From NCBI GenBank assembly GCA_965237415.1, contig CBDEFM010000002.1:1120001-1184000 (forward strand): 64,000 nucleotides of DNA, read 5' to 3'. A model generated the notes under the pieces. It saw only the letters and a list, made by a program, of their open reading frames with translations, was not told where the DNA came from and did no database searches. Below are positions 1-64,000 of the stretch, piece after piece. The DNA is from Alphaproteobacteria bacterium (GTDB taxonomy: Bacteria > Pseudomonadota > Alphaproteobacteria > UBA828). The translations under genes and the position numbers were made by a program. Every line of letters starts with the position of its first letter. The first letter of the stretch is position 1.

Positions 1-360
1 CGGTGATTCCGCGGCGCGGTCGCAAAAAAAGCCTCGCGGGCGCCCGTCCCGGACAAGGCGTCGGATGGGTAGCACACTCACCCGCCCCACGCAACCGCCG
101 GAGAGGCCTTGGACCGAGCCTCTCCAAGCCAATCAGTCGTGCCGCGCAGGGGTGGACTTCGACAGGAATTTGCTGCTTGAAGGGAAGCCTGCCAATAGGA
201 TGCAGCCAAGGAACCATCGAGGAGATCGAGCGAATGTCGCTGAAGGACGCGGCATAGCGACCCGCCCCCATTTGGAGAGCGGCAGCTCGGCCGTACTCTC
301 CAGGTCGAGCGACGGCGAACGACCACGCACGTGCTCGCTCATCAATTCAAGGAGGCCACC

Positions 361-747
361 GTGTTCAAGACGTACAATCCGGCCGATATCGCGGGGCCGT
401 TCGGCCACTACGACCATGGCGTCGAGGCGGTCAACGTGTCGCGCCTGCTGCACATATCGGGGCAGGTCGGTACCGATCCCGACGGCACCGCGCCCGACGA
501 CGTGGCGGCGCAAATCGAGTGCGTCTGGCGCAACATCGAGGCCGTGCTCGCCGAAGCGGGCATGACGACCGGCAACATTGTGCGCACCATCACCTACATG
601 CTGGATGCCGACTATGTGCCGCTGCTCGGCGCCGCCCGCCAACGGCACTTGGGCGCCGATCACAAGGCTGCATCGACGACCATCGTGGTGGCCGGTCTCG
701 TCCGGCCCGAGTGGAAGGTGGAGATCGATGCCGTCGCCGTGGCCTGA
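361..747 (+). CDS. RidA/YjgF family protein
   Basis: GHY..GV, ISGQVG, VAGLVRPEWKVEIDAVA motifs; GGAGG at 351-355 favours the GTG at 361 over 331. Confidence 0.9.
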   Translation: MFKTYNPADIAGPFGHYDHGVEAVNVSRLLHISGQVGTDPDGTAPDDVAAQIECVWRNIEAVLAEAGMTTGNIVRTITYMLDADYVPLLGAARQRHLGADHKAASTTIVVAGLVRPEWKVEIDAVAVA

Positions 748-796
748 ACGGCCGCCCTCATCGCGCGCGGGACACGTACAACGTTAATTTCGAAGC

Positions 797-957
797 GGGA
801 TTCGCCGGGATTAAGTGGGATTAAGTGGGATAAGTGGGATTCCGTGAGACGGACGGCGGCCGGCTCGGAATGAGGGGTCGCGCACGCCCGGGTCGCGCGA
901 GCCTGAAAGGTCTCGCGCGCGAAATAATGGTCGTGCGCGCGAAATGAGGGGTCGCGC
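797..957. repeat. Phased GGGAT(TAAGT) array plus short direct repeats; putative end region of the Mu-like element
   Basis: GGGAT at 797, 807, 817, 827, 836; AATGAGGGGTCGCGC at 869 and 943; GCGCGCGAAAT at 915 and 935. The repeats are seen; the role is inferred. Confidence 0.6.
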
Positions 958-972
958 GCCCCCGGCCTGCGC

Positions 973-1692
973 TCAGACCTTGATGAAGAAGTTGAGGGCG
1001 ATATAGGGCGGCATGTTGTTGTGGGGCTGTCCGCCGCCGGCGTGGCGCACGCCATAGGTGCTGCCGGCGGCCACCGTGGACGCGGTGCCGGTTGTGCCGG
1101 TGAGCCTGTTTCGATCCGCGCCCGCGCCGTCCTGGCGCACGCCGCCGAGGACGTGGCCATGCGTCGGCATTTCGGCCTCCGTGAGGGTGTGCGTCTCCGC
1201 GCCGCCGGTCGCGCCGGCCCGGCGGGTTGCGGTGGCGCCGAGCGCGAAGCGGTCCCTGAGATCGGGCAGGTTGAAGGTGGTCGAGCCGTCGCCGGGGCCG
1301 TAGGCGGTGCCGATGACGGCGAAGAGGTCGGGATAGGTGGCACGGCTCACGGCGGAGCCGTTGCAGGTCAGCCATCCGTTGGGCCTGGCGCCGGCGTGCA
1401 TGGCGACGGTGCCGGGCGGCACGGCCTGCGGCGGTGTCGGCTGTGGCGGAAGCTGCGCGCTCGGCACTCTGCCTGAGCCGTCGAGGGAGGCGATGCCGCC
1501 GGCGACGCCGCGCCCGAGCTCGGCGTCCGGCACGCGGCGGCGGCCGTCGAGGGAGGCCACGCCGTCGGCGCTGCCGCGCCCGGCGATGATCGTCTTGACG
1601 CGCTGAAAGAGCTTGAAGAACTCCGCGCGGGGCGGGCGGTCGGTGCCGGAATCGACGCCGGCGGTCGAGAGATCGTCCGTTGGCCAGGGCAT
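973..1692 (-). CDS. Phage tail fibre / tail-collar domain protein
   Basis: Two G(V/I)ASLD...RVP repeats; collar motif GWLTCNGSAVSRATYPDLFAVIGTAYGPGDGSTTFNLPDLR; HNNMPPYIALNFFIK end; AGGAGG RBS. Confidence 0.9.
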   Translation of the reverse strand: MPWPTDDLSTAGVDSGTDRPPRAEFFKLFQRVKTIIAGRGSADGVASLDGRRRVPDAELGRGVAGGIASLDGSGRVPSAQLPPQPTPPQAVPPGTVAMHAGARPNGWLTCNGSAVSRATYPDLFAVIGTAYGPGDGSTTFNLPDLRDRFALGATATRRAGATGGAETHTLTEAEMPTHGHVLGGVRQDGAGADRNRLTGTTGTASTVAAGSTYGVRHAGGGQPHNNMPPYIALNFFIKV

Positions 1693-1706
1693 GTGCGCCT
1701 CCTTTC

Positions 1707-2030
1707 AGCTCGGAATTCTCACCGATGTCATGGTCTGCGCGGCGCATTCCGGCCGACAGGGCAGGAAAGGCGCGCAGCGCGTCGCGCGGATACGCGCGCC
1801 TTCGGCGCGACGCCGGGGACATCGGGCAAGCGGCTTGACGAACCCTGTCGGCCGGAAGGCGCCGCCCTTCGGGTCGCGCCCAGACGCCCGCCCGCATCGT
1901 GCGCTCCGCGCGCGTCCCGCGCGGCGTCGCGGGCCTCAACCGTATTCCCCGATACGCTTTTCGGCCCGCTCCTGGCGGATCGAGCGTCTGGGCGCGACGC
2001 AGGCCGTGACATCGGTGAGAACTCCGAGCT
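1707..2030. mobile_element. MITE-like non-coding element (324 bp) with 33-bp terminal inverted repeats
   Basis: 1707-1739 vs reverse complement of 1998-2030 match 30/33; internal GC hairpins; no credible ORF. Confidence 0.75.
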
Positions 2031-5000
2031 AGTCGGCAACGCCGCGCACGACGGCATCGACCACGGCGTCGGCGGGGTTGCCGTCGCCGTCGTAGATGCG
2101 GATGCGCGTCGGGCTGTTCTTGCTGAGCAGCGTCCACGACCAGCCCGCGCCGACCGATTGCAGGGTGATATCGAGGTCGGTCACGAAGCGCAGGTCGGTC
2201 GGCACGATGCGCCCTGTCGCCGCCGTTCCCTGCCACTCGGCGGTGTTGCGATCGAGCAGCTTGCGCTCGGCCGACGGCGCATGGGCGGACCAGCACAGAT
2301 GATCGAGGGAGAGCACCCGGCTGCCGTCGCCGCTCACGCGCCAGCGCAGTTGCAGCCATCGCCCGGCGACGGTGGTTCCTTCCGCATAGGCGGCCCATGA
2401 GGCGGCGGCCACGGCGGCCGCGCTCGCGCCTGCGCGGTACTCGAAGGCGCCGTCGCCCTCGATCTCGGCGGACCAGCGCAGCGCCACGTCGAAGGCGATG
2501 CCGAGATCGACCGGCTCGGCCGCGAAGGCGATCTCGGCGGCGGCGCCGGTGCCGTTGCCGGCGCCCCACGACTGCCAGGCGTCCCATGTCGTGAGATCGT
2601 CCCATGTGTAATCGCCCGCGCCCTCAAGCGCGTCGTAGCCGTCATCGGAGCGCTCGATATCGGTAAGCCTGCCGGGCCAGCCGGCGGCGGAGGGGCAGCG
2701 CCAGAGCAGGGCGTCGCCCTGGCGCTGCGGCCCGAGCTCGGCGACGATGCGCACGTCGCCGGCGGAAAGCCTGCCGCCGGTATCGATGGCGCGGGCGGCG
2801 AAGACCCAGGTTCCCGGCGACGGCTCGACCGTCTCCAGCGGCGAGGCGGTAAGGTGGCCCCGATGCAAGGGCGTCAGTCGATCCCAGCCAAGCGGCGTGC
2901 CGCCGGCGGCGCCGTAGCGGATCAGGACGCCGGCGAGGTCCACATCGGCCGGCGGTTGCCAGCGCAGCCTGCGGGTGCCGTCGCCCAGCACGTCGATCAG
3001 GAAGTTGGTCGGCACGCCCGGCGGGGCGAGGGAGCCCACGATCTCATAGCGTGCGGTGAAGGGAGCGCCGGCGGGCGCGGCCTCGGTGCCGGGTGTCACG
3101 GTCAGGGTGAGGGTCCCTTGGGGCGGCGCGAGCCATTGCGCGGCCGTCTCGCCGTCCACGAGGCGGGCGACAATGCGGGGCGGGGCGTCGTCGACGGATG
3201 CCCGCACGATACCGCCGCGCCAGTCGCCGGCCGTGGTGAGCACGGCGGCGATCTCGACCGCGAAGCCGGCGCCGACGCGCACCTGGGCCTCGGCGAAAGC
3301 GACGCCCAGCACCCGAGGCGCACGGGCGGAAAGCACCGGCAAGGGCGCGGAGAGATCGGCGGTGGCGGCGGCATAATAGGCCTCCACCTCGTCGATGGCG
3401 GTAAAGCGCACGCGCCGGTCGGTAGCGGGCTCGACCGCCGTGATGCGCGCGCGCACCGGCGGCAGGCTCGCATCGTAGAGGCGCCACAAGGTATCGAGGG
3501 GACTCGCGCCTTGGGCGCCCGGCGCCTCGGGGAGCGGATCGTCGAGCTCGATCTCGGCGGTCTCGCCCTGCGCGCCGCCCGCCGCCGAGACGGCCGTTCG
3601 GTGCACCGTGCCGTCCGGCAGGCGGAACAGCATCTCGCCGCCGGCGCTGGAGGTGGTCGCGCCGGAAGGCGCGCGGAGATCGACCGCGCCGGAAGGCGCG
3701 CGAGAAAATGTCGCGCCGGAAGGCGCGCGGAGATCGACCGCGCGGTCGAGGATCACGTGCGCGGCCGTGCCGCCGGCAAGCCGGCCGGCGGCGCCGCCGT
3801 CGATCAGCGAATGGGTGATGTGCACCACGTCGCCGCGCGCGATCGCAAGCCCTTCGGCCGCCATCTCCCAGCTCAAGCGCCGGCGGTGGTAGAGCTGGCG
3901 CGCGGCTTGCAGATTGCACGCGATCGCCGCGTGTTCGGATGAGGTCACGCCTTCGAGCGTGATCGTGGTCGTGGCCGCCGGCGGCCCGTTCACACCCGGC
4001 ACGAGGCGGCGGAGCGTGTTGAACTGCCAATCGAGGTCGGGCTCGATATAGCGCACGGCAATCTCGTCCGCCGCCTGGCCTGCGGCATACTCGACCGCTA
4101 ACGAGCCGGCGACGATGTTGCCGGGCGTCACCAGCGCCGTGGCCGGGCGGCCGGCATCCTCCCAGACGACGCCGAGCTTGCCGGTCTGCCAGCTCGGGCT
4201 CGCGCGGCCGCATTGGGCGATCGTGGTCAGCACCTCGGCATGGGAGCGGGTGCGGTCGAGCACCAGATTGCAGCCGAGCCCCTGGCCCTCGCACCATGCG
4301 CCCCAGGCCTTGATCGAGTCCTCGTCGATGCGCGTATCCGGCAAGCCGACGCCGGCGACCAGGCGGCCGGCGATACGCAGGCCCCGCGCATACCAACGGA
4401 ACAGCCAAGCCGGATTGGAGGTCGCGGCAGGTGCGGTCCAGCGGGCGCCGTCCCACGTCGGCACGCGCTGGCGCACCATGGCGGAGAGACGATCGAGGCG
4501 GCCGGAAAGCTGGCCGGTGGCGCGGATGCGGAGCCCTAAGCGGGTCTGGCCGCTATAGTCGCCGATGTCGATCTGATAGGCGCGCAGCGCCGCCCAGGCG
4601 AGCTCGTCGTGCACACGATCGGAGGGGTCGGGGTCGGCGGTGCGGCGCACGCGCACGGTCCACGTGCCGGCGCTGGCGAGGTCATAGGCGAAGGTGCGGC
4701 GCAACGGCGCTTGGCTGTCGTGCATGAGGGTGATCGTGCGGCGCTGGGTGGCCTGGCCCGGCGCCCGCCATTCGATCTCGATCTCGGCGCTGTTGGCCTG
4801 AATCTCGCCCTCGTCGTCGATGCGAAAGAGGCGGCCGGTGATATCGACGCCGATGCGCCGCGTGCCGGCGGCGGTCGTGCGCTCAAGCCATTGCGTGTCG
4901 TCGAGGGCGCCGCCGGCGATGCTGTCCACGTTGCCGGCGACGAGGGTAATGCGGCCTCGGGCGTCGCCGAACTCGGTCTCGACTTCCTCGTAGGAATCGA

Positions 5001-5790
5001 GGGCGGTGGTGCCGATCCTGAGATCGTCCACGGCGAGGTCGCCGAGGCCGAAGTTGAAAATCTGATGGAGGACGTGATCGTCGCCCGAGATCTCCGTGTA
5101 TTCCGCGGCGCCGAGGTCGGGAAAGACGCGGTGCGCGCCCAACACCAGAAGCAAGGGCTCATAGGCGCGCGCGCGGTTGGCGCCGCCGCTGAGGCTGTAG
5201 ATGGGCTCAATGGCGCGTGGGCGGGCGGCATCGGGCAGGATCGGCGGGGCGATGGCGTTGACGATGAGGCCGCCGGCAATGGTGATGGCGGCGCCGGCGA
5301 GCGTTTGCGCCCACGTGGCGGTGAAGAGCAGGGGCGGCACGACGATGGCGGCGACGAGCACGCCGATTTGCAGGATGGTGCGCAGCGGATTCTTGTCGCC
5401 GCCGCCATCGGCCAGCGCGGCGCGCAGAGTCACGATCTCGCCGCCCTTGAGCGGGGTCTCGCGCCACGCCGCGCGGGCGACAGGGCGGCCGTCCACGGCG
5501 ACGGCTATCTCCGCCCCACCGCTGCGCTGCTTGAGGGCGGTTATCCATTCCTGCTCGATCAGATCGGCAACGGTGGCGCCGATCGCGCGCCCACGCGCGT
5601 CAACGCGCGACGGAAGCGCACAGACGCGCATCTCGCGCCCTTGGGCTGTCAGTCCATGGGGCCAGAGATCGGTTGTTATGAGCTGTTCGGTCGCCCTGCC
5701 GCTGGACTGCTGGAGGGCGATATCGCTCGCCCTAGCGGCGGACTCATTTACCGCGCGCGCAGGGGCGCGCGACAGGGCGGTTATCTCCAT
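2029..5790 (-). CDS. Tail tip / host-specificity protein J-like, fused to an N-terminal lambda-I-like region
   Basis: GDKNPLRTIL, YSLSGGANRARAYEP, ATSNPAW and Fn3-like C-terminal segments; ATG at 5790 overlaps the NlpC stop, so the ORF-track extension to 6057 is unlikely. Confidence 0.88.
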   Translation of the reverse strand: MEITALSRAPARAVNESAARASDIALQQSSGRATEQLITTDLWPHGLTAQGREMRVCALPSRVDARGRAIGATVADLIEQEWITALKQRSGGAEIAVAVDGRPVARAAWRETPLKGGEIVTLRAALADGGGDKNPLRTILQIGVLVAAIVVPPLLFTATWAQTLAGAAITIAGGLIVNAIAPPILPDAARPRAIEPIYSLSGGANRARAYEPLLLVLGAHRVFPDLGAAEYTEISGDDHVLHQIFNFGLGDLAVDDLRIGTTALDSYEEVETEFGDARGRITLVAGNVDSIAGGALDDTQWLERTTAAGTRRIGVDITGRLFRIDDEGEIQANSAEIEIEWRAPGQATQRRTITLMHDSQAPLRRTFAYDLASAGTWTVRVRRTADPDPSDRVHDELAWAALRAYQIDIGDYSGQTRLGLRIRATGQLSGRLDRLSAMVRQRVPTWDGARWTAPAATSNPAWLFRWYARGLRIAGRLVAGVGLPDTRIDEDSIKAWGAWCEGQGLGCNLVLDRTRSHAEVLTTIAQCGRASPSWQTGKLGVVWEDAGRPATALVTPGNIVAGSLAVEYAAGQAADEIAVRYIEPDLDWQFNTLRRLVPGVNGPPAATTTITLEGVTSSEHAAIACNLQAARQLYHRRRLSWEMAAEGLAIARGDVVHITHSLIDGGAAGRLAGGTAAHVILDRAVDLRAPSGATFSRAPSGAVDLRAPSGATTSSAGGEMLFRLPDGTVHRTAVSAAGGAQGETAEIELDDPLPEAPGAQGASPLDTLWRLYDASLPPVRARITAVEPATDRRVRFTAIDEVEAYYAAATADLSAPLPVLSARAPRVLGVAFAEAQVRVGAGFAVEIAAVLTTAGDWRGGIVRASVDDAPPRIVARLVDGETAAQWLAPPQGTLTLTVTPGTEAAPAGAPFTARYEIVGSLAPPGVPTNFLIDVLGDGTRRLRWQPPADVDLAGVLIRYGAAGGTPLGWDRLTPLHRGHLTASPLETVEPSPGTWVFAARAIDTGGRLSAGDVRIVAELGPQRQGDALLWRCPSAAGWPGRLTDIERSDDGYDALEGAGDYTWDDLTTWDAWQSWGAGNGTGAAAEIAFAAEPVDLGIAFDVALRWSAEIEGDGAFEYRAGASAAAVAAASWAAYAEGTTVAGRWLQLRWRVSGDGSRVLSLDHLCWSAHAPSAERKLLDRNTAEWQGTAATGRIVPTDLRFVTDLDITLQSVGAGWSWTLLSKNSPTRIRIYDGDGNPADAVVDAVVRGVAD
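3658..3743 (-). repeat. Three in-frame copies of a CGCGCCTTCCGGCGCG hairpin (RAPSGA peptide) inside J
   Basis: Translates as VDLRAPSGATFSRAPSGAVDLRAPSGA. Confidence 0.85.
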
Positions 5791-6203
5791 CGGTAGACGC
5801 CTTCGAGCACGAGCGCGCGGCGGTCGAGATCGCGCAACGGATGCAGGATCGAGCCCACGCCCTTGAGGCAATGCAGCACGTAAGGCGCGCCCCCGACGGC
5901 GCACCAGATGCCGATATGGTGGCCCACGCTGTGCCGCCTGGCGGCGGCCGCCATCAGCACGCCGTCGCCCTCGCGCGGCGCCCCCATAGTTCCGCGCGCC
6001 TCCGGCGCGACGCGCACCGCGTAGATGCCCTTGAGCGCCGCGATCTGGCGGTCCCACGCGCGCGTACCCGTCTCATGGGCCGGGAGCGCGAGCTCGCGGC
6101 CGAAGCGCTCGCGCATGACCGCCGCCACGAAGTCGGCGCAGTCGTGCCGCCCCTCGACGTAAGCGCGCCCGATGTAGGACTCGGCCCAATGACTCTTATT
6201 CAT
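5781..6203 (-). CDS. Phage tail NlpC/P60-family protein (lambda K-like)
   Basis: HWAESYIGRAY..GRHDCADFV catalytic Cys, HHIGIW, VLHC; lies between DUF1833 and J. Confidence 0.88.
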   Translation of the reverse strand: MNKSHWAESYIGRAYVEGRHDCADFVAAVMRERFGRELALPAHETGTRAWDRQIAALKGIYAVRVAPEARGTMGAPREGDGVLMAAAARRHSVGHHIGIWCAVGGAPYVLHCLKGVGSILHPLRDLDRRALVLEGVYRWR

Positions 6204-6290
6204 TTCCCTCATGCGCCGGGCGCTCGCTCCGCTCGCTTGGCTACGCGCTGCGCGCGCGGCGCGGTCGCGCCGTCCGGGCCTGCGGCCCGG
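6195..6290 (+). repeat. Intergenic REP-like repeat, copy R1
   Basis: 77-bp core 6214-6290 is 75/77 identical to the reverse complement of 8425-8501. Confidence 0.9.
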
Positions 6291-6333
6291 CCCCCTACCG
6301 GCCCACGCCGTACTTGTTGCCGCGCATCCCACA

Positions 6334-7935
6334 TCAAAACAGCCCCGGCGAGGTCTGCGGATCGTGGCGCAGCGTTACGGCGGCGCGGCCGAGCAAGGGG
6401 TCGAAGCCCAAGCGCGCGGTCACGCGCTCCTGATCGACCGCCATGCCGGCCACGTCCAGCGTCACCTCCCACTCGACCGGCGGATCGTCGATGTCGAGCA
6501 CCTGCATGACGCGCACGCTGGCGCCGACGCCACCGCCTGTCGCCTCGATCCATTGCGTGAGCGCGCGCCCCACGTTGTCGATGGCAAGCTCGGCCTGCGG
6601 CGCCTGGCCGGCGATATCGTCGGCGAGCCGGGCGTCGAAGCGGAGCGCGACATAGTCGTTGCCCTCGATCGCGCGCCCGATCGTGTCGTTGATGACCCGC
6701 ACCGGCTGGGCGATGGCGGGATGGCTGATCTCAAGCGCGGTGAGCAGGCGATCGGCGGGCGCGGCCTCGCGCAACGCGCGCCGGTAGCGGATTTCGGCCG
6801 GGCGCACGCGCTCGATCCGGGCGGAGACCTGCGCCCTGCCGGCGGCGGCGAGGCCCCGGAGCGCGCGGACGTAGGCGATGTCGAGCCGGACACGGGCTTG
6901 CGCCCTGCCCGCGGCGGCGGCGGTGCCCCGCACCATGCGGATCGCGGGGGTCACGCGCAGCACGCGCGCGCGCACCTGCGGCGCGCCGGCCTCGGCCACG
7001 CCGCGCGTCTCGACAACAGTGCGGGCCGGGCGCGCCAGCGCGAAGATAAAGCGCTCGCCATCGGCAATGTCGTCGATGAGCGATAACAGGCCGACCGCGA
7101 GCGGGCCGAACTGAATCATGTTGCCGCCCTCGCGCCCGTGATCGCTTGCAGGAAACGAGGCGGCGCCGTCGTGTGTCTGAATGTAAAGAGTGAGATCGGC
7201 GCCCGCGCCGCCGGGGCTGAAATACGCCGCAAGCGAAAGCGGATCGTTGTCGTTGATCGCGAGCATCGTTCCGTTGCGCCGCCTGATCCGGGTGATCGCG
7301 GCCTCGTCCGCGCCGAGGCCGAGCTCGCCGTCGAGCAACGCGCCCACGGCGCCACGCGGCGGCGAGGCATAGATCGTGCCGCCGCTGCCGCTGCCGGCGC
7401 GGATCAGCGCGAGCACGTCGAACTCAAGCCCGCGCCCGTCGAAGTCCGAAAGCGCCAGCGCCGGCACGACGTCGATCCTGGCGCGGGTCTCCGCCCCGCC
7501 GGCGGCCGCGCCGCGCACCGCGTGCACCGCGACATCCGGGAGGCCGTCGGTAAGGGTCAGCGTGAAGTCGCCGACCGCGGAAGCGAACCACGAGCTCATC
7601 GCGGCGCCGTTGTCCGGCGACCAGAAATAGGGCTCGCTGGCGTCGGCGAAGCTATTGTCGGCGTTGCCGGGGCCTTTCAGCACGAGGGTCGAGGCCTCGA
7701 CCGTGAAGGTAAAGGCGCTGTCGGCCGTCTCGAATGCCTCGGTGAACTCGGGCCCGACGTTCTCCGGGTCGGCGGTGGCGGTGGCCGAAAGGCGGACCTG
7801 GAAATTGTTGCCGATCCCGCGGATGAAGCGCAGATAGGCGGTGACCCCGCCCTCGATCAGGGCGGGGTCGATCAGCGCCGCCCCGGACCATCCCTCGCCG
7901 CCGGGGCCGGCGAGCTCGAGAACCTGCGTCGCCAT
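6334..7935 (-). CDS. Multidomain tail protein with C-terminal DUF1833-like domain
   Basis: C-terminal LEISHPAIAQPVRVIND...AELAIDNVGR...DPQTSPGLF; about 390 extra N-terminal residues. Confidence 0.8.
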   Translation of the reverse strand: MATQVLELAGPGGEGWSGAALIDPALIEGGVTAYLRFIRGIGNNFQVRLSATATADPENVGPEFTEAFETADSAFTFTVEASTLVLKGPGNADNSFADASEPYFWSPDNGAAMSSWFASAVGDFTLTLTDGLPDVAVHAVRGAAAGGAETRARIDVVPALALSDFDGRGLEFDVLALIRAGSGSGGTIYASPPRGAVGALLDGELGLGADEAAITRIRRRNGTMLAINDNDPLSLAAYFSPGGAGADLTLYIQTHDGAASFPASDHGREGGNMIQFGPLAVGLLSLIDDIADGERFIFALARPARTVVETRGVAEAGAPQVRARVLRVTPAIRMVRGTAAAAGRAQARVRLDIAYVRALRGLAAAGRAQVSARIERVRPAEIRYRRALREAAPADRLLTALEISHPAIAQPVRVINDTIGRAIEGNDYVALRFDARLADDIAGQAPQAELAIDNVGRALTQWIEATGGGVGASVRVMQVLDIDDPPVEWEVTLDVAGMAVDQERVTARLGFDPLLGRAAVTLRHDPQTSPGLF

Positions 7936-7965
7936 CTATCGTCTCCCGACGCCGCCGGCTTGGGC

Positions 7966-8358
7966 TCAGGTGCCGGCCGGGATACGCACGACGACAGCGC
8001 CGGCCGGTACCCGCAGAATGTCGTCTTCCGTTTGTTGCGAGACCGTGGCGGGCATGCCCTGGTCGTTGAGCAGGCGGCCCCAGGCGCGGACGTTGCCGCC
8101 GGCGGCGGCCGTCATGATGGCGAAGTGGGTGGCGTTCTCGACCAGCGCCGTGGGCGCGAAGTCCACGGCCGCGAGGTTCTTCGCCTCGCCCGCCGGATTG
8201 CCGGCCTCGCGGCCGAGGTCGATTTCCGCCCGGCCGGCGGCCGCAATGAGATTGTTGCCCGCTGCCGTCGGGTCGGCACTGGCGAGCGCCAGATGATCGT
8301 CGCCGGCATTGGCGATGGCGAGCACCGCCCGATTCTGTTCCGCCGCTGCAATAGGCAT
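7966..8358 (-). CDS. Small phage tail/baseplate-associated protein
   Basis: HLALASADP...VDF..T...THFAI..AAAGGN...G.L pattern seen in small siphophage tail proteins; position in the tail operon. Confidence 0.7.
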   Translation of the reverse strand: MPIAAAEQNRAVLAIANAGDDHLALASADPTAAGNNLIAAAGRAEIDLGREAGNPAGEAKNLAAVDFAPTALVENATHFAIMTAAAGGNVRAWGRLLNDQGMPATVSQQTEDDILRVPAGAVVVRIPAGT

Positions 8359-8424
8359 GATCTCTCTCCTCTTAGTGTTCCCTCAAGTAACGGACGCTTG
8401 CAGGGATGTGGACGATGAGGGGTA

Positions 8425-8510
8425 CCGGGCCGCAGGCCCGGACGGCGCGACCGCGCCGCGCGCGTAGCGCGAAGCCAAGCGAGCGGAGCGAGCGCCCGGC
8501 GACTAAGGGA
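8425..8510 (-). repeat. Intergenic REP-like repeat, copy R2 (inverted relative to R1 and R3)
   Basis: 75/77 identity to R1. Confidence 0.9.
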
Positions 8511-8523
8511 TATGAAAAACGAC

Positions 8524-8898
8524 TCACAGCCCGACGCCCTCAAGATCGAGGGACGCCTCCCACGTGCGCCGGCCGTCGCCACCGATGCGCGCGGTGTATT
8601 CGATCCCGCCGGCGCCGCCGCGCACGCGGACCTGGTGCACGCTGCCGCTTTCCGGCGCGGTCCAGGCAAACCAGCGGTGGGCGCAGTCAGCGGCCCAGGC
8701 GCGGAAGCGCCGATAGTCGCCGTCGTTCGCGATCAAGACGGTGATCGAGAGTGCGGTGAACGCGCTCGCGTAGCGGCGTTCCTGGCGGATCAGCCCGTCG
8801 TCGAAGGGCGTGCGGTCCACGTCGTTATCGTCGGCGACGGTGTGGCCGTCCGCCTCGACCGATGCATAGGAAGGCCAGACAAGGCCGGCGGCGCTCAC
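8524..8898 (-). CDS. Distal tail protein (Dit / lambda M-like)
   Basis: WP..., RTPFDDG..RQ.RR, WFAW motifs; directly downstream of the tape measure gene. Confidence 0.75.
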   Translation of the reverse strand: MSAAGLVWPSYASVEADGHTVADDNDVDRTPFDDGLIRQERRYASAFTALSITVLIANDGDYRRFRAWAADCAHRWFAWTAPESGSVHQVRVRGGAGGIEYTARIGGDGRRTWEASLDLEGVGL

Positions 8899-9003
8899 TT
8901 ATTCTTTTCCCTCAGTCGCCGGGCGCTCGCTCCGCTCGCTTGGCTACGCGCCGTTCGGCGCGGCGCGCAGTCGCGCGCTCCGGGCCGCTGCACGGCCCGG
9001 CCC
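8898..9003 (+). repeat. Intergenic REP-like repeat, copy R3
   Basis: Shares CTTATTCWTTTCCCTCA, CGCCGGGCGCTCGCTCCGCTCGCTTGGCTACGCGC and the CGGCCCGGCCC end with R1. Confidence 0.85.
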
Positions 9004-9013
9004 TTCACCCGCG

Positions 9014-9832
9014 TCATGGGAGTCCTCCGCCGAGCTCGCGTTGCATGGTCTGCCTGATCGGCCCGCCGCGCCGGATATCGTCGGTCACGACGGTCACGAT
9101 CAGGCCGCGCGGATCGAGGCGCACCTCGCGGCTTACCTCGCGCTGCGGCGTGCCGCGATTCTCGAAGGTGATCTCGACGGAAGGCGCCGCGAGGGTGGCC
9201 CCACGCGGGAGCACGGTTTCGCCCGCCTGAGCGATGATCGGCACTTCGTCCGGCCGCAAGCCGGCGATACCGCCGTCCGGCCGGAGGCCGGCAATACCGC
9301 CAGAGTGGAAGCGTGGCGCCAGCGCGAAGACGGCCGGCGGCACCGCGCGCCTCACGCCGCCGGGCTGGCCCGCGACGGCGCCGGCGTGACCAACGCCGGC
9401 TTGCAAGCGACCGAACACGGCCGAGCCGGGGGTCGCCCCGCCGCCGAGTGCGCCGAACAGCAGATCGGTGAGCGGTTGGGTGATGTAGCGCCGCGTCGCC
9501 AGCCGGGCGAGGTCCGCGATCACGGAATCGACGAAGCCCGAGAACGAGACCCTGCCCGTGGTCACGAAACGGGCAAGCGCCGACTCCATGGCACCGAAGA
9601 CGCTCTCGGCTGCGTCCCTGGCCTGGTCGAGGGTGCTCCCGCTCTCCCGACCGAGGGCGCCGAGCGCCGTCGTGAGCGCCTGAGCCGCGCCGGTCGCGCC
9701 CGTCAGCGCCGTGCCGGCCTCGTCACCCCGCCGCGCGGAATCGCCGAGGGAACGATTCAGCGCCCCGATTCCTTTGATCGCCTCGCGCATGTCCGCACGA
9801 ACGCGAAGCGCGAGTTCGAGATCAGCGGGCAT
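9014..9832 (-). CDS. Phage tail tape measure protein (unusually short, 272 aa)
   Basis: N-terminal LELALRVRAD; C-terminal FVTTGRVSF..FVDSVIADLARL and PRFHSGGIAGLRPDEVPII..GETVL; follows the chaperone genes. Confidence 0.85.
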   Translation of the reverse strand: MPADLELALRVRADMREAIKGIGALNRSLGDSARRGDEAGTALTGATGAAQALTTALGALGRESGSTLDQARDAAESVFGAMESALARFVTTGRVSFSGFVDSVIADLARLATRRYITQPLTDLLFGALGGGATPGSAVFGRLQAGVGHAGAVAGQPGGVRRAVPPAVFALAPRFHSGGIAGLRPDGGIAGLRPDEVPIIAQAGETVLPRGATLAAPSVEITFENRGTPQREVSREVRLDPRGLIVTVVTDDIRRGGPIRQTMQRELGGGLP

Positions 9833-9844
9833 CGCTCATCTCCC

Positions 9845-10030
9845 TCAGACTTGCTCGGTCGCCGCGCGGTAGAAGAGGACGATCTGCCGCCACGTCAGGC
9901 GCTCGCTGAGGTCGAGGTGGCCGCGTCCGTGGCCGGCACGGACGAGGGTGTCGAGCACCCGGTAGAGCGCAACGGGCTGGCCTTCTCGCCCTTCGCCCGC
10001 GTCGCCACCTGGGCCATGACGCGGCGCAAA
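9845..10030 (-). CDS. Tail chaperone GT extension, predicted to be expressed by -1 frameshift
   Basis: -1 frame relative to G, open across the T8 run at 10035-10028; LVRAGH...LTWRQIVLFYRAA resembles T-type extensions. Confidence 0.65.
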   Translation of the reverse strand, partial: FAPRHGPGGDAGEGREGQPVALYRVLDTLVRAGHGRGHLDLSERLTWRQIVLFYRAATEQV

Positions 10031-10431
10031 AAAAAGCCGCCGTTCGCCGCCCACATCGCCTCCGAGAGCGCGCGCCCGTCCGCATCGCTCAGGCGGGCAA
10101 GCCAGGCCGCGTCCCGGCCGCACGCCCGGGCGGCGAGCTCCAGCCAGAGCGACGCATGGGCAGCGAGCGCGCCTTCGATCGCCAGCGCGTCCGGCCCTTC
10201 TGCCTCTTTTCCGCGCGCGTCCCGCGCGACCTCAGCGTCCGTGCCGTCTTTGCCGGCCGGCACCAGGGCCGCGAGGGCAGCGAGCAATGGCCGCGCCAGC
10301 GCCGTCGCCTCCAGCCCTTCGCGAAAGCGGAACTCCCGCACGGTGAGCGTGACCGGCTCGCGGGTCTCGGGGTCGCGCACCGTCACGTCGCAGTCCGGGA
10401 ACAGGACCGAGAGCTCGTCGACCCCATCCAT
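9895..10431 (-). CDS. Tail assembly chaperone G (DUF6631-like)
   Basis: DELSVLFP...TVREFRFREGL...LSDADG..L...W.ANG.FF.RRV; between tube and tape measure. Confidence 0.78.
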   Translation of the reverse strand: MDGVDELSVLFPDCDVTVRDPETREPVTLTVREFRFREGLEATALARPLLAALAALVPAGKDGTDAEVARDARGKEAEGPDALAIEGALAAHASLWLELAARACGRDAAWLARLSDADGRALSEAMWAANGGFFLRRVMAQVATRAKGEKASPLRSTGCSTPSSVPATDAATSTSASA

Positions 10432-11321
10432 CAGGCGGCCTGCCCGTCGATGTAGAGCGCGGGCCGGCCGTCGCCCGGCTCCAGCATCGAGACGGCGAGC
10501 CGGATCTGCTGCTCGGACGAGCGACCGTCGAGAAGGGTCAACCCGCCGGCCGGTTGGATCGAACAGCGCGGTGCGTAGATATTTCGCCCCCGGCCCTCGG
10601 CTGCATCCTCGATGTAGCGAAAGCCGCCGATCACCTGCCGCAGCGCACCCTGCACCTGGTCGCGCGCGCCATCGTCAGGCGTGTAATCGAGGGCGACATC
10701 GGTGCCGGCCGCGACGCCGGCCTTCGCCGCGTAGAGTGGGTGATCGGGCGGCAGCCAATAGATGCGGGCGCGATCGTAGTCGACGATGTATTGCCCCTTC
10801 TGCTCGGTCTCGCCCGCGCCGGCCGCAAATTGCCCGGCGGCGATCGCTTGCGTTGTCGTCACCGGCGTTTGCGCCGTGGTGGAGATAGTCACGGCAGCGA
10901 TCGCGGCCGCCTTGTCGGCCGGTGATGCCAAACTGAGGACACCGGCGGGCCGGTCGACCCCACCCAGTTGATGCCAGCGGCCGGGCCTCAGGACGGCAGG
11001 CTCGCCAGAGACCGGTGCGGCCGCGTTGAGCCTTCTCATCTCGCCCACCGTGAAGAGCGCCAGGTTCTCCAGGCTGAGGTCGTGGAGCGTGAGCGTTACG
11101 GTGCGCGTCACACTGCGGGCAATGCGCGCAAGCTCGCGTGCGACAGGGCCCGAGCCCGAAAAGACGGTGGTCTCTTCGGTCGTGATCTCCAGGGCAGCGC
11201 CCACGGCGTCGCCGAGGTAGCGCTCGCCCGTGAACGCACCGCCTTCGTGGAGGTCGAGATAGACCTCGCCGGCGCCGATCACGATGTTGTCGGAGCGCTT
11301 GTCGATGTTTCGCGCGGTCAT
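10431..11321 (-). CDS. Major tail tube protein (non-contractile)
   Basis: IGAGEVY...ERYLG...LSLENLALF pattern; after the terminator; no sheath gene. Confidence 0.8.
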   Translation of the reverse strand: MTARNIDKRSDNIVIGAGEVYLDLHEGGAFTGERYLGDAVGAALEITTEETTVFSGSGPVARELARIARSVTRTVTLTLHDLSLENLALFTVGEMRRLNAAAPVSGEPAVLRPGRWHQLGGVDRPAGVLSLASPADKAAAIAAVTISTTAQTPVTTTQAIAAGQFAAGAGETEQKGQYIVDYDRARIYWLPPDHPLYAAKAGVAAGTDVALDYTPDDGARDQVQGALRQVIGGFRYIEDAAEGRGRNIYAPRCSIQPAGGLTLLDGRSSEQQIRLAVSMLEPGDGRPALYIDGQAA

Positions 11322-11333
11322 CTTGGTGTCTCC

Positions 11334-11810
11334 CTATTCCGTTTCCACGACGCCGGCGCGGGCGACGCGGCGGATTTCGTACTCGTCGAGCCATTGCATC
11401 CGCCCATCCTCCAGCGAAACGAGCCGCCCGCGGCGGAAGGACAGCACCTCGCGCTGCCCCGGCGGCGTCCAGCCGGCGAGCGCTTGCCTGGCGCGGGCGA
11501 GCAAGGCGGAGAGCCGCTCCCGCCCGCGCGCGCCGCCGCGGTCGTTGGGCGCCGCGACCATCACTGAGACGCCGACGCGCACGACATGTTGCACCGGCGC
11601 GTTCTCGACCCGGCGCGTCGTGCTCTCCTCCGCTTCGTCGGAGATCGGGAGCACCAGTGCTGCCGGCGTCTTGGGCCAGGCTGTCAGCGCCGCCGTATCG
11701 AGTGCGCTCAGCACGGCGGCGAAGACAGGGTCGCCACCGTCTGCCGTGAGCGCCGCGAGCCGCTCGGCCATGGCATCGGCGAGGTGCATCTCCAGCGCCA
11801 CGAGAGTCAT
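11334..11810 (-). CDS. Tail terminator (Mu gp37-like)
   Basis: TPAALVLP, ALAGWTP, GRL...W.DEY; ATGA overlap with the gpG remnant. Confidence 0.75.
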   Translation of the reverse strand: MTLVALEMHLADAMAERLAALTADGGDPVFAAVLSALDTAALTAWPKTPAALVLPISDEAEESTTRRVENAPVQHVVRVGVSVMVAAPNDRGGARGRERLSALLARARQALAGWTPPGQREVLSFRRGRLVSLEDGRMQWLDEYEIRRVARAGVVETE

Positions 11811-12031
11811 GGCCCCGCCCTTTCGAGCGCGCGCGCGACGATGCGCGCGATTGCATTGCGGTCGCGCTCGTCGATGCCGAGATAGGGACGCGCCGGGATC
11901 TTCGCCCGTCTGCCCTTGCCGGCGAGGTCACCGAACTGGTGGATGGCGGCGTAGACGACGTTCGATCCCACCTCGACCGCACGCCCACCGTCGGTGACCA
12001 TGTGCGCGATCGAGCCACGCAGCCGGCCGGT
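11807..12031 (-). pseudogene. C-terminal half of phage virion morphogenesis protein (Mu gpG-like)
   Basis: TGRLRGSI...VGSNVVYAAIHQFG...IPARPYLG; N-terminal half absent. Confidence 0.85.
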
Positions 12032-12992
12032 AGTCCACGCGCCTGGGCAGGCCCTCGATGAACCGTTCCAGAATGGCGGCGGGCCGCATCCGCACATCGC
12101 CGCCCGACGCCGACGCGAAAGCGATGGTGGCGTGTTCGCCTGCGGCGCCCTCGTCGGCGTTGCCTTGGTCGTCCCCGAGGGCGGCGAGCAGCGCGGTCAG
12201 CGCCGGCCGCTCCGCCGGCAGGATGCGACCCGCTTCGACATGGGGCGCAATCGCCGCGTCCGCAGCCCGCCGGCGGTCGTCGGCCGCGGCCGCGGCCTCC
12301 CGCGCGAGCAGCGCCGCTTCCCGCGCCGTGAGCGAGGCTTCGTGTTCGTTCGTGTCCCTCAGTCGCCGGTCGCAGGCTCCGGGCTGCTTCGCAGGCCGGC
12401 CCACCTTGCCTCCCACTTCATCGATGGCTTCAGGGACGCCGTCTTCCTCTCCGGCCTCTCCCCGCCCCTGAAGCGCGGAGAGCGGGACGAGGCTGTCGCC
12501 GTCTTCGTCCCCTCCCGGCCCCAGGGCGCGGAGAGAGTCGGGATGATCTGAGGGTGAGTCGTCCGGGGACACCGCCCCAGCATCGTCAGTAAATGCGACC
12601 ACCGTCTCGGGCGCGGACGCGAAGCGGGTCGGCACAAGCCCCGACACCGCCGGTGCTCGGCCGCCCAGGAATCCCACGTGGCGCAGCGTGTCGCCCTGCA
12701 GCGCGATCGAGCGGCCGGCGTAGCGCCCGGCCTCGACCGCCTCGCGGAAGGCCGGCGCGATATCGCGGAGCTTCGCCTGCAGCCGGTCGCCGACGCGGCG
12801 GAGCCCGTCGATCCAGGCGAAGGCCGGGGCGTCCGTCTCAGGATGGCCCACGACCACGGGCGCGGGGTCGGCGACGGCGTGCGCGTCGACGATCCGGTCG
12901 AGCCGGGCCTCGTCGATGGCAACGTCCCGGCCCGCCATGTCGCGCCAAGTGCCGGCGCGGCAGACGTCGATCCAGCCGTCGAGCGCGCTCAT
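11928..12992 (-). pseudogene. Mu-like prohead protease/scaffold, C-terminally truncated, with repeat-derived inserts
   Basis: WIDVCRAG.W, APVVVGHP, PAFAWI, GRY..RSI, LRHVGFLG..APAV.GL; after LPRRVDY it runs out of frame into gpG sequence. Confidence 0.82.
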
Positions 12993-13395
12993 CACGCGAC
13001 CCCTCGCGTGCGGAATCGAAGGAGCGCGCTCCTTTGCGTGTGGAATTGATGAGGCGCGCCCCGGATTGCCCCGGTGGCGCGTGGGGTCTGGGTCCCGTGG
13101 TAGGGAGGCGATGCAGCGGTCAGAGCATTCATGGCGCGGACAATGCCCTGCGCCGAACCCCCTGTGCACCGCACCATGGTCCGGGGCGATTTCTGACCGC
13201 TGCGGCTTAGCTATCCGCCTCTCGACCCGTCTCCTCTCCTAGAACTGAAGAGCTGGATTTGGATTAGCCATGAGCACGCACGTTAGGCCACGTGCATCGC
13301 AACTTCCCAATCAATAAGGCGGAGACACTCCCGCCCCGGCCTCATCCTAATCGCCCAACACCTCCCGAATACCGGGCGGCGCAAGCGACGCATCT

Positions 13396-13686
13396 TTACT
13401 TGGTTGCAGGCTCGCAAACGAGCCGGTTACGCCCGCGACGAAGCAGATAGCCACCCCGCGGGATCGCCAGCGTGCCTTCCCGGACGAGGGGCCAGAGCAT
13501 GTCGACGATGAGCGCGGCGGCGTGGTCCTCCTCTACCACCTCCTGCTTCGGTTGCGTGGAGAGCCACGCAGCGAACGCGCGCTCACCGATCTCGTCGCCC
13601 ACAGACTTGCGCAGTGTGTCGAGTTTGCGGCGTTGACCCCTGGTTAACGTGCTCTCGTCGATCTTGGACGCAGATCGTCCCGCCAT
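13396..13686 (-). CDS. Hypothetical protein (96 aa, basic)
   Basis: GGAGGTGA RBS before the ATG; plausible composition; family not recognised. Confidence 0.75.
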   Translation of the reverse strand: MAGRSASKIDESTLTRGQRRKLDTLRKSVGDEIGERAFAAWLSTQPKQEVVEEDHAAALIVDMLWPLVREGTLAIPRGGYLLRRGRNRLVCEPATK

Positions 13687-13923
13687 GATCTCACCTCCAT
13701 CGAATGCGTGAATTTCCTGAACTTACCGCCATATAGCAGACTTATCGCTGAATGAAATCAGCAGATGTATCGATACGCATTATAGGCATACCAATCAATT
13801 TTGGGGGTATATTCTGCGGGCGTGAAACTGTGAGAAAGATGACGATTTCGACGCGGCGATTCCTTCGTCTCACTAGTGATATTCCTACTGAGTGATGCAG
13901 GGAAAATGCCTTCTGATGTGCCG

Positions 13924-14709
13924 CTATTGCGCTGTCCACCCGCCATCGATCAACAGGCTTGCACCCGTGATCAGGCTGGCTGCGTCGCTTGCAAGAAAAA
14001 CAATGGCGCCCATCACGTCGGGAAGTTCGCCGAGGCGGCCGAGCGCGATCCGGCTCAGCGTGTCGTCTTTGAAGGCAGGATCTTCGAGAAACGGCACGGT
14101 CATCGGCGTGGAAATAAAGGTCGGACCAATTGCGTTGACCCGGATGTTATACGGCGCAAGATCCATCGCCATCGCCTTGGTCATGCCTTCGATCGCGTGC
14201 TTGGTGGTGCAGTAGACCGTGCGCCTGGGCCCGCCGACGTGGCCCATTTGCGAGGACATGTTGATGATGACGCCGCCCCTCTTTGCCGCGACCATCTCCC
14301 GTGCGACCGCCTGGGCGCAGAAATAGGCACCGCGCACGTTGATGCCCATGACAGCATCGAAGTCCTCCACCGTCACGTCCAACAACGCAGCGGGACGGTT
14401 GCCGCCGGCATTATTGATGAGGATATCGACCGGTCCGAGTTCCGCGAGGGCCGCTGCGGCTCGTTCCACATCGGCGACGTCGAGAGGGAGGATCGCCGCA
14501 GCGCCGCCTGCCGCCTCGATTTCACTCGCGACCTGCGCCAGGGCCCCGCGTCCCCGCGCCGCGAGCACCACGTGGGCACCCGCCTCCGCGAGCGCAGCTG
14601 CAGAAGCACGACCAAGGCCGCGACTCGCGCCGGTGACGAGCGCCCGCTTGCCGTCGAGACGGAAGGAGGGCGTCTTGGGCAGCGCGTCCTCGACGGGGAG
14701 ATCAGGCAA
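13924..14709 (-). CDS. SDR family oxidoreductase
   Basis: [17 protein letters not shown]; TTG start overlapping the upstream stop is inferred. Confidence 0.92.
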
Positions 14710-15991
14710 GATTCCGCCCGCCGTAGCGGCGCACGCGGATGTCGGCCTGCTCCTTGTGCCCGGCGAAGCCCTCCAGCGCACAGAGCCTGGAGCAGTATTC
14801 GCCAACCATGGCAGACGCCTCGTCGGTCAGCACCCGCTGGTAGGTGCAGGTCTTGAGGAACATGCCGACCCAGAGACCGCCGGTGTAGCGCGCGGCCTTG
14901 CGTGTCGGCAGCGTGTGGTTGGTGCCGATCACCTTGTCGCCGTAGGAAACGTTGGTGCGGGGCCCGAGGAAGAGCGCGCCGTAGTTGGTCATGCGCTCGA
15001 GGAACCAGTCGGGGTCTTCGGTCATCACCTGCACGTGCTCGGCGGCGATCTCGTCCGCAACGGCCACCATCTCGTCGAGGGTGTCGCAGACGATCACCTG
15101 GCCGTAGTCGCGCCAGGCCTGCCCCGCGATCTCCGCGGTCGGCAGGATGCCGAGCTGGCGGTCGACCTCGGCCATCGTCTGCCGGGCGAGGCTCTCGGAG
15201 TTGGTCAGCAGGGTCGCCGGCGAGGTCGGCCCGTGCTCGGCCTGGCCGAGCAGGTCGGCGGCGCAGAGCTCGCCGTCCACGGTCTCGTCGGCGATCACCA
15301 GAGTTTCGGTGGGCCCGGCCAGCAGGTCGATGCCGACGCGGCCGAAAAGCTGGCGCTTGGCCTCCGCCACGAAGGCGTTGCCGGGGCCGACCAGCATGTC
15401 GACCGGTGCGATGCTTCCGGTACCCAAAGCCATCGCGCCCACCGCCTGAATGCCGCCCAGCACGTAGATCTCGTCGGCGCCCGCGAGATGTTGCGCGGCG
15501 ACGATGGCGGGCGCGGGTCTGCCCTCGAAGGGCGGCGCGCAGGTCGCGATGCGCGCGACGCCCGCCACCTTCGCCGTCACCACCGACATGTGGGCGGACG
15601 CCAGCAGCGGATACTTTCCGCCCGGCACGTAGCAACCGACCGCGTTGACCGGGATGTTCTTGTGGCCCAGCACCACGCCCGGCAGAGTCTCGACCTCGAC
15701 GTCCTGAAGCGCATCGCGTTGGATTTGCGCGAAGTTCCGAATTTGCTCCTGTGCGAACAGGATATCGTCCCTGTCCTGCCCGGTGAGAGCGCCGAGGCAG
15801 GCCTCGATCTCGTCCTCGCCGAGCCGAAAGTCCTCGCGCTCCCAGCGATCGAACTTGATCGACATCTCGCGCACGGCGGCGTCGCCCCGGCGCGCGATAT
15901 CGTCCAACGCGTCTTCCACGACGCGGCGGACCTTCGCGTCCGCCTCCGCGGCCTCGGCATCGCTGATGCCGGTCTTCAGGTATCGAGGCAT
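14702..15991 (-). CDS. Histidinol dehydrogenase-family paralogue (HisD/HpsN-related)
   Basis: [34 protein letters not shown]; no other his genes nearby. Confidence 0.88.
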
Positions 15992-16060
15992 CGGAACTCC
16001 TGCATTCTATTGGCACCTCGGGGTGCGAGACCGCGTGCGCGGCCGGATAGCGCTCCGGGC

Positions 16061-16345
16061 TCAGGTCCCAACGGTGACTCCCCGCCAGAAAGCGACGTGG
16101 TCCCGGATGTTTTCGGCCGCAGGCTTCGGGTCGGGGTAATACCACGCGGCATCCGCATTGCGCGCGCCTTCGACCTCGATCGAATAATAGTGAGCCGTGC
16201 CTTTCCAGCCGCAAACGGTGGTCGTTGGGCCCCGCGTGAGGAACGCCAGGTTCACGGTACCTGGCGGGAAATAGACGTTGCCCTCGACAGTTTCGTAACG
16301 GTCGGACTCAGCGATGACCTGCCCCTGCCAGAGTGCACGCGCCAT
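16061..16345 (-). CDS. DUF427 family protein
   Basis: VIAES..., VEGNVYFP, C.WKG.AHYY, DAAWYYP.P. Confidence 0.9.
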   Translation of the reverse strand: MARALWQGQVIAESDRYETVEGNVYFPPGTVNLAFLTRGPTTTVCGWKGTAHYYSIEVEGARNADAAWYYPDPKPAAENIRDHVAFWRGVTVGT

Positions 16346-16467
16346 GGCTCAGTCTCCCTGGAATCGCTCGCCGAAATGGCAGTCTATCGCGCAGCGCGTC
16401 GATCGGAAGGGTTGCCAATCGGCAAGACCGGCGGGATTTCGCCGTCCCCTTCCCGCCCGCCGCTCGT

Positions 16468-16905
16468 TTACGCGTGCGGCACCCACTTGATGATGTGCTG
16501 CGCCACGGCCACGGTCTCGCCCCGCTGGTTGACGACTTCGATATCGGACAATGCGCGGCGGCGCGTCTCGTCGATCTGGGCTACCGTGTAGGTCACGCTC
16601 ACCGTGTCGTTGATATAGACCGGGGCGGTGAAGCGGATGCGGTCGTAACCGAGCGAGACGGGGGTTTCGTCGCTTTCCCGCTCGGCGCAGCGGGCGATCA
16701 TCATGGTCGACGTGGTCGACATGAAGCCGACCAGCAGGGCGCCGTGAGCGATGCGGTGCCCATAGGCTGACGTCGACATGTACTGCTCGTTCACGTGAAG
16801 TCCGTTCAAATCGCCGGTGATGCCCGCGAACAGGTAAATGTCGCTTTCGCCAACGGTCTTGGAAAACGTCACCTGCTCGCCGACGCTCACATGGAAGTCG
16901 GACAT
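16468..16905 (-). CDS. MaoC family dehydratase
   Basis: FAGITGDLN.LH, RIAHG, FTAPVYIND. Confidence 0.9.
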   Translation of the reverse strand: MSDFHVSVGEQVTFSKTVGESDIYLFAGITGDLNGLHVNEQYMSTSAYGHRIAHGALLVGFMSTTSTMMIARCAERESDETPVSLGYDRIRFTAPVYINDTVSVTYTVAQIDETRRRALSDIEVVNQRGETVAVAQHIIKWVPHA

Positions 16906-16971
16906 CCTTCGCCCCCGGATGCGTCTAGTGATCTTTGCTCAGGCTCCGCAGGGACCCGTGGGCACCCGTGG

Positions 16972-17568
16972 TCAGAAGCCGGCGGACTGGCCCCAGCGGT
17001 CGGAGAAGACGAACTCGCCGAACGGGCGCCGCGTCCGCGCCTCAAGCTCCATCTCACGGAGTTCGTCGGGAAGGGTGCCCGGGTCCCCGGCATAGCCGAC
17101 GGCGATCCCCGTTACGGGATCGAAGCCCTCCGGCACGCCATAGGTCTCCCGGATTTTTTCCGCTTCGATGCCCGCCATCTGGTGGGTGGCGTACCCGAGC
17201 TCCGTGGCCTGCAAGACGAGCTGGCAGGCGGCGAGTCCGATATCGTGGACGGCACAACTGTTGGGCGAGTCGTTGTGGTCGAACGTGCGCTTGGTCACGG
17301 TAAGGATGAGCAGCGACGCGTTCCGCGCCCACACCTGATTTCCGGGCACCAGGCAATCGAGCAACTGCGCGAAGCGTTCTTCATCGTCCCTGGTCGCGAC
17401 CAGGAAGCGCCAGGGCTGCTGGTTGAAGCTCGACGCCGCCCAGCGCGCGGCCTCCAGCAGCGTAAGAATGTCCGCGCGGGGCATCGGGCGCGGCGTGAAT
17501 GCGCGCGGGCTCCAGCGTCGCTTCATCATTTCGTGGATCGGGTGATCGGCCAGCGCCGGCTTTTCCAT
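16972..17568 (-). CDS. Nitroreductase family protein
   Basis: RRWSPRAF, AARWAASSFNQQPWRF, HQMAG. Confidence 0.92.
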   Translation of the reverse strand: MEKPALADHPIHEMMKRRWSPRAFTPRPMPRADILTLLEAARWAASSFNQQPWRFLVATRDDEERFAQLLDCLVPGNQVWARNASLLILTVTKRTFDHNDSPNSCAVHDIGLAACQLVLQATELGYATHQMAGIEAEKIRETYGVPEGFDPVTGIAVGYAGDPGTLPDELREMELEARTRRPFGEFVFSDRWGQSAGF

Positions 17569-17595
17569 GTCCTCACTCTCCCGCGTCGATAACGA

Positions 17596-18996
17596 TCATT
17601 CGTCCGACCACAGCCACTCTCCAGGACTCTCGCGCACGCTCCGGTAGTGCTCCTCAGGATCGTACAAGTCGACCGGGAGCCCGAGCTGCCGCGCGGTGAG
17701 TGCACCGACCGCCGCTTTCAACCGATAGGCGGCGACGATCTCCTCCCGCTTCGCCCGGACCAGGTTGAGCTGTGCCTTGAAATGCTCCTGTTCGGCGTCA
17801 AGCACGTCGAGCGTCGTTCGCAGGCCGACCCGTGTCTCTTGCTCGACGCCGTCAAGGGCAACGGCCGCCGCAGCCACCTGAGACTCAAACGCGGTGATCT
17901 GTGCCCGTGCCGCGGTGAGCGCTCTCCAGGCATGGGCAGCTTGCTCTTGCACCGCGCGCCGGGCCTGATCGAGCTCCAGGCGCCGCTGCGCCGCTATCTG
18001 CTTCGACTGGCGGATGCGCGCGTTCGCGGCGCCACCCTGATAGAGCGGCACGCGCACGGTCGCCATCAACGAGGCATCGGCGGTCGATTCGATGAGGTCC
18101 GACGGGTCAAAGCGCTGGCGAACGTTGCCCACGATCGAGACCTGCGGCCTGAGTGCCGAGGCTGCCGTGTCGATATCCGCCTCCGACGCGTGCGCGATGA
18201 ACGACGCCGCGGCGATCGATGGGTTGCCCTCGGCCGCGGCGGCGAGCGCGTCCTCTTCGCTCTCTTGCAGTCCCATGGGGACCGGCGGCCAGGACAGTTT
18301 GCCCGGCGGCTCGCCGGTCACGCGCCGGTAAACGGCCCGGGCCGACATCATGCCGCCCTCCGCCGCGACCCGCTCCGCGCCCGCCTGCGCGAGCCGGGCC
18401 TCGGCCTGAGCCACGTCAGTGCGCGTCACCTCGCCGACATCGAGCCGGTCCTGCGCCGCCTGCAGCTGACGCCGCACCACTCGCTCACTGCTAACGCTGA
18501 GCTCTATTTCGGCCAGATAGCGGAGCACGTCCATGTAGGCGGTCGCCGTGTCGAGCAGGATCGTCTGCTCGACCGCCTGAAGCTGTGCCCGTCCCGCGCT
18601 GACGCGGTTCTCTGCCGATTCGATCTGGGCGGCAACGCGCCCACCCTGGTAAACGGGCGCGACCGCCGTGAGCCCGACGCCGTAGGGGGCGACCGTGCTG
18701 CTCCCGCTGTTGGGAATCATGCCGTCTGTATTGCTGTACAGGGCGCCGACATCCCCCACGATCTCGATCGTGGGGCGCCAGCCGGCCAGCGCCTCCGGCA
18801 CCTCCTCGTCCACCGCCCGCAGGCGTGCACGCTGGGCTTGCAAGGTAGGATTGTTCTGGTAGGCGAGCACGAGCGCCTCTTCCAGGGTCTGCGCAGCGGC
18901 ACTGTGGAATTGCGCCGATGCGCCAACGAGAAGCGCCGCAAAGAGCGCGAAAAGGGCGATCATACCAGTCGCGTAGGTTCGTCGATCGCGAGTCAT
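17596..18996 (-). CDS. tolC: TolC family outer membrane protein
   Basis: Signal peptide, AYQNNPTL, GEVTRTDVAQAEARL, GLRTTLDVLDAEQE; pcm-tolC synteny. Confidence 0.9.
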   Translation of the reverse strand: MTRDRRTYATGMIALFALFAALLVGASAQFHSAAAQTLEEALVLAYQNNPTLQAQRARLRAVDEEVPEALAGWRPTIEIVGDVGALYSNTDGMIPNSGSSTVAPYGVGLTAVAPVYQGGRVAAQIESAENRVSAGRAQLQAVEQTILLDTATAYMDVLRYLAEIELSVSSERVVRRQLQAAQDRLDVGEVTRTDVAQAEARLAQAGAERVAAEGGMMSARAVYRRVTGEPPGKLSWPPVPMGLQESEEDALAAAAEGNPSIAAASFIAHASEADIDTAASALRPQVSIVGNVRQRFDPSDLIESTADASLMATVRVPLYQGGAANARIRQSKQIAAQRRLELDQARRAVQEQAAHAWRALTAARAQITAFESQVAAAAVALDGVEQETRVGLRTTLDVLDAEQEHFKAQLNLVRAKREEIVAAYRLKAAVGALTARQLGLPVDLYDPEEHYRSVRESPGEWLWSDE

Positions 18997-19008
18997 GGGC
19001 CGCTCCCC

Positions 19009-19338
19009 TCAGTAGGTCGGCATGGCGGGATCGACAGCACGCGCCCACGCGTCGATACCGCCTTCCAGATTGACCGCATTGTCGTAGCCGAGCCGCTGCA
19101 GCCATGCCGTGACATGACCGCTTCGCTGGCCGTGGTGGCACAGCACCACCAGCGGGCGGTCTGCTGGCAGCGAGTCGAGCCGATCGGGCAGCTCGTTCAT
19201 GGGGATGGTCATCGCCTCCGGCAGCGCGCCGAGCGCCACCTCCCAGGGCTCGCGCACATCGAGCAGCGCGTAGTCCCCCTGACTCGCGCGCAGCGCCGCG
19301 AAGTCCCCGACCGAAAGCGCCGGCACCTCCCCATCCAT
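19009..19338 (-). CDS. Rhodanese-like domain protein
   Basis: LDVREPWE, CHHGQRS, NLEGGIDAW. Confidence 0.92.
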   Translation of the reverse strand: MDGEVPALSVGDFAALRASQGDYALLDVREPWEVALGALPEAMTIPMNELPDRLDSLPADRPLVVLCHHGQRSGHVTAWLQRLGYDNAVNLEGGIDAWARAVDPAMPTY

Positions 19339-19342
19339 GGTT

Positions 19343-19999
19343 TTAGAACTCAAAGTGCACGGGACGAGCGATGCCGGGAAGCGGCGGAAGCGACGCCTCG
19401 AACAGGCTGCGGCTGGATAGCGCGCCCCGGTGCTTCGCCCAGAGGGTCGCCTGCCCCACCCCACCGGCCTTGCGCAGGACGCCGACAATCCTGCCCCGCT
19501 CGGCCAGTTGGTCCGCCAGCGCTTGCGGCAGGTGATCCACCGCACCGCCCAACAGGATGACGTCATAGGGCGCCTGGCGGGCGCAGCCCTCGGCGAGCGG
19601 GCCGGTCATCACGATCGCGTTGTCGGCGCCCACCGCGCTCAGCGTGCGCTCCGCCTCCGCGGCGAGCGATTTGTCGACGTCCAGTGCGATCACGGTACCG
19701 GCGAGGCGAGCCATGATCGCCGTTGCGTAGCCCGTGCCGCAGCCGACATCGAGGACCATGTCATCGGCCGCTATATTTGACTCCTGGACCAGCCGCGCCA
19801 GCACCATGGGCTCCATCAGGTAGCGGCCGGACGCGATCTTCACGTCCTCGTCCACATAGGCGACGCCCCGCTTGGCGTGCGGAACGAAGCGCTCGCGAGG
19901 GATCTCCTCCATCGCTTCGATGATCCGCTCGTCGGTGACGCGGTTGGTCCTGATCTGGCCCGAGACCATGTTGCGACGGGCGGCGGCGTGGTCGATCAT
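19343..19999 (-). CDS. pcm: Protein-L-isoaspartate O-methyltransferase
   Basis: ARRNMV..QIR, PRERFVP, VLDVGCGTGY, APYDVI. Confidence 0.9.
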   Translation of the reverse strand: MIDHAAARRNMVSGQIRTNRVTDERIIEAMEEIPRERFVPHAKRGVAYVDEDVKIASGRYLMEPMVLARLVQESNIAADDMVLDVGCGTGYATAIMARLAGTVIALDVDKSLAAEAERTLSAVGADNAIVMTGPLAEGCARQAPYDVILLGGAVDHLPQALADQLAERGRIVGVLRKAGGVGQATLWAKHRGALSSRSLFEASLPPLPGIARPVHFEF

Positions 20000-20273
20000 C
20001 TGAGGGAAAACTCGTTGGAGGCAGACGTTGCTACTCCATTCTAGTGCGTGCAGTGCGAGAATGGCAATAAGGCTGCGAGCACGGCACAATGATCAGGGTG
20101 CCGCATCTTACCACATATGTTGCCGAGTTTTCAATATATCGTAGTAGTACACTATTTATAGTCGCTATATGTTGATCGAGTTATGCTCCGAAACACGGTT
20201 ATCCACGAGAAATACTGCGGGGTAGCGGAGCACGGCAGCCGCAATGCGAAAGCGGGACGTGCCGTCTCGACGC

Positions 20274-21257
20274 TCACCGCCGTCGGGCAGCGCTCTTCTT
20301 TTTTGGCTTCGGAGGGAGCCCAAACGGTCCCACCACCAAGTGCCCGCGTTCGTTGAACAGGTAACAGTGCTCAGGCGGGTAGACTGGCATCTCGCCCTCG
20401 CGGCCGATGTGTTCCGGCCAGATGGCGAGGGTGGCGCGCTCGTCCGCGGCCGCATCGTCGGATTCGCAGGCGAGTGTAAGGACCGTACCGTCCTTGAGAC
20501 GCACCGTGAGGGCGTTCTCCTCCGTGCCTATCACGCGCGCGGCGCGGAGCTTGGCGCCGAAGAGCTTTGCGACCTGGCGCGAGGCGGGCCACTGAATGAT
20601 CCTCTGCGGGCTGCCCATCTGCAGCTTTCGCCCTTCGTGGAGGACGACGATCCAGTCGGCGAGCTCGCGCGCCTCCTCGACGGTGCCGGCGGCATAGACC
20701 ACGGTACGGCCGAACTCATCCCTGAGCCGCCGCATCTCGCTGATCGCGAGTTCGCGTATGACCCTGTCCTCCTCCGTCGGCAGTTCGAAGAGGTAGACAC
20801 CGGGGTCGCGCACCAGCGCGCGTGCGAGGCCGATCTGGTAGCACTGGACGTCCGTGAGCCTCTTCGGCCGCTCCGTGAGCACGTCGATCAACCCGAAATG
20901 CTCGCCGACGGCAAGCACACGCGCCTCGATCGTCTCCCTGTCGAAGCGGGCGATCCTGAGCGGATAGGCAATGTTGTCGAAGGCCGTCTTGTGCGGCATC
21001 AGCGCGGCGGAGCGGAAGACCGTCGCCGCTTCGCGCATCCCCTCTTTCTCCCTCAGCACGTCGTCGCCGTCGATCAGGATGGAGCCGCCTTGCGGCTTCT
21101 CGATTCCGGCGATGACCTTGAGCGCCGTCAGGCGGCCCGAGTCGTCATCGCCCAACAGCGCCGTGATGCGGCCCGACGGCGCCTTCATGCTGAGGCCGTC
21201 GAGAATGATGTTCCTTTGATGCCAGCGCTCGACCTTGCGCAGTTCCAGCTCCGCCAT
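20274..21257 (-). CDS. MalK/PotA-like ABC ATPase-fold protein with degenerate catalytic motifs
   Basis: ABC scaffold (IAG.E.P..GSILIDG, DNIAYPLR, LARALV, AD.IVVL..G..LQ.G.P) but Walker A/B, signature, Q-loop and H-switch are altered. Confidence 0.8.
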   Translation of the reverse strand: MAELELRKVERWHQRNIILDGLSMKAPSGRITALLGDDDSGRLTALKVIAGIEKPQGGSILIDGDDVLREKEGMREAATVFRSAALMPHKTAFDNIAYPLRIARFDRETIEARVLAVGEHFGLIDVLTERPKRLTDVQCYQIGLARALVRDPGVYLFELPTEEDRVIRELAISEMRRLRDEFGRTVVYAAGTVEEARELADWIVVLHEGRKLQMGSPQRIIQWPASRQVAKLFGAKLRAARVIGTEENALTVRLKDGTVLTLACESDDAAADERATLAIWPEHIGREGEMPVYPPEHCYLFNERGHLVVGPFGLPPKPKKKSAARRR

Positions 21258-21268
21258 ACCCTGCTCCG

Positions 21269-22315
21269 TTACACTTCAAGCACAACCTTGCCGAAGACGG
21301 CGCGCGCTGCGAGACGCTCGTGCGCCGTGCGCATTTCCGCCAACGGCAGGACCTCGCCGATCACCGGCCTGAGCTTGCCCTGCTCCATCAGGCGCAGGAC
21401 CTCGCTGTTGGTGGACTTCGGCGCGAAATGGCAGCTCGTCATGGTGATCTGCTTGCGGAAGAACTCGATCATATCGATCTCGACCTTCTCGCCCGCATGC
21501 GCGCCGCAGGTGGCCAGCCGCCCGTTGAGCGCGAGCGCGTCGAGGCTCTGCTGCAGCACCGACCCGCCCACCATCTCGATGCAGACATCGACGCCGCGGC
21601 CATCGGTGAGGCCGCGCACGGCCTCGCCGATCGCCGGGGTCTCGTTGTAGTTGATCACCTCGTCGGCGCCTAGCTGGCGCGCGCGTGCGAGCTTGTCGTC
21701 GGAGCCGGCGGTGGCGATCACCCGCGCCCCTGCAACGCGGGCACACTGGATCGCGGCCGAGCCGACGCCGCTGCCGGCGGCGTTGATGAGCACGTCCTCG
21801 CCCTGGCGCACCTGCGCCTTCTTCACCACAAGCTCCCAGGCGGTGGCGAAGGCGACCTGCCCCGCCGCCGCATCCAGCGCCGAGACGCCGTCGGGAATAC
21901 GAATCACATTGTGGTGGGAGACATTTACATATTCCGCGTAGGTGCCCCAACAGGTCACGCCCAGCTTCTCGAAGTCGAGGCAGATGTTGTCCATGCCGAG
22001 CGCGCAGTTGCACACCTTGTGCCGGCAGAGGCCGGACGTGAAGGTGAGGAAGGGCATGACCCGGTCGCCGGGGCGAAAGGCAGTCACCGCGGAACCCACC
22101 TCGGCGACAGTGCCCGCGCCCTCGACACCGAGGATGTGAGGCATGTCCAGGCTGAGATATCCCGAGATGCCGTCGCACACGTCGAGGTCGAAGTGGTTGA
22201 GACCGACCGTCTCCAGGTTGATGAGGACGTCCTCAGGCCCGACCGCCGGTGTCTCGATGTCTTCGTAGACGAGTTCTTCCGGCCCGCCGTGACGGTGGAT
22301 GACGACCGCCTTCAT
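21269..22315 (-). CDS. MDR family zinc-binding dehydrogenase / quinone oxidoreductase
   Basis: MKAVVIHRHGGPE, PHILGVEGAG, structural Cys cluster, AAGSGVG. Confidence 0.9.
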   Translation of the reverse strand: MKAVVIHRHGGPEELVYEDIETPAVGPEDVLINLETVGLNHFDLDVCDGISGYLSLDMPHILGVEGAGTVAEVGSAVTAFRPGDRVMPFLTFTSGLCRHKVCNCALGMDNICLDFEKLGVTCWGTYAEYVNVSHHNVIRIPDGVSALDAAAGQVAFATAWELVVKKAQVRQGEDVLINAAGSGVGSAAIQCARVAGARVIATAGSDDKLARARQLGADEVINYNETPAIGEAVRGLTDGRGVDVCIEMVGGSVLQQSLDALALNGRLATCGAHAGEKVEIDMIEFFRKQITMTSCHFAPKSTNSEVLRLMEQGKLRPVIGEVLPLAEMRTAHERLAARAVFGKVVLEV

Positions 22316-22845
22316 GCCTGCTTGCTCCGTTCGACTGCGGCCCCTGCCCGCGAACGGGCCGGGTACTCGGCTTCCGCGACCCTCTCGCTCTGGTCCGCAT
22401 CGGGCGGCCCCTTGAGCTCGACCGTATTGCCGTCCGGGTCGGTGAGGTAGAGCGAAGGGCCGTGGCCGTCGGCGCCGTAGCGCCGTGCCGTCTCGCCCGT
22501 CTCCACGCCGCGCCGCTTGAAGTAGCGGCGGAGCTTCTTCTCGTCGAAGGCGGCAAGTCTCAGCGCGAAGTGCTCCATGTTGCGCCGCGTCTTGCCCGGG
22601 GCCGCGCCGCCCGGCTTGCCGGCCTTGCTGTCGACGGGGACAAGATCGATCAGGTTCGTGCCGGCGCGCAGTTGGTAGAGCCCGAAGTTCTCGATGCGCC
22701 GCTCGACGGTGCAGCCTAACACCCGCTTGTACCAGTCGATCGAGGCCTCGATGTCCGCGACCCGGAGCACGACATGGTCCAGTCCAAGCACCTCGACGGG
22801 ACTCGATCGCGCGGCGGCAGGCACAGTCCAGGGCCTCGGACACAA
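22312..22845 (-). CDS. VOC/glyoxalase family protein
   Basis: LDHVVLRV, HFAL, SLYLTDPDGNTVELK; start uncertain. Confidence 0.88.
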   Translation of the reverse strand: MCPRPWTVPAAARSSPVEVLGLDHVVLRVADIEASIDWYKRVLGCTVERRIENFGLYQLRAGTNLIDLVPVDSKAGKPGGAAPGKTRRNMEHFALRLAAFDEKKLRRYFKRRGVETGETARRYGADGHGPSLYLTDPDGNTVELKGPPDADQSERVAEAEYPARSRAGAAVERSKQA

Positions 22846-22857
22846 GCGGCGCGGCGC

Positions 22858-23688
22858 TCAGGCTGCAATCAGCCGGGCGCTCTGGCGCTCGCGCGGGGTC
22901 TCCCGCATCACCGCAGCCATGTCGGGCTTGTCGTCGGCGCCAAAGGGGGCGAGATGGCGGCCGGTGAACGACACCTCGAGGCCGTCGTCGCGGAAGGGAT
23001 AGGGGTCGAGGCTGTATACCCCATCGCCCAGCGCGCGGACCTCGACACTGACATCGTCGTCGACCCCGCGCGGCACGTTGGCAAAGGTGCTCTCGCCGCG
23101 TCCCTCCGGATGCACGCAGTTGAAATAGAGCGCGAAGGTATCGAAGAACTGCAGCGCCTTGTAGTTGGCGAAGAGCCGCTCTTCCTCGACCCAGGGTGCG
23201 GTATTGGGATCGTCCTGCAGCACGGCGGTGAGCCGCTCCTGGCGCTGGCGCTCGGTGGTTAGCATGGTTTCGGCGGCGAGGCGGTGCTGCTCCGGCACGA
23301 TGTCGATCAGCACCTTGTCCGAGAGCCCGTAGCGTCCGTTGTAGAGGCCCCAGATGTGCATGCTGTCCAGCAGCCCGCAATAGGCGTGGTGCGCCTCGTT
23401 GTACTCGGGCGAGCGGCAGCCGGTCAGCGTGATGATGGGGATCGGCGTCTCCACCAGGTTGTAAGGCAGCCCGGTCTCGGGGTCGAGCGGCGGGTTGTCG
23501 TCCAGGTCCTTCCAGCCCTTGTCGTGCCAACGGCAGGCATAGAGGAAGTAGTCGCGCGGCTCGGGCCGAGCGAAGGTGTCGTTGCCGAAATTCTCGGCGA
23601 GCTGGCTCGCCAATTGGAGATGCTCGTCGAGGGTGATGGCGAAACGGGCGCCGTCCTTCCGCTCTTCAGCCTGGGTCTGGATGATCAT
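22858..23688 (-). CDS. DUF3891 family protein
   Basis: H..LA.QLA..FGN, HDKGW...D..P.LDP.TG.P, SMH, D..ALYF. Confidence 0.8.
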   Translation of the reverse strand: MIIQTQAEERKDGARFAITLDEHLQLASQLAENFGNDTFARPEPRDYFLYACRWHDKGWKDLDDNPPLDPETGLPYNLVETPIPIITLTGCRSPEYNEAHHAYCGLLDSMHIWGLYNGRYGLSDKVLIDIVPEQHRLAAETMLTTERQRQERLTAVLQDDPNTAPWVEEERLFANYKALQFFDTFALYFNCVHPEGRGESTFANVPRGVDDDVSVEVRALGDGVYSLDPYPFRDDGLEVSFTGRHLAPFGADDKPDMAAVMRETPRERQSARLIAA

Positions 23689-23779
23689 GGCGTCCCCCCT
23701 GCGCTCCCATCGTCCGCATCGGTGGTAAAGCCTGGGCGACCCTAGCAAAGGCGGGGGAACGAGTCACGGCGAGCGCGGG

Positions 23780-26059
23780 TCACATGAAGCTGTGGGGGTC
23801 GATATCCACTTGGAGGTGAGCGCGGGTGCGTCGGTCGAGAGACTCCAGCCATCGCCTCAGATGAGGCTGGAGCAGCACGCCGCGCGGCGCCTTGAAGAGG
23901 AGGCGGAAGCGATGGCGCCCGCGCAGCAGCTTGAGCGGTGCAGGCGCAGGCCCCAACACCTGGAAGCCGAGGCTCTTCTCCTCGGCACGCGCGGTGCGGG
24001 CGAGAGCGGATGCGGCGCGCAGCGTCTCGGCCTCGTTCGGGCCGGACGCGATAACCGCCACGAGGCGGCCGTAGGGCGGAAGGCCGTGGGTCTCGCGCGC
24101 CGCCGCCTCGCGCGCCATGAAGGAATCGCGGTCGCCGACGGCGAGCGCCGTCATTACCGGGTGCTCGGCGGCATAGGTCTGAAGTACGACCCGGCCGGGG
24201 CGCCCGCCGCGCCCGGCGCGACCCCCCACCTGATGAAGCAGCTGATAGGTGCGCTCGGCCGCACGCATGTCGCCGCCCGCAAGTCCCAGATCGGCATCCA
24301 CCACGCCCACAAGCGTGAGCTGCGGGAAGTGATGCCCCTTGGCCACCATTTGCGTGCCGATGAGCACGTCGACCTCATGGGCCGCGATGGCATCGACCAG
24401 GTCTTGCACCTGGCTGGGTCCGCGCACCGTATCGCTTGTGAGCACCACCCAGCGGGCGCCAGGGAAAGCGCGGTCCACCTCTTCGGCGAGCCGCTCGACT
24501 CCCGGACCGCAGGCAGCGAAGCGGTCCTCCGCCTCGCAAGCCGGGCAGGCCCCGGGCAGACCCCGCCGGTAGCCGCAATGATGGCAATCGAGCGTGCCGG
24601 CGAAGCGATGCTCCACCAACCAGGCGCTGCAGTTCGGGCAATGGAAGCGATGACCGCACGCCCGGCAGAGCGTAAGTGGCGCGTAACCCCTGCGGTTGAG
24701 GAAGAGCAGCGCCTGCTCGCCGGCCTCCAGGGTCTCTGCGAGGGCCGCGCGTAGCGCCGGGGCGAGCCACGCGCCCCGTTCCGGCGGCGTCTCGCGCAGG
24801 TCGACCGTTTCGATGGCGGGCAGCCGTGCGCCGCCGTGGCGATCAGGCAACCGCACGCGGCCATAGCGGCCATTCTCGATATTGACCACGGTCTCCAGGG
24901 ACGGCGTGGCCGAAACCAGAACGACAGGGCGCCCCTCCAGGCGCGCGCGGACGACCGCCATGTCGCGGGCGTGATAGACGACACCGTCCTCCTGCTTGAA
25001 GGCGGCGTCGTGCTCCTCATCGACGACGATCAAACCGAGCGATGGAAAGGGCAGCCACAGCGCGGACCGGGCGCCGACCACGACCTCTGCCCGGCCCTCG
25101 GCGACGGCGCGCCAGGTCTCGCGGCGCTGGCGCGTGCCGAGCTCGGAATGCCAAACCGCGGGCTCCACACCGAAGCGTGCGCGAAAGCGCCCCAGCCACT
25201 GAGCGCTGAGCGCGATCTCGGGCAGCATCACCACCACCTGATGGCCTGCATCGAGCGCCGCGGCGACGGCCTCGAAATAGACCTCGGTCTTGCCGGCGCC
25301 GGTTACGCCGTCGAGCACGGTGACCGAGAATTCCCGGGCGGCGACTGCCTCTCGCAGCGCGTTAGCGGCGTCTGCTTGCGCATCGGACAAGATCGGGCCG
25401 GCACGGCGCGTATCGGGGCGGCCAAAGGCAGAGACCTCGCGCACCGAGACCGCCTCGACCGCGCCGAGGGCAGCCAGGCCGCGCACCACGGCGGTTCCCA
25501 CATTGGCTTTGCGCGCGATCTCGGCGGCAGTGCGCGGCGGCCCGTCCTGCAAAAACGCGAGCACGCGACTTCGGGCTTCCGTCATGCGCGGTGCCTCGTC
25601 CTGCCCGCGCCGGTACGCGGTCCGCATCGGCGGCGGCTCCACGGCGGCAGGCACGCTCATCGCCATACGCAGAACGGCGCCGCGCTGTGCAAGCGTATAG
25701 TCGGCCGCCCAATCGACCAGGCGACGGAGCGGCGAGGTCATCGGCGGCGACTCCAGCACCGCCGTCACCGGCTTGAGACGCGCCGGCTCCACGTCGCCTT
25801 CGCCCTCGCCCCAGACCACGCCGATGCGCTCCACCCTGCCGAGCGGCACGCGCACGAAGGAGCCGGGCGCAATGTCGGCCCCAAGCTCTTCCGGCACGGC
25901 GTAGTCGTAAACGCGGTCGAGCGGCAGCGGCAGCAGGACGGCGACGGTAGCGGGTGGAGGCGTAGATGGGCGCGCGCTTGCGCTCCTCGCTTCCCGGTCG
26001 CTCGATCGGCTCACGGCACCTGATCCCCAGCGCCGGAATGGTAACGGCGTGCGGGACAT
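23780..26059 (-). CDS. priA: Primosomal protein N'
   Basis: [20 protein letters not shown], Cys clusters, [12 protein letters not shown]; true start may be downstream (e.g. GTG 26014). Confidence 0.96.
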
Positions 26060-26214
26060 GCTATGAGGCCGCCCGCGTTACTCGCCGGCCCGGAGCCGAT
26101 TCGAGTCGTGGATGCTGCGGTCATGCTCTCGTCCTGCAACACTCCCGCGACGGCGTCCAGCCCGATGGCTCGAAAGGCCGGCGCAGGACGAAGGATCTCG
26201 GACGGAGCGGCGGC

Positions 26215-26877
26215 ATGAAGTTTTTCGTAGATACGGCGGACATTGCCGAAATCGAAGATCTGGCGGCGACCGGCCTGCTCGACGGTGTGACCACCAATCC
26301 CTCGCTCATCGCCAAGTCGGGCGGCGACTTCTTCGACGTGATCCGGAACATCTGCGACATCGTGCCGGGCCCCGTAAGCGCCGAGGTCACTGCGACCGAT
26401 GTCGAAACCATGCTCTCCGAAGGCCGTGCGCTCGCTGCCATCGCGCCCAATGTCGCAGTCAAGGTGCCGCTCACCTGGGACGGCCTGAAGGCCTGTCGGG
26501 CGCTCAGCCAGGGCGGCACCAAGGTGAATGTCACCCTCTGCTTCTCACCCTCCCAGGCGTTGCTGGCGGCGAAGGCGGGTGCTGCCTTCATCTCGCCCTT
26601 CGTCGGCCGGCTCGACGATATCAGCCAGGATGGGATGGGCCTGATCCGCGAGATCGCGACGATCTACCGCGCCTACCCCGATACCATCAGCACCGAGATC
26701 CTGGTCGCCTCGATCCGCCACCCGCTCCACGTCGTGGAGGCCGCGAAGCTCGGCGCCGATGTGGCGACGGTGCCGCCGGGCGTGCTGCGGAAGCTCGCGA
26801 GCCACCCGCTCACCGACAAGGGGCTCGACGCCTTCCTCGCAGACTGGCAGAAGACGGGCCAGTCGATCCTCTCATGA
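26215..26877 (+). CDS. fsa: Fructose-6-phosphate aldolase / transaldolase
   Basis: [34 protein letters not shown]. Confidence 0.93.
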
Positions 26878-27833
26878 CCGGGCCGGCGAGCGGGCCGATG
26901 CCGGCCGCCGCCGACCTCGCTATGGCGGTCGACACCTGGCTCGGCCGCCTCGCCAATGAGCGGCGACGCTCCGACCACACGATCGCCGCCTACCGGCGGG
27001 ACCTCGACGAGTTTCTGCGCTTCCTCGCGGAACATCGGGGTGGAGCGCCCGATCTCGCGGCTCTCGCTGCGCTCAGCGTGCGCGACCTGCGCGGCTGGCT
27101 CGCGCGGCGGGCGGCGGAAGGCCGCGCACGGACCTCGACCGCCCGGGCGCTCTCGGCGGTTCGCGTCTTCTTCCGCCATCTCGAGCGCGAGGGTGTTCCC
27201 GTCTCCTCGGCGCTCTCACTGGTGCGCGCGCCGCGCACGCCGCGCGGCGTGCCCCGGCCGCTCACCGAGGGCCAGGCCAAGGCTGTCGTCGATCCGAACG
27301 CGCTAAGCGCCGGGCCGCCCGACTGGATCGCCCGCCGGGATACCGCGGTGCTGCTGCTGCTCTACGGCTGCGGGCTCCGCATCGGCGAGGCATTGACCCT
27401 CGATCGTGCCGACGCGCCGGCCGCCGATTCCGAGCTCCACAGCCTGATGATCACGGGCAAGGGCAACAAGCAGCGGGTGGTGCCGGTGCTACCCGTCGTG
27501 GCCGAAGCGATCAACGACTATCTCGCCGCCTGCCCGCACCGGCTGGAGCCAGGCGATCCCCTCTTCGTCGGCGTGCGCGGCAAGCGGCTTCAGCCCCGCC
27601 TGGTGCAGCAGACGATGGCGCGGCTGCGCGGCGCGCTCGGCCTGCCGGCTTCTGCGACCCCGCACGCGCTCCGCCACAGCTTCGCCACCCATCTGCTCGC
27701 AGGCGGCGGCGATCTGCGCACGATCCAGGAGCTCCTCGGGCACGCCAGCCTCTCGACCACGCAGCGCTACACGGAGGTCGACGAAGCCGGGCTTCTCGCC
27801 GCCTACACGGCGGCGCATCCGCGGGCCAATTAG
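26874..27833 (+). CDS. xerC: Tyrosine recombinase XerC
   Basis: [42 protein letters not shown]; priA-fsa-xerC synteny. Confidence 0.92.
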
Positions 27834-27864
27834 TCTCCTGCCCCGGCGCCGTGCGGGGCCGGGA

Positions 27865-28416
27865 TCAGGCGACGACGCTCAGGCGGCCTTGTGCCGGCTT
27901 GAGCGACTCGATGTGGGCGAGCATGGTCTCGGCGTCGGAGACCTCGAAGGGGTCGCCCGGCGCGTTGTCGCAAAGCCCCGGCTCCACGAACATCTTCGTA
28001 ATCTCGCCGTCCTCGACCAGCATGGAGTAACGCCAGCTGCGCAGGCCGAAGCCGAGATTGTCCTTGTCCACCAGCATGCCCATGCGGCGGCTGAAGGTGC
28101 CGCAGCCATCCGGCAGCAGGGTGACGTGCTGGACCCCCTGATACTTCCCCCACTGGTACATGACGAAAGCGTCATTGACGGAGAGGCAGATCACCTCGTC
28201 GATGCCGGCATCCATGAAGCAGTGGTGCAGCGCGTCGTAGCCCGGCAGATGGGTCGAGCTGCAGGTCGGCGTGAAGGCGCCTGGGAGTGCGAAGAGCATC
28301 ACCCGGCGGCCGGCGAAGATCTCGGCGCTGGTCCGGTCCTGCCAGCGGAAGGGGTTCGGCCCCTCGACGCTCTCGTCACGGACGCGGGTCTTGAATGTCA
28401 CCTCGGGTACACGCAT
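27865..28416 (-). CDS. Peroxiredoxin (Prx5 type)
   Basis: LPGAFTPTCS..HLPGY, SVNDAFVM..W, GFGLRSWRYSM. Confidence 0.93.
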   Translation of the reverse strand: MRVPEVTFKTRVRDESVEGPNPFRWQDRTSAEIFAGRRVMLFALPGAFTPTCSSTHLPGYDALHHCFMDAGIDEVICLSVNDAFVMYQWGKYQGVQHVTLLPDGCGTFSRRMGMLVDKDNLGFGLRSWRYSMLVEDGEITKMFVEPGLCDNAPGDPFEVSDAETMLAHIESLKPAQGRLSVVA

Positions 28417-28451
28417 AGCACTTGCTCCTGATCCGGAATGTGTTCTGAGAT

Positions 28452-28481
28452 GCAAATTAGAACTATTATTATTATAGTCAA
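28452..28481 (-). promoter_or_regulatory. Putative sigma70 promoter overlapped by a Fur-family (Irr/ICE-like) box
   Basis: TTGACT-16 nt-TAATTT on the minus strand; ATTAGAACTATTATTAT (28456-28472) matches 13/17 of TTTRGAAYNRTTCYAAA. Confidence 0.45.
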
Positions 28482-28658
28482 GGGCGAACATGTATGCCTC
28501 TCTGGCAGCCGGTGGGTCGCTCGACTGCGCCGGGATAGTGCCAAGGCGTCGGCGGCCCTGTCGGTCGGCCGCCTGTCACGATCACCCTCCCGCCGCCAAT
28601 TCGGCGACCGAGCGGAGGAGTGGATGCGGACGATCAGTGCCGCCCGGCGGTGGCGGGC

Positions 28659-29108
28659 TCACGTTGCGATCGGATTAATCGCTGCTAGTCCTTCGCTGCC
28701 CGCCGCTTCGCAGAGGCGCGTGTCCGCACACACAAACGTCACCGGCTCCGGCATGCCGTGACGAACCACGAGACAGCCCGCGAGTTGAAGCGCGTCGTAG
28801 GCCCTGAGCGGGTGCCGGTCGATCAGCCGGGCGGCTTCCTCCATCACTGCCGAGGTCGAGGGCTGCACTAGGAAGAGCGACGAGGCATCGTCTTCGATCT
28901 GCCGCAAGACCCGATCCGCGTCCGCCGCTGCTATGTCGCCCTCACGTTCGCGCCGGCGGATTGCCGATCGGGCTTCAACCGGAGTGAGGTCGAGAATGAC
29001 CGCATGGCCGTCCTCGGCGTCTTCCACGACGTGCGTGACCCGATCCGTCCCGGCTTCCTCGATGTAGAACTTGAGCAGCGCACTCGTGTCGAGATAGACG
29101 CTTGACAT
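28659..29108 (-). CDS. PIN-domain (VapC-like) toxin
   Basis: YLDTSALLKFYIEE.G, VEARSA, LRAYDALQLA, FVCAD.RL. Confidence 0.92.
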   Translation of the reverse strand: MSSVYLDTSALLKFYIEEAGTDRVTHVVEDAEDGHAVILDLTPVEARSAIRRREREGDIAAADADRVLRQIEDDASSLFLVQPSTSAVMEEAARLIDRHPLRAYDALQLAGCLVVRHGMPEPVTFVCADTRLCEAAGSEGLAAINPIAT

Positions 29109-29117
29109 TGGACCCCT

Positions 29118-29786
29118 TCAGCGTCTGTCGCCGAGAACGGTGTCTGCGATCGCACCTCCCCGTATGCGCACCCGCTCGAACCCGGTACGGCGAGGCGGCG
29201 ACTCTGTCCCGAACCGCGGATGACGCCGATTGACCCGTATCGCGGTGACCGGGTGGAGCGGGTTGTTCGGGTTGGGGACCTGGCTGGTCAGGATTAGGCG
29301 CTGCTCGGTCGCGCGGCGCAGCAGGGCGCCGCTGTTCCTCGCATCGCGCGCCCAGCCGTAACCGCGCTCGGGCAGGTATTGATCGCGGAACCATCTAAGA
29401 GCCACGAACCGCCGCGTGCCTTCGACTTCCGCGAGCGCCTCGAGGAGCTGGTCCATGGCCGCCTCGCGATCAAACGCACCGTCCTTGCCGTCGTCGCCAT
29501 CCGGCAGGCTCCCGTTGCCTGGGCCATCTTCGTCATGAGGGTCCTCGGAGGGCACGAAGCTGATGACCACCTCGCAGTAATCCGGGACGAAGTAGCTGGC
29601 GTCCGCGTCCTTGCGGATCTTCCTGTGCTGCTTCCCGTTCCAGTACCGAATGCTCACCCGGGGCTCATAGTCGCCGAGCGGCAGTTGCCGCAATCCCCGC
29701 AACGCTGGCGGCAGGGCCGACATCTTCAGACTCTTCAAGTTCGCGAGACTTTGCTCGATATCGAGCGTAACGTCCTGAATCTGCAT
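29118..29786 (-). CDS. Hypothetical protein; putative large antitoxin partner of the PIN toxin
   Basis: Ends 9 bp upstream of the toxin start; C-terminal RVRIRGGAIADTVLGDRR resembles VapC-neutralising tails. Confidence 0.65.
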   Translation of the reverse strand: MQIQDVTLDIEQSLANLKSLKMSALPPALRGLRQLPLGDYEPRVSIRYWNGKQHRKIRKDADASYFVPDYCEVVISFVPSEDPHDEDGPGNGSLPDGDDGKDGAFDREAAMDQLLEALAEVEGTRRFVALRWFRDQYLPERGYGWARDARNSGALLRRATEQRLILTSQVPNPNNPLHPVTAIRVNRRHPRFGTESPPRRTGFERVRIRGGAIADTVLGDRR

Positions 29787-29986
29787 TGCACCCCCCATTT
29801 AAAATCGAGATATTATTTAAATCGTATCTAGATCGGTAAGAAAATATAACGCGCTTTGCCAGCATTGCAAGCAAAGTGATCGAATGCGGCCGTTGGTGGG
29901 AGAGCCAAGCACCCCGCCCGCAGGGACGCGGACGGAACGTGCGATGACCGGGCGTTGCCTCGGAGCCGCAGCCGCTGCCTGCTCCC

Positions 29987-30745
29987 CTACTCCGCGGCTT
30001 CGGCGACGTCGTCGGCGGTCCCGAAGTGGCGGAACATGCCGGTGAAGTGCTTGCGCTCGGGCGGGCGGTAAGTCTTGCGCTTGCTGGTCTTGAGCCCGAG
30101 ATCGACCAGCAGCTCAGCCTGCTTGGTGGCGCAGACCACACCGTCGAGGACCGGCACCCCGAGCTCGGCTTCGAGCTCGGCCGCGAAGCGCGCGAAGCCG
30201 GCGCAGCCAAGACAGACAGCCTCGGCGTCGTCCTCCTCCACCGAGCGCCGCACCTCGTCCCTTAGCTTCTCCATCGAGCCTTCCGGGTCGCGCTCGATGT
30301 CCAGCACGTAGAGCGGCGTGGTGCGGATGGCGACGATCCGTTCCGTCATGCCGTAGCTGTGCACCATCTCTTCGAGCAGGGTGCGGACGCGGGGAATCAC
30401 CGAAACGACGGAGAAGCGGGCAGCGACCATGGAGGCTGTGTAGAACGAGGCCTCGGCGATGCCGACCACCGGCTTCTCGGTCATCTCGCGCGCGGCGTGA
30501 AGCCCTGGATCGCCGTAGCAGGCGATGACATAGGCGTCGACGCCTTCGCTCTTTCCCTTTCGCACCTCGTCGAGGACGCCGCAGGCCGCGACCTGCTCGT
30601 CGTAGTAGCTCTCGATCGAGGCCGGCCCGAATTCGGGGCTCACCGCCACGATCTCGGTGCCGGCCCGCGCGACGGAGCGCGCGGCCTCGCCGATCCCCTC
30701 GGTCATCTCCATGGTGGTGTTGGGGTTGATCACCTTGATCTTCAT
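29987..30745 (-). CDS. Hydantoin racemase (Asp/Glu racemase family)
   Basis: INPNT, GPASIE, IACYGDPG, LGCAG, VPVLDGV. Confidence 0.92.
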   Translation of the reverse strand: MKIKVINPNTTMEMTEGIGEAARSVARAGTEIVAVSPEFGPASIESYYDEQVAACGVLDEVRKGKSEGVDAYVIACYGDPGLHAAREMTEKPVVGIAEASFYTASMVAARFSVVSVIPRVRTLLEEMVHSYGMTERIVAIRTTPLYVLDIERDPEGSMEKLRDEVRRSVEEDDAEAVCLGCAGFARFAAELEAELGVPVLDGVVCATKQAELLVDLGLKTSKRKTYRPPERKHFTGMFRHFGTADDVAEAAE

Positions 30746-30787
30746 CGGCGTGTCTCCCTATCCGCTTCCGCGCCGTCGGCACGGTTC

Positions 30788-30846
30788 CCCCACCTCACCC
30801 CGGCCCTCTCCGCCCTTCAGGGGGGAGAGGGACAGGGAGAGGTGGG
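30788..30846. repeat. Alphaproteobacterial REP/RIME-like palindrome
   Basis: Nested arms CCCACCTC/GAGGTGGG and CCCTCTCC/GGAGAGGG in the intergenic space. Confidence 0.75.
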
Positions 30847-30858
30847 TGCGTTCTCGTT

Positions 30859-32637
30859 CTATCCTTCCAGCGCAGAGGCGCGCCGAGCTTCGGTGGCCGC
30901 GACGTCAAGCTCATCTGCCTCGGTGACGATGACACCATAGAATCTCTCGGCCGTCCGGCGAGAGATGTAGCCGTCGCGCACGTCTTCGGCGACCGCCGCG
31001 GGTGGGCGCTCGGCGGCCTCGCCGTAGCCGCCGCCGCAGGTGCCGGTGAGTGTGAGGCTCTCGCCGGCCTTGACCGCGCGGTTCGGCATCATCGAGGGGA
31101 ACGGAATATCCTCGCCGTCGGCGCGGTGATAGACCAGCGCCGCTTCGCGCCCCTCCTCGCCGCCGTCGAAGCCCCAGGGGCGGAAGGCGTGGCCGTCGCC
31201 TTCGACCGAAATTGAGCTGTCGGCGAGGAAGGATACTTGGCGGATGGAGCCGATGCCGCCGCGCCAGCGCCCGGCCGCGGACGCGTCGTCGCGCAGCTCA
31301 TAGCGCCGGATGCGGAGCGGCAGGTGGGACTCGATATCCTCGATCGGGTTGTTGCGGGTGTTGGCGTAGAGGGTGTCCACCGCGTCCATTCCGTCCTTGC
31401 CGGCGCGCCCGCCGTAGCTGCCCTCGTGGATATCCATGTGCACCCAGTGGCCGCCGTCCTTGATACCTGAGAACGCCACCACCTTGAGGTTGCCGACGCC
31501 GGCGGAGACCTTATCGGGCACCGCCTGGGCCAGCGCCTTCATCAGCGTGTCGGCAACGATGTTGCCGGAGACGAAGCGCGCGATGGTGGGCGCCGGGAAG
31601 GTGGGATTGGCGATGGTTCCTTCCGGCGCCTTGATGATAATCGGGCGGATCAGGCCTGAGTTCTGCGGGATGTGGCCGAAAGTCTCACTGTCGAGGAGGA
31701 TCGAGCGGACCGTCAGCCAGATCGCGCAATCGACCGTGCCCTCGAGCGGCATGTTGATGGGCCGGTCGTCGCACTGCCGCGCGGTGCCGTCGAGGTCCAC
31801 CACCAGTTCGCTGCCCTTCACGGTGACGGCGACGGCGATCTTGAAGTGGCGCCGGTCGGGGTCGTCGAGGAAGCCGTCCACATGGCCCTCGGCCCGGTAT
31901 GTGCCATCGGGCAGCGCCTCGATCGCCTGGCGCATGAGCCGCTCGGAATAGTCCATGAGCGCGTCGGCCGCCGCCTCGACCGTGTCGAGCCCGTGGCGCT
32001 CGATCAGCGCGAGGTAGCGCTCGGCGCCGATGCGGCTGGCCGCGACCTGCGCCTCCATATCGCCGACTACCATGTCCGGCGCGCGGATGTTGTCGCGCAT
32101 CATGTGCCAGAGCGCCTCGTTCGCAACGCCCCTGTCGTAGGCCTTGAGCGCCTTGAACTGGAGGCCCTCGGCATAGGCGTCCATCGCGTCGACGATGCCG
32201 CAGCTACCGGGGCTGAGCGCGCCGATATCGAGATGATGCGCGGTGGTGACGGCATAGCCGACCAGGGCGCTGTGGCGGAAGACCGGCACGATGAAGGCCA
32301 CGTCCGGCCCGTGGCTTGCGCCGTGATAGGCGGAGTTGTGAATGATGACGTCGCCCTCGTGCAGGGTCTGGCCGCGCTCCTCGAGAATCTGGTTCATCCC
32401 CTTCACGTAGCCGGGGATCGGCCCCGATTGGAGCGGCGTCGAGTGCACCGATTCGCAGAGCTGACGGCCGTGGCGGTCGATGATCGCCGCGCCGAAATCC
32501 TCGGATTCGCGGATGATCGAGGAATACGACATGCGCATGAGCTTCCAGCCCATCTCGACCGCGATGCTCTCCAGCGCGCCCTGGATCACGCTGGCGGTGA
32601 CGGCGTCGATGGGGCGGCGGTTCGGCGTCTCTGCCAT
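30859..32637 (-). CDS. Hydantoinase B / oxoprolinase family protein
   Basis: SSIIRESEDF, SHGPD, HHLDIG, EGLQ, GGGYG. Confidence 0.92.
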   Translation of the reverse strand: MAETPNRRPIDAVTASVIQGALESIAVEMGWKLMRMSYSSIIRESEDFGAAIIDRHGRQLCESVHSTPLQSGPIPGYVKGMNQILEERGQTLHEGDVIIHNSAYHGASHGPDVAFIVPVFRHSALVGYAVTTAHHLDIGALSPGSCGIVDAMDAYAEGLQFKALKAYDRGVANEALWHMMRDNIRAPDMVVGDMEAQVAASRIGAERYLALIERHGLDTVEAAADALMDYSERLMRQAIEALPDGTYRAEGHVDGFLDDPDRRHFKIAVAVTVKGSELVVDLDGTARQCDDRPINMPLEGTVDCAIWLTVRSILLDSETFGHIPQNSGLIRPIIIKAPEGTIANPTFPAPTIARFVSGNIVADTLMKALAQAVPDKVSAGVGNLKVVAFSGIKDGGHWVHMDIHEGSYGGRAGKDGMDAVDTLYANTRNNPIEDIESHLPLRIRRYELRDDASAAGRWRGGIGSIRQVSFLADSSISVEGDGHAFRPWGFDGGEEGREAALVYHRADGEDIPFPSMMPNRAVKAGESLTLTGTCGGGYGEAAERPPAAVAEDVRDGYISRRTAERFYGVIVTEADELDVAATEARRASALEG

Positions 32638-32640
32638 GGC

Positions 32641-34719
32641 TCAATCCTCCTCGCCCAGGCGCAGGATGAGGTTCGCGCTCTTGTCCACGCGCACTGACCA
32701 GCCGGGCGGCACCACGGTGGTGGCGTCCGTTTGCACGATAATCGCGGGGCCGGGGATCGGCGCATCCACCGGCAGCGCGTCCCGCCGGTAGAAAGCCGTG
32801 TCATAGCCTTCGAGCGCGCCGTCCACGCGGAAGACCGAGCGCGCGGTCTTGACCCGTGCCTCCTCCAGCGACCCGCCGGTGGGCTCCGGCGGTGCCGCGA
32901 TCTTCGGCATGCGGCCAACCCCGGTGATGCGGATGTTGACGATCTCGATGGGGCTCTCCGTGAAGCAGTGGCCGTACTCCTGCTCGTGCAACGCATGGAA
33001 AGCCTGCCAGACCTCCTCCAGCCCGGCCTCGTCCAACCCGTCCGTCGGGAACGACACGCGCAGCTCGTAGCCTTGGCCGACATAGCGCAGATCGCCGGCG
33101 CGCCTCTCCTCCACCCGGTCGGCGCCGAGCCCGGCGGCCTCGTACTGAGCCAGGAGGTCACGGCTCAGCCGCGCAAAATCACGGTTGATCCGCTCGATAT
33201 CCACCGCACCCTTGACCTGGAAGGCCGTCATGATCTGGTCGTACTTGAGGTCGGTGGTGAGCAGGCCCGCCGCCGACGTGATGCCGGGATGAGGCGGCAC
33301 CAGAACCTCGGGCACGTCGAGCATCGCCGCGACCTCGGCGCCATGCAGCGGGCCGGCGCCGCCGAAGGCGACGAGCGAGAATTCGCGTGGGTCCAGTCCC
33401 TTCTGCACCGTCTTGGAGCGGATGGCGTTCGCCATGTTGGCGTTGACGATGGTGAGCACACCCTCGGCGGCCTCGTGCTTGTCGATGCCGAGTGTCTCCG
33501 CGAGGTCCGTGAGCGCCTCGTCGGCGCGCTCCGGCGCAAGCGTCATCTCGCCACCGAGAAAGTTGTCCGCGTCCAGCCGGCCGAGTACGATGTTGGCGTC
33601 GGTCACCGTCGGCGCGCTGCCGCCACGCCCGTAGCAGGCGGGGCCGGGCTCGGAGCCCGCGCTCTCCGGCCCTACCTTGAAGGCGCCGCCCGCGTCGATA
33701 CGCGCGATGCTGCCGCCGCCGGCACCGATGGTCGTGATGTCGATCATGGGCACCAGCACCGGGTAGCCGCCGATCCAGGTGTCGCGCGCGGTAGCCTCGT
33801 TGTAGTGGCCGTCGATCACGATGCCGATGTCGGCGCTGGTGCCGCCCACGTCGAAAGTAATGAGGCGCCGGCGCCCGGAGTGCTCCGCCGCCCAGGCGCC
33901 GCCGAGCACACCGGCGGCCGGCCCCGACATGAGGGTGATGACCGGCACGTCCGCCACCATCGCCGCGGTCGCGACGCCGCCGTTCGACCCCATGATGTGG
34001 AGATCGCCCGCGACTCCCGCCTGCTTCAACCGGTCCTCGAAGCGGCGCACGTAGTTGCGGACCTTGGGGCCGATGAAGGCGTTCATCGCCGCCGTCGTAA
34101 AGCGCTCGAACTCGCGAAACTGCGGCGCGACCCGGGCCGATGTGGTGACGAAGGCTTCCGGCCATTCCTCCAGTACAATGGCACGCGCGCGCTCCTCATG
34201 CGTGGGGTCGATGTAGGCGAAGAGGAAGCAGATGGCGACCGCCTCCACGCCCTTCTCGCGGAGCGTGCGGGCGGCCTGGCGCACGCCCTCTTCGTCCAGC
34301 GGCTCCAGCACGGCGCCCTGCGGCGGCACCCGCCTCTCCCGCACGGTGAGGCGGTGGCGGCGACGCACGAGCGGACGCGCCTGCCACGGGATGTCCTGCA
34401 TGATCGAGTAATTCTGCGGCCGCTGGTGGCGGCCGATGTGGATAATGTCGCGGTAGCCGGCCGAGGTGATCATGCCGGTCTCGGCGCCGTCGTACTGAAG
34501 CACCGCGTTGGTCGAGATCGTGGTGCCGTGGAAAACGTGGGCGATCGCGTCCGGTGCCGTGCCGCTCCGCTCGCAGAGCACGGCGATGCCCGCCGCGGCG
34601 CCCTCCGACGGATCGTCCGGCGTGGTGGGCACCTTGTGAATCGCGCTCTCGCGCGTCTCGCTATCGCTGATGATGAGATCGGTAAAAGTGCCGCCGACAT
34701 CGACGCCGATTAACTTCAT
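32641..34719 (-). CDS. Hydantoinase A / oxoprolinase family protein
   Basis: DVGGTFTD, HGTT, SGPAAG, DVGGTSAD, IGAGGGS, GPACYG. Confidence 0.93.
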   Translation of the reverse strand: MKLIGVDVGGTFTDLIISDSETRESAIHKVPTTPDDPSEGAAAGIAVLCERSGTAPDAIAHVFHGTTISTNAVLQYDGAETGMITSAGYRDIIHIGRHQRPQNYSIMQDIPWQARPLVRRRHRLTVRERRVPPQGAVLEPLDEEGVRQAARTLREKGVEAVAICFLFAYIDPTHEERARAIVLEEWPEAFVTTSARVAPQFREFERFTTAAMNAFIGPKVRNYVRRFEDRLKQAGVAGDLHIMGSNGGVATAAMVADVPVITLMSGPAAGVLGGAWAAEHSGRRRLITFDVGGTSADIGIVIDGHYNEATARDTWIGGYPVLVPMIDITTIGAGGGSIARIDAGGAFKVGPESAGSEPGPACYGRGGSAPTVTDANIVLGRLDADNFLGGEMTLAPERADEALTDLAETLGIDKHEAAEGVLTIVNANMANAIRSKTVQKGLDPREFSLVAFGGAGPLHGAEVAAMLDVPEVLVPPHPGITSAAGLLTTDLKYDQIMTAFQVKGAVDIERINRDFARLSRDLLAQYEAAGLGADRVEERRAGDLRYVGQGYELRVSFPTDGLDEAGLEEVWQAFHALHEQEYGHCFTESPIEIVNIRITGVGRMPKIAAPPEPTGGSLEEARVKTARSVFRVDGALEGYDTAFYRRDALPVDAPIPGPAIIVQTDATTVVPPGWSVRVDKSANLILRLGEED

Positions 34720-34864
34720 GGGCAGTCCGCTCGCTCTGGCGGCCCGGCGGCCGCGCCTGGTCGTTGCGTCTCTGCCGCCTCGCACCGGCGGCGGCGGGGC
34801 AGTGTCTTACCCGGATCGAAGCGGGTCAAGCGAACCGGCCTAACCGTCCGGCGTCGGGTCGGCC

Positions 34865-36110
34865 TGTCGAGAACAATCTGAGTTGGCCGGTTTATGTACC
34901 ATATGAGTTGACCGCTTCTGTTGCGGTTGCTGGCTCTGTGGGGAAGTGGTCGGGCGCGGCGCGGCTGTCCACTTGTCCACAGGGCGCCGGTCGGTCGCGT
35001 CGAAGCGGATCACGCGGCCTCTCGGGTTTGGCTGTCGATCGGTTGGCCATCGGCGTGGTATCGCGCCAGACATCGCGGTCCATGGAAGACGGCCATTGTG
35101 CCGTCGGGGTATTCGTGGACGCGGACCCTGGCCTTGACGTAATGGCGGCGGTGGCGGCCGGCGGGGAGCTGCAGGAGCCTGCGCTTGTAGCGCACCGTGT
35201 TGTCGTTTGAGACGGTGCGTTCCTCGTGGATGCAGAGGATGTCGTCGAGCGCGCCGGTGAAGGGGACGAAGGCGGTGCCCTGGTCCTCGGCCGGGGTCGC
35301 GAAGCGGGCGTTGTGTTGTGGCAGGAAGAGCTCCTTGAGGAAGCGGTTGGCCTCTGCGATCTCGGTGATGCCGGCGAGCCTGAGTTCCTGGGGCAGGCGC
35401 TTCTGCAGGGTGGCGAACATGCGCTCCGAGCGCCCCCTTGCCTCGGGCGAATAGGCCGGGATCGACTCGATGCCGAGCTGCGCCAGGGCGCGGCCGACCT
35501 GGGTCGGGGTGTCCTTGTCCACCTTGCCGCCGGCCTCGGGCGTGTTCCAGTAGTGGCTGGCGCGGTCGGCGTAGAGCGAGCAGAACAGGCCCTTGGCCCG
35601 GATCGCCTCGGACACCCCCTGGAAGCTCGACATGGTGCCCTCTTCGGCGACGAAGAAGGCCGAGTAGATCTCGCTGGTCGCATCGTCCATGGTGACGATC
35701 AGGTCCCACCATCGAGCGGGGACCCACGCGTGGCTCGAGCCGTCCTGATGCAGCATCATGCCGGGGAGCGCGCGGCGCGGCCGCTTGCGCCGGTGCGCCC
35801 CACGCCTGGGCGCCGCGCGCCTGCGCCCATGGGCTTGCAAGCTCAGCCGCAGCCAGTTGTAGCTGCGCTTGAAGCCGTGATCGGCCACCAGCTTCTCGTG
35901 GAAGTGCTTGGCCGTGAAGTCCCAGTAGCGGGTGTCGAACAACTCCAGCACCCGCGCCACCTCGTCCGCCGGCGCGCGCCGCGCCGAGAGGCGGCCCAGG
36001 CGGCGGTCGTAGAGACCGTCGGCTCCCTCCGCCTCGTAGCGGTCGCGCCAGCGTCGCAAGGTGTGCTCCGAGACACCCAGAACCTGCGCCGCCTCGCTGC
36101 GCCCGTGCTC
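34865..36110 (-). mobile_element. 5'-truncated insertion sequence, ISNCY/IS1202-like
   Basis: End begins TGTCGAG with repeated TGAGTTGRCCG (34879, 34904); other end not found. Confidence 0.78.
35010..36110 (-). pseudogene. DDE transposase lacking its native N-terminus
   Basis: EAAQVLGVSEHTLRRW HTH, LHQDGS.H.W, MDDAT, YADR, RGRSERMF.TLQ.RL; no proper start upstream of the HTH. Confidence 0.85.
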
Positions 36111-36234
36111 GTACAGGGCCGGTGCGCAGGCGTTGCGCCGCTTCTGAAATCCCAGTCTATAGCGAAGTGCGGCCCCGTCGTGGCCGCCGGCGATCGCGCA
36201 CCACTTGCCGCCGGGATCGTCCTGCCGCAGTTCC

Positions 36235-36891
36235 CTATGCCCCGATGCCGTCGGCGCGGCGTTCCAGTGCCGCGATGGCGTCGGCGGCGGTAACGGGCCG
36301 GCCGGCGTTGGTGAGCGCCCGGATGAGCGTCAGCGCCGCCTCGTGGCCCTGCGCGCTGGTACCGGCCACACAGTCCTCCAGAACGCACACCTTGTAATCG
36401 CGCTGATAGGCGTCGCCCGTGGTCCAGAGCACGCAGACGTCGCTGCAGACGCCTGCGATCAGGAGCGTGTCGACCCCCAAGCGACGCAGGTTCATGTCGA
36501 GCTCGGTGCCGACGAAGATGCTGAAGCGCCGCTTGAGGATGCGCATGTCGCCGCGCTCGGGCGCCAGCTCGTCGACGATCTCGAAGCCCTCCGTACCTTC
36601 GATACAGGGCGGTGCCGGCGGCGCGCCGGGCGCGGCGCGGGGATGCTTGCCGGTGACCCAGCCGCTCCGCCCGTCCCAGAGGAGGCGCCCGCCGTCGAGC
36701 CCGTCGGCGCGGTGTACCTCCTGGCTGAACACGATCGGCACCTGCGCGCGCCGGGCCGCGGCGATCACCCGGCCAATCCGTGTCACCATCCGCTCTGCTC
36801 CGATCGCGTAGGAGCCGACATCATGGTCGACGAAATCGTTCTGCATATCGACCACAGCCAGCGCAGGCTGTCCGATCTCCAGTGCGTCCAT
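36235..36891 (-). CDS. Isochorismatase-family cysteine hydrolase
   Basis: VVDMQNDF, KRRFS.F.GT.L, GVCSDVCV..T..DA. Confidence 0.92.
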   Translation of the reverse strand: MDALEIGQPALAVVDMQNDFVDHDVGSYAIGAERMVTRIGRVIAAARRAQVPIVFSQEVHRADGLDGGRLLWDGRSGWVTGKHPRAAPGAPPAPPCIEGTEGFEIVDELAPERGDMRILKRRFSIFVGTELDMNLRRLGVDTLLIAGVCSDVCVLWTTGDAYQRDYKVCVLEDCVAGTSAQGHEAALTLIRALTNAGRPVTAADAIAALERRADGIGA

Positions 36892-37012
36892 CCGTGCGTC
36901 CTCCGATCGCTTCGGCCCGTGCACAACATCGTCGCCGGAAGCCGGCGCAGGCAAGACCGTGGGCTCTCAGCCGATGCGATGCGATCTATCCAGGAGAATC
37001 GAGCACGGCCGG

Positions 37013-37477
37013 CTACTGCGTGTCCTTCATGTTCATCCCGTCGTGTTCCATGTCGCCGCCGTGGTCCTTCATCTCTCCGTGCGTGTGCTCGGCTTGGCCA
37101 GAGTCGGCGCCGAACTGTAATTTCGTGACGACGCGGTCCCGCGTCGGGCCGCTGACATCCAGTGTCAAGGCCCACTCGCCGTGCATGTCGAGCTCCAACC
37201 GGGCGGTGTAGTGGCCGGGCATCGAACCGGGCGCCGCCATTACGGGTCGAACATTATGGGCCAACGGCATCGACGACATGTCGGCCTTGATGACGACCTC
37301 GGCCCCTTCCACGGGTTCGCCGCTCTTCTTGCCCTTCAGCATGATCATGCAGTCGTAGGCCAGCCTCTCCGCCGCCGCCTCGCAGCTTATGTCGGCGGCC
37401 ACGCGCTCGCCCGCCGTCGCCGTAACGCCCGCCATCAGCATCGCCGATAGCACCAAACCTGCGATCGAGGTACGCAT
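37013..37477 (-). CDS. Secreted YtkA/FixH-like protein with His/Met-rich tail
   Basis: Signal peptide; G.PV.GA.V...ADM..M...H; PGHY...L.M.GEW. Confidence 0.75.
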   Translation of the reverse strand: MRTSIAGLVLSAMLMAGVTATAGERVAADISCEAAAERLAYDCMIMLKGKKSGEPVEGAEVVIKADMSSMPLAHNVRPVMAAPGSMPGHYTARLELDMHGEWALTLDVSGPTRDRVVTKLQFGADSGQAEHTHGEMKDHGGDMEHDGMNMKDTQ

Positions 37478-37480
37478 CGC

Positions 37481-38197
37481 TCACCCTCCTCGCTTCAGAC
37501 CCAGATAGGCACTGACCAACAGCTCGTGTTCGGCAAGCTCCACAGCCTTGCCGTCCAATATGATCCGTCCGCCTTCCAGGACATAGCCCCTGTCCGCGAT
37601 CGCCAGGGCTTGCCGGACGTTCTGCTCGACCAGCAGGATCGTCACGCCGGAGTCCCTCAACCTGGCGATCAGGGCAAAGACCTCCTGCGCGGCGATCGGG
37701 GCAAGGCCGAGCGAGGGCTCGTCGAGCATCAACAGCTTTGGCCGGGCCATCAGCCCGCGGGCCAGCGCCAGCATCTGGGCCTGGCCGCCGCTCAACGCCG
37801 CGCCCCGTTCGTCGAGCCGGTCACGCAGCATGGGGAATAATTCGAGCACGCGATCGATATCCGCATCGGCCCTGGCGCGGCCGGGCACATTGTAGGCTCC
37901 CAGCCGCAGGTTCTGCGCGATGGTGAGCCCGCCGAAGATCAAGCGACCCTCCGGCACCTGCGCAATACCGCGTCGCATGATCCGGTGCGGCGGCAAGCGG
38001 GTAATCGGCTGTCCGAGAAAGCGAATGTGCCCGCCGGCCGACCGCTCGATACCGCACACCGCGTGCATGGTCGAGCTCTTGCCGGCGCCGTTGGCGCCGA
38101 TCAGTGCGACGATCTCTCCCTCCTCGACCGCCAGCGACACACCCTGGACGGCGCGCACCTTGCCGTAGCTGACTTGCAGGTCGCGGATCTCAAGCAT
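37481..38197 (-). CDS. Branched-chain-type ABC ATPase (LivF-like)
   Basis: GANGAGKS, LSGGQ, LDEPSLGLAP, VEQN. Confidence 0.93.
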   Translation of the reverse strand: MLEIRDLQVSYGKVRAVQGVSLAVEEGEIVALIGANGAGKSSTMHAVCGIERSAGGHIRFLGQPITRLPPHRIMRRGIAQVPEGRLIFGGLTIAQNLRLGAYNVPGRARADADIDRVLELFPMLRDRLDERGAALSGGQAQMLALARGLMARPKLLMLDEPSLGLAPIAAQEVFALIARLRDSGVTILLVEQNVRQALAIADRGYVLEGGRIILDGKAVELAEHELLVSAYLGLKRGG

Positions 38198-38945
38198 CGA
38201 TCGAATCCCGGCCTAGATAGGCCTCGAGGACGTCGGTTTGCTTCAGGACCTCTTGCGGTACGCCGTCTGCAATCTTGCGGCCGAAATTGAGGACGCAGAG
38301 GCGCTGGCATATCTCCGATATCAGGTCGAGCTTGTGCTCGATGACGATGCAGGTGCGCCCCGGCACCGCGAAGTCGCGGATGAGAGCGGCCATCTCCGCC
38401 GTCTCGGTCGGGGTCATGCCCCCGGCTGGCTCGTCCAGCAGCAACAACAACGGCGAGCGGGCGAGCGCCCGTGCCAGTTCGAGCCGCCGCTGATCGGGGA
38501 GCGGCAGGCTGCCCGCCAGAACGTCCCGCCGATCCGCGAGGCCAACGGCGTCGAGCAGGTGGTCGACCTGCGTCCTGCGCGCCCGTTCAGCCGCGGAACC
38601 GTTCGACAGAAGTTCCATGGGCCCAACACCGGGCAGGCTGTGCTGCGCCACCCAGACGTTGTCGCACACGCTCATGCGCTGGAAGATGCGCAGGTTCTGG
38701 AAGGTTCGCGCGATGCCGCGGCGGACGATGCGGGCCGGCGTGTTGTGGGTGATGTCCTCGCCGCCCAGGAGGACGCGGCCCGAATCGGCGGCATGAACGC
38801 CGGTGATCACGTTGAACAGCGTCGTCTTGCCGGAGCCGTTGGGGCCGATGAGGCCGACCACCTCGCCGTCTGCAACCGTGAGATCGAGCACGTCCAGGGC
38901 GGCAACGCCCCCGAAGGACCGGCTGACGCGGTCAATTGTCAGCAC
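38190..38945 (-). CDS. Branched-chain-type ABC ATPase (LivG-like)
   Basis: GPNGSGKTT, ARTFQ, LDEPAGG, IEH. Confidence 0.93.
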   Translation of the reverse strand: MLTIDRVSRSFGGVAALDVLDLTVADGEVVGLIGPNGSGKTTLFNVITGVHAADSGRVLLGGEDITHNTPARIVRRGIARTFQNLRIFQRMSVCDNVWVAQHSLPGVGPMELLSNGSAAERARRTQVDHLLDAVGLADRRDVLAGSLPLPDQRRLELARALARSPLLLLLDEPAGGMTPTETAEMAALIRDFAVPGRTCIVIEHKLDLISEICQRLCVLNFGRKIADGVPQEVLKQTDVLEAYLGRDSIDA

Positions 38946-39843
38946 GCCGCAGTCCTCGCCAACGCGCGCGCAACCAGTGCACGGCGGCTTCGTCCAGCAA
39001 ACCGCGGGGGCGCACGATGAGCAGCAGGGCGACCAGACCGCCGAAGACGATCATGCGATAGCCGGAGATCGCCCGGATCGATTCCAGCAAGCCGATATCG
39101 AGGGCAACGCCGATCAACGGTCCGAACGCCGTGCCCAATCCGCCGATCAATCCGTAGGCCAGGCCGTGCACACCCAGCATGACGTTGAAGATCTTGGGCT
39201 CGACGTAGGTCGTAAGGTGAGCGTAGAGCGCGCCTCCGATGCCGGCGACGACACCGGCCATGACGACGGCCAGAATCTTGTATGCGGTGACGTTCAGCCC
39301 CTGCATCTCGGTGAGCAACGGGTCCTCGCCGATCATCCGGAAGATGGCGCCGAGGCGGGAGCGCTCGAGAATCAGAAAGGCGATGAGGACCACCGCCAGC
39401 AGCCCATAGATGATCAGCATGTACTCGAACGCCGAGACGTTGCTGTCATAGATCGCGCGAATGTCGCGAAATCCGTCGGATCCGTTGGGGCCGACCAGCT
39501 CACCGTCGATCTCGACCTGATAGGTGAATATCTCGAAGATCAGCCGCACCATCTCGGCGAAGGCGAGGGTCGCCACGGAGAAGTAGAGCCCGCGCAGCCG
39601 GACCGTCGGGATGGCCACCGCCAGTGCCGCCCCCCCGGCGAGCAGCGCGCCCCACACCAGGCCGAGCCAGAACGGCCAGCCCCACATCGCGGTCGCGATG
39701 CCTGAGCCATAGGCGCCGATGGCGAAGAACGCCTGTTGACCGAATGAGATCTCGCCGACGACGAGCAGCAGATAGGCCGAGAGCGCGATGAACGAGATCA
39801 TGCCGATGTTGGAGAGGATCGCGATGAGATAGGCGCTTTCCAT
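38932..39843 (-). CDS. Branched-chain-type ABC permease (LivM-like)
   Basis: SFGQ.AFFAIGAY, RLRGLY..VATLAF.E. Confidence 0.92.
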   Translation of the reverse strand: MESAYLIAILSNIGMISFIALSAYLLLVVGEISFGQQAFFAIGAYGSGIATAMWGWPFWLGLVWGALLAGGAALAVAIPTVRLRGLYFSVATLAFAEMVRLIFEIFTYQVEIDGELVGPNGSDGFRDIRAIYDSNVSAFEYMLIIYGLLAVVLIAFLILERSRLGAIFRMIGEDPLLTEMQGLNVTAYKILAVVMAGVVAGIGGALYAHLTTYVEPKIFNVMLGVHGLAYGLIGGLGTAFGPLIGVALDIGLLESIRAISGYRMIVFGGLVALLLIVRPRGLLDEAAVHWLRARWRGLRRADN

Positions 39844-39846
39844 CGC

Positions 39847-40746
39847 TCAGACCCGCCGCGTCGCCGTCTGTTCGCGCTCCACGGCGAGCTGGCCCATGAG
39901 GCCGCCCGGCCGGAAGACCAGGAACAGGAACAAGAGGAAGTAGGCGGAGAGGTCCCTGTACTCGGCGCCCAGATACCAGAGGCTCTGGGCTTCGACGACG
40001 CCCAGCAGCAACCCACCGAGGATGGCGCCGGGGATCGAGCCCATGCCGCCCAGCATCATGGCGATCAGCCCCTTGAACGTGGCCCAGAGGCCGAATAGCG
40101 GGGTGATCTGGCCGTCCGCGGCGACGATCAGATAGGCAGCAACGCCGCCGAAGGCAGAGGCGATGGCGAAGGCCAGAAACATGACCGCGCTGACATTGAT
40201 GCCCATGAAGCGCGCCGCGCGCGGGTCTTCGGAAACGGCGCGCACAGCCAAGCCGAAACGCGTGCGCTGCAACAGCCAGTGGAGCCAGACGGTCATGACG
40301 ACCGCGCACGCGAACATCACGACGTTCTCCAGCTTGAAGAAGAACGGGCCCAACTCGACCGGACCGGCTGTGACCAGAGGCGGAAAGGGGTAGGTCCGAT
40401 CCGGAAACACCACGGTGACGGACTCTTCCAGCTGCATCCATATGACGAAGCTCGAGACCATCGACGCCGCGGCCGCACCTTGGCGAATGGCCCGGAAGCA
40501 CAGACGCTCGACATAGATTCCGGCAATCACGGCGCCGACCACGGTGGCAGCGGCGATCGCGACGGCATTGGCCTTGAACTCGACATAGACCAGCGTGCCG
40601 ACGAACGCGCCGACCATGATCGACGGCCCGTAGGAGAGGTTGAGCCGACGCATGACGCCGAAGATCAGGGTGAACCCTATGGCGAGCAGCGCATAGGACG
40701 AGCCCAGCATGATGCCGTCGAGGCAGTTCTGGATGAAATCAACCAC
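39847..40746 (-). CDS. Branched-chain-type ABC permease (LivH-like)
   Basis: GSSYALLAIGFTLIFG, RTRFG.A.RAV, GG.GSI.GA. Confidence 0.92.
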   Translation of the reverse strand: MVDFIQNCLDGIMLGSSYALLAIGFTLIFGVMRRLNLSYGPSIMVGAFVGTLVYVEFKANAVAIAAATVVGAVIAGIYVERLCFRAIRQGAAAASMVSSFVIWMQLEESVTVVFPDRTYPFPPLVTAGPVELGPFFFKLENVVMFACAVVMTVWLHWLLQRTRFGLAVRAVSEDPRAARFMGINVSAVMFLAFAIASAFGGVAAYLIVAADGQITPLFGLWATFKGLIAMMLGGMGSIPGAILGGLLLGVVEAQSLWYLGAEYRDLSAYFLLFLFLVFRPGGLMGQLAVEREQTATRRV

Positions 40747-40797
40747 CGACCTCTTCCCGCGCCCCTGTCGGAGGTCCGGTCATGAACGTCTGCCGAC

Positions 40798-41565
40798 CTA
40801 GAGCGTGGTCCCGTCGGGGCGGCCCCGATCCCCGGCAGGCGGATCGCGTTGCACGTTCTTTCCCAGATAGGCGCGCTGGATCACTTCGTGCTCGGAGAGC
40901 TGCCCCGGCTTGCCGCTGAACGTCACCTGCCCCTGTTCCAGGAGGAAGAAGTGATCGGCCACCTGCAGCGCCATATGCGCGTTCTGCTCGACCAGAAATA
41001 TCGTGGTGCCGTCCGCGTTCAGGTCGCTGATGATCCGGAAGATCTCCTCGACGATCAGAGGTGCGAGGCCGAGGGACGGCTCATCCATCATCAATAGTCT
41101 GGGCCGCGCCATCAAGGCGCGGGCGACGGCCAGCATCTGCTGCTCGCCGCCGGAAAGCGTGCCGGCCAACTGCTTCGACCGTTCCTGCAATCTGGGAAAC
41201 CGCGTGAAGGCGTGATCGATGTCCTGTTGCACAAGTGCCTTGCTCTTGCCGAGCCGGAGATAGGCACCGGCGATGAGATTCTCGCGCACGTTCATGTCGG
41301 CAAAGACGAGCCGGTTCTCCGGAACCAAGGCGATTCCCCGCTTCACGACCCCGCTCGGCCTCATGCCGGTGATGTCGCGATCGAGGAAGCTGATGGTGCC
41401 GCGTCTCGGCCTCAGAATGCCGGCAATCGTCATCATCAGCGTGGTCTTGCCGGCGCCGTTCGGGCCCAGCAGGCAGGTGATCCCGCCTTCGTCGACCGCG
41501 AGGTCGACGCCGCGCAACGCTTCGATATTGCCGTAGGAAACGGCGACGTCGCTCACGTCAAGCAT
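40798..41565 (-). CDS. Branched-chain-type ABC ATPase (LivF-like)
   Basis: GPNGAGKTT, LSGGEQQML, DEPSLGLAP. Confidence 0.93.
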   Translation of the reverse strand: MLDVSDVAVSYGNIEALRGVDLAVDEGGITCLLGPNGAGKTTLMMTIAGILRPRRGTISFLDRDITGMRPSGVVKRGIALVPENRLVFADMNVRENLIAGAYLRLGKSKALVQQDIDHAFTRFPRLQERSKQLAGTLSGGEQQMLAVARALMARPRLLMMDEPSLGLAPLIVEEIFRIISDLNADGTTIFLVEQNAHMALQVADHFFLLEQGQVTFSGKPGQLSEHEVIQRAYLGKNVQRDPPAGDRGRPDGTTL

Positions 41566-42325
41566 TCGCCGCCCCCACGTTGCCGCCGAGGTACGCCTGC
41601 TGGACCGCTTCGTCCTCCTGAATCGCGGCCGGCAGGCCTTCGGCGATCTTGCGCCCGAAGTTGAGCACTGCGATGCGGTCGGTCACGCCCATGACGAGTT
41701 CCATGACGTGCTCGACCAGGACGATCGTTATGCCTGCCTGCTGAAGGTCGCGCAGGCGGCCGTCCAGCGCATGCACCTCCTCCAGGTTCATGCCGGCGGC
41801 GGGTTCGTCGAGCAGCAGGAGCCTGGGCTTCGTGGCAAGGGCCCGGGCCAGCTCCAGGCGGCGCTGCTCCCCGAAGGAGAGGTTGGCCGCGAGCTCGTCC
41901 CGCTTGCCGCTCAGCCCGGCGAAGTCGAGCTGTTCATCCACCGCATCGCGCGCGCCGCCCGAACCGAGGAACCATCGCTTCACAAAATTCTCGCGGCGGC
42001 GGTCCTCAACCGAGTTTTGCGCCACCCACAGGTTCTGCCAGACCGTGAGGTGGCCGAACAGACGGATGTTCTGAAACGTTCGCGCCACGCCCGCCGCCAG
42101 CACCCGGTGGGGCTGCGCGCCGGTGATGTCGCGGTCCTCGAAGACGACTCGCCCGCCAGTGACCGGCAGGACGCCGCAGATCAAATTGACCGTGGTGCTC
42201 TTGCCCGAGCCGTTAGGGCCGATCAGACCGAAGATCTCGCCCTCTTCGACCGTGAGATCGAGCTCGTCGACGGCATGAACGCCGCCGAAATGCTTGCTGA
42301 GGGATGTGAGTTGCAATAACGGCAT
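41558..42325 (-). CDS. Branched-chain-type ABC ATPase (LivG-like)
   Basis: GPNGSGKST, LSFGEQRRLE, DEPAAG. Confidence 0.93.
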   Translation of the reverse strand: MPLLQLTSLSKHFGGVHAVDELDLTVEEGEIFGLIGPNGSGKSTTVNLICGVLPVTGGRVVFEDRDITGAQPHRVLAAGVARTFQNIRLFGHLTVWQNLWVAQNSVEDRRRENFVKRWFLGSGGARDAVDEQLDFAGLSGKRDELAANLSFGEQRRLELARALATKPRLLLLDEPAAGMNLEEVHALDGRLRDLQQAGITIVLVEHVMELVMGVTDRIAVLNFGRKIAEGLPAAIQEDEAVQQAYLGGNVGAANA

Positions 42326-42329
42326 CGCT

Positions 42330-43223
42330 CTATCTGCGCGTGAACAGCCCACGGATGAGTCGCACGGAGCGCTCGTCGATGAACCCGCGCGGCTGGATGT
42401 TCATGGCGAGCACGATCAGCGCCCCGAACAGCAGGTTTCGCCAGTCGCCCATGAAGCGCAGCCCCTCGACGAGAATCCCCTGGATGAAGATCACCGCCAC
42501 GAGCGTGCCGAAGACATTGCGGAGTCCGCCCAGGATCGGATAGGCGATGGCGAAGGTCGCCAGCATGACACCGAAGTTCAGGTGCTCGATGTGCGTCGTG
42601 TAGTGGGCGTAGATGGCGCCGCCGATGCCGGCGATGAAGCCACCGGCGGCGAACGCGCCGACCTTCACCGCCGTCAGGTTGATGCCGACGCTCTGAGCGG
42701 CCAGCTCGTCCTCGCCGACGGCCCGCAGAACGGCGCCCGCGCGTGAGCGATCCGTCCACCAGAGCGCCAGCATGACGAGGGCGACGATCACCCAGACGAA
42801 GATCGCGACGTCCAGAGTGGTCCAGCCGTTCTCGGGAAAGAAGCGGATCTGCTTGAACCCTTCGCCGCCCTGCGGTCCGACGGCGATGCCCTCCTTTGCG
42901 ATCTGGTAATCGAAATTGAACCAGAACAGGCGGATGAACTCGCCTAAGGCAATCGTCGCGACCACCAGCATCAGGCCCTTTATCCTGAGTACCGGGAAGC
43001 CGACGATGCCGGCCACGATGCCGGCGACCGTGGCCGCCACCAGAAGCGCCGGGACGATGTGCCAGCCCTCCAGCACCGTGAGCATGGCGGATACATAGGC
43101 GCCGATGGCGAAGAAGCCCGCCTGCGCCAGCGTGACTTGGCCGGTCTGCAGGACGACATAGGCGGACAGCCCGAGGATCGTGTGGACGCCGATGATCTGA
43201 GCGAGCCCGAAGAAGAAGTCCAT
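42330..43223 (-). CDS. Branched-chain-type ABC permease (LivM-like)
   Basis: TGQ..LAQAGFFAIGAY, RAVGEDELAA. Confidence 0.92.
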   Translation of the reverse strand: MDFFFGLAQIIGVHTILGLSAYVVLQTGQVTLAQAGFFAIGAYVSAMLTVLEGWHIVPALLVAATVAGIVAGIVGFPVLRIKGLMLVVATIALGEFIRLFWFNFDYQIAKEGIAVGPQGGEGFKQIRFFPENGWTTLDVAIFVWVIVALVMLALWWTDRSRAGAVLRAVGEDELAAQSVGINLTAVKVGAFAAGGFIAGIGGAIYAHYTTHIEHLNFGVMLATFAIAYPILGGLRNVFGTLVAVIFIQGILVEGLRFMGDWRNLLFGALIVLAMNIQPRGFIDERSVRLIRGLFTRR

Positions 43224-43238
43224 CGCCCCCTCCCCCGC

Positions 43239-44120
43239 TCAGTCGCGCGCCACCGAGCGCGAGAAGATGCCGCCGGGCCGAAACACCAGGAACACGAACA
43301 GCAGCAGCATCACGTACATGTCCCGTTCGGTGACTCCTCTGAACGCCAGGAAGAAGTTCTCGAAGGCGCCGACCGCGAGGCCGGCGACGATCGCACCCGG
43401 GATGCTGCCGAGACCGCCGATGACGCAGACGATGAGCCCCTTGACCGTGATCGGCACGACCAGCAGGGGCGAGAGCACGCCGACCGAGGCGCCGATCATG
43501 GCGCCCGCCAGCCCGCCCAACAGGCCGGTGATGACGAAGGTGACCGCGTTCGTGCGTTCCAGGCTGATGCCGGCGAGCTGCGCCGCAACCGGCTGCATCG
43601 CCACGGCCCGCGTGGCGATGCCGAGCCGCGTGCGATAGAGCATGAACATGAGCACGACCGTGGCCACCAGCGAGAGGAAGAAGATGAACAGCAGATCGCC
43701 ACGCAGGCCGAATTCGCCGAATTCCATATAGACATCTGCGAACAGGGCCGGGTAGGGCTGGGGCATGCCGTCGGTCGCATGGACAATAATCTCGTCGATC
43801 AAGATCAACATGCCGACCGTCGCCATCAATGTCGCGAGCGGGCTGGAGAGCGGTATGAAGCGAAAATTGGCGAGATAAATCAGATAGGCGATGGCGCCAG
43901 AGCCGATTGCGGCGACGAGGAACGTGACCAGGGCGGGCAACGGCACATAGGCGGCAACGGCGATGCTGACATAGGCGCCGGCGATCGAGGCGGCGCCATA
44001 GGCCAGGTTCAGCTTGTGCATGACCCCGAAAATCAGGGTGAAACCGATGCCGATCAGCGCATAGATCGAACCGAACAGCAGGCCGTCCGTGATCGACTGA
44101 AAGAAGTCGAGCAGGTCCAC
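43239..44120 (-). CDS. Branched-chain-type ABC permease (LivH-like)
   Basis: GSIYALIGIGFTLIFG, RTRLG.A.RAVA. Confidence 0.92.
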   Translation of the reverse strand: MDLLDFFQSITDGLLFGSIYALIGIGFTLIFGVMHKLNLAYGAASIAGAYVSIAVAAYVPLPALVTFLVAAIGSGAIAYLIYLANFRFIPLSSPLATLMATVGMLILIDEIIVHATDGMPQPYPALFADVYMEFGEFGLRGDLLFIFFLSLVATVVLMFMLYRTRLGIATRAVAMQPVAAQLAGISLERTNAVTFVITGLLGGLAGAMIGASVGVLSPLLVVPITVKGLIVCVIGGLGSIPGAIVAGLAVGAFENFFLAFRGVTERDMYVMLLLFVFLVFRPGGIFSRSVARD

Positions 44121-44159
44121 CGGGTCATCCCCCGCGTGACACTCGTCGACGAAATGCGA

Positions 44160-44193
44160 GCGGGCGTGCGCCTGTCAGCCGGCGCACACCCGC
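44160..44193 (-). terminator. Stem-loop after the SBP gene (partial terminator or mRNA stabiliser)
   Basis: GCGGGCGTGCGCC / GGCGCACACCCGC, 12 of 13 paired; no U-tract. Confidence 0.5.
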
Positions 44194-44203
44194 CCGGTGA
44201 AGA

Positions 44204-45415
44204 CTACTGCGACGGGTCGTGGAGGATGGCCCACTCCCCAGCCTGGGCGTGCACATAGAGGTAAGGCTTGATCGCCTCGCCCTCGTCCGTGCGCTGGATT
44301 TTGCCGAGGAGCCCGTCGGTTTCCTTCAGATTCGCCAGCCCGTCACGGATCTTGCGCCGGTCCGCGTCCACCGAATCGCCGTCGGCCGTGACTCCCTGGG
44401 CTTCCATGACCTCCTTGAGGATCATCACGATTTCCCAGGCGGCGGCGCTGTGCAGATCCGCGCTACCGTCGAACTTCGCCGCCGCGGCGGCGGCGGCCTT
44501 GGCGGCCGGCGTGACCGGCGCGAAGCTGGTTGGGATGATGATGCCCTCTGCCTGTTCGGAGCAGCCCTGCAGGGTCTCCATACTTGACGAGCTCGTGAGC
44601 CCGACCAGCAGCTGCGGCTTGACGCGCTGGCGCTTCATCTCCTTCAGCACACCGCAGGTCGTGAAGGGATGCGCCGAGATGGCGACGATATCGGCCTTCG
44701 CCTTCTTCATCTGGCGTACTTGGGTGGTGAAGTTGGTGTCGTTCAGGAGCCACTTGGATTCGCCGAGCACCTCATAGCCTGCCTCGGGCGAACGCTGCTT
44801 CATCACCTTGTGCCAGGTGAAGCGGGAATGGGCGAAATCCTCCTCGACACCGCCATAGACGGTCTTGAGGTCCGGGTGCTCCGCGCTGATCCATTCGAAC
44901 AGCGCCTTGTACATCTGGTTCTCGTTGGGGACGTTGCGGAACGCCCACTGGGAGATCTTCGCCAACCCGCCCTTGATGGCGGTATCGGTGAAGATCGGAA
45001 TTTGAAGCCCGGAATCCCCGTCATCGTCGACGTTCTTCTGCAACACACCGAACAGCGGTTCGGCGACATTCGAACAGGTCGGTCCGATGGCGACGAGCGC
45101 ATCGCTGCCGGCGATGCGGCGCAGCACCGAAATGCCCTCTTCCGCATTGCAGCGATCATCGTAGAACGTCAGCTCCATCATCGCCATGGAACCATCGGCC
45201 AGCTTGACGCCGCCCGCCGCATTCACGGCTTCGATCGCGCCGCTCAACACCGCTTCCGTGTTGATGCCGAACGAGCGCACGACGCCGGACTTCGCTCCGA
45301 AGCCGGCGAGCTGCACCGTATTGTCCGCGGAGGACACCTCGCTATGCGTCCCAAGGCTCGCAGCCACGGCGAGCGCGGCCACGGCACCAAGCCTGACTAG
45401 CTTGCAATTCAGCAT
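44204..45415 (-). CDS. ABC substrate-binding protein (LivJ/K-like)
   Basis: Signal peptide; VNAAGGV, DDRC, IGPTCS, W.FRN. Confidence 0.9.
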   Translation of the reverse strand: MLNCKLVRLGAVAALAVAASLGTHSEVSSADNTVQLAGFGAKSGVVRSFGINTEAVLSGAIEAVNAAGGVKLADGSMAMMELTFYDDRCNAEEGISVLRRIAGSDALVAIGPTCSNVAEPLFGVLQKNVDDDGDSGLQIPIFTDTAIKGGLAKISQWAFRNVPNENQMYKALFEWISAEHPDLKTVYGGVEEDFAHSRFTWHKVMKQRSPEAGYEVLGESKWLLNDTNFTTQVRQMKKAKADIVAISAHPFTTCGVLKEMKRQRVKPQLLVGLTSSSSMETLQGCSEQAEGIIIPTSFAPVTPAAKAAAAAAAKFDGSADLHSAAAWEIVMILKEVMEAQGVTADGDSVDADRRKIRDGLANLKETDGLLGKIQRTDEGEAIKPYLYVHAQAGEWAILHDPSQ

Positions 45416-45616
45416 CTGCCTCTCCCATGCGTTGACGTCGGATTCCGATCCGACCGACCCCGTGTCTTTCGGGGTTCTTGTCGTTGACCGCCACGGTGAT
45501 CAGTCCACCGAGGTCGGCACGTCATTGGCTCGATCTTATACCCGCCCCGCTATCGGAGTCAGTGAATAATTGCCGACAATAGAACAGAATTCCGCCCTCA
45601 ACGGCGAATGGGGCGC

Positions 45617-46033
45617 CTATCGCCCCGGCATACCCTCGTCCTGGGGGAGGTCCGGGTGCAGGAGATCCCAGGGCTGCGCGCTCGCCACGTAGATTTCTCG
45701 GCTCGGCCAGTACGAGCTCGGGTCGTCCAGGCTGCCCGCATAGAGCACCCGCACCGCCGTGTTCGCGCCGTTGAGCAGGAACAGCGGCGAGCCGCATGCG
45801 GGGCAGAATCCCCGCTGCATGGGGTGTCCCCTGTCCGAGGGTCTCTCGAACCAGATCGGCTCGCCGCTGAGCAGGGAGAAATCGCTCTCCTTCACCATCA
45901 CCGCCGGCAGATAGGCGCCGCCGGTCGCCTGCTGGCAGTCGGTGCAATGGCAGTTGCCCATGTAGCGCGGCGCCCCCGCGCACTCGTAGCGAATGGCGCC
46001 GCACGCGCAGCCGCCGCCGAAGGGGAGATCCAT
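45617..46033 (-). CDS. GFA family protein
   Basis: GGCACGAIRY, CHC.DCQ, FC..CGSPL. Confidence 0.92.
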   Translation of the reverse strand: MDLPFGGGCACGAIRYECAGAPRYMGNCHCTDCQQATGGAYLPAVMVKESDFSLLSGEPIWFERPSDRGHPMQRGFCPACGSPLFLLNGANTAVRVLYAGSLDDPSSYWPSREIYVASAQPWDLLHPDLPQDEGMPGR

Positions 46034-46272
46034 GACCGCTTCTCCTCGTGCGTCGTCGGCGGAGTATACCCGCGTTAGAACCGGCCGGGCATTCACCGGC
46101 GCAGCAGCACACGGAGCCCGACGCGGTGTGACCGGCCCCCGCTCGACGGTCCAGTTCGAATGTCGGTAGAGCGGATTCCGTTCGGCACCGCACCTTTATC
46201 CTGTCGCTTGCAAAAAATGGTAAAGAAGACCGGGACTACGGCTTCAGGAAGCAGGTCAAATCGGGAGAGGCC

Positions 46273-47268
46273 ATGAGCAACAAAGCTGCCGTCATCTACG
46301 AAAAGGGCACGCCCGACGTCTTCCGCTGGCAGGACTGGCCGGTCGGCGAGCCGGGACCGGGCGACGTTCTGATCCGGCACGGCGCCATCGGGGTGAACTA
46401 TATCGACACCTACAACCGGCGTGGCATGCCGCATCCGTGGCCGGTGCCGCCGCTGCCCTTCGTCGTGGGCATCGAGGGCGCAGGGACGGTCGAAGCGGTC
46501 GGCGACGGCGTGACGGAATGTGCGGTCGGCGACCGGGTCACCTATGCCAGTCCACCGCACGGCGCCTATGCGCAGCGCCGGGTGATGCCGGCCAAGCGGA
46601 TGGTCAGGCTGCCCGACGGCATCTCCGAGGAAGACGCGGCCGGCATCACGCTCAAGGGCCTCACCGCCCAGTATCTCTTACGCCGAACTTACCGGGTGCA
46701 GCCGGGCGATCCGGTGCTGGTCCATGCGGCGGCAGGCGGCATGGGGCTGATCCTGTGCCAGTGGGCCAAGCACCTGGGTGCGACCGTGATCGGCACGGTC
46801 TCGACCGACGAGAAGGCGGAACTCGCCAAGGCCCACGGTGCCGACCATGTCGCCGTCTATTCGCGCGAGGATTTCGTACCGCTGGTCATGGAGGTCACCG
46901 AAGGCAAGGGCTGCCCGGTGGTATACGAGAGCATCGGCAAGGACACGTTCACCCGCTCGCTGGACTGTTTACGCCCGCTCGGCATCCTGGCGAGCTACGG
47001 CCATGCCTCGGGCGCGCCGGACCCCGTCGATATCGTGGATCTGGGCGCACGCGGCTCGCTGTTCGTCACCCGTCCGGCGCTCATGCACTATGTCGAGGAA
47101 CGCGAGGACCTGGTTGCTTCGGCGCAGGAATTGTTCGACGTCGTCTCAACGGGCGCGGTGACGATCACCGTCCGCAGCCGCTATCCGCTGCGCGAGGCCG
47201 CTGAAGTGCACCGCGCCATCGAGGAACGGCGCACCACCGGCTCGACGGTGCTTCTGCCGTTCGCGTAG
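46273..47268 (+). CDS. NADPH:quinone oxidoreductase (Qor-like)
   Basis: IGVNYID.Y.R.G, HAAAGG.G, GSLFVTRP, TTGSTVL. Confidence 0.93.
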   Translation: MSNKAAVIYEKGTPDVFRWQDWPVGEPGPGDVLIRHGAIGVNYIDTYNRRGMPHPWPVPPLPFVVGIEGAGTVEAVGDGVTECAVGDRVTYASPPHGAYAQRRVMPAKRMVRLPDGISEEDAAGITLKGLTAQYLLRRTYRVQPGDPVLVHAAAGGMGLILCQWAKHLGATVIGTVSTDEKAELAKAHGADHVAVYSREDFVPLVMEVTEGKGCPVVYESIGKDTFTRSLDCLRPLGILASYGHASGAPDPVDIVDLGARGSLFVTRPALMHYVEEREDLVASAQELFDVVSTGAVTITVRSRYPLREAAEVHRAIEERRTTGSTVLLPFA

Positions 47269-47319
47269 CGCATTTCCCGCCCCGCCGGCGCGCCAGTCGT
47301 TTCGACGGACGCGTAAGCT

Positions 47320-48207
47320 CTATACGGGTTGCGCGATCCGGGCCGGATCGCCGGTGTCGAGGGTGGTGACGCGGCGCATCTCCCGCCTGTGCGCGGTGTC
47401 GTCGAAGGGACGGGCGCGGTGCATCGTGGCGCGGTTGTCCCAGATCGCGAAGTCCCCGCTTCGCCACGAATGCCGGTACACGAGCTCAGGTCCTGTCGCG
47501 TGCTCCATGAGGTCGCGGAGCAGGAGCCGGCCATCCGGCACGGGCCGGTCGAGTATCCGAGAGGCGTGCGAGGCGAGGTAGAGGGAGCGCCGCCCGGTGC
47601 GCGGATTGCTCAATACCAGAGGCTGGATGGCCCCCTTGAGCCGGTCGCTCTCCTCCTCCGAGAACTCGAAGCCGAGCGTCACGCGCGAATAGGCGATCGA
47701 ATGGTGCACACGGAGGCCCTCCAGTCCGGCCTTCGTCTCGTCTGCCAGCGTGTCGTAGCCGGCCCGCATGTCCGCGAACTCTGTGTCGGCTGCGACCGGC
47801 GGCAGCACGAGGGCAGCGAGCATCGAGTAGCGGCCGCGCGGGTCCTGAAACGACGCGTCGGTGTGCCAGAGGCGGTTCGCGATACCGTACTGGCGCTTCC
47901 GGCTGTTCGCTTCCAGCACCTCTCCGCCCGCATCGACGTTCGAGACATCGGTGAGTGCTTCGTCGCCGAAGCGGCTCTTCTGCAGAACGCCGATGCCGGT
48001 CTTGCGGTGGAGTTCCCCGTCGAGCCGGACGGCGAAGTCGCGCTGCTCCTCGCTCGAGAACGCCTGGTCCCGGAATACGAGCACCGCGTGCTCGTCCATG
48101 CCCGCCCGGATCTGCTCGAGGGTCTCGTCGTCGTGCACGCCGCGCAGATCGACCGCGCTCGCCTCGGCGGCGAAAACGGGGTGGAGCTTGCGGAACCGCA
48201 GTGTCAT
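47320..48207 (-). CDS. TauD/TfdA family Fe(II)/2-oxoglutarate dioxygenase
   Basis: WHTD, TEFADMR..YD, WDNR..MHR. Confidence 0.93.
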   Translation of the reverse strand: MTLRFRKLHPVFAAEASAVDLRGVHDDETLEQIRAGMDEHAVLVFRDQAFSSEEQRDFAVRLDGELHRKTGIGVLQKSRFGDEALTDVSNVDAGGEVLEANSRKRQYGIANRLWHTDASFQDPRGRYSMLAALVLPPVAADTEFADMRAGYDTLADETKAGLEGLRVHHSIAYSRVTLGFEFSEEESDRLKGAIQPLVLSNPRTGRRSLYLASHASRILDRPVPDGRLLLRDLMEHATGPELVYRHSWRSGDFAIWDNRATMHRARPFDDTAHRREMRRVTTLDTGDPARIAQPV

Positions 48208-49127
48208 CGGCTCGCGCTCGTTGGCGCACCCGTCTCGATCGGGAGGTCGGGGTCGTACGCCCACTCGCCCATCGACCCGTCGTAGAGGGTGAGGTCGCGG
48301 TAGCCGAGTTGGTGAAGGAGAAAGAGGCCGACGGTGGCGGAGATGCCGCCGCCGCAATAGGCGACGACGTGGCGATCCGGGGTGATGCCGGCGTCCTCGT
48401 GAAGCCGCCGTGCCTCGTCCAACGACACGAAGGCGCCGTTCGACGGATCGAGGAGGCTGGCCGCAGGTACGTTGACGCTCCCCGGGATTCGTCCAGGGCG
48501 TCCGTAGCGGCTCGGTCCCGCACCGAGATGAAACTCGGGTGCGAGCGCATTCACCATGGCGGTGCCGGCATCGCCGAGCCGGGAACGCACATAGCCGCGG
48601 TCCACGAAGCGGCCCGGCAGGGGCTGCGCGGTGAAGCGCGCCGGCGGGTACCCGCCCGGTGCGGAGGATACGGGCCGCCCCTCCGCCTTCCACTTCTCCC
48701 AGCCGCCATCGAGCACCGCGGCACGGTCGAACCCGAAGGCACGCAGCATCCACCAGACCCGGGTCGCCCACATGATGCTGCCGGCCGAGTAGAGCACGAC
48801 GCGGGAGTCGTCGCCGATGCCGAGCCCGCCCATGGTGTCCGCGAACCGCTCGGCGGTGGGTGCCATGAAGCGCAGGCGCGTGTCCGGATCGGAAATCGCC
48901 CCCTGGATGTCGAGGAAGACGGCGCCGGGGATATGCGCCGCGTCGTACTCGGCCCGGCCCGGGACGACGCGGTAGGGGGCGTCGTCGCCCGGCTCGGCCG
49001 GCTTGAGCCACGTCGTGCAGTCCACGATGCGAAGCCCGCGCATACCGAGGCTCGCCTCGAGCGCGCCGGTCTCGATGAGCGCCTGCGGCTCGCGCCAGTT
49101 CGAGAGGTCGGCTCGGCCTTCGGTCAT
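48204..49127 (-). CDS. Sulfurtransferase (tandem rhodanese, SseA-like)
   Basis: HIPGAVF.D, VLDGG..KW, YCGGGISA, YDGSM.EW. Confidence 0.92.
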   Translation of the reverse strand: MTEGRADLSNWREPQALIETGALEASLGMRGLRIVDCTTWLKPAEPGDDAPYRVVPGRAEYDAAHIPGAVFLDIQGAISDPDTRLRFMAPTAERFADTMGGLGIGDDSRVVLYSAGSIMWATRVWWMLRAFGFDRAAVLDGGWEKWKAEGRPVSSAPGGYPPARFTAQPLPGRFVDRGYVRSRLGDAGTAMVNALAPEFHLGAGPSRYGRPGRIPGSVNVPAASLLDPSNGAFVSLDEARRLHEDAGITPDRHVVAYCGGGISATVGLFLLHQLGYRDLTLYDGSMGEWAYDPDLPIETGAPTSASR

Positions 49128-49516
49128 CGACGGTATCCCTCCTGTTTCGGCCGCAATGGTATCAGTACGCCCTATAGCGGTCGCCGAAAAGACCGGCCGC
49201 AAGCCCCGGTGCCCGCTCAGCGGTCGCTGAGGAGCGACCCGCAGCCCAGGACGCGGTCGTCGACCCCGTTTGCCCGGTAGCCGTGCCAGGGCGCGTGCCA
49301 GCGAGACCCGCTGGCGAACGCCGCCGCTCAGAGCGGCAGTGTCCCGCTCGACATGCCTCGCTTGTACGGCCCCAACCGGACCCAATTCTCGCAGGGACTG
49401 GGAGCAGTTCGCGGAGAGAAAACCATTGCCCGTGCGCGGAGCGTCCCTGTACCCTCCCCTCGCCGATCCGCGCCATCTCGACGCAGTCGGACAACAAACA
49501 AGATAGCGGGAGGGAT

Positions 49517-50485
49517 ATGAGCATGAAGTTTTCGCCCATCGTGGCCGCACTGGGTGCTGCGGCGTTGATTGTCGGTGTCGCAGTCGGGCCAGACGAGGCA
49601 CGAAGCGAGGACCAGTTCACCGTCGGTGTCTCGGTCTGGGATGTTTCGACGACGCCGTTCTCGGTGCCGCTCGTCAAGGGCATGCGCGACGCCGCCGAGG
49701 CAGCCAACGTCAACCTCATCGTCAGCGATCCCAAGTGGGACGCGTCGGTTCAGGTCGAGAACGTTCGCGAATTCATCGTGCAGGGCGTGGACGCGATCGC
49801 CATCGCGCCGATCGATATTGCGGGCGTCCTCCCTGCCGTTCAGGAAGCACTCGACGCCGGCATCCCGGTGGTGGGCGCGTTGGGCGAGATCGAGGGCGTT
49901 CCCTACGTCGGTGTCGACGATATCGAGTACGGGCGCTTGTCGGCCCGCCTCATGCTGGAGGCGCTCGCCACTGTCGAGGGCGAGAAACGCATCGTGATGT
50001 TCCGCGGAACCGCTGGCGGCAGCCCCGACCGGCGCCGCATGCAGGGCATGACCGAGGTGCTCCAAGAGTCGGGCGTGGAGCATGACTGGGTCGACGTCAC
50101 AGCCGACTGGCTGCCGGACAAGGCGCTGACCGGATTCCAGGATATGCTCCAGCGCTTCCCGGTTGCGGGCAGCGTCACCCTCGTCAACAGCATGGGGAAC
50201 TGCATGGTTCCGCCGTCGCTGGACTGGGCCCAGAGGCTGGGGCGCACGGAGATCATGTTCGTCGCCATCGACCTCTGTAAGGGCGAAGAGGAAGCCATCG
50301 GAGCCGGCAAGATGTACGGCGCCGTCTACCAGGATCCGCTGATCATGGGCGCGCTCGTGATCGACAGCCTGGTCGCCATGCGCGCCGCCGGGGACTACAG
50401 CACGCTGCCGGACTTCGCCGCCGTCCCGCCAATCTTCAACTGCACGCAGGCCAACTACGCCGAATGCGAGGGGCGCGGCTTCTAG
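49517..50485 (+). CDS. Sugar-type ABC substrate-binding protein (RbsB-like)
   Basis: Signal peptide; QGVDAI.I.P.D, AGIPVV, YVG.D...G. Confidence 0.88.
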   Translation: MSMKFSPIVAALGAAALIVGVAVGPDEARSEDQFTVGVSVWDVSTTPFSVPLVKGMRDAAEAANVNLIVSDPKWDASVQVENVREFIVQGVDAIAIAPIDIAGVLPAVQEALDAGIPVVGALGEIEGVPYVGVDDIEYGRLSARLMLEALATVEGEKRIVMFRGTAGGSPDRRRMQGMTEVLQESGVEHDWVDVTADWLPDKALTGFQDMLQRFPVAGSVTLVNSMGNCMVPPSLDWAQRLGRTEIMFVAIDLCKGEEEAIGAGKMYGAVYQDPLIMGALVIDSLVAMRAAGDYSTLPDFAAVPPIFNCTQANYAECEGRGF

Positions 50486-50629
50486 CGCCTGATCCCAGGT
50501 ATTGGTGACGAGTTTGTGGGCAGTCGCCGGCCAGGTGGCTGCCCACACGCTTTCGCCGCCCCGTCGCGCCCAGCGTTCTCGCGGGCAATTCGCTAGCAGC
50601 GGTCTTCACACGATGTCCTGGAGCCGGCG

Positions 50630-51661
50630 GTGACCGACCCGCAGGACAGTCATCCCGCGGAGTCCGGCCCTCGGGGATTCGTGAACTGGAAGCCCCTGGT
50701 CGCGTTTCTCGGGCGCTACGGCTTCATGATCGCCCTGCTCCTGCCGGCGATCATCCTGCTGGCCACCAACGAGACCTTCCGCAATCCGCTGAACCTCTCG
50801 AACATCCTGGCCCAGTCCTCGATGGTAGGTGTGGCGGCCGTCGGCATGACGGTGGTCATGATCCTGGGCGGCTTCGACCTTTCCATAGGTGCGATTGCTG
50901 CCGTGACCGGCCTCGTCGCGGTTTTCATTTTCGGCACCGGAGACCCCTTGTTGCTGGCGTTGGGCTGTCTTGCCTGTATTGGAGCCGGCGCTCTCATCGG
51001 TGCCTTCAACGGCACCTTGATCAGCCGCATCGGCATCAACCCCCTGATTGCGACGCTCGCCATGGCGAGCCTCGTGCGCGGCCTCGTGCTGATCTCCAGC
51101 GAAGGCACCATCCATCGCGCCGAAGGCGATGCGATGTGGATCACCACGCTCGCGCTCGGCCGCGTGGGCGGCGGCTTCCCCATCGCCGGATTCTTCTTCA
51201 TCGGCGCGGTCGTGATGGGATCGGTCATCCTGCGCTACTCCAAATTTGGGCGATGGGTCTACGCCATCGGCGGGAATGAGGAGGCGGCGCGGCTCTCGGG
51301 CGTGCCGGTCAGCCGTGTCGTTATCACCTGCTATGCCCTCATGGGCGGCCTTGCCGGCCTCGCGGGCCTCCTGTTCACCTCGCGCACCGGCACCGCGCTG
51401 ACCACAACGGGGATCGGGCTCGAGATCGACGCCATCACGGCCACCGTCATCGGCGGCACCAGGCTCGGCGGCGGCCATGGCGCCATCCTCGGCACGGTCG
51501 TCGGTGTCATCCTGCTCGGCGTCATCCGCAACGGCCTCAATCTGAACGGTGTCTCGCCCTTCTGGCAGCCTTTCATCATCGGCTGCATCCTGCTGATTAC
51601 GGTTTCGATCAGCGTGTGGATGAACCGCACCGAGAATCGCTCCCGCGCCGGCGGGTTTTAG
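50630..51661 (+). CDS. Sugar-type ABC permease (RbsC-like)
   Basis: GGFDLSIG, YAIGGNEEAARLSG, IGGT.L.GG.G. Confidence 0.92.
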   Translation: MTDPQDSHPAESGPRGFVNWKPLVAFLGRYGFMIALLLPAIILLATNETFRNPLNLSNILAQSSMVGVAAVGMTVVMILGGFDLSIGAIAAVTGLVAVFIFGTGDPLLLALGCLACIGAGALIGAFNGTLISRIGINPLIATLAMASLVRGLVLISSEGTIHRAEGDAMWITTLALGRVGGGFPIAGFFFIGAVVMGSVILRYSKFGRWVYAIGGNEEAARLSGVPVSRVVITCYALMGGLAGLAGLLFTSRTGTALTTTGIGLEIDAITATVIGGTRLGGGHGAILGTVVGVILLGVIRNGLNLNGVSPFWQPFIIGCILLITVSISVWMNRTENRSRAGGF

Positions 51662-51696
51662 GAGACGGACGCGATGCTCTCTTCCGACGATAAGCC

Positions 51697-53775
51697 ATGA
51701 CCTACAGGGTCGGCATCGACATCGGTGGCACGTTCACCGACATCACCGTCGCCGACGAAGAGGGCGGCCAGATCGAGGTCTTCAAGGCGCTGAGCGACCG
51801 GGAGGACCCGCTTCAGGGCATCCTCAACGGGATCGCGCTGGCGTGCGAGGAATTGGGCTGTTCCGAGGAGGCCTTCATTTCCCAATGCAGCCGGATCGTT
51901 CACGGCACGACGATCGGCACCAACGCCATCATCCAGCGCAACGGTCCCGTCGCAGGCCTGCTTTCGACCCGGGGGTTTCGCGACGTGCTGGAGTTCATGG
52001 ACGGGACCAAGCCGGAACCGTTCAACATCCGCATGGCGCGGCCGAAACCGCTGATTCCCCGGCACCGCCGCCTCGGCATCGGCGGGCGGATTGACTATCG
52101 CGGCGAGGAGGTCGCGCCGCTCGACGAGGGGGACGTGCGCGCTGCGGCAGCACGCTTCCGCGAGCAGGGGGTGAACGCGGTGGCGGTCGCCTTCCTCTGG
52201 TCGCAGGTCAATCCCGCGCACGAACAGCGGACCCGCGCCATCCTGGCAGACGAGATGCCGGGCGTTCCCGTGGTGATCAGCTCCGACATCCTGCCGCAAC
52301 TCCGCGAATGGGACCGCACGTCGGCGACCGTGCTCAGCGCCTACACGCTTCCCCCCATCGCCGGCTATCTCGAACGCCTGCGCGCCTGGCTCGCCGACCA
52401 CGGCTTTGCCGCCGAGCCCCTGATCATCCAGTGCAACGGCGGCTGCGCGCCGATTGCCAGGATCCTGCACTACCCGGCGCGGAGCATCGGCTCGGGTCCC
52501 GCCGCTGCGCCCGCCGCAGCCGTTCAGGTAGCGAGCGAGTTCTTCCCGCGCAGCGAGATCAACGTCATCAGCGCCGACATGGGCGGCACGAGTTTCGACG
52601 TCGGTCTCATCCGCGGCGGACTGCCGACGCTGACGCGCAACCTGAGGATTGCCGGCATGCCACTCGGCTCGCTGGCCACGGACATCATCTCGATCGGCGC
52701 GGGCGGCGGCAGCATCGCCTCGATCGATGCGGGCGGGGCACTTGCCGTGGGCCCGCAGAGCGCCGGCGCCAATCCGGGGCCGGCCTGCTACGGGCTGGGC
52801 GGGACCCAGCCGACCGTGACCGACGCCTTCGTCGCGCTCGGCTATGTCAACCCGGACGCCTTTCTCGGCGGACGCCTGAAGCTCGACCGGGACAAGGCGC
52901 TCGCAGCCATCGACACGGAGGTCGCCCAGCCGCTTGGTCTGGGGATCGTCGATGCCGCCGCGGGCATTTTCCGCCTCGCCAACTTCAAGATGGTCAAGGC
53001 CATGGCGGCGGTCTCCATAGAGCGCGGCGTCGACCCCCGCAGCACCATTCTCATCGCAGGCGGAGGCGCCGGCGGGGTGGTTGTGGGGAGCCTCACGGAC
53101 GAGTTCGGGATCGACCGTGCCATCATTCCGCGCGTCGCGGGTGGCTACAGCGCCTTCGGCATGACCGTCGTCGACGTGACCTTCGACTACACCAGGACAT
53201 TCACCACCGATAGCGACACGGCGGATGTAGACGCGATCAACCGCCTGTTCGCTGAGATGGAAGAGGACGCGCTGCGCGATCTTTCGGCAAGCGCGATCCC
53301 CACGGACGACGTCCAGTTCCAGTGGTTCTACGACGCCGCATATTGGGGGCAGGCACACGAGCTGATTGTGCCACTCGCGAGGGGCCGGTTCGAAGACGTG
53401 AGTGATCTCCGCCGTGCCTTCGATGACGAGCACGAACGCATCTACACCTTCAAGATGGAAGGCGACCGGGTCAATTTCCTGCACTGGCGCGTGAACGCCG
53501 CGGTCGGCAGCAGCATGCCGATGCCGCGCCGAAGCGCCAGCGCGCCGGAGGACCCCAGCGCCACGCTCACCGGGCATCGCACCGCGTATTTCGGCGGCGA
53601 GGACGGCGCGACGGAGGTTCCGGTTTACGACGGCATGCGGCTCGAGCCAGGCCACGTCGTGCGCGGCGCGGCCGTGATCGAGGAACCGACGACGAGCGTG
53701 ACCGTCTTACCCGGTCACGCCGTGCGGGTCAGTCTCTCAGGATACGACTATCGGGTGAACGGCGATGCCCTATGA
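51697..53775 (+). CDS. Hydantoinase A / oxoprolinase family protein
   Basis: DIGGTFTD, HGTT, SGPAA, DMGGTSFD, GPACYG. Confidence 0.93.
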   Translation: MTYRVGIDIGGTFTDITVADEEGGQIEVFKALSDREDPLQGILNGIALACEELGCSEEAFISQCSRIVHGTTIGTNAIIQRNGPVAGLLSTRGFRDVLEFMDGTKPEPFNIRMARPKPLIPRHRRLGIGGRIDYRGEEVAPLDEGDVRAAAARFREQGVNAVAVAFLWSQVNPAHEQRTRAILADEMPGVPVVISSDILPQLREWDRTSATVLSAYTLPPIAGYLERLRAWLADHGFAAEPLIIQCNGGCAPIARILHYPARSIGSGPAAAPAAAVQVASEFFPRSEINVISADMGGTSFDVGLIRGGLPTLTRNLRIAGMPLGSLATDIISIGAGGGSIASIDAGGALAVGPQSAGANPGPACYGLGGTQPTVTDAFVALGYVNPDAFLGGRLKLDRDKALAAIDTEVAQPLGLGIVDAAAGIFRLANFKMVKAMAAVSIERGVDPRSTILIAGGGAGGVVVGSLTDEFGIDRAIIPRVAGGYSAFGMTVVDVTFDYTRTFTTDSDTADVDAINRLFAEMEEDALRDLSASAIPTDDVQFQWFYDAAYWGQAHELIVPLARGRFEDVSDLRRAFDDEHERIYTFKMEGDRVNFLHWRVNAAVGSSMPMPRRSASAPEDPSATLTGHRTAYFGGEDGATEVPVYDGMRLEPGHVVRGAAVIEEPTTSVTVLPGHAVRVSLSGYDYRVNGDAL

Positions 53776-55720
53776 CGAGCTGACAGAAGGCGAGGCGATG
53801 CAGGAGCCGAACTCCGAAGGGCCGCGCCGGCGGGTGGACGGTCTTTCGGAGGGCATCGACCCGACGATGTTCTCCGTGCTGCTGCACGCGATCGGGCAGG
53901 CCTCCGACGAAATGACCCGGGTCCTGCAGCGGGGCGCGCGCAGCACCATCATCTCGATCGCGCGCGACCACTCGGCCTCGATCTACACCGCCGAAGCCCA
54001 GATGCTCTATCAGAACGACGCCCTTCCGATTCACACCATTGGCGGGGGGCTCAACGTCGAGGCGGTCGTCGACGAGTTCGGTGACGACATCCACGACGGC
54101 GATGTCTTCATGATCAACGACCCCTATATGGGAACGACGCATAACTCCGATCTCACCGTGATCATGCCGGTGTTCCACGAGGATCGGCACTTGTTCTGGA
54201 CGTCGATAAGGGCGCACCAGAACAACACGGGCGAGGCGTCATTCGGACACGCGTCGACCAGTGTCTGGCAGGACGGCATCCAGATCCCACCTGTGCGCAT
54301 TTTCGAGCGTGGCAAGGAGGTGCGCAGCATTGTTCGCTTCTACCTGCGCAATGTCCGGCTCCCCGAATGGCTCGAAGCGGACTTGCGCGCCATGGTGGGC
54401 TCGGTGCGCACCGGCGCAGCGAGGCTTCAGGAGATGACGCGGACCCATGGCGTCGACACGGTGCTGGCGACGATCGACGAGATGATCGAGTACTCGGACC
54501 GGCGCACGGCGGCCGAGATCCGGGCGCTGCCGGACGGCGTCTACAAGGGCGAATCCTGGATCGACAGCGACGGGCAGGGAACCCACGACATCCGCATCGC
54601 CTGCACCGTCACCATCGAGGACGACATGGTTTCTGTCGATTACTCGGAGAGCGATCCTCAGGTCGGCGGCCACTGCAACTCGTCCCTCGCCTCGCTGCGG
54701 GCCAACGGCAGCATCCCAGTGCTGACCACGATCGACCCGACCATTCCTCGCAACGAGGGGTGCATGCGCCACATCCGGGTGATCGCACGCGAGGGGACGG
54801 TCGCGCTCGGCAAGTGGCCGTCGAGCACATGGTGGTCGACCACCAATCCCGGCGACGAGCTGATCGAAGCCGCCTGGAAGGCGCTGGCCCAGGCCGCGCC
54901 GGACCGCGTGCCGGCGGGCTGGGGGCGAATTCAGCAACGGCTCTCCATGGGCGACGACTACCGGACCGACCCGCCCACTCCCTTCGCGGCCTCGATCTTC
55001 GTCGCAGGCTCCGGCGGCGGCGGTTCCAGGGGCTATGACGGCTGGCCGCTGACGCAGTGCGTCTGCGCCTTGGGGGGCCTGCAGAACGAGTCGGTGGAGA
55101 TGGTCGAGCTGCTGCAGCCGCTCTTCATCGAGAGTAACCAGTTCCTCATCGATTCCGCCGGTGCCGGCAAGTGGATCGGCGGCCACGGGTGCGAAACCGT
55201 CGTGATGCCCTACCACGGGCTGCTCTACATGAAGTTCGAGTACGAGGGGACGCTCAACCCGCCCTTCGGCCTCTTCGGCGGGCTGCCCGGCAACGGCGGC
55301 TGCAAGTATAAGGAGACGCCGGACGGCAAGCGCTACTTCTACCAGGCGCATCCCGATCCTGACGCCTTTCGCGAGGGCGAGCGCTATGTCTGCATCAGCT
55401 CCGGCGGCGGCGGTTACGGCAGCGCGCTGGACCGCCCGGCGGACTCGGTGCGGAAGCTGGTGCGTGACGAGCTCGTCTCGCCCGAGATGGCGCGCGAGCG
55501 CTTCGGCGTGGTGCTCGACCCGGAAACACTGACCGTCGACGAGGAGGCCACCGAGGCTCTGCGGCACCGCATGCGGAAGACGGCAGATCGGTCCCTGTCG
55601 TTGCCGACCGGCCCCGGCGCCGGGGAATTCTGGAAAACCCGTTTTCGCGACGGCGACGAGCTGGTCGTCGAGGAGACGCCCGTTGCGTTGAAGCTAGGCC
55701 TTTCTCCGGAGGCGCGCTGA
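53765..55720 (+). CDS. Hydantoinase B / oxoprolinase family protein
   Basis: NDPY..THNSD, IPPV, GAG...GG.G, GGGGYG; start 53765 or 53798. Confidence 0.9.
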   Translation: MPYDELTEGEAMQEPNSEGPRRRVDGLSEGIDPTMFSVLLHAIGQASDEMTRVLQRGARSTIISIARDHSASIYTAEAQMLYQNDALPIHTIGGGLNVEAVVDEFGDDIHDGDVFMINDPYMGTTHNSDLTVIMPVFHEDRHLFWTSIRAHQNNTGEASFGHASTSVWQDGIQIPPVRIFERGKEVRSIVRFYLRNVRLPEWLEADLRAMVGSVRTGAARLQEMTRTHGVDTVLATIDEMIEYSDRRTAAEIRALPDGVYKGESWIDSDGQGTHDIRIACTVTIEDDMVSVDYSESDPQVGGHCNSSLASLRANGSIPVLTTIDPTIPRNEGCMRHIRVIAREGTVALGKWPSSTWWSTTNPGDELIEAAWKALAQAAPDRVPAGWGRIQQRLSMGDDYRTDPPTPFAASIFVAGSGGGGSRGYDGWPLTQCVCALGGLQNESVEMVELLQPLFIESNQFLIDSAGAGKWIGGHGCETVVMPYHGLLYMKFEYEGTLNPPFGLFGGLPGNGGCKYKETPDGKRYFYQAHPDPDAFREGERYVCISSGGGGYGSALDRPADSVRKLVRDELVSPEMARERFGVVLDPETLTVDEEATEALRHRMRKTADRSLSLPTGPGAGEFWKTRFRDGDELVVEETPVALKLGLSPEAR

Positions 55721-55772
55721 CGGCGAACCGCAGCCTCTGGCGCTGCGGCCGGCTACACAAAAGGAGTGACCC

Positions 55773-56915
55773 ATGACGGGGCTCGGGCCCAACGAACACC
55801 TGATCGGCCAGGCGGGCTCCCGTGCGCGCCTGGCGACCCCGGCGCTGGTGCTGGACCTCGATCGGTTCGAGCACAATCTCGGCACGATGGCGGCGCATTT
55901 CGCGGATCGCCCCGAGAATATCCGCCCCCATGCCAAGACCCACAAGTGCGCCGAAATCGCCCGGCGGCAGATCGCGGCCGGTGCCGTGGGCGTGTGTGTC
56001 GCCAAGCTCGGCGAGGCGGTCGCGCTCATGCGGGGCGGCATCTCCCGCATCCTCATCACGTCGCCGATCGTCACGGCCGACAAGCTCCAGCGCGTGCTGG
56101 CGCTGAACGACGAGGCGGAGGAGCTTCTTCTCGTGGTCGACAATGCCGAGACGATCGACCTCCTGGCCTCTCTCGCCGCAGGCCGCGCCAAGCCCATGCA
56201 CGTGCTCATCGACCTCGGCGTCGGGCGCAACCGCACGGGGATCCCGACCGTTCCCGGTGCCGTGGCACTCGCGGAACAGATCAAGGCTCGGCCCTCGCTC
56301 ACCCTGCGCGGGCTGCAGTGCTATGCGGGCCATGTCCAGCACATCGAAGATTGCGCCGCGCGCGAGGAAGAAGCGTTGGGGGTCATGAAACGCATCGGCG
56401 AAGCCCGCGATGCGATCGAGGCCGCGACCGGGACGCTCGACATCGTCACCGGCGGCGGCACGGGGACCTACGATATCGACCCCGAGGCCGGTGTCTTTAC
56501 CGATCTCCAGGTGGGCTCCTTCATCTTCATGGATGTCCAATACAGCGCGGTGATGCGGCGCGACGGCACGCCGGGTCCTTTCGGCACGGCGCTCTTCGTT
56601 CAGTCGACCGTGATCTGCGCCAATATCGCCGAGGCGGTGACCACCGATGTCGGCTTCAAGGCATTCGCAACGGACGGTCCCCCGCCCGAGATCGCAGACG
56701 GTGCGCCGGAAGGATCGACCTATGACTTCATGGGGGACGAGCATGGCAGGATCGTCCTCCCCAAAGGTGCGAACGGTCCCCCCATCGGGTCGGTGATCTC
56801 CTGCGTGACGCCGCATTGCGACCCCAACGTCAATCTCCATGACGTCTACCACTGCGTTCGCGGTGACAGGCTCGTGGATATCTGGCCTATCGATACGCGG
56901 GGCCAGACCTGGTGA
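55773..56915 (+). CDS. DSD1 / D-threonine aldolase family PLP enzyme
   Basis: TPALVLD, RPHAKTHK, GGGTGT, DEHG, HCDP.VN. Confidence 0.92.
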   Translation: MTGLGPNEHLIGQAGSRARLATPALVLDLDRFEHNLGTMAAHFADRPENIRPHAKTHKCAEIARRQIAAGAVGVCVAKLGEAVALMRGGISRILITSPIVTADKLQRVLALNDEAEELLLVVDNAETIDLLASLAAGRAKPMHVLIDLGVGRNRTGIPTVPGAVALAEQIKARPSLTLRGLQCYAGHVQHIEDCAAREEEALGVMKRIGEARDAIEAATGTLDIVTGGGTGTYDIDPEAGVFTDLQVGSFIFMDVQYSAVMRRDGTPGPFGTALFVQSTVICANIAEAVTTDVGFKAFATDGPPPEIADGAPEGSTYDFMGDEHGRIVLPKGANGPPIGSVISCVTPHCDPNVNLHDVYHCVRGDRLVDIWPIDTRGQTW

Positions 56916-56951
56916 GGCCGGCCGTTCACCGCGAACCTGAAGGGTGAGTTC

Positions 56952-57659
56952 ATGACCGAAGTCCCAACTGCTGCGGAGATCGAGGCGCTCCGCGACATCG
57001 ATACCCCGACCATATGCAACCTGCTGGAGATGGTGGTGCCGGAGCGTCGCGGCTACGGCTACACGGTTGAGCATCTCCACTGCCTCTACCCCGCCATGAA
57101 GCCCATCGTCGGGTTCGCCAAGACGGCCACCATGCGGGCCAAGAATCCGGCGCGCTGGAGCCCGGCGGAATACATGGACATCCGCGCGGGCTATTTCGAC
57201 TATCTGGCCGAGGGCGAGGCACCGAAGATCAGCGTGGTGCAGGACACCGACGAGCGGCCGGGCTACGGTGCGTTCTATGGCGAGGTCTTCAGCGCCGTGC
57301 ACAAGGCGCTCGGCTGCCGCGGCGTGGTGACCAACGGCAGCGTCCGCGACATCGATATGCTGGCGCCCGATTTTCAGGTTCTGGCCGGCCTGATCGCGCC
57401 CTCGCATGCGTTCGTCCACGTCGCGCAGTGGGGCTGCGAGGTCAACGTGCACGGAATGGTCGTCCAGGACGGCGATCTGATCCATGCCGACCGGCACGGC
57501 GCCGTCGTGGTCCCGCTCGAGGCGGTGCGCGGCGTGCTCGGCAAGCTCGATCTCATGGTGCGCCGCGAAGCGGTCATCCTGGAGGCGGCGCGCCGCCCCG
57601 ATGCCACGGTGGAGGCGATCAAGGACGCCTGGCAACGCTCGACGAAGATCAAGGAATAG
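56952..57659 (+). CDS. RraA / HMG-aldolase family protein
   Basis: DTPTICN, GEV, G.VTNGSVRD, GDLIHADRHG. Confidence 0.88.
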   Translation: MTEVPTAAEIEALRDIDTPTICNLLEMVVPERRGYGYTVEHLHCLYPAMKPIVGFAKTATMRAKNPARWSPAEYMDIRAGYFDYLAEGEAPKISVVQDTDERPGYGAFYGEVFSAVHKALGCRGVVTNGSVRDIDMLAPDFQVLAGLIAPSHAFVHVAQWGCEVNVHGMVVQDGDLIHADRHGAVVVPLEAVRGVLGKLDLMVRREAVILEAARRPDATVEAIKDAWQRSTKIKE

Positions 57660-57722
57660 TTGCCGCCGGCCGCAGGGCCCGTCGCGTGACGGCAGGGTGA
57701 GCGGGCGCTAAGGGAGACAGTC

Positions 57723-58499
57723 ATGACAGACACACCGCTGGTCGAAATGAAGAACGTCTTCAAGGCGTTCGGCGGCGTGCACGCGGTAGAGGACGTGACG
57801 GTCCACGTGGGCGCCGGCGAGGTGCTTGGCATCGTCGGCCACAACGGCGCCGGCAAGTCGACCCTGATCAAGATCCTCTCGGGCGCCCACACGATGGACA
57901 GCGGCCAGGTCCTGATGAGCGGCGAGCCCGTCTCCATCGACAATCCGCGCACTGCGCGCTCGCTCGGGATCGAGGCGCTCTACCAGAACCTCGCGCTCGC
58001 CGACAATCTCGACGCCGCTGCCAACCTGTTTCTCGGGCGGGAACTCACGACGCCCTACGGCAAGCTCGACAACAAGACAATGGCCGAAGCGACGCGCGAG
58101 GTGATCGCGCGCATCAACCCGGAGTTCGCCAACCTCGGCACGCCCGTTCTCCATCTCTCAGGCGGGCAGCGCCAGACCATCGCGATTGCACGGGCGGTCT
58201 ACTTCAACGCCAGGGTCCTCGTCATGGACGAGCCCACGGCCGCGCTCGGCTTGCGCGAATCCGCAGCGTTCAAGGAACTGGTGCTGCGGCTCAAGCAGGA
58301 AGGCATCGGCATGTTCATGATCAGCCACGACCTGCACGATGTCTTCGACATCTCGGACCGCATCTTCGTCATGTCCGGCGGCCGCGAAGTGGGAACGCGG
58401 CGCACCGACGAGGTCACCAAGGACCAGGTGCTCTCCATGATCATCCTCGGCAAGAAGCCGGGGGAAGAGTCAGCCGAGGACCTGGCCAAGCTTCACTGA
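57723..58499 (+). CDS. Sugar-type ABC ATPase (single domain)
   Basis: [28 protein letters not shown]. Confidence 0.93.
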
Positions 58500-58517
58500 A
58501 GGGGATCACGCACGCCG

Positions 58518-60437
58518 ATGCCCTCACGCGACACCACACTCGCGCTCGAAAGCCGCGCCATGAGTCCAGGTGTGGACCCGGTCACCTTCTCCGTGCTGCT
58601 CCACGCCATCGGCGAGGCATCGAGCGAGATGACGACGGTGCTCCAGCATGGCGCGCGCAGCACCATCATCTCGATCGCGCGCGACCACTCGGCCTCGATC
58701 TACACCGCCGAAGCCCAGATGCTCTATCAGAACGACGCTCTTCCGATTCACACCATTGGCGGCGGGCTCAACATCGAGGCGATCAAGGAGGAATTCGGCG
58801 ACGACATCAACCACGGCGACATCTTCATGATCAACGACCCCTATTTGGGGACGACCCACAACTCCGACCTCACCGTCATCATGCCGGTGTTCGTAGACGG
58901 CGAGCACCTGTTCTGGACGGCGGTGCGGGCGCATCAGAACAATACCGGCGAGGCCTCCTTCGGCTATGCCTCGACCAGCGTGTGGCAGGACGGCATTCAG
59001 ATTCCGCCCGTGCGCATCTTCGAGCGCGGTCGCGAGATACGCAGCACGATCCGCTTCTATCTGCGCAACGTCCGTCTTCCCGATTGGCTCGAAGCCGACC
59101 TCAGGGCCATGGTCGGCGCGGTTCGCGCCGGCGCCGCTCGGCTTCAGGAAATGACGGAGACCCACGGCATCGATGTCGTCGTGCCGACCCTGGCCGAGAT
59201 GATCAACTATGCCGAGCGCCGCACGGCCGCCGAGATCCGCGCGCTGCCCGATGGCGTCTATCACGGGGAGGGATGGATCGACAGCGACGGCCAGGGCACG
59301 CACAACATCCGAATCGCCTGCACCGTGACGATCGACGACGACACGATCCACGTCGACTTTTCGGGCAGCGACCCCCAGGCCGGCGGCCACTGCAACGCGA
59401 CCGTGGCCACGATGGAGGCCTGCGGCAGCATTCCGGTGCTCACCATCATCGACCCCACCATCCCGCGCAACGAGGGATGCACGCGCCGCATCCGGGTCAC
59501 GGCGCCTGTGGGTTCGGTGGCGAACGCGCGTTGGCCCGCGAGCACGTGGTGGGGCACCGTCAATCCCGGCGATATTCTGATCGAGGCCGCCTGGAAGGCG
59601 CTGGCCCAAGCGGCGCCGGATAGCGTACCCGCGGGCTGGGGGCGCTGTCAGCAACGTCTCTCCATGGGCGACGACAATCGGGTGAGCCCGTCGGTGCCCT
59701 TTGCCGCATCGATTTTCGTCGCGGCGTCCGGCGGCGGGGCCTGCTGCGGTGCCGACGGCTGGCCGCTCACCCAGTGCGTCTGCTGCTTGGGCGGCATGCA
59801 GACGGAATCGGTGGAGATGGTGGAGCTGCTCCAGCCGCTCTTCGTGGAATACAATGAGTTCCTGGCCGACAGTGCCGGCGCCGGCACCTGGATCGGCGGC
59901 CACGGTATCGAGACCAGCGTCAGGCCGATCGACGGCATCCTCTACATGAAATTCGAGTACGAGGGCACCTTCAACCCGCCCTTCGGCCTGTTCGGCGGCC
60001 TGCCCGGCAACGGCGGCTGCAAGTACAAGGAACGCGCGGACGGTACCCGCCGCTTCTACATGGCGCATCCGGACCCGGACGTCATCGACGAGGGCGAGCG
60101 CTATGTGACAGTCACCACTGGCGGCGGGGGATACGGCAATCCTTTCGCCCGGCCCGCGTCGTCGGTGCGGGAGCTTGTAGTGGACGAGCTCCTGACCGTT
60201 GCGGCGGCGCGCGAGAGGTTCGGCGTCGCGATCGACCCGGTCACACTTGAGATCGATGAAGGCGAGACCGACACCCTCCGGCGCAGGCGGGGCAGCGCTG
60301 TGGAACAGCCGTTGTGGCTGCCGCAGAAGGCCGGAGAGGGGGAGTATTGGAAGGAGCGGTTTCGCGAGGGGGACGAGCTGGTGTGGGAAACCATGCCGAC
60401 CGCGCTGCGGCTCGGCCTCTCACCGGAGGCGCGGTAG
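58518..60437 (+). CDS. Hydantoinase B / oxoprolinase family protein (close paralogue of 53765-55720)
   Basis: Colinear with the first copy; both end L.LGLSPEAR; start 58518 or 58560. Confidence 0.9.
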   Translation: MPSRDTTLALESRAMSPGVDPVTFSVLLHAIGEASSEMTTVLQHGARSTIISIARDHSASIYTAEAQMLYQNDALPIHTIGGGLNIEAIKEEFGDDINHGDIFMINDPYLGTTHNSDLTVIMPVFVDGEHLFWTAVRAHQNNTGEASFGYASTSVWQDGIQIPPVRIFERGREIRSTIRFYLRNVRLPDWLEADLRAMVGAVRAGAARLQEMTETHGIDVVVPTLAEMINYAERRTAAEIRALPDGVYHGEGWIDSDGQGTHNIRIACTVTIDDDTIHVDFSGSDPQAGGHCNATVATMEACGSIPVLTIIDPTIPRNEGCTRRIRVTAPVGSVANARWPASTWWGTVNPGDILIEAAWKALAQAAPDSVPAGWGRCQQRLSMGDDNRVSPSVPFAASIFVAASGGGACCGADGWPLTQCVCCLGGMQTESVEMVELLQPLFVEYNEFLADSAGAGTWIGGHGIETSVRPIDGILYMKFEYEGTFNPPFGLFGGLPGNGGCKYKERADGTRRFYMAHPDPDVIDEGERYVTVTTGGGGYGNPFARPASSVRELVVDELLTVAAARERFGVAIDPVTLEIDEGETDTLRRRRGSAVEQPLWLPQKAGEGEYWKERFREGDELVWETMPTALRLGLSPEAR

Positions 60438-61682
60438 ACGGCGGAACCGCTTCACGTCGAAGGGGGCAAGGTCGAGGCGCGGCGGCCTTTCGGCGACGAG
60501 ATCGGCAATCACCTCCGCGGTCTTCGCGGCGCCGATGAGCCCCTGGTGCCCATGCCCGAAGGCGAACAGCACCGCCGGATGGCGCGGCGCCCGGCAGAGC
60601 ACGGGGAGGCTATCCGGCGTGCACGGCCTCTCGCCCATCCACGTCGTATGTTCCCCAACATTGAGCGCGGGAATCGTGGCCTTGGCATGACGAGAGAGCG
60701 CCTCGGCGCGCTTGCTGTTTGGCGGTGCACCATCGCGCGCGAACTCGACGGTGCCGCCGATCCTGATCCCCATCGCCATGGGCACGATGGTCGCAGCGTG
60801 GGCGAGCGGCAGGACGACCCTGCCCAGCGCGACGCCAGGATTGGTGAAGGTCACGTGATAGCCGCGCTGCGCCACGAGAGGAACAGGGTAGCCCAGCCCG
60901 GCAACCAGCGGCTTGGACCACACACCGGCCGCAACGACGACGACATCGTGGTCGTGCCTTTCGCCGCCGGCCTCGATGGCGGCGTGTTCGCTCTCCACGG
61001 CCAGTATTCGGTCGACGCACGCGCGCCTCAACGAACCGCCTTGGCGCTCGAAATGCTCTGCCAGCCCGGTGACGAGGCGGTGCGGGTCGAGGGTATGCGC
61101 AGCCGCCGGCACGAACACGCCTTTGGTGAACCCCGGCGCGAGCTCAGGCTCCAGGTCGCGAAGGCCGCCGGCATCGAGCACCTCGACCCGGTGGCCCGCC
61201 GCCCGCTGCAGCGAGACGGTGAGGCCGTCGCCGGCGCTCTCCTGCCCAATAGGGTCGACATAGAGCATGCCCCGCCTCTGGACCAGCGCGTCGAGGCCGG
61301 CCTCGTGCAAGAGCGGCATGAGCAGATCGAGAGTAGGCCCATTGAGCGCGGCCAGCGCCGCCGAGATCGCGCGCACCCTGTCTTCGCGGCCCGCACGCAG
61401 GAAGGCGATGAGCCAGGGCACAAGGCGCGGGAGCTCGCGCCAGTCGAGATAGAGCGGGCCGGTTTCATCGAGCAGCCAGCGGGGCACCTTCCTGACGAGA
61501 CCCGGCATCGCCACGGGCATCACGGCAGCAGGCGACAGCACACCGGAGTTGCCGAAGGAGGCACCGGAGCCAGGCGCATCGCGGTCGTAGAGCGTGACCT
61601 CGTGGCCCTCGCGTCTCAGGAAACACGCGGCGACGGTTCCGATGATGCCGGCACCGATGACCGCGACGGATCGTGCAGTCAT
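60420..61682 (-). CDS. FAD-dependent D-amino acid dehydrogenase-like (DadA family)
   Basis: IGAGIIG, ASFGNSG, RGYH, WMG.RP.TPDS.P, GHGH.G. Confidence 0.92.
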   Translation of the reverse strand: MTARSVAVIGAGIIGTVAACFLRREGHEVTLYDRDAPGSGASFGNSGVLSPAAVMPVAMPGLVRKVPRWLLDETGPLYLDWRELPRLVPWLIAFLRAGREDRVRAISAALAALNGPTLDLLMPLLHEAGLDALVQRRGMLYVDPIGQESAGDGLTVSLQRAAGHRVEVLDAGGLRDLEPELAPGFTKGVFVPAAAHTLDPHRLVTGLAEHFERQGGSLRRACVDRILAVESEHAAIEAGGERHDHDVVVVAAGVWSKPLVAGLGYPVPLVAQRGYHVTFTNPGVALGRVVLPLAHAATIVPMAMGIRIGGTVEFARDGAPPNSKRAEALSRHAKATIPALNVGEHTTWMGERPCTPDSLPVLCRAPRHPAVLFAFGHGHQGLIGAAKTAEVIADLVAERPPRLDLAPFDVKRFRRLPRLR

Positions 61683-61800
61683 GAAACTCCCTGCCAGGAA
61701 CGACCTTGACGGCGCACGCCGAACGTTACACTAGCCGGGGAGCGCGGTCCGTCACGGCGTGATGCCGGGTGGTCCCTCGATTGTGTCCGGAGTTCTGCAG

Positions 61801-63495
61801 GTGGCGGAAGCGTTCGACTACGTGATCGTTGGCGGTGGATCGGCGGGCGCCGTGCTGGCCCATCGCCTTTCGACCGACCCGGCGAAGCGGGTGGCCCTTC
61901 TCGAAGCGGGCCCGGACACGCCGCCGGAGACGGTGCCCGACATCATCCTCGACAGCTACCCGGGCCGTGCCTACTTCGATCGGCGCTTTCATTGGCACGA
62001 CCTGCGCGTCTACAACCGCTCGCCCGAAATCGACCCGTCCCAGAAGCCGAGCCGCTTCGAGCAGGCCCGCGTCATGGGCGGCGGCTCTTCCATCAACGGC
62101 CAGTTCGCCGTGCGCGGGATGAGGGGCGACTACGACGAGTGGGAGGAGATGGGGCTCGCCGGCTGGTCCCATAAGGGTCTCCTGCCCTACTTCAACAAGC
62201 TGGAGCGGGATGTCGATTTCGCCGGGGAGGGCCACGGCAGCGCCGGACGCATTCCCGTGCGCCGCCTGTTTCCGGACGAATGGGGTGGGTTCAGCCGTGC
62301 GGCCTTGGCGGCGATGCAGGAGGACGGCCTTCCCCTTGGCGGGGATGTCAACGGCAACGACGCCGACGGCTGCTATCCGGTGCCGCTCTCCAACCAGTAC
62401 GACCGCCGCGTCTCCACGGCGATCGGCTATCTCGACGCCGCGACCCGCCGCCGGCGCAATCTCGCCATTCATGCCGAGACCACGGTCACCCGCATCCTCG
62501 TGGAGGATGGGCGGGCACAAGGCGTTGAGGCGGTGAGCCGAGGGAAGACCGTCCGCTTCGATGCGCGGGAGACGATCGTCTCCGCCGGCGCGCTTCATTC
62601 CCCTGCCCTGCTCCTTCGCGCCGGGATCGGCCCGGCAGAGCACCTGCGCTCGCTCGGCATCGAGGTCGTGGCCGACCTGCCGGGCGTCGGCGGCAATCTT
62701 CTGGAGCACGCGAGCGTCAGCGTCGCGGCCCATCTCAAGCCGGAGGCGCGCGTGCCGGTCGGCCAGCGCCGCCACATCTATTTCGGGGCGCGGTTCTCCT
62801 CCGGGCTGCAGGGATGCCCGCCGGGCGACATGCTCTTCATGCCGACCAACTCCGCAGGCTGGCATCCGCTGGGCCAGGCGATGGGCACGATGCTCCTGGC
62901 GGTCAACAAGTCCTACTCGCGGGGCACGGTGCGCCTCCATACTCCGTCGCCGCATGACGAGCCGCGCGTCGATCTCAACATGCTCTCGGACGAGCGCGAT
63001 CTCGTGCGCCTGGTCGACGGGTTCCGCCGCCTCTACGCGATCATGGAATCCGACGCGATCAAGGATCAGGTGACCGTGTGGTTCCTCGCGGGCTACTCCG
63101 ACACCGTCCGCCGTCTGATGGTGCCCTCGGCGGGAACCTGGCTGAAGACCGCCGCGGCGCGTGCGCTTCTCGACCTCGGCGCGCCCGGCCGCATGCTGCT
63201 CAGGCGCAAGCTGACCGGCGGCCGCGATGTCCACCGCACGGTCAAGGACGAGAGCGCGCTCGCGGACTGGGTCAAGGCATCGGTCTGGCCTGGCTGGCAT
63301 GTGTGCGGGACCTGCCGCATGGGCCCCGACGGCGACCTGCTGGCGGTCCTGGACGGCGAATGCCGCGTGCGCGGCGTGGCGGGGCTCAGGGTCGTGGACG
63401 CGTCGGTGATGCCGACGATCCCGCGCGCCAACACCAATCTCACGACGATCGCGATCGCCGAGAAGATCGCCGACGGGTTGCGAATGTCGTCATGA
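61801..63495 (+). CDS. GMC oxidoreductase
   Basis: VGGGSAG, GGGSSING, GVGGNL.EH, H..GTCRMG, LRVVDAS.MP, NTN. Confidence 0.93.
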   Translation: MAEAFDYVIVGGGSAGAVLAHRLSTDPAKRVALLEAGPDTPPETVPDIILDSYPGRAYFDRRFHWHDLRVYNRSPEIDPSQKPSRFEQARVMGGGSSINGQFAVRGMRGDYDEWEEMGLAGWSHKGLLPYFNKLERDVDFAGEGHGSAGRIPVRRLFPDEWGGFSRAALAAMQEDGLPLGGDVNGNDADGCYPVPLSNQYDRRVSTAIGYLDAATRRRRNLAIHAETTVTRILVEDGRAQGVEAVSRGKTVRFDARETIVSAGALHSPALLLRAGIGPAEHLRSLGIEVVADLPGVGGNLLEHASVSVAAHLKPEARVPVGQRRHIYFGARFSSGLQGCPPGDMLFMPTNSAGWHPLGQAMGTMLLAVNKSYSRGTVRLHTPSPHDEPRVDLNMLSDERDLVRLVDGFRRLYAIMESDAIKDQVTVWFLAGYSDTVRRLMVPSAGTWLKTAAARALLDLGAPGRMLLRRKLTGGRDVHRTVKDESALADWVKASVWPGWHVCGTCRMGPDGDLLAVLDGECRVRGVAGLRVVDASVMPTIPRANTNLTTIAIAEKIADGLRMSS

Positions 63496-63884
63496 TCTGG
63501 CCGCAGGCAAATGGGATGACATCGGGGAACAATAAGCCGACCGCATGATCGACATCCTGTGCCGCTCCGCGCCGGACATGCAGGATCACATTGTCGACCG
63601 CGACGCGATCACACCGCTCGATTAGGACCGGCGGCCGCCTCGACACCCTCGCCAAGGACTTGATGTCGACGGCCGCAAGAGTCCGCAATCGAGCCTGCGC
63701 CACCGCCGGTTCCCAAGTGCCGCTCCAGCGATGCGTAGGCGTTGCGCCGCTCCTGAATTCCCGAGCGGTTGTCGCACAAAGGGTCACTGCCTATGATGGC
63801 TGCGCTGGATATCCAGGCGCGTCTGCCAATGGGCAACAACAACAATATGCGCGCGATCGGCAAAACAAACGGGAGGCTACGGAA

Positions 63885-64000
63885 ATGAGAAATTACCTGC
63901 GCAATGCGGCGCTCGGGGCCGCGGCTCTGGCCCTTCTCGCGGGCGGCATGACGCCGGCCGGGACCGCCATCGCGGACGAGAAGATAAAGGTCTATGTGAG
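63885..64000 (+). CDS. Secreted protein, probably an ABC substrate-binding protein (runs off the window)
   Basis: GGGAGG RBS; MRNYLRNAALGAAALALLAGGMTPAGTAIADEKIKVYV signal peptide. Confidence 0.6.
   Translation, partial: MRNYLRNAALGAAALALLAGGMTPAGTAIADEKIKVYV

What the first reader, a model, noticed from the sequence alone, without database searches (positions are those of the whole stretch)
797..12992. Headless, short-tailed Mu-derived tail operon: candidate domesticated non-contractile tail particle
Seen: the tail gene set (terminator, tube, G/GT, TMP, Dit, small tail protein, DUF1833, NlpC/P60, J, collar fibre) is present, co-oriented and free of stops. No capsid, portal, terminase, transposase, replication, repressor or lysis gene is seen, and the only broken genes are the two at the head-side deletion. 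About ten repeat or MITE insertions hit the locus, yet all are intergenic or in frame. Established: F-type pyocins and monocins are headless siphoviral tails. Inference: this asymmetric decay suggests selection for a tail-only product (F-type tailocin-like or adhesion/delivery needle) derived from a transposable phage in an alphaproteobacterium, which I do not recognise as a described system.
Basis: partly seen in the sequence, partly recalled or inferred. Interest (0 to 1): 0.88.

Follow-up and report, generated by a model that had tools for sequence, protein, structure and literature searches.

The report
Tail half of a conserved Mu-like relic
The flagged tail operon is real and intact, but it is one piece of a phage-derived head-and-tail system that a whole bacterial genus has kept for a long time, so it is probably not an evolved "headless" tail weapon.

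Summary
The tail gene set is present, co-oriented and open, and the interval holds no head gene.

It is not a stand-alone headless system.
- In 14 of 15 same-genus loci examined, the same operon is preceded by protease, scaffold and major capsid genes. Seven of the 15 show both the hisD/SDR and ridA flanks.
- In this genome those head genes survive intact 1.1 Mb away. They sit at the edge of a 25.8-kb, 99.96% identical inverted duplicate.
- A Mu-type portal and large terminase lie about 96 kb away. A repressor/Gam/GemA/Mor block lies about 77 kb away. Both are syntenic across the genus.
- dN/dS is 0.09-0.66, and dS matches that of flanking host genes.
- A 16-nt dyad motif precedes the protease and portal genes, with a degenerate form before TerL, in the relatives examined.

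Best reading: a vertically inherited, multi-locus relic of a Mu/B3-like siphophage, possibly GTA-like. A recent deletion here removed two neck genes and split head from tail. The tail-only reading is not supported. The wider system is interesting but untested.

The parts
331..747 (+). ridA-family flank gene (Endoribonuclease L-PSP); the conserved right-hand neighbour of the element
   Evidence: Pfam hit. It lies next to the fibre/J end in 9 of 15 relatives' loci.
797..941 (.). Partial copy of a dispersed repeat. It is the 3' end of the gp27/MITE-like family and includes 10-bp AATCCCACTT-type tandem repeats.
   Evidence: Genome matches, tandem repeats, family consensus end, and the gp27 unit C-termini.
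973..1692 (-). Tail collar fibre, 239 aa
   Evidence: Pfam Collar 1.2e-23 and Gp10_C; tail PHROGs. It is the fastest-evolving gene, with dN/dS 0.66.
1704..2035 (.). Dispersed repeat of about 332 bp, inserted between J and the fibre gene
   Evidence: More than 25 copies in the genome at 71-88% identity. It is absent from close relatives in 3 metagenome runs, which show a joint from 1703 to 2036.
2029..5790 (-). Central tail fibre / tip attachment protein J, about 1253 aa from the MEITAL start (the ORF runs up to 6057). It contains an in-frame 27-bp tandem array at 3658-3743.
   Evidence: Pfam FNIII-A_GpJ and Phage-tail_3; phrog_31 at 2e-101; NCBIfam TipJ family; tandem array.
5781..6212 (-). 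NlpC/P60-like tail-tip protein of 143 aa, in the position of lambda gpK
   Evidence: No family hit. AF2 model pLDDT 79. Top Foldseek hits are MepS/Spr/NlpC-P60. C25, H99 and H114 are invariant in 10 orthologues.
6196..6290 (.). Dispersed repeat of about 95 bp, found in both orientations, between the DUF1833 gene and the NlpC-like start
6334..7935 (-). Minor tail protein of 533 aa with a C-terminal DUF1833 domain and a long, variable N-terminal extension
   Evidence: Pfam DUF1833 1.5e-19 over residues 391-523; phrog_396. Only the C-terminal part is matched in G003.
7966..8358 (-). Small Gp80-like tail protein, 130 aa
   Evidence: Pfam Gp80 8.6e-11
8424..8519 (.). Dispersed repeat of about 95 bp, between genes
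   Evidence: The stretch is not matched in the closest relative, G004.
8524..8898 (-).
   Evidence: phrog_384 at 5.6e-12; no Pfam or NCBIfam hit; the AF2 model was unusable at pLDDT 43.5; 86% mean column identity in 10 orthologues.
8897..9006 (.). Dispersed repeat of about 100 bp, between genes
9014..9832 (-). Short tape measure protein, 272 aa, with an in-frame 27-bp duplication at 9247-9301
   Evidence: Tape_meas_lam_C 1.3e-17. It matches only the C-terminal ends of tape-measure PHROGs. The relatives' matches span its whole length (query residues 1 to 265-272, single alignments) in 13 loci.
9845..10431 (-). Tail assembly chaperone G (9895-10431), plus its GT extension in the -1 frame (down to 9845) behind a run of 9 T
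   Evidence: DUF6631 and phrog_1442. The slip tract and the T part are conserved in the 6 relatives examined.
10431..11321 (-). Tail tube protein, 296 aa
   Evidence: phrog_807 at 9e-27; NCBIfam tail_tube_6XGR at 2.4e-36; dN/dS 0.16.
11334..11810 (-). Tail terminator, 158 aa
   Evidence: Pfam Phage_tail_terminator 4e-19; dN/dS 0.11.
11807..12031 (-). C-terminal remnant of the Mu gpG / P2 gpS-like neck (tail completion) gene
   Evidence: Phage_tail_S model positions 75-148 only. The full gene is about 150 aa in G019.
12027..12032 (.). Deletion junction with about 6 nt of microhomology. Relative to kin, the copy in the window has lost the protease C-terminus, scaffold, capsid, the 320-390-aa protein, Gp36 and the gpG/S N-terminus.
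12027..12992 (-). N-terminal fragment of the head maturation protease (the intact 447-aa copy is at C2:24639-25982)
   Evidence: phrog_976 at 1.3e-43, covering profile positions 32-322 of 415. The intact copy is shown.
13166..13181 (-). Dyad motif ACCATGGTGCGGTGCA upstream of the protease; candidate late promoter or operator
   Evidence: Present in 14 of 14 genomes at the same place, exact in 12. Genome-wide family.
12027..37806 (.). Copy A of a 25.8-kb inverted duplication. Copy B is C2:25781-1, at the contig start.
   Evidence: 99.96% identity, 5 substitutions and 1 indel inside the repeat.

Best explanation
The flagged operon is the tail half of a genus-wide, vertically inherited relic of a Mu/B3-like transposable siphophage. 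The relic is now spread over several chromosomal loci.

Loci
- A repressor/Gam/GemA/Mor block with a possible lysis pair beside it.
- A TerL-portal pair.
- One long late operon: protease, scaffold, capsid, a 320-390-aa protein, Gp36, gpG/S, terminator, tube, G/GT, short tape measure, lambda-like tip, fibre.

Shown
- The loci and their gene order are conserved at the same host sites.
- Their synonymous divergence equals that of host neighbours.
- All genes are under purifying selection.
- A conserved dyad motif stands before the protease operon and the portal, with a degenerate form before TerL.
- No transposase or MuF accompanies them.

Inferred
- The host keeps the set to make complete, short-tailed particles on induction. 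The proposed route is cleavage of the S24 repressor, then the Mor-like activator, then the dyad-marked late promoters. These particles would act like a gene transfer agent, not like a phage.
- In this genome a very recent rearrangement changed the layout. A 25.8-kb inverted duplication carried the promoter and head genes to a second site, and a microhomology deletion removed them from the original site. Head and tail genes now sit in two operons with identical promoters, and Gp36 and half of gpG/S were lost. Heads and tails may therefore no longer join.
- The 'headless' look is a young accident, not an evolved tail-only design.
For: - Layout in relatives. 14 of 15 fetched same-genus loci have the capsid gene in the locus. 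9 of 15 have hisD-SDR-small ORF upstream, 9 of 15 have ridA downstream, and 7 of 15 have both.
- Head genes in this genome. Protease (447 aa), scaffold and capsid (324 aa) are intact at C2:24639-27326, inside or next to the duplicate.
- TerL and Mu portal lie at C2:1226.5-1231.0 kb.
  - Portal orthologues of 84-96% identity with open frames are found in 15 of 20 relatives.
  - The racemase-TerL-portal-pyc order is seen in 5 of 10 fetched loci.
- The regulator block is matched over 1.2 kb or more in 13 of 20 relatives.
- Selection. Median dN/dS is 0.09 for capsid, 0.11 terminator, 0.16 tube, 0.18 portal, 0.24 TerL, 0.27 tape measure, 0.41 J and 0.66 fibre. Host neighbours give 0.09-0.18. Element dS is 0.26-0.67 and host dS is 0.31-0.82.
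- Trees. The host and element trees share 3 of 5 splits among 8 taxa.
- Distribution. The capsid is found in 16 of 20 other species of the genus and in 0 of 28 genomes of 13 other genera of the order.
- Dyad motif. It is present before the protease in 14 of 14 genomes and before the portal in 10 of 10. A degenerate form stands before TerL in 9 of 11.
- Neck genes. Gp36 is found in 4 of 4 relatives searched and not in G000. The only Phage_tail_S match in G000 is the half gene.
- Missing phage functions. No MuF is found in G000. The single Mu-transposase domain hit lies 2.4 Mb away.
Against: - There is no experimental evidence of particles, of DNA packaging or of expression.
- About half of the carriers show a lesion:
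  - G004: protease frameshift and scaffold deletion
  - G006: tail genes deleted
  - G008: insertion in TerL
  - G009: 4.4-kb insertion in the terminator
  - G011: stop codon in the NlpC-like gene
  - G018: only J and the fibre remain
  - G020: insertion in the protease and loss of three tip genes
. This also fits slow decay or a dispensable function.
- MuF is missing, and a dedicated small terminase next to TerL is missing.
- The lysis assignment rests on DUF5675 plus a weak holin match.
- dN/dS was computed pairwise against G000 only, with NG86, in a genome with very biased codon usage. The comparisons are not independent.
- 2 of 5 tree splits conflict.
- The duplication touches a contig end and could not be checked with reads. 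No public run holds this strain; the best share of words was 0.56.
Confidence: 0.6

Rival explanations
1. One reading: the locus is a domesticated, head-independent, non-contractile tail particle (F-type tailocin-like, or an adhesion/delivery needle) maintained by selection for a tail-only product.
For: - In G000 all tail genes are open and keep their own copy of the dyad-marked promoter.
- The two neck genes that would join heads to tails are gone.
- The sister genome G004 has also lost head function (protease frameshift, scaffold deletion, capsid missing its first 29 residues) while its tail genes stay open. Their dN/dS against G000 is 0.07-0.43.
Against: - The headless layout is not shared. 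14 of 15 relatives' loci carry the capsid gene, and it is the best conserved gene of the set.
- G000 keeps intact head genes, a portal and a TerL.
- Tail-side lesions are as frequent as head-side ones across the genus.
- The deletion is too young for selection to have acted, at 6 differences in 25.8 kb.
- The gpG/S-type tail completion gene is itself broken.
- There is no lysis or regulator cassette at the locus.
Confidence: 0.1
2. It is an ordinary defective prophage in slow decay with no present host function. The low dN/dS reflects past phage life or recombination with incoming related phages.
For: - Lesions are seen in G000 and in 7 of the 15 relatives whose loci were fetched.
- The element is missing from 3 complete genomes, G012, G015 and G016.
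- MuF and the transposase are lost.
- Related, apparently active Mu-like prophages exist in the genus. G013 has three copies of a portal at 52% identity. These could supply recombination partners.
- J and the fibre are the most divergent genes.
Against: - The host flanks are the same in 7 of 15 loci, and synteny is separately conserved at the TerL-portal locus.
- dS equals that of host genes, so the divergence accrued in place.
- With dS of about 0.4-0.6, neutral drift would have littered about 20 kb of coding sequence with stops and frameshifts. Yet 8 loci show none in the parts seen.
- The promoter motif is conserved exactly in 12 of 14 genomes.
Confidence: 0.2
3. The split layout in this genome (deletion at 12027 plus a second copy at the contig start) is an assembly artefact or a mixture of two cell populations. 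The real chromosome would then have one intact element.
For: - Copy B runs exactly to position 1 of contig C2.
- Two further contig ends, the C1 start and the C1 end, are also long near-identical duplicates of internal regions.
- CheckM-type contamination is 6.35%.
Against: - The two copies differ by real substitutions, 5 plus 1 indel, not by homopolymer noise.
- Both phage-side junctions lie inside contigs. The deletion junction has a clean microhomology of about 6 nt.
- About 690 bp of the ancestral element are in neither copy, and no Gp36 match is found anywhere in the assembly. A simple mis-join would not produce that.
- Contig ends stopping at the far edge of long repeats is what real repeats produce.
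Confidence: 0.07

Closest known systems
B3-like transposable siphophages of Pseudomonas (Beetrevirus: JBD67, JD18, PM105)
   Same: - Best phage matches: capsid 38-39% identity, scaffold 46%, portal 38%, TerL 33-34% over nearly full length.
- The gene order protease-scaffold-capsid...terminator-tube-chaperone-tape measure is the same.
- The terminator and chaperone are weakly alike.
   Different: - No transposase, MuF, adjacent small terminase or contiguous genome.
- The tape measure is 272 aa. I recall, but did not measure, that B3-like tape measures are far longer; the JBD67 record's tape-measure entry is cut by a sequence ambiguity.
- The tip module is lambda/TipJ-like, and JBD67 tail-tip proteins gave no hit.
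- gpG/S lies after the capsid, not before the protease.
Gene transfer agents (RcGTA of Rhodobacter capsulatus and its alphaproteobacterial relatives)
   Same: A phage-derived head-tail-packaging gene set without a replication module, inherited vertically, scattered over several loci, under purifying selection with fast-evolving host-recognition genes, and with a short tape measure. The description of RcGTA's multi-locus layout is taken from the abstract listing of PMC5026251 and from recall.
   Different: - Not homologous. G000 has no GTA_TIM and no HK97-type capsid family match.
- The ancestry is Mu-type.
- Regulation appears to be phage-type (S24 repressor, Mor-like activator). I recall RcGTA as being under host CtrA-type control.
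- Packaging of host DNA is untested.
F-type pyocins / monocins (headless flexible tail bacteriocins)
   Same: A non-contractile tail gene set with a lambda-like tip (J, gpL-like and gpK-like proteins) and no head gene in the interval. The pyocin description is recalled.
   Different: - Head, portal and terminase genes of the same element are retained in the genome and in relatives.
- There is no adjacent lysis or regulator cassette.
- The headless state is not conserved.
Phage lambda tail tip module (gpM/L/K/I/J)
   Same: DUF1833 (minor tail protein, phrog_396), an NlpC/P60-fold protein in the gpK position, a TipJ-family J with the FNIII-A_GpJ domain, and Tape_meas_lam_C in the tape measure.
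   Different: - J is at most about 30% identical to any phage J in the collection.
- The DUF1833 protein has a 380-residue N-terminal extension.
- A collar-domain fibre follows J.

Membership tests
F-type tailocin (headless non-contractile tail bacteriocin) | The system lacks head and packaging genes | tested here: not met
   This holds for window 797-12992 only. The genome holds the element's own protease, scaffold and capsid, a portal and a TerL.
F-type tailocin (headless non-contractile tail bacteriocin) | The headless layout is conserved among related genomes at the same site | tested here: not met
   14 of 15 relatives' loci carry the capsid gene upstream of the tail genes.
F-type tailocin (headless non-contractile tail bacteriocin) | A complete non-contractile tail gene set with open frames | tested here: inconclusive
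   Terminator, tube, G/GT, tape measure, tip and fibre are all open. The gpG/S-type tail completion gene is truncated.
F-type tailocin (headless non-contractile tail bacteriocin) | Released particles kill or bind target cells | not testable with these tools
   Needs induction, EM and activity assays.
Gene transfer agent (functional class) | A phage-like head, tail and packaging gene set, vertically inherited at conserved host sites | tested here: met
   Synteny at the structural and TerL-portal loci. dS equals that of host genes. The trees are largely congruent.
Gene transfer agent (functional class) | Purifying selection on the structural genes | tested here: met
   Median pairwise dN/dS is 0.09-0.66 for 18 element genes. 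Caveat: NG86, and all pairs include G000.
Gene transfer agent (functional class) | No means of self-replication or self-transfer | tested here: inconclusive
   No transposase was found in the loci inspected. MuF is absent from G000. One Mu-transpos_C hit lies at C2:3.59 Mb and was not examined.
Gene transfer agent (functional class) | Particles package host DNA and transfer it | not testable with these tools
   Needs sequencing of DNase-protected particle DNA and marker transfer assays.
RcGTA family (homology) | RcGTA-type genes (GTA_TIM g15 domain, HK97-type capsid) | tested here: not met
   No match in G000, while the controls rang in Caulobacter.
Mu-like transposable phage (functional prophage) | Mu-type late and early genes (portal, Gp36, gpG/S, gp27, Gam, GemA, Mor) | tested here: met
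   Gp36 is found in relatives only.
Mu-like transposable phage (functional prophage) | Transposase A/B, MuF and one contiguous genome | tested here: not met
   The genes are scattered over 3-4 loci separated by host genes. There is no MuF and no transposase in the loci inspected.

The most novel reading that the evidence does not exclude
The genus carries a gene-transfer-agent-like system of independent, Mu-type origin whose control and packaging signals have been spread around the chromosome.

What is seen
- The 16-18-nt dyad motif that precedes the protease operon and the portal (a degenerate form stands before TerL) also heads about 45-60 dispersed short elements.
- Ten of these are about 720-bp units encoding a Mu gp27 (small terminase)-like protein. 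The rest look like deletion derivatives.
- The motif occurs 8-57 times in each of the 18 genus genomes that carry the element's portal or a remnant of it. It occurs zero times in the 3 complete genomes (G012, G015, G016) that lack both that portal and the capsid gene.

What is proposed
- These sites might be Mor-dependent late promoters.
- More boldly, they might be dispersed small-terminase genes with their own pac-like sites. These would start headful packaging at many chromosomal positions, giving generalised transfer of host DNA.
Probability: 0.18. Interest if true: 0.9.

Novelty: new variant of a known kind. Interest (0 to 1): 0.68.

Why it matters
Only a handful of independently domesticated phage-particle systems are known. 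A Mu-type one, held by a whole alphaproteobacterial genus that has no RcGTA cluster, would be a new origin of such systems.

It would also be easy to test:
- intact and naturally broken versions exist side by side in sister species;
- a candidate switch is identified (S24 repressor, Mor-like activator, one conserved dyad motif);
- this genome offers a natural experiment in which head and tail operons are separated and the neck genes are lost.

For the scan, the lesson is that a 'headless' operon in one window can be the visible part of a split element.

Tried and rejected
- RcGTA cluster. I first suspected one because of the GC content, the short tape measure and the NlpC/P60 protein. I rejected this: the Pfam families differ, and GTA_TIM and the HK97 capsid family are absent.
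- Read check of the 12027 junction. No public run holds this strain; the best share of words was 0.56. Four runs (X1, X3, X5, X19) were laid as contigs. The rows shown included nothing that bridges 11950-12100, so the junction is unverified.
- Expression. Contigs from the metatranscriptome run X19 lie on parts of the fibre gene and J at 95-99% likeness. DNA carry-over cannot be excluded, so I do not count this as expression.
- Fold of the 124-aa 'Dit' candidate. pLDDT was 43.5, so it was not searched. PDB sequence searches with it and with the NlpC-like protein gave only E>0.3.
- Rfam on 600-14000. Two sub-threshold miRNA-model matches, taken as chance.
- Taxon hint from an IS copy searched against plasmids: no match.
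- Literature. Five searches found no Mu-derived GTA or tailocin in an alphaproteobacterium. I read listings and abstract starts only and opened no paper. Supplements are closed. The searched library omits many subscription journals.
- My GC3-based gene picker is crude. Gene calls outside the window are ORFs supported by family hits, not curated models.
- Small ORF 13396-13686. I considered it as a regulator of the element. It has no family hit and travels with the hisD/SDR flank, not with the element: it is absent next to the element in G002, G003 and G008.

Full report
WHAT IS IN THE INTERVAL

The window is G000:C2:1120001-1184000, from a two-contig, 4.75-Mb genome of about 72% G+C. On the minus strand of 797-12992 there is an uninterrupted, co-oriented set of open frames. 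Their family matches are:
- collar fibre, 973-1692 (Collar, 1.2e-23)
- J, 2029-5790 (FNIII-A_GpJ, Phage-tail_3, phrog_31 at 2e-101, NCBIfam TipJ)
- a 143-aa protein, 5781-6212
- a 533-aa protein with a C-terminal DUF1833 domain, 6334-7935
- a Gp80-like protein, 7966-8358
- a 124-aa phrog_384 protein, 8524-8898
- a 272-aa tape measure, 9014-9832, which matches only the C-terminal end of tape-measure models
- a DUF6631 chaperone, 9895-10431
- the tube, 10431-11321 (phrog_807, NCBIfam tail_tube_6XGR)
- a tail terminator, 11334-11810
.

The chaperone has a run of 9 T. Behind it, in the -1 frame, lies a strongly conserved T part. The tract (8-11 T) and the T part are present in all 6 relatives examined.

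The 143-aa protein hits no family library. Its model (pLDDT 79) matches MepS/Spr and other NlpC/P60 peptidases best (E about 3e-3, TM about 0.5). It keeps an invariant Cys and two invariant His in 10 orthologues.

The 'Dit' label for 8524-8898 could not be tested, because the model had pLDDT 43.5.

At the upstream end, 11807-12031 is the C-terminal half of a Mu gpG / P2 gpS-type gene (Pfam positions 75-148). Window 12027-12992 is the N-terminal part of a head maturation protease (phrog_976).

Repeats: five dispersed-repeat copies sit between genes, and four short tandem arrays sit inside genes with periods divisible by three. The 332-bp insert at 1704-2035 is missing from close relatives in three metagenome runs.

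THE REST OF THE GENOME CHANGES THE PICTURE

- Duplication. Window 12027-37806 is repeated, inverted, at C2:25781-1. Inside the repeat there are only 5 substitutions and 1 indel.
- Second copy. Past the point where the window's copy jumps into gpG/S, the second copy continues with the rest of the protease (447 aa), a scaffold/cement protein (118 aa), a major capsid protein (324 aa, phrog_1005 at 9e-70), and most of a further gene. Homology to relatives ends about 22 codons before that gene's stop.
- Deletion junction. The junction in the window has about 6 nt of microhomology.
- Lost sequence. About 690 bp of the ancestral element are in neither copy: the Gp36-type adaptor gene and the first half of gpG/S. 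Gp36 is found in 4 of 4 relatives searched and not in G000. The only Phage_tail_S match in G000 is the half gene.
- Packaging genes. A TerL aligns over nearly its full length with that of the B3-like phage JBD67 (33%). A Portal_Mu protein (7e-87) lies at C2:1226.5-1231.0 kb, about 96 kb from the tail locus and outside the window.
- Regulators. At C2:1210.3-1213.3 kb lie an S24 repressor-like gene, a Gam-like gene, GemA and a Mor-like late activator.
- Possible lysis pair. Beside them lie a DUF5675 protein and a membrane protein with a weak holin match.
- Absent or distant. MuF is not found. The only Mu-transposase domain hit is 2.4 Mb away.

WHAT RELATIVES SHOW

I fetched the locus from 15 same-genus genomes and mapped G000 proteins on them.

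- Flanks. The order hisD-SDR-small ORF-protease-scaffold-capsid-(320-390-aa protein)-Gp36-gpG/S-terminator-tube-G/GT-tape measure-...-J-fibre-ridA is seen with both flanks in 7 of 15. The upstream flank is seen in 9 and the downstream flank in 9.
- Capsid. It is present in the locus in 14 of 15; G018 keeps only part of J and the fibre.
- Start of the element. It always begins at the protease. No portal or terminase adjoins it.
- Tape measure. The relatives' matches cover the G000 protein from residue 1 to residue 265-272 in single alignments, in all 13 loci that have it, so the short form is shared.
- TerL-portal pair. It has its own conserved site: racemase-TerL-portal-pyruvate carboxylase in 5 of 10 fetched loci, with further partial matches.
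- Portal. Orthologues of 84-96% identity with open frames occur in 15 of 20 relatives.
- Regulator block. It is matched over at least 1.2 kb in 13 of 20 relatives. In G002 and G003 it lies directly upstream of the protease, which suggests a once contiguous prophage.
- Distribution. The capsid is found in 16 of 20 other species of the genus and in none of 28 genomes from 13 other genera of the order.

SELECTION

I computed pairwise NG86 estimates of G000 against each relative. Median dN/dS values are:
- 0.09 capsid
- 0.11 terminator
- 0.16 tube
- 0.17 scaffold
- 0.18 portal
- 0.24 TerL
- 0.26-0.31 tape measure, chaperone and the small tail proteins
- 0.35-0.41 protease, the 320-390-aa protein, the NlpC-like protein and J
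- 0.53 DUF1833 protein
- 0.66 fibre

Flanking host genes give 0.09-0.18. Synonymous divergence of element genes (0.26-0.67) is the same as that of host neighbours (0.31-0.82). Concatenated host and element trees share 3 of 5 splits among 8 common taxa, including the G000+G004 pair. The element has therefore diverged in place, with its host, under constraint.

Caveats: all pairs include G000, NG86 is crude at 90% GC3, and two splits conflict.

DECAY IS NOT ASYMMETRIC

Lesions seen:
- G000: this deletion
- G004: protease frameshift, and a deletion from protease residue 361 to capsid residue 30
- G006: terminator to the DUF1833 N-terminus deleted
- G008: about 5 kb inserted in TerL
- G009: 4.4 kb inserted in the terminator
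- G011: stop codon in the NlpC-like gene
- G018: everything deleted from Mor to the middle of J
- G020: insertion in the protease and loss of three tip genes
.

Head-side and tail-side damage are about equally common. Eight loci show no lesion in the parts seen. This fits a dispensable but selected function, or slow loss. It does not fit selection for tails alone.

A SHARED CONTROL MOTIF

The 16-mer ACCATGGTGCGGTGCA contains the palindrome GCACCATGGTGC.
- Upstream of the protease it is present in 14 of 14 genomes (12 exact).
- Upstream of the portal it is present in 10 of 10 (7 exact).
- Upstream of TerL a degenerate form stands at a conserved distance in 9 of 11.
- It also precedes the DUF5675/holin-like pair.

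Both copies of the duplicated promoter region in G000 carry it (C2:24627 and window 13181). Head and tail operons therefore now each have one.

The motif is not confined to these loci. G000 has 126 strand-hits of a 15-mer with up to 2 mismatches, against about 21 expected. Sixty instances share a longer consensus that ends in AATCCCACTT repeats. Ten are about 720-bp units encoding a Mu gp27 (small terminase)-like protein.

An 18-mer version with up to 1 mismatch occurs 8-57 times in each of the 18 genus genomes that carry the element's portal or a remnant of it. It occurs zero times in G012, G015 and G016, the three complete genomes that lack that portal and the capsid. The reversed control gives zero everywhere. 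These three genomes may be one clade, so this could reflect a single event.

HOW IT MOST LIKELY WORKS

Shown: a Mu/B3-like siphophage gene set without transposition genes, split over conserved host sites, constrained, and tied together by one cis motif.

Inferred: the S24 repressor holds an early operon that ends in the Mor-like activator. That activator turns on the dyad-marked late units: the lysis pair, TerL, the portal and the long head-tail operon. The products assemble into small-tailed particles. By the recalled rule of about 0.15 nm per tape-measure residue, the tail would be about 40 nm. Because nothing amplifies or marks the element's own DNA, such particles would carry host DNA, as gene transfer agents do.

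G000 has no RcGTA-type genes. In G000 itself the loss of Gp36 and of half of gpG/S probably prevents head-tail joining, so free tails are conceivable. But that state is only about 6 mutations old.

COMPARISON AND NOVELTY

- Closest phages: B3-like transposable Pseudomonas siphophages for the head and packaging genes.
- Tip module: lambda/TipJ-like, with J at most about 30% identical to any phage J in the collection.
- Functional analogy: closest to GTAs, but it is not a member of the RcGTA family.
- F-type tailocin: it fails the two defining tests that could be run.
- Literature: five full-text searches found no Mu-derived GTA or tailocin of this kind. I saw listings and abstract starts only.
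- Rating: a new variant of a known kind, supported by comparative genomics alone.

VERDICT

Observation: partly confirmed. Interpretation: partly supported (Mu ancestry and domestication yes, tail-only no). Interest 0.68, because the wider system is a credible and testable candidate for an independently evolved particle system, and it came with an unexpected genome-wide motif/gp27 family.

Noticed in passing
G000 C2: 3851326, 1740972, 2013611, 1398714, 1503974, 668041, 94702, 1762899, 3920347, 1800266 (outside the window): Ten stand-alone copies of a Mu gp27 (small terminase)-like gene, in two subfamilies. Each is a repeat unit of about 720 bp that starts with the dyad motif and ends in AATCCCACTT-type repeats. 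About 50 shorter elements share both ends, like deletion derivatives.
   Followed up: partly
genus-wide; in the window at 13166-13181: The 18-mer GGACCATGGTGCGGTGCA (up to 1 mismatch) occurs 8-57 times in 18 genus genomes. It occurs zero times in the 3 complete genomes (G012, G015, G016) that lack the element's portal and capsid. The reversed control gives zero everywhere.
   Followed up: partly
window 12027-37806 = C2:25781-1; C1:1-15493 = C1:273345-257808; last 13.5 kb of C1 = C2:2237779-2224311: Three of the four contig ends are long (13-26 kb), 99.96-100% identical copies of internal regions. The two that lie within one contig, and the C1-end/C2 pair, all run in inverted orientation. These are large recent duplications or unresolved assembly.
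   Followed up: partly
G000 C2:1228074-1229426 (outside the window): A 450-aa RTX calcium-binding repeat protein sits between TerL and the portal in G000, G004 and G005 only. It is an insertion in one subclade.
   Followed up: no
window 3658-3743 (J); NlpC-like orthologues in L028, L037, L025: The same GC-rich unit is expanded in frame in different tail genes of different species. It reads as ...RAPSGA... or ...APEARG... These are hypervariable in-frame repeats.
   Followed up: no
G013 (C8:87062, C9:186768, C9:16685): Three copies of a portal only 52% identical to the relic's, with capsids at 36-38%. This is probably an active, multi-copy Mu-like phage in the same genus.
   Followed up: no
window 34860-36095: An IS-like element of about 1.23 kb with many copies in the genome at 74-96% identity. 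It had no match in the plasmid collection.
   Followed up: no
chaperone slip site, window about 10030; L024, L030, L048: The poly-T tract of the G/GT chaperone varies in length. G000, G001, G008 and G019 have 9 T, G004 and G002 have 8, and G017 has 11. The zero frame therefore differs between species, which hints at slippage that tolerates either register.
   Followed up: partly
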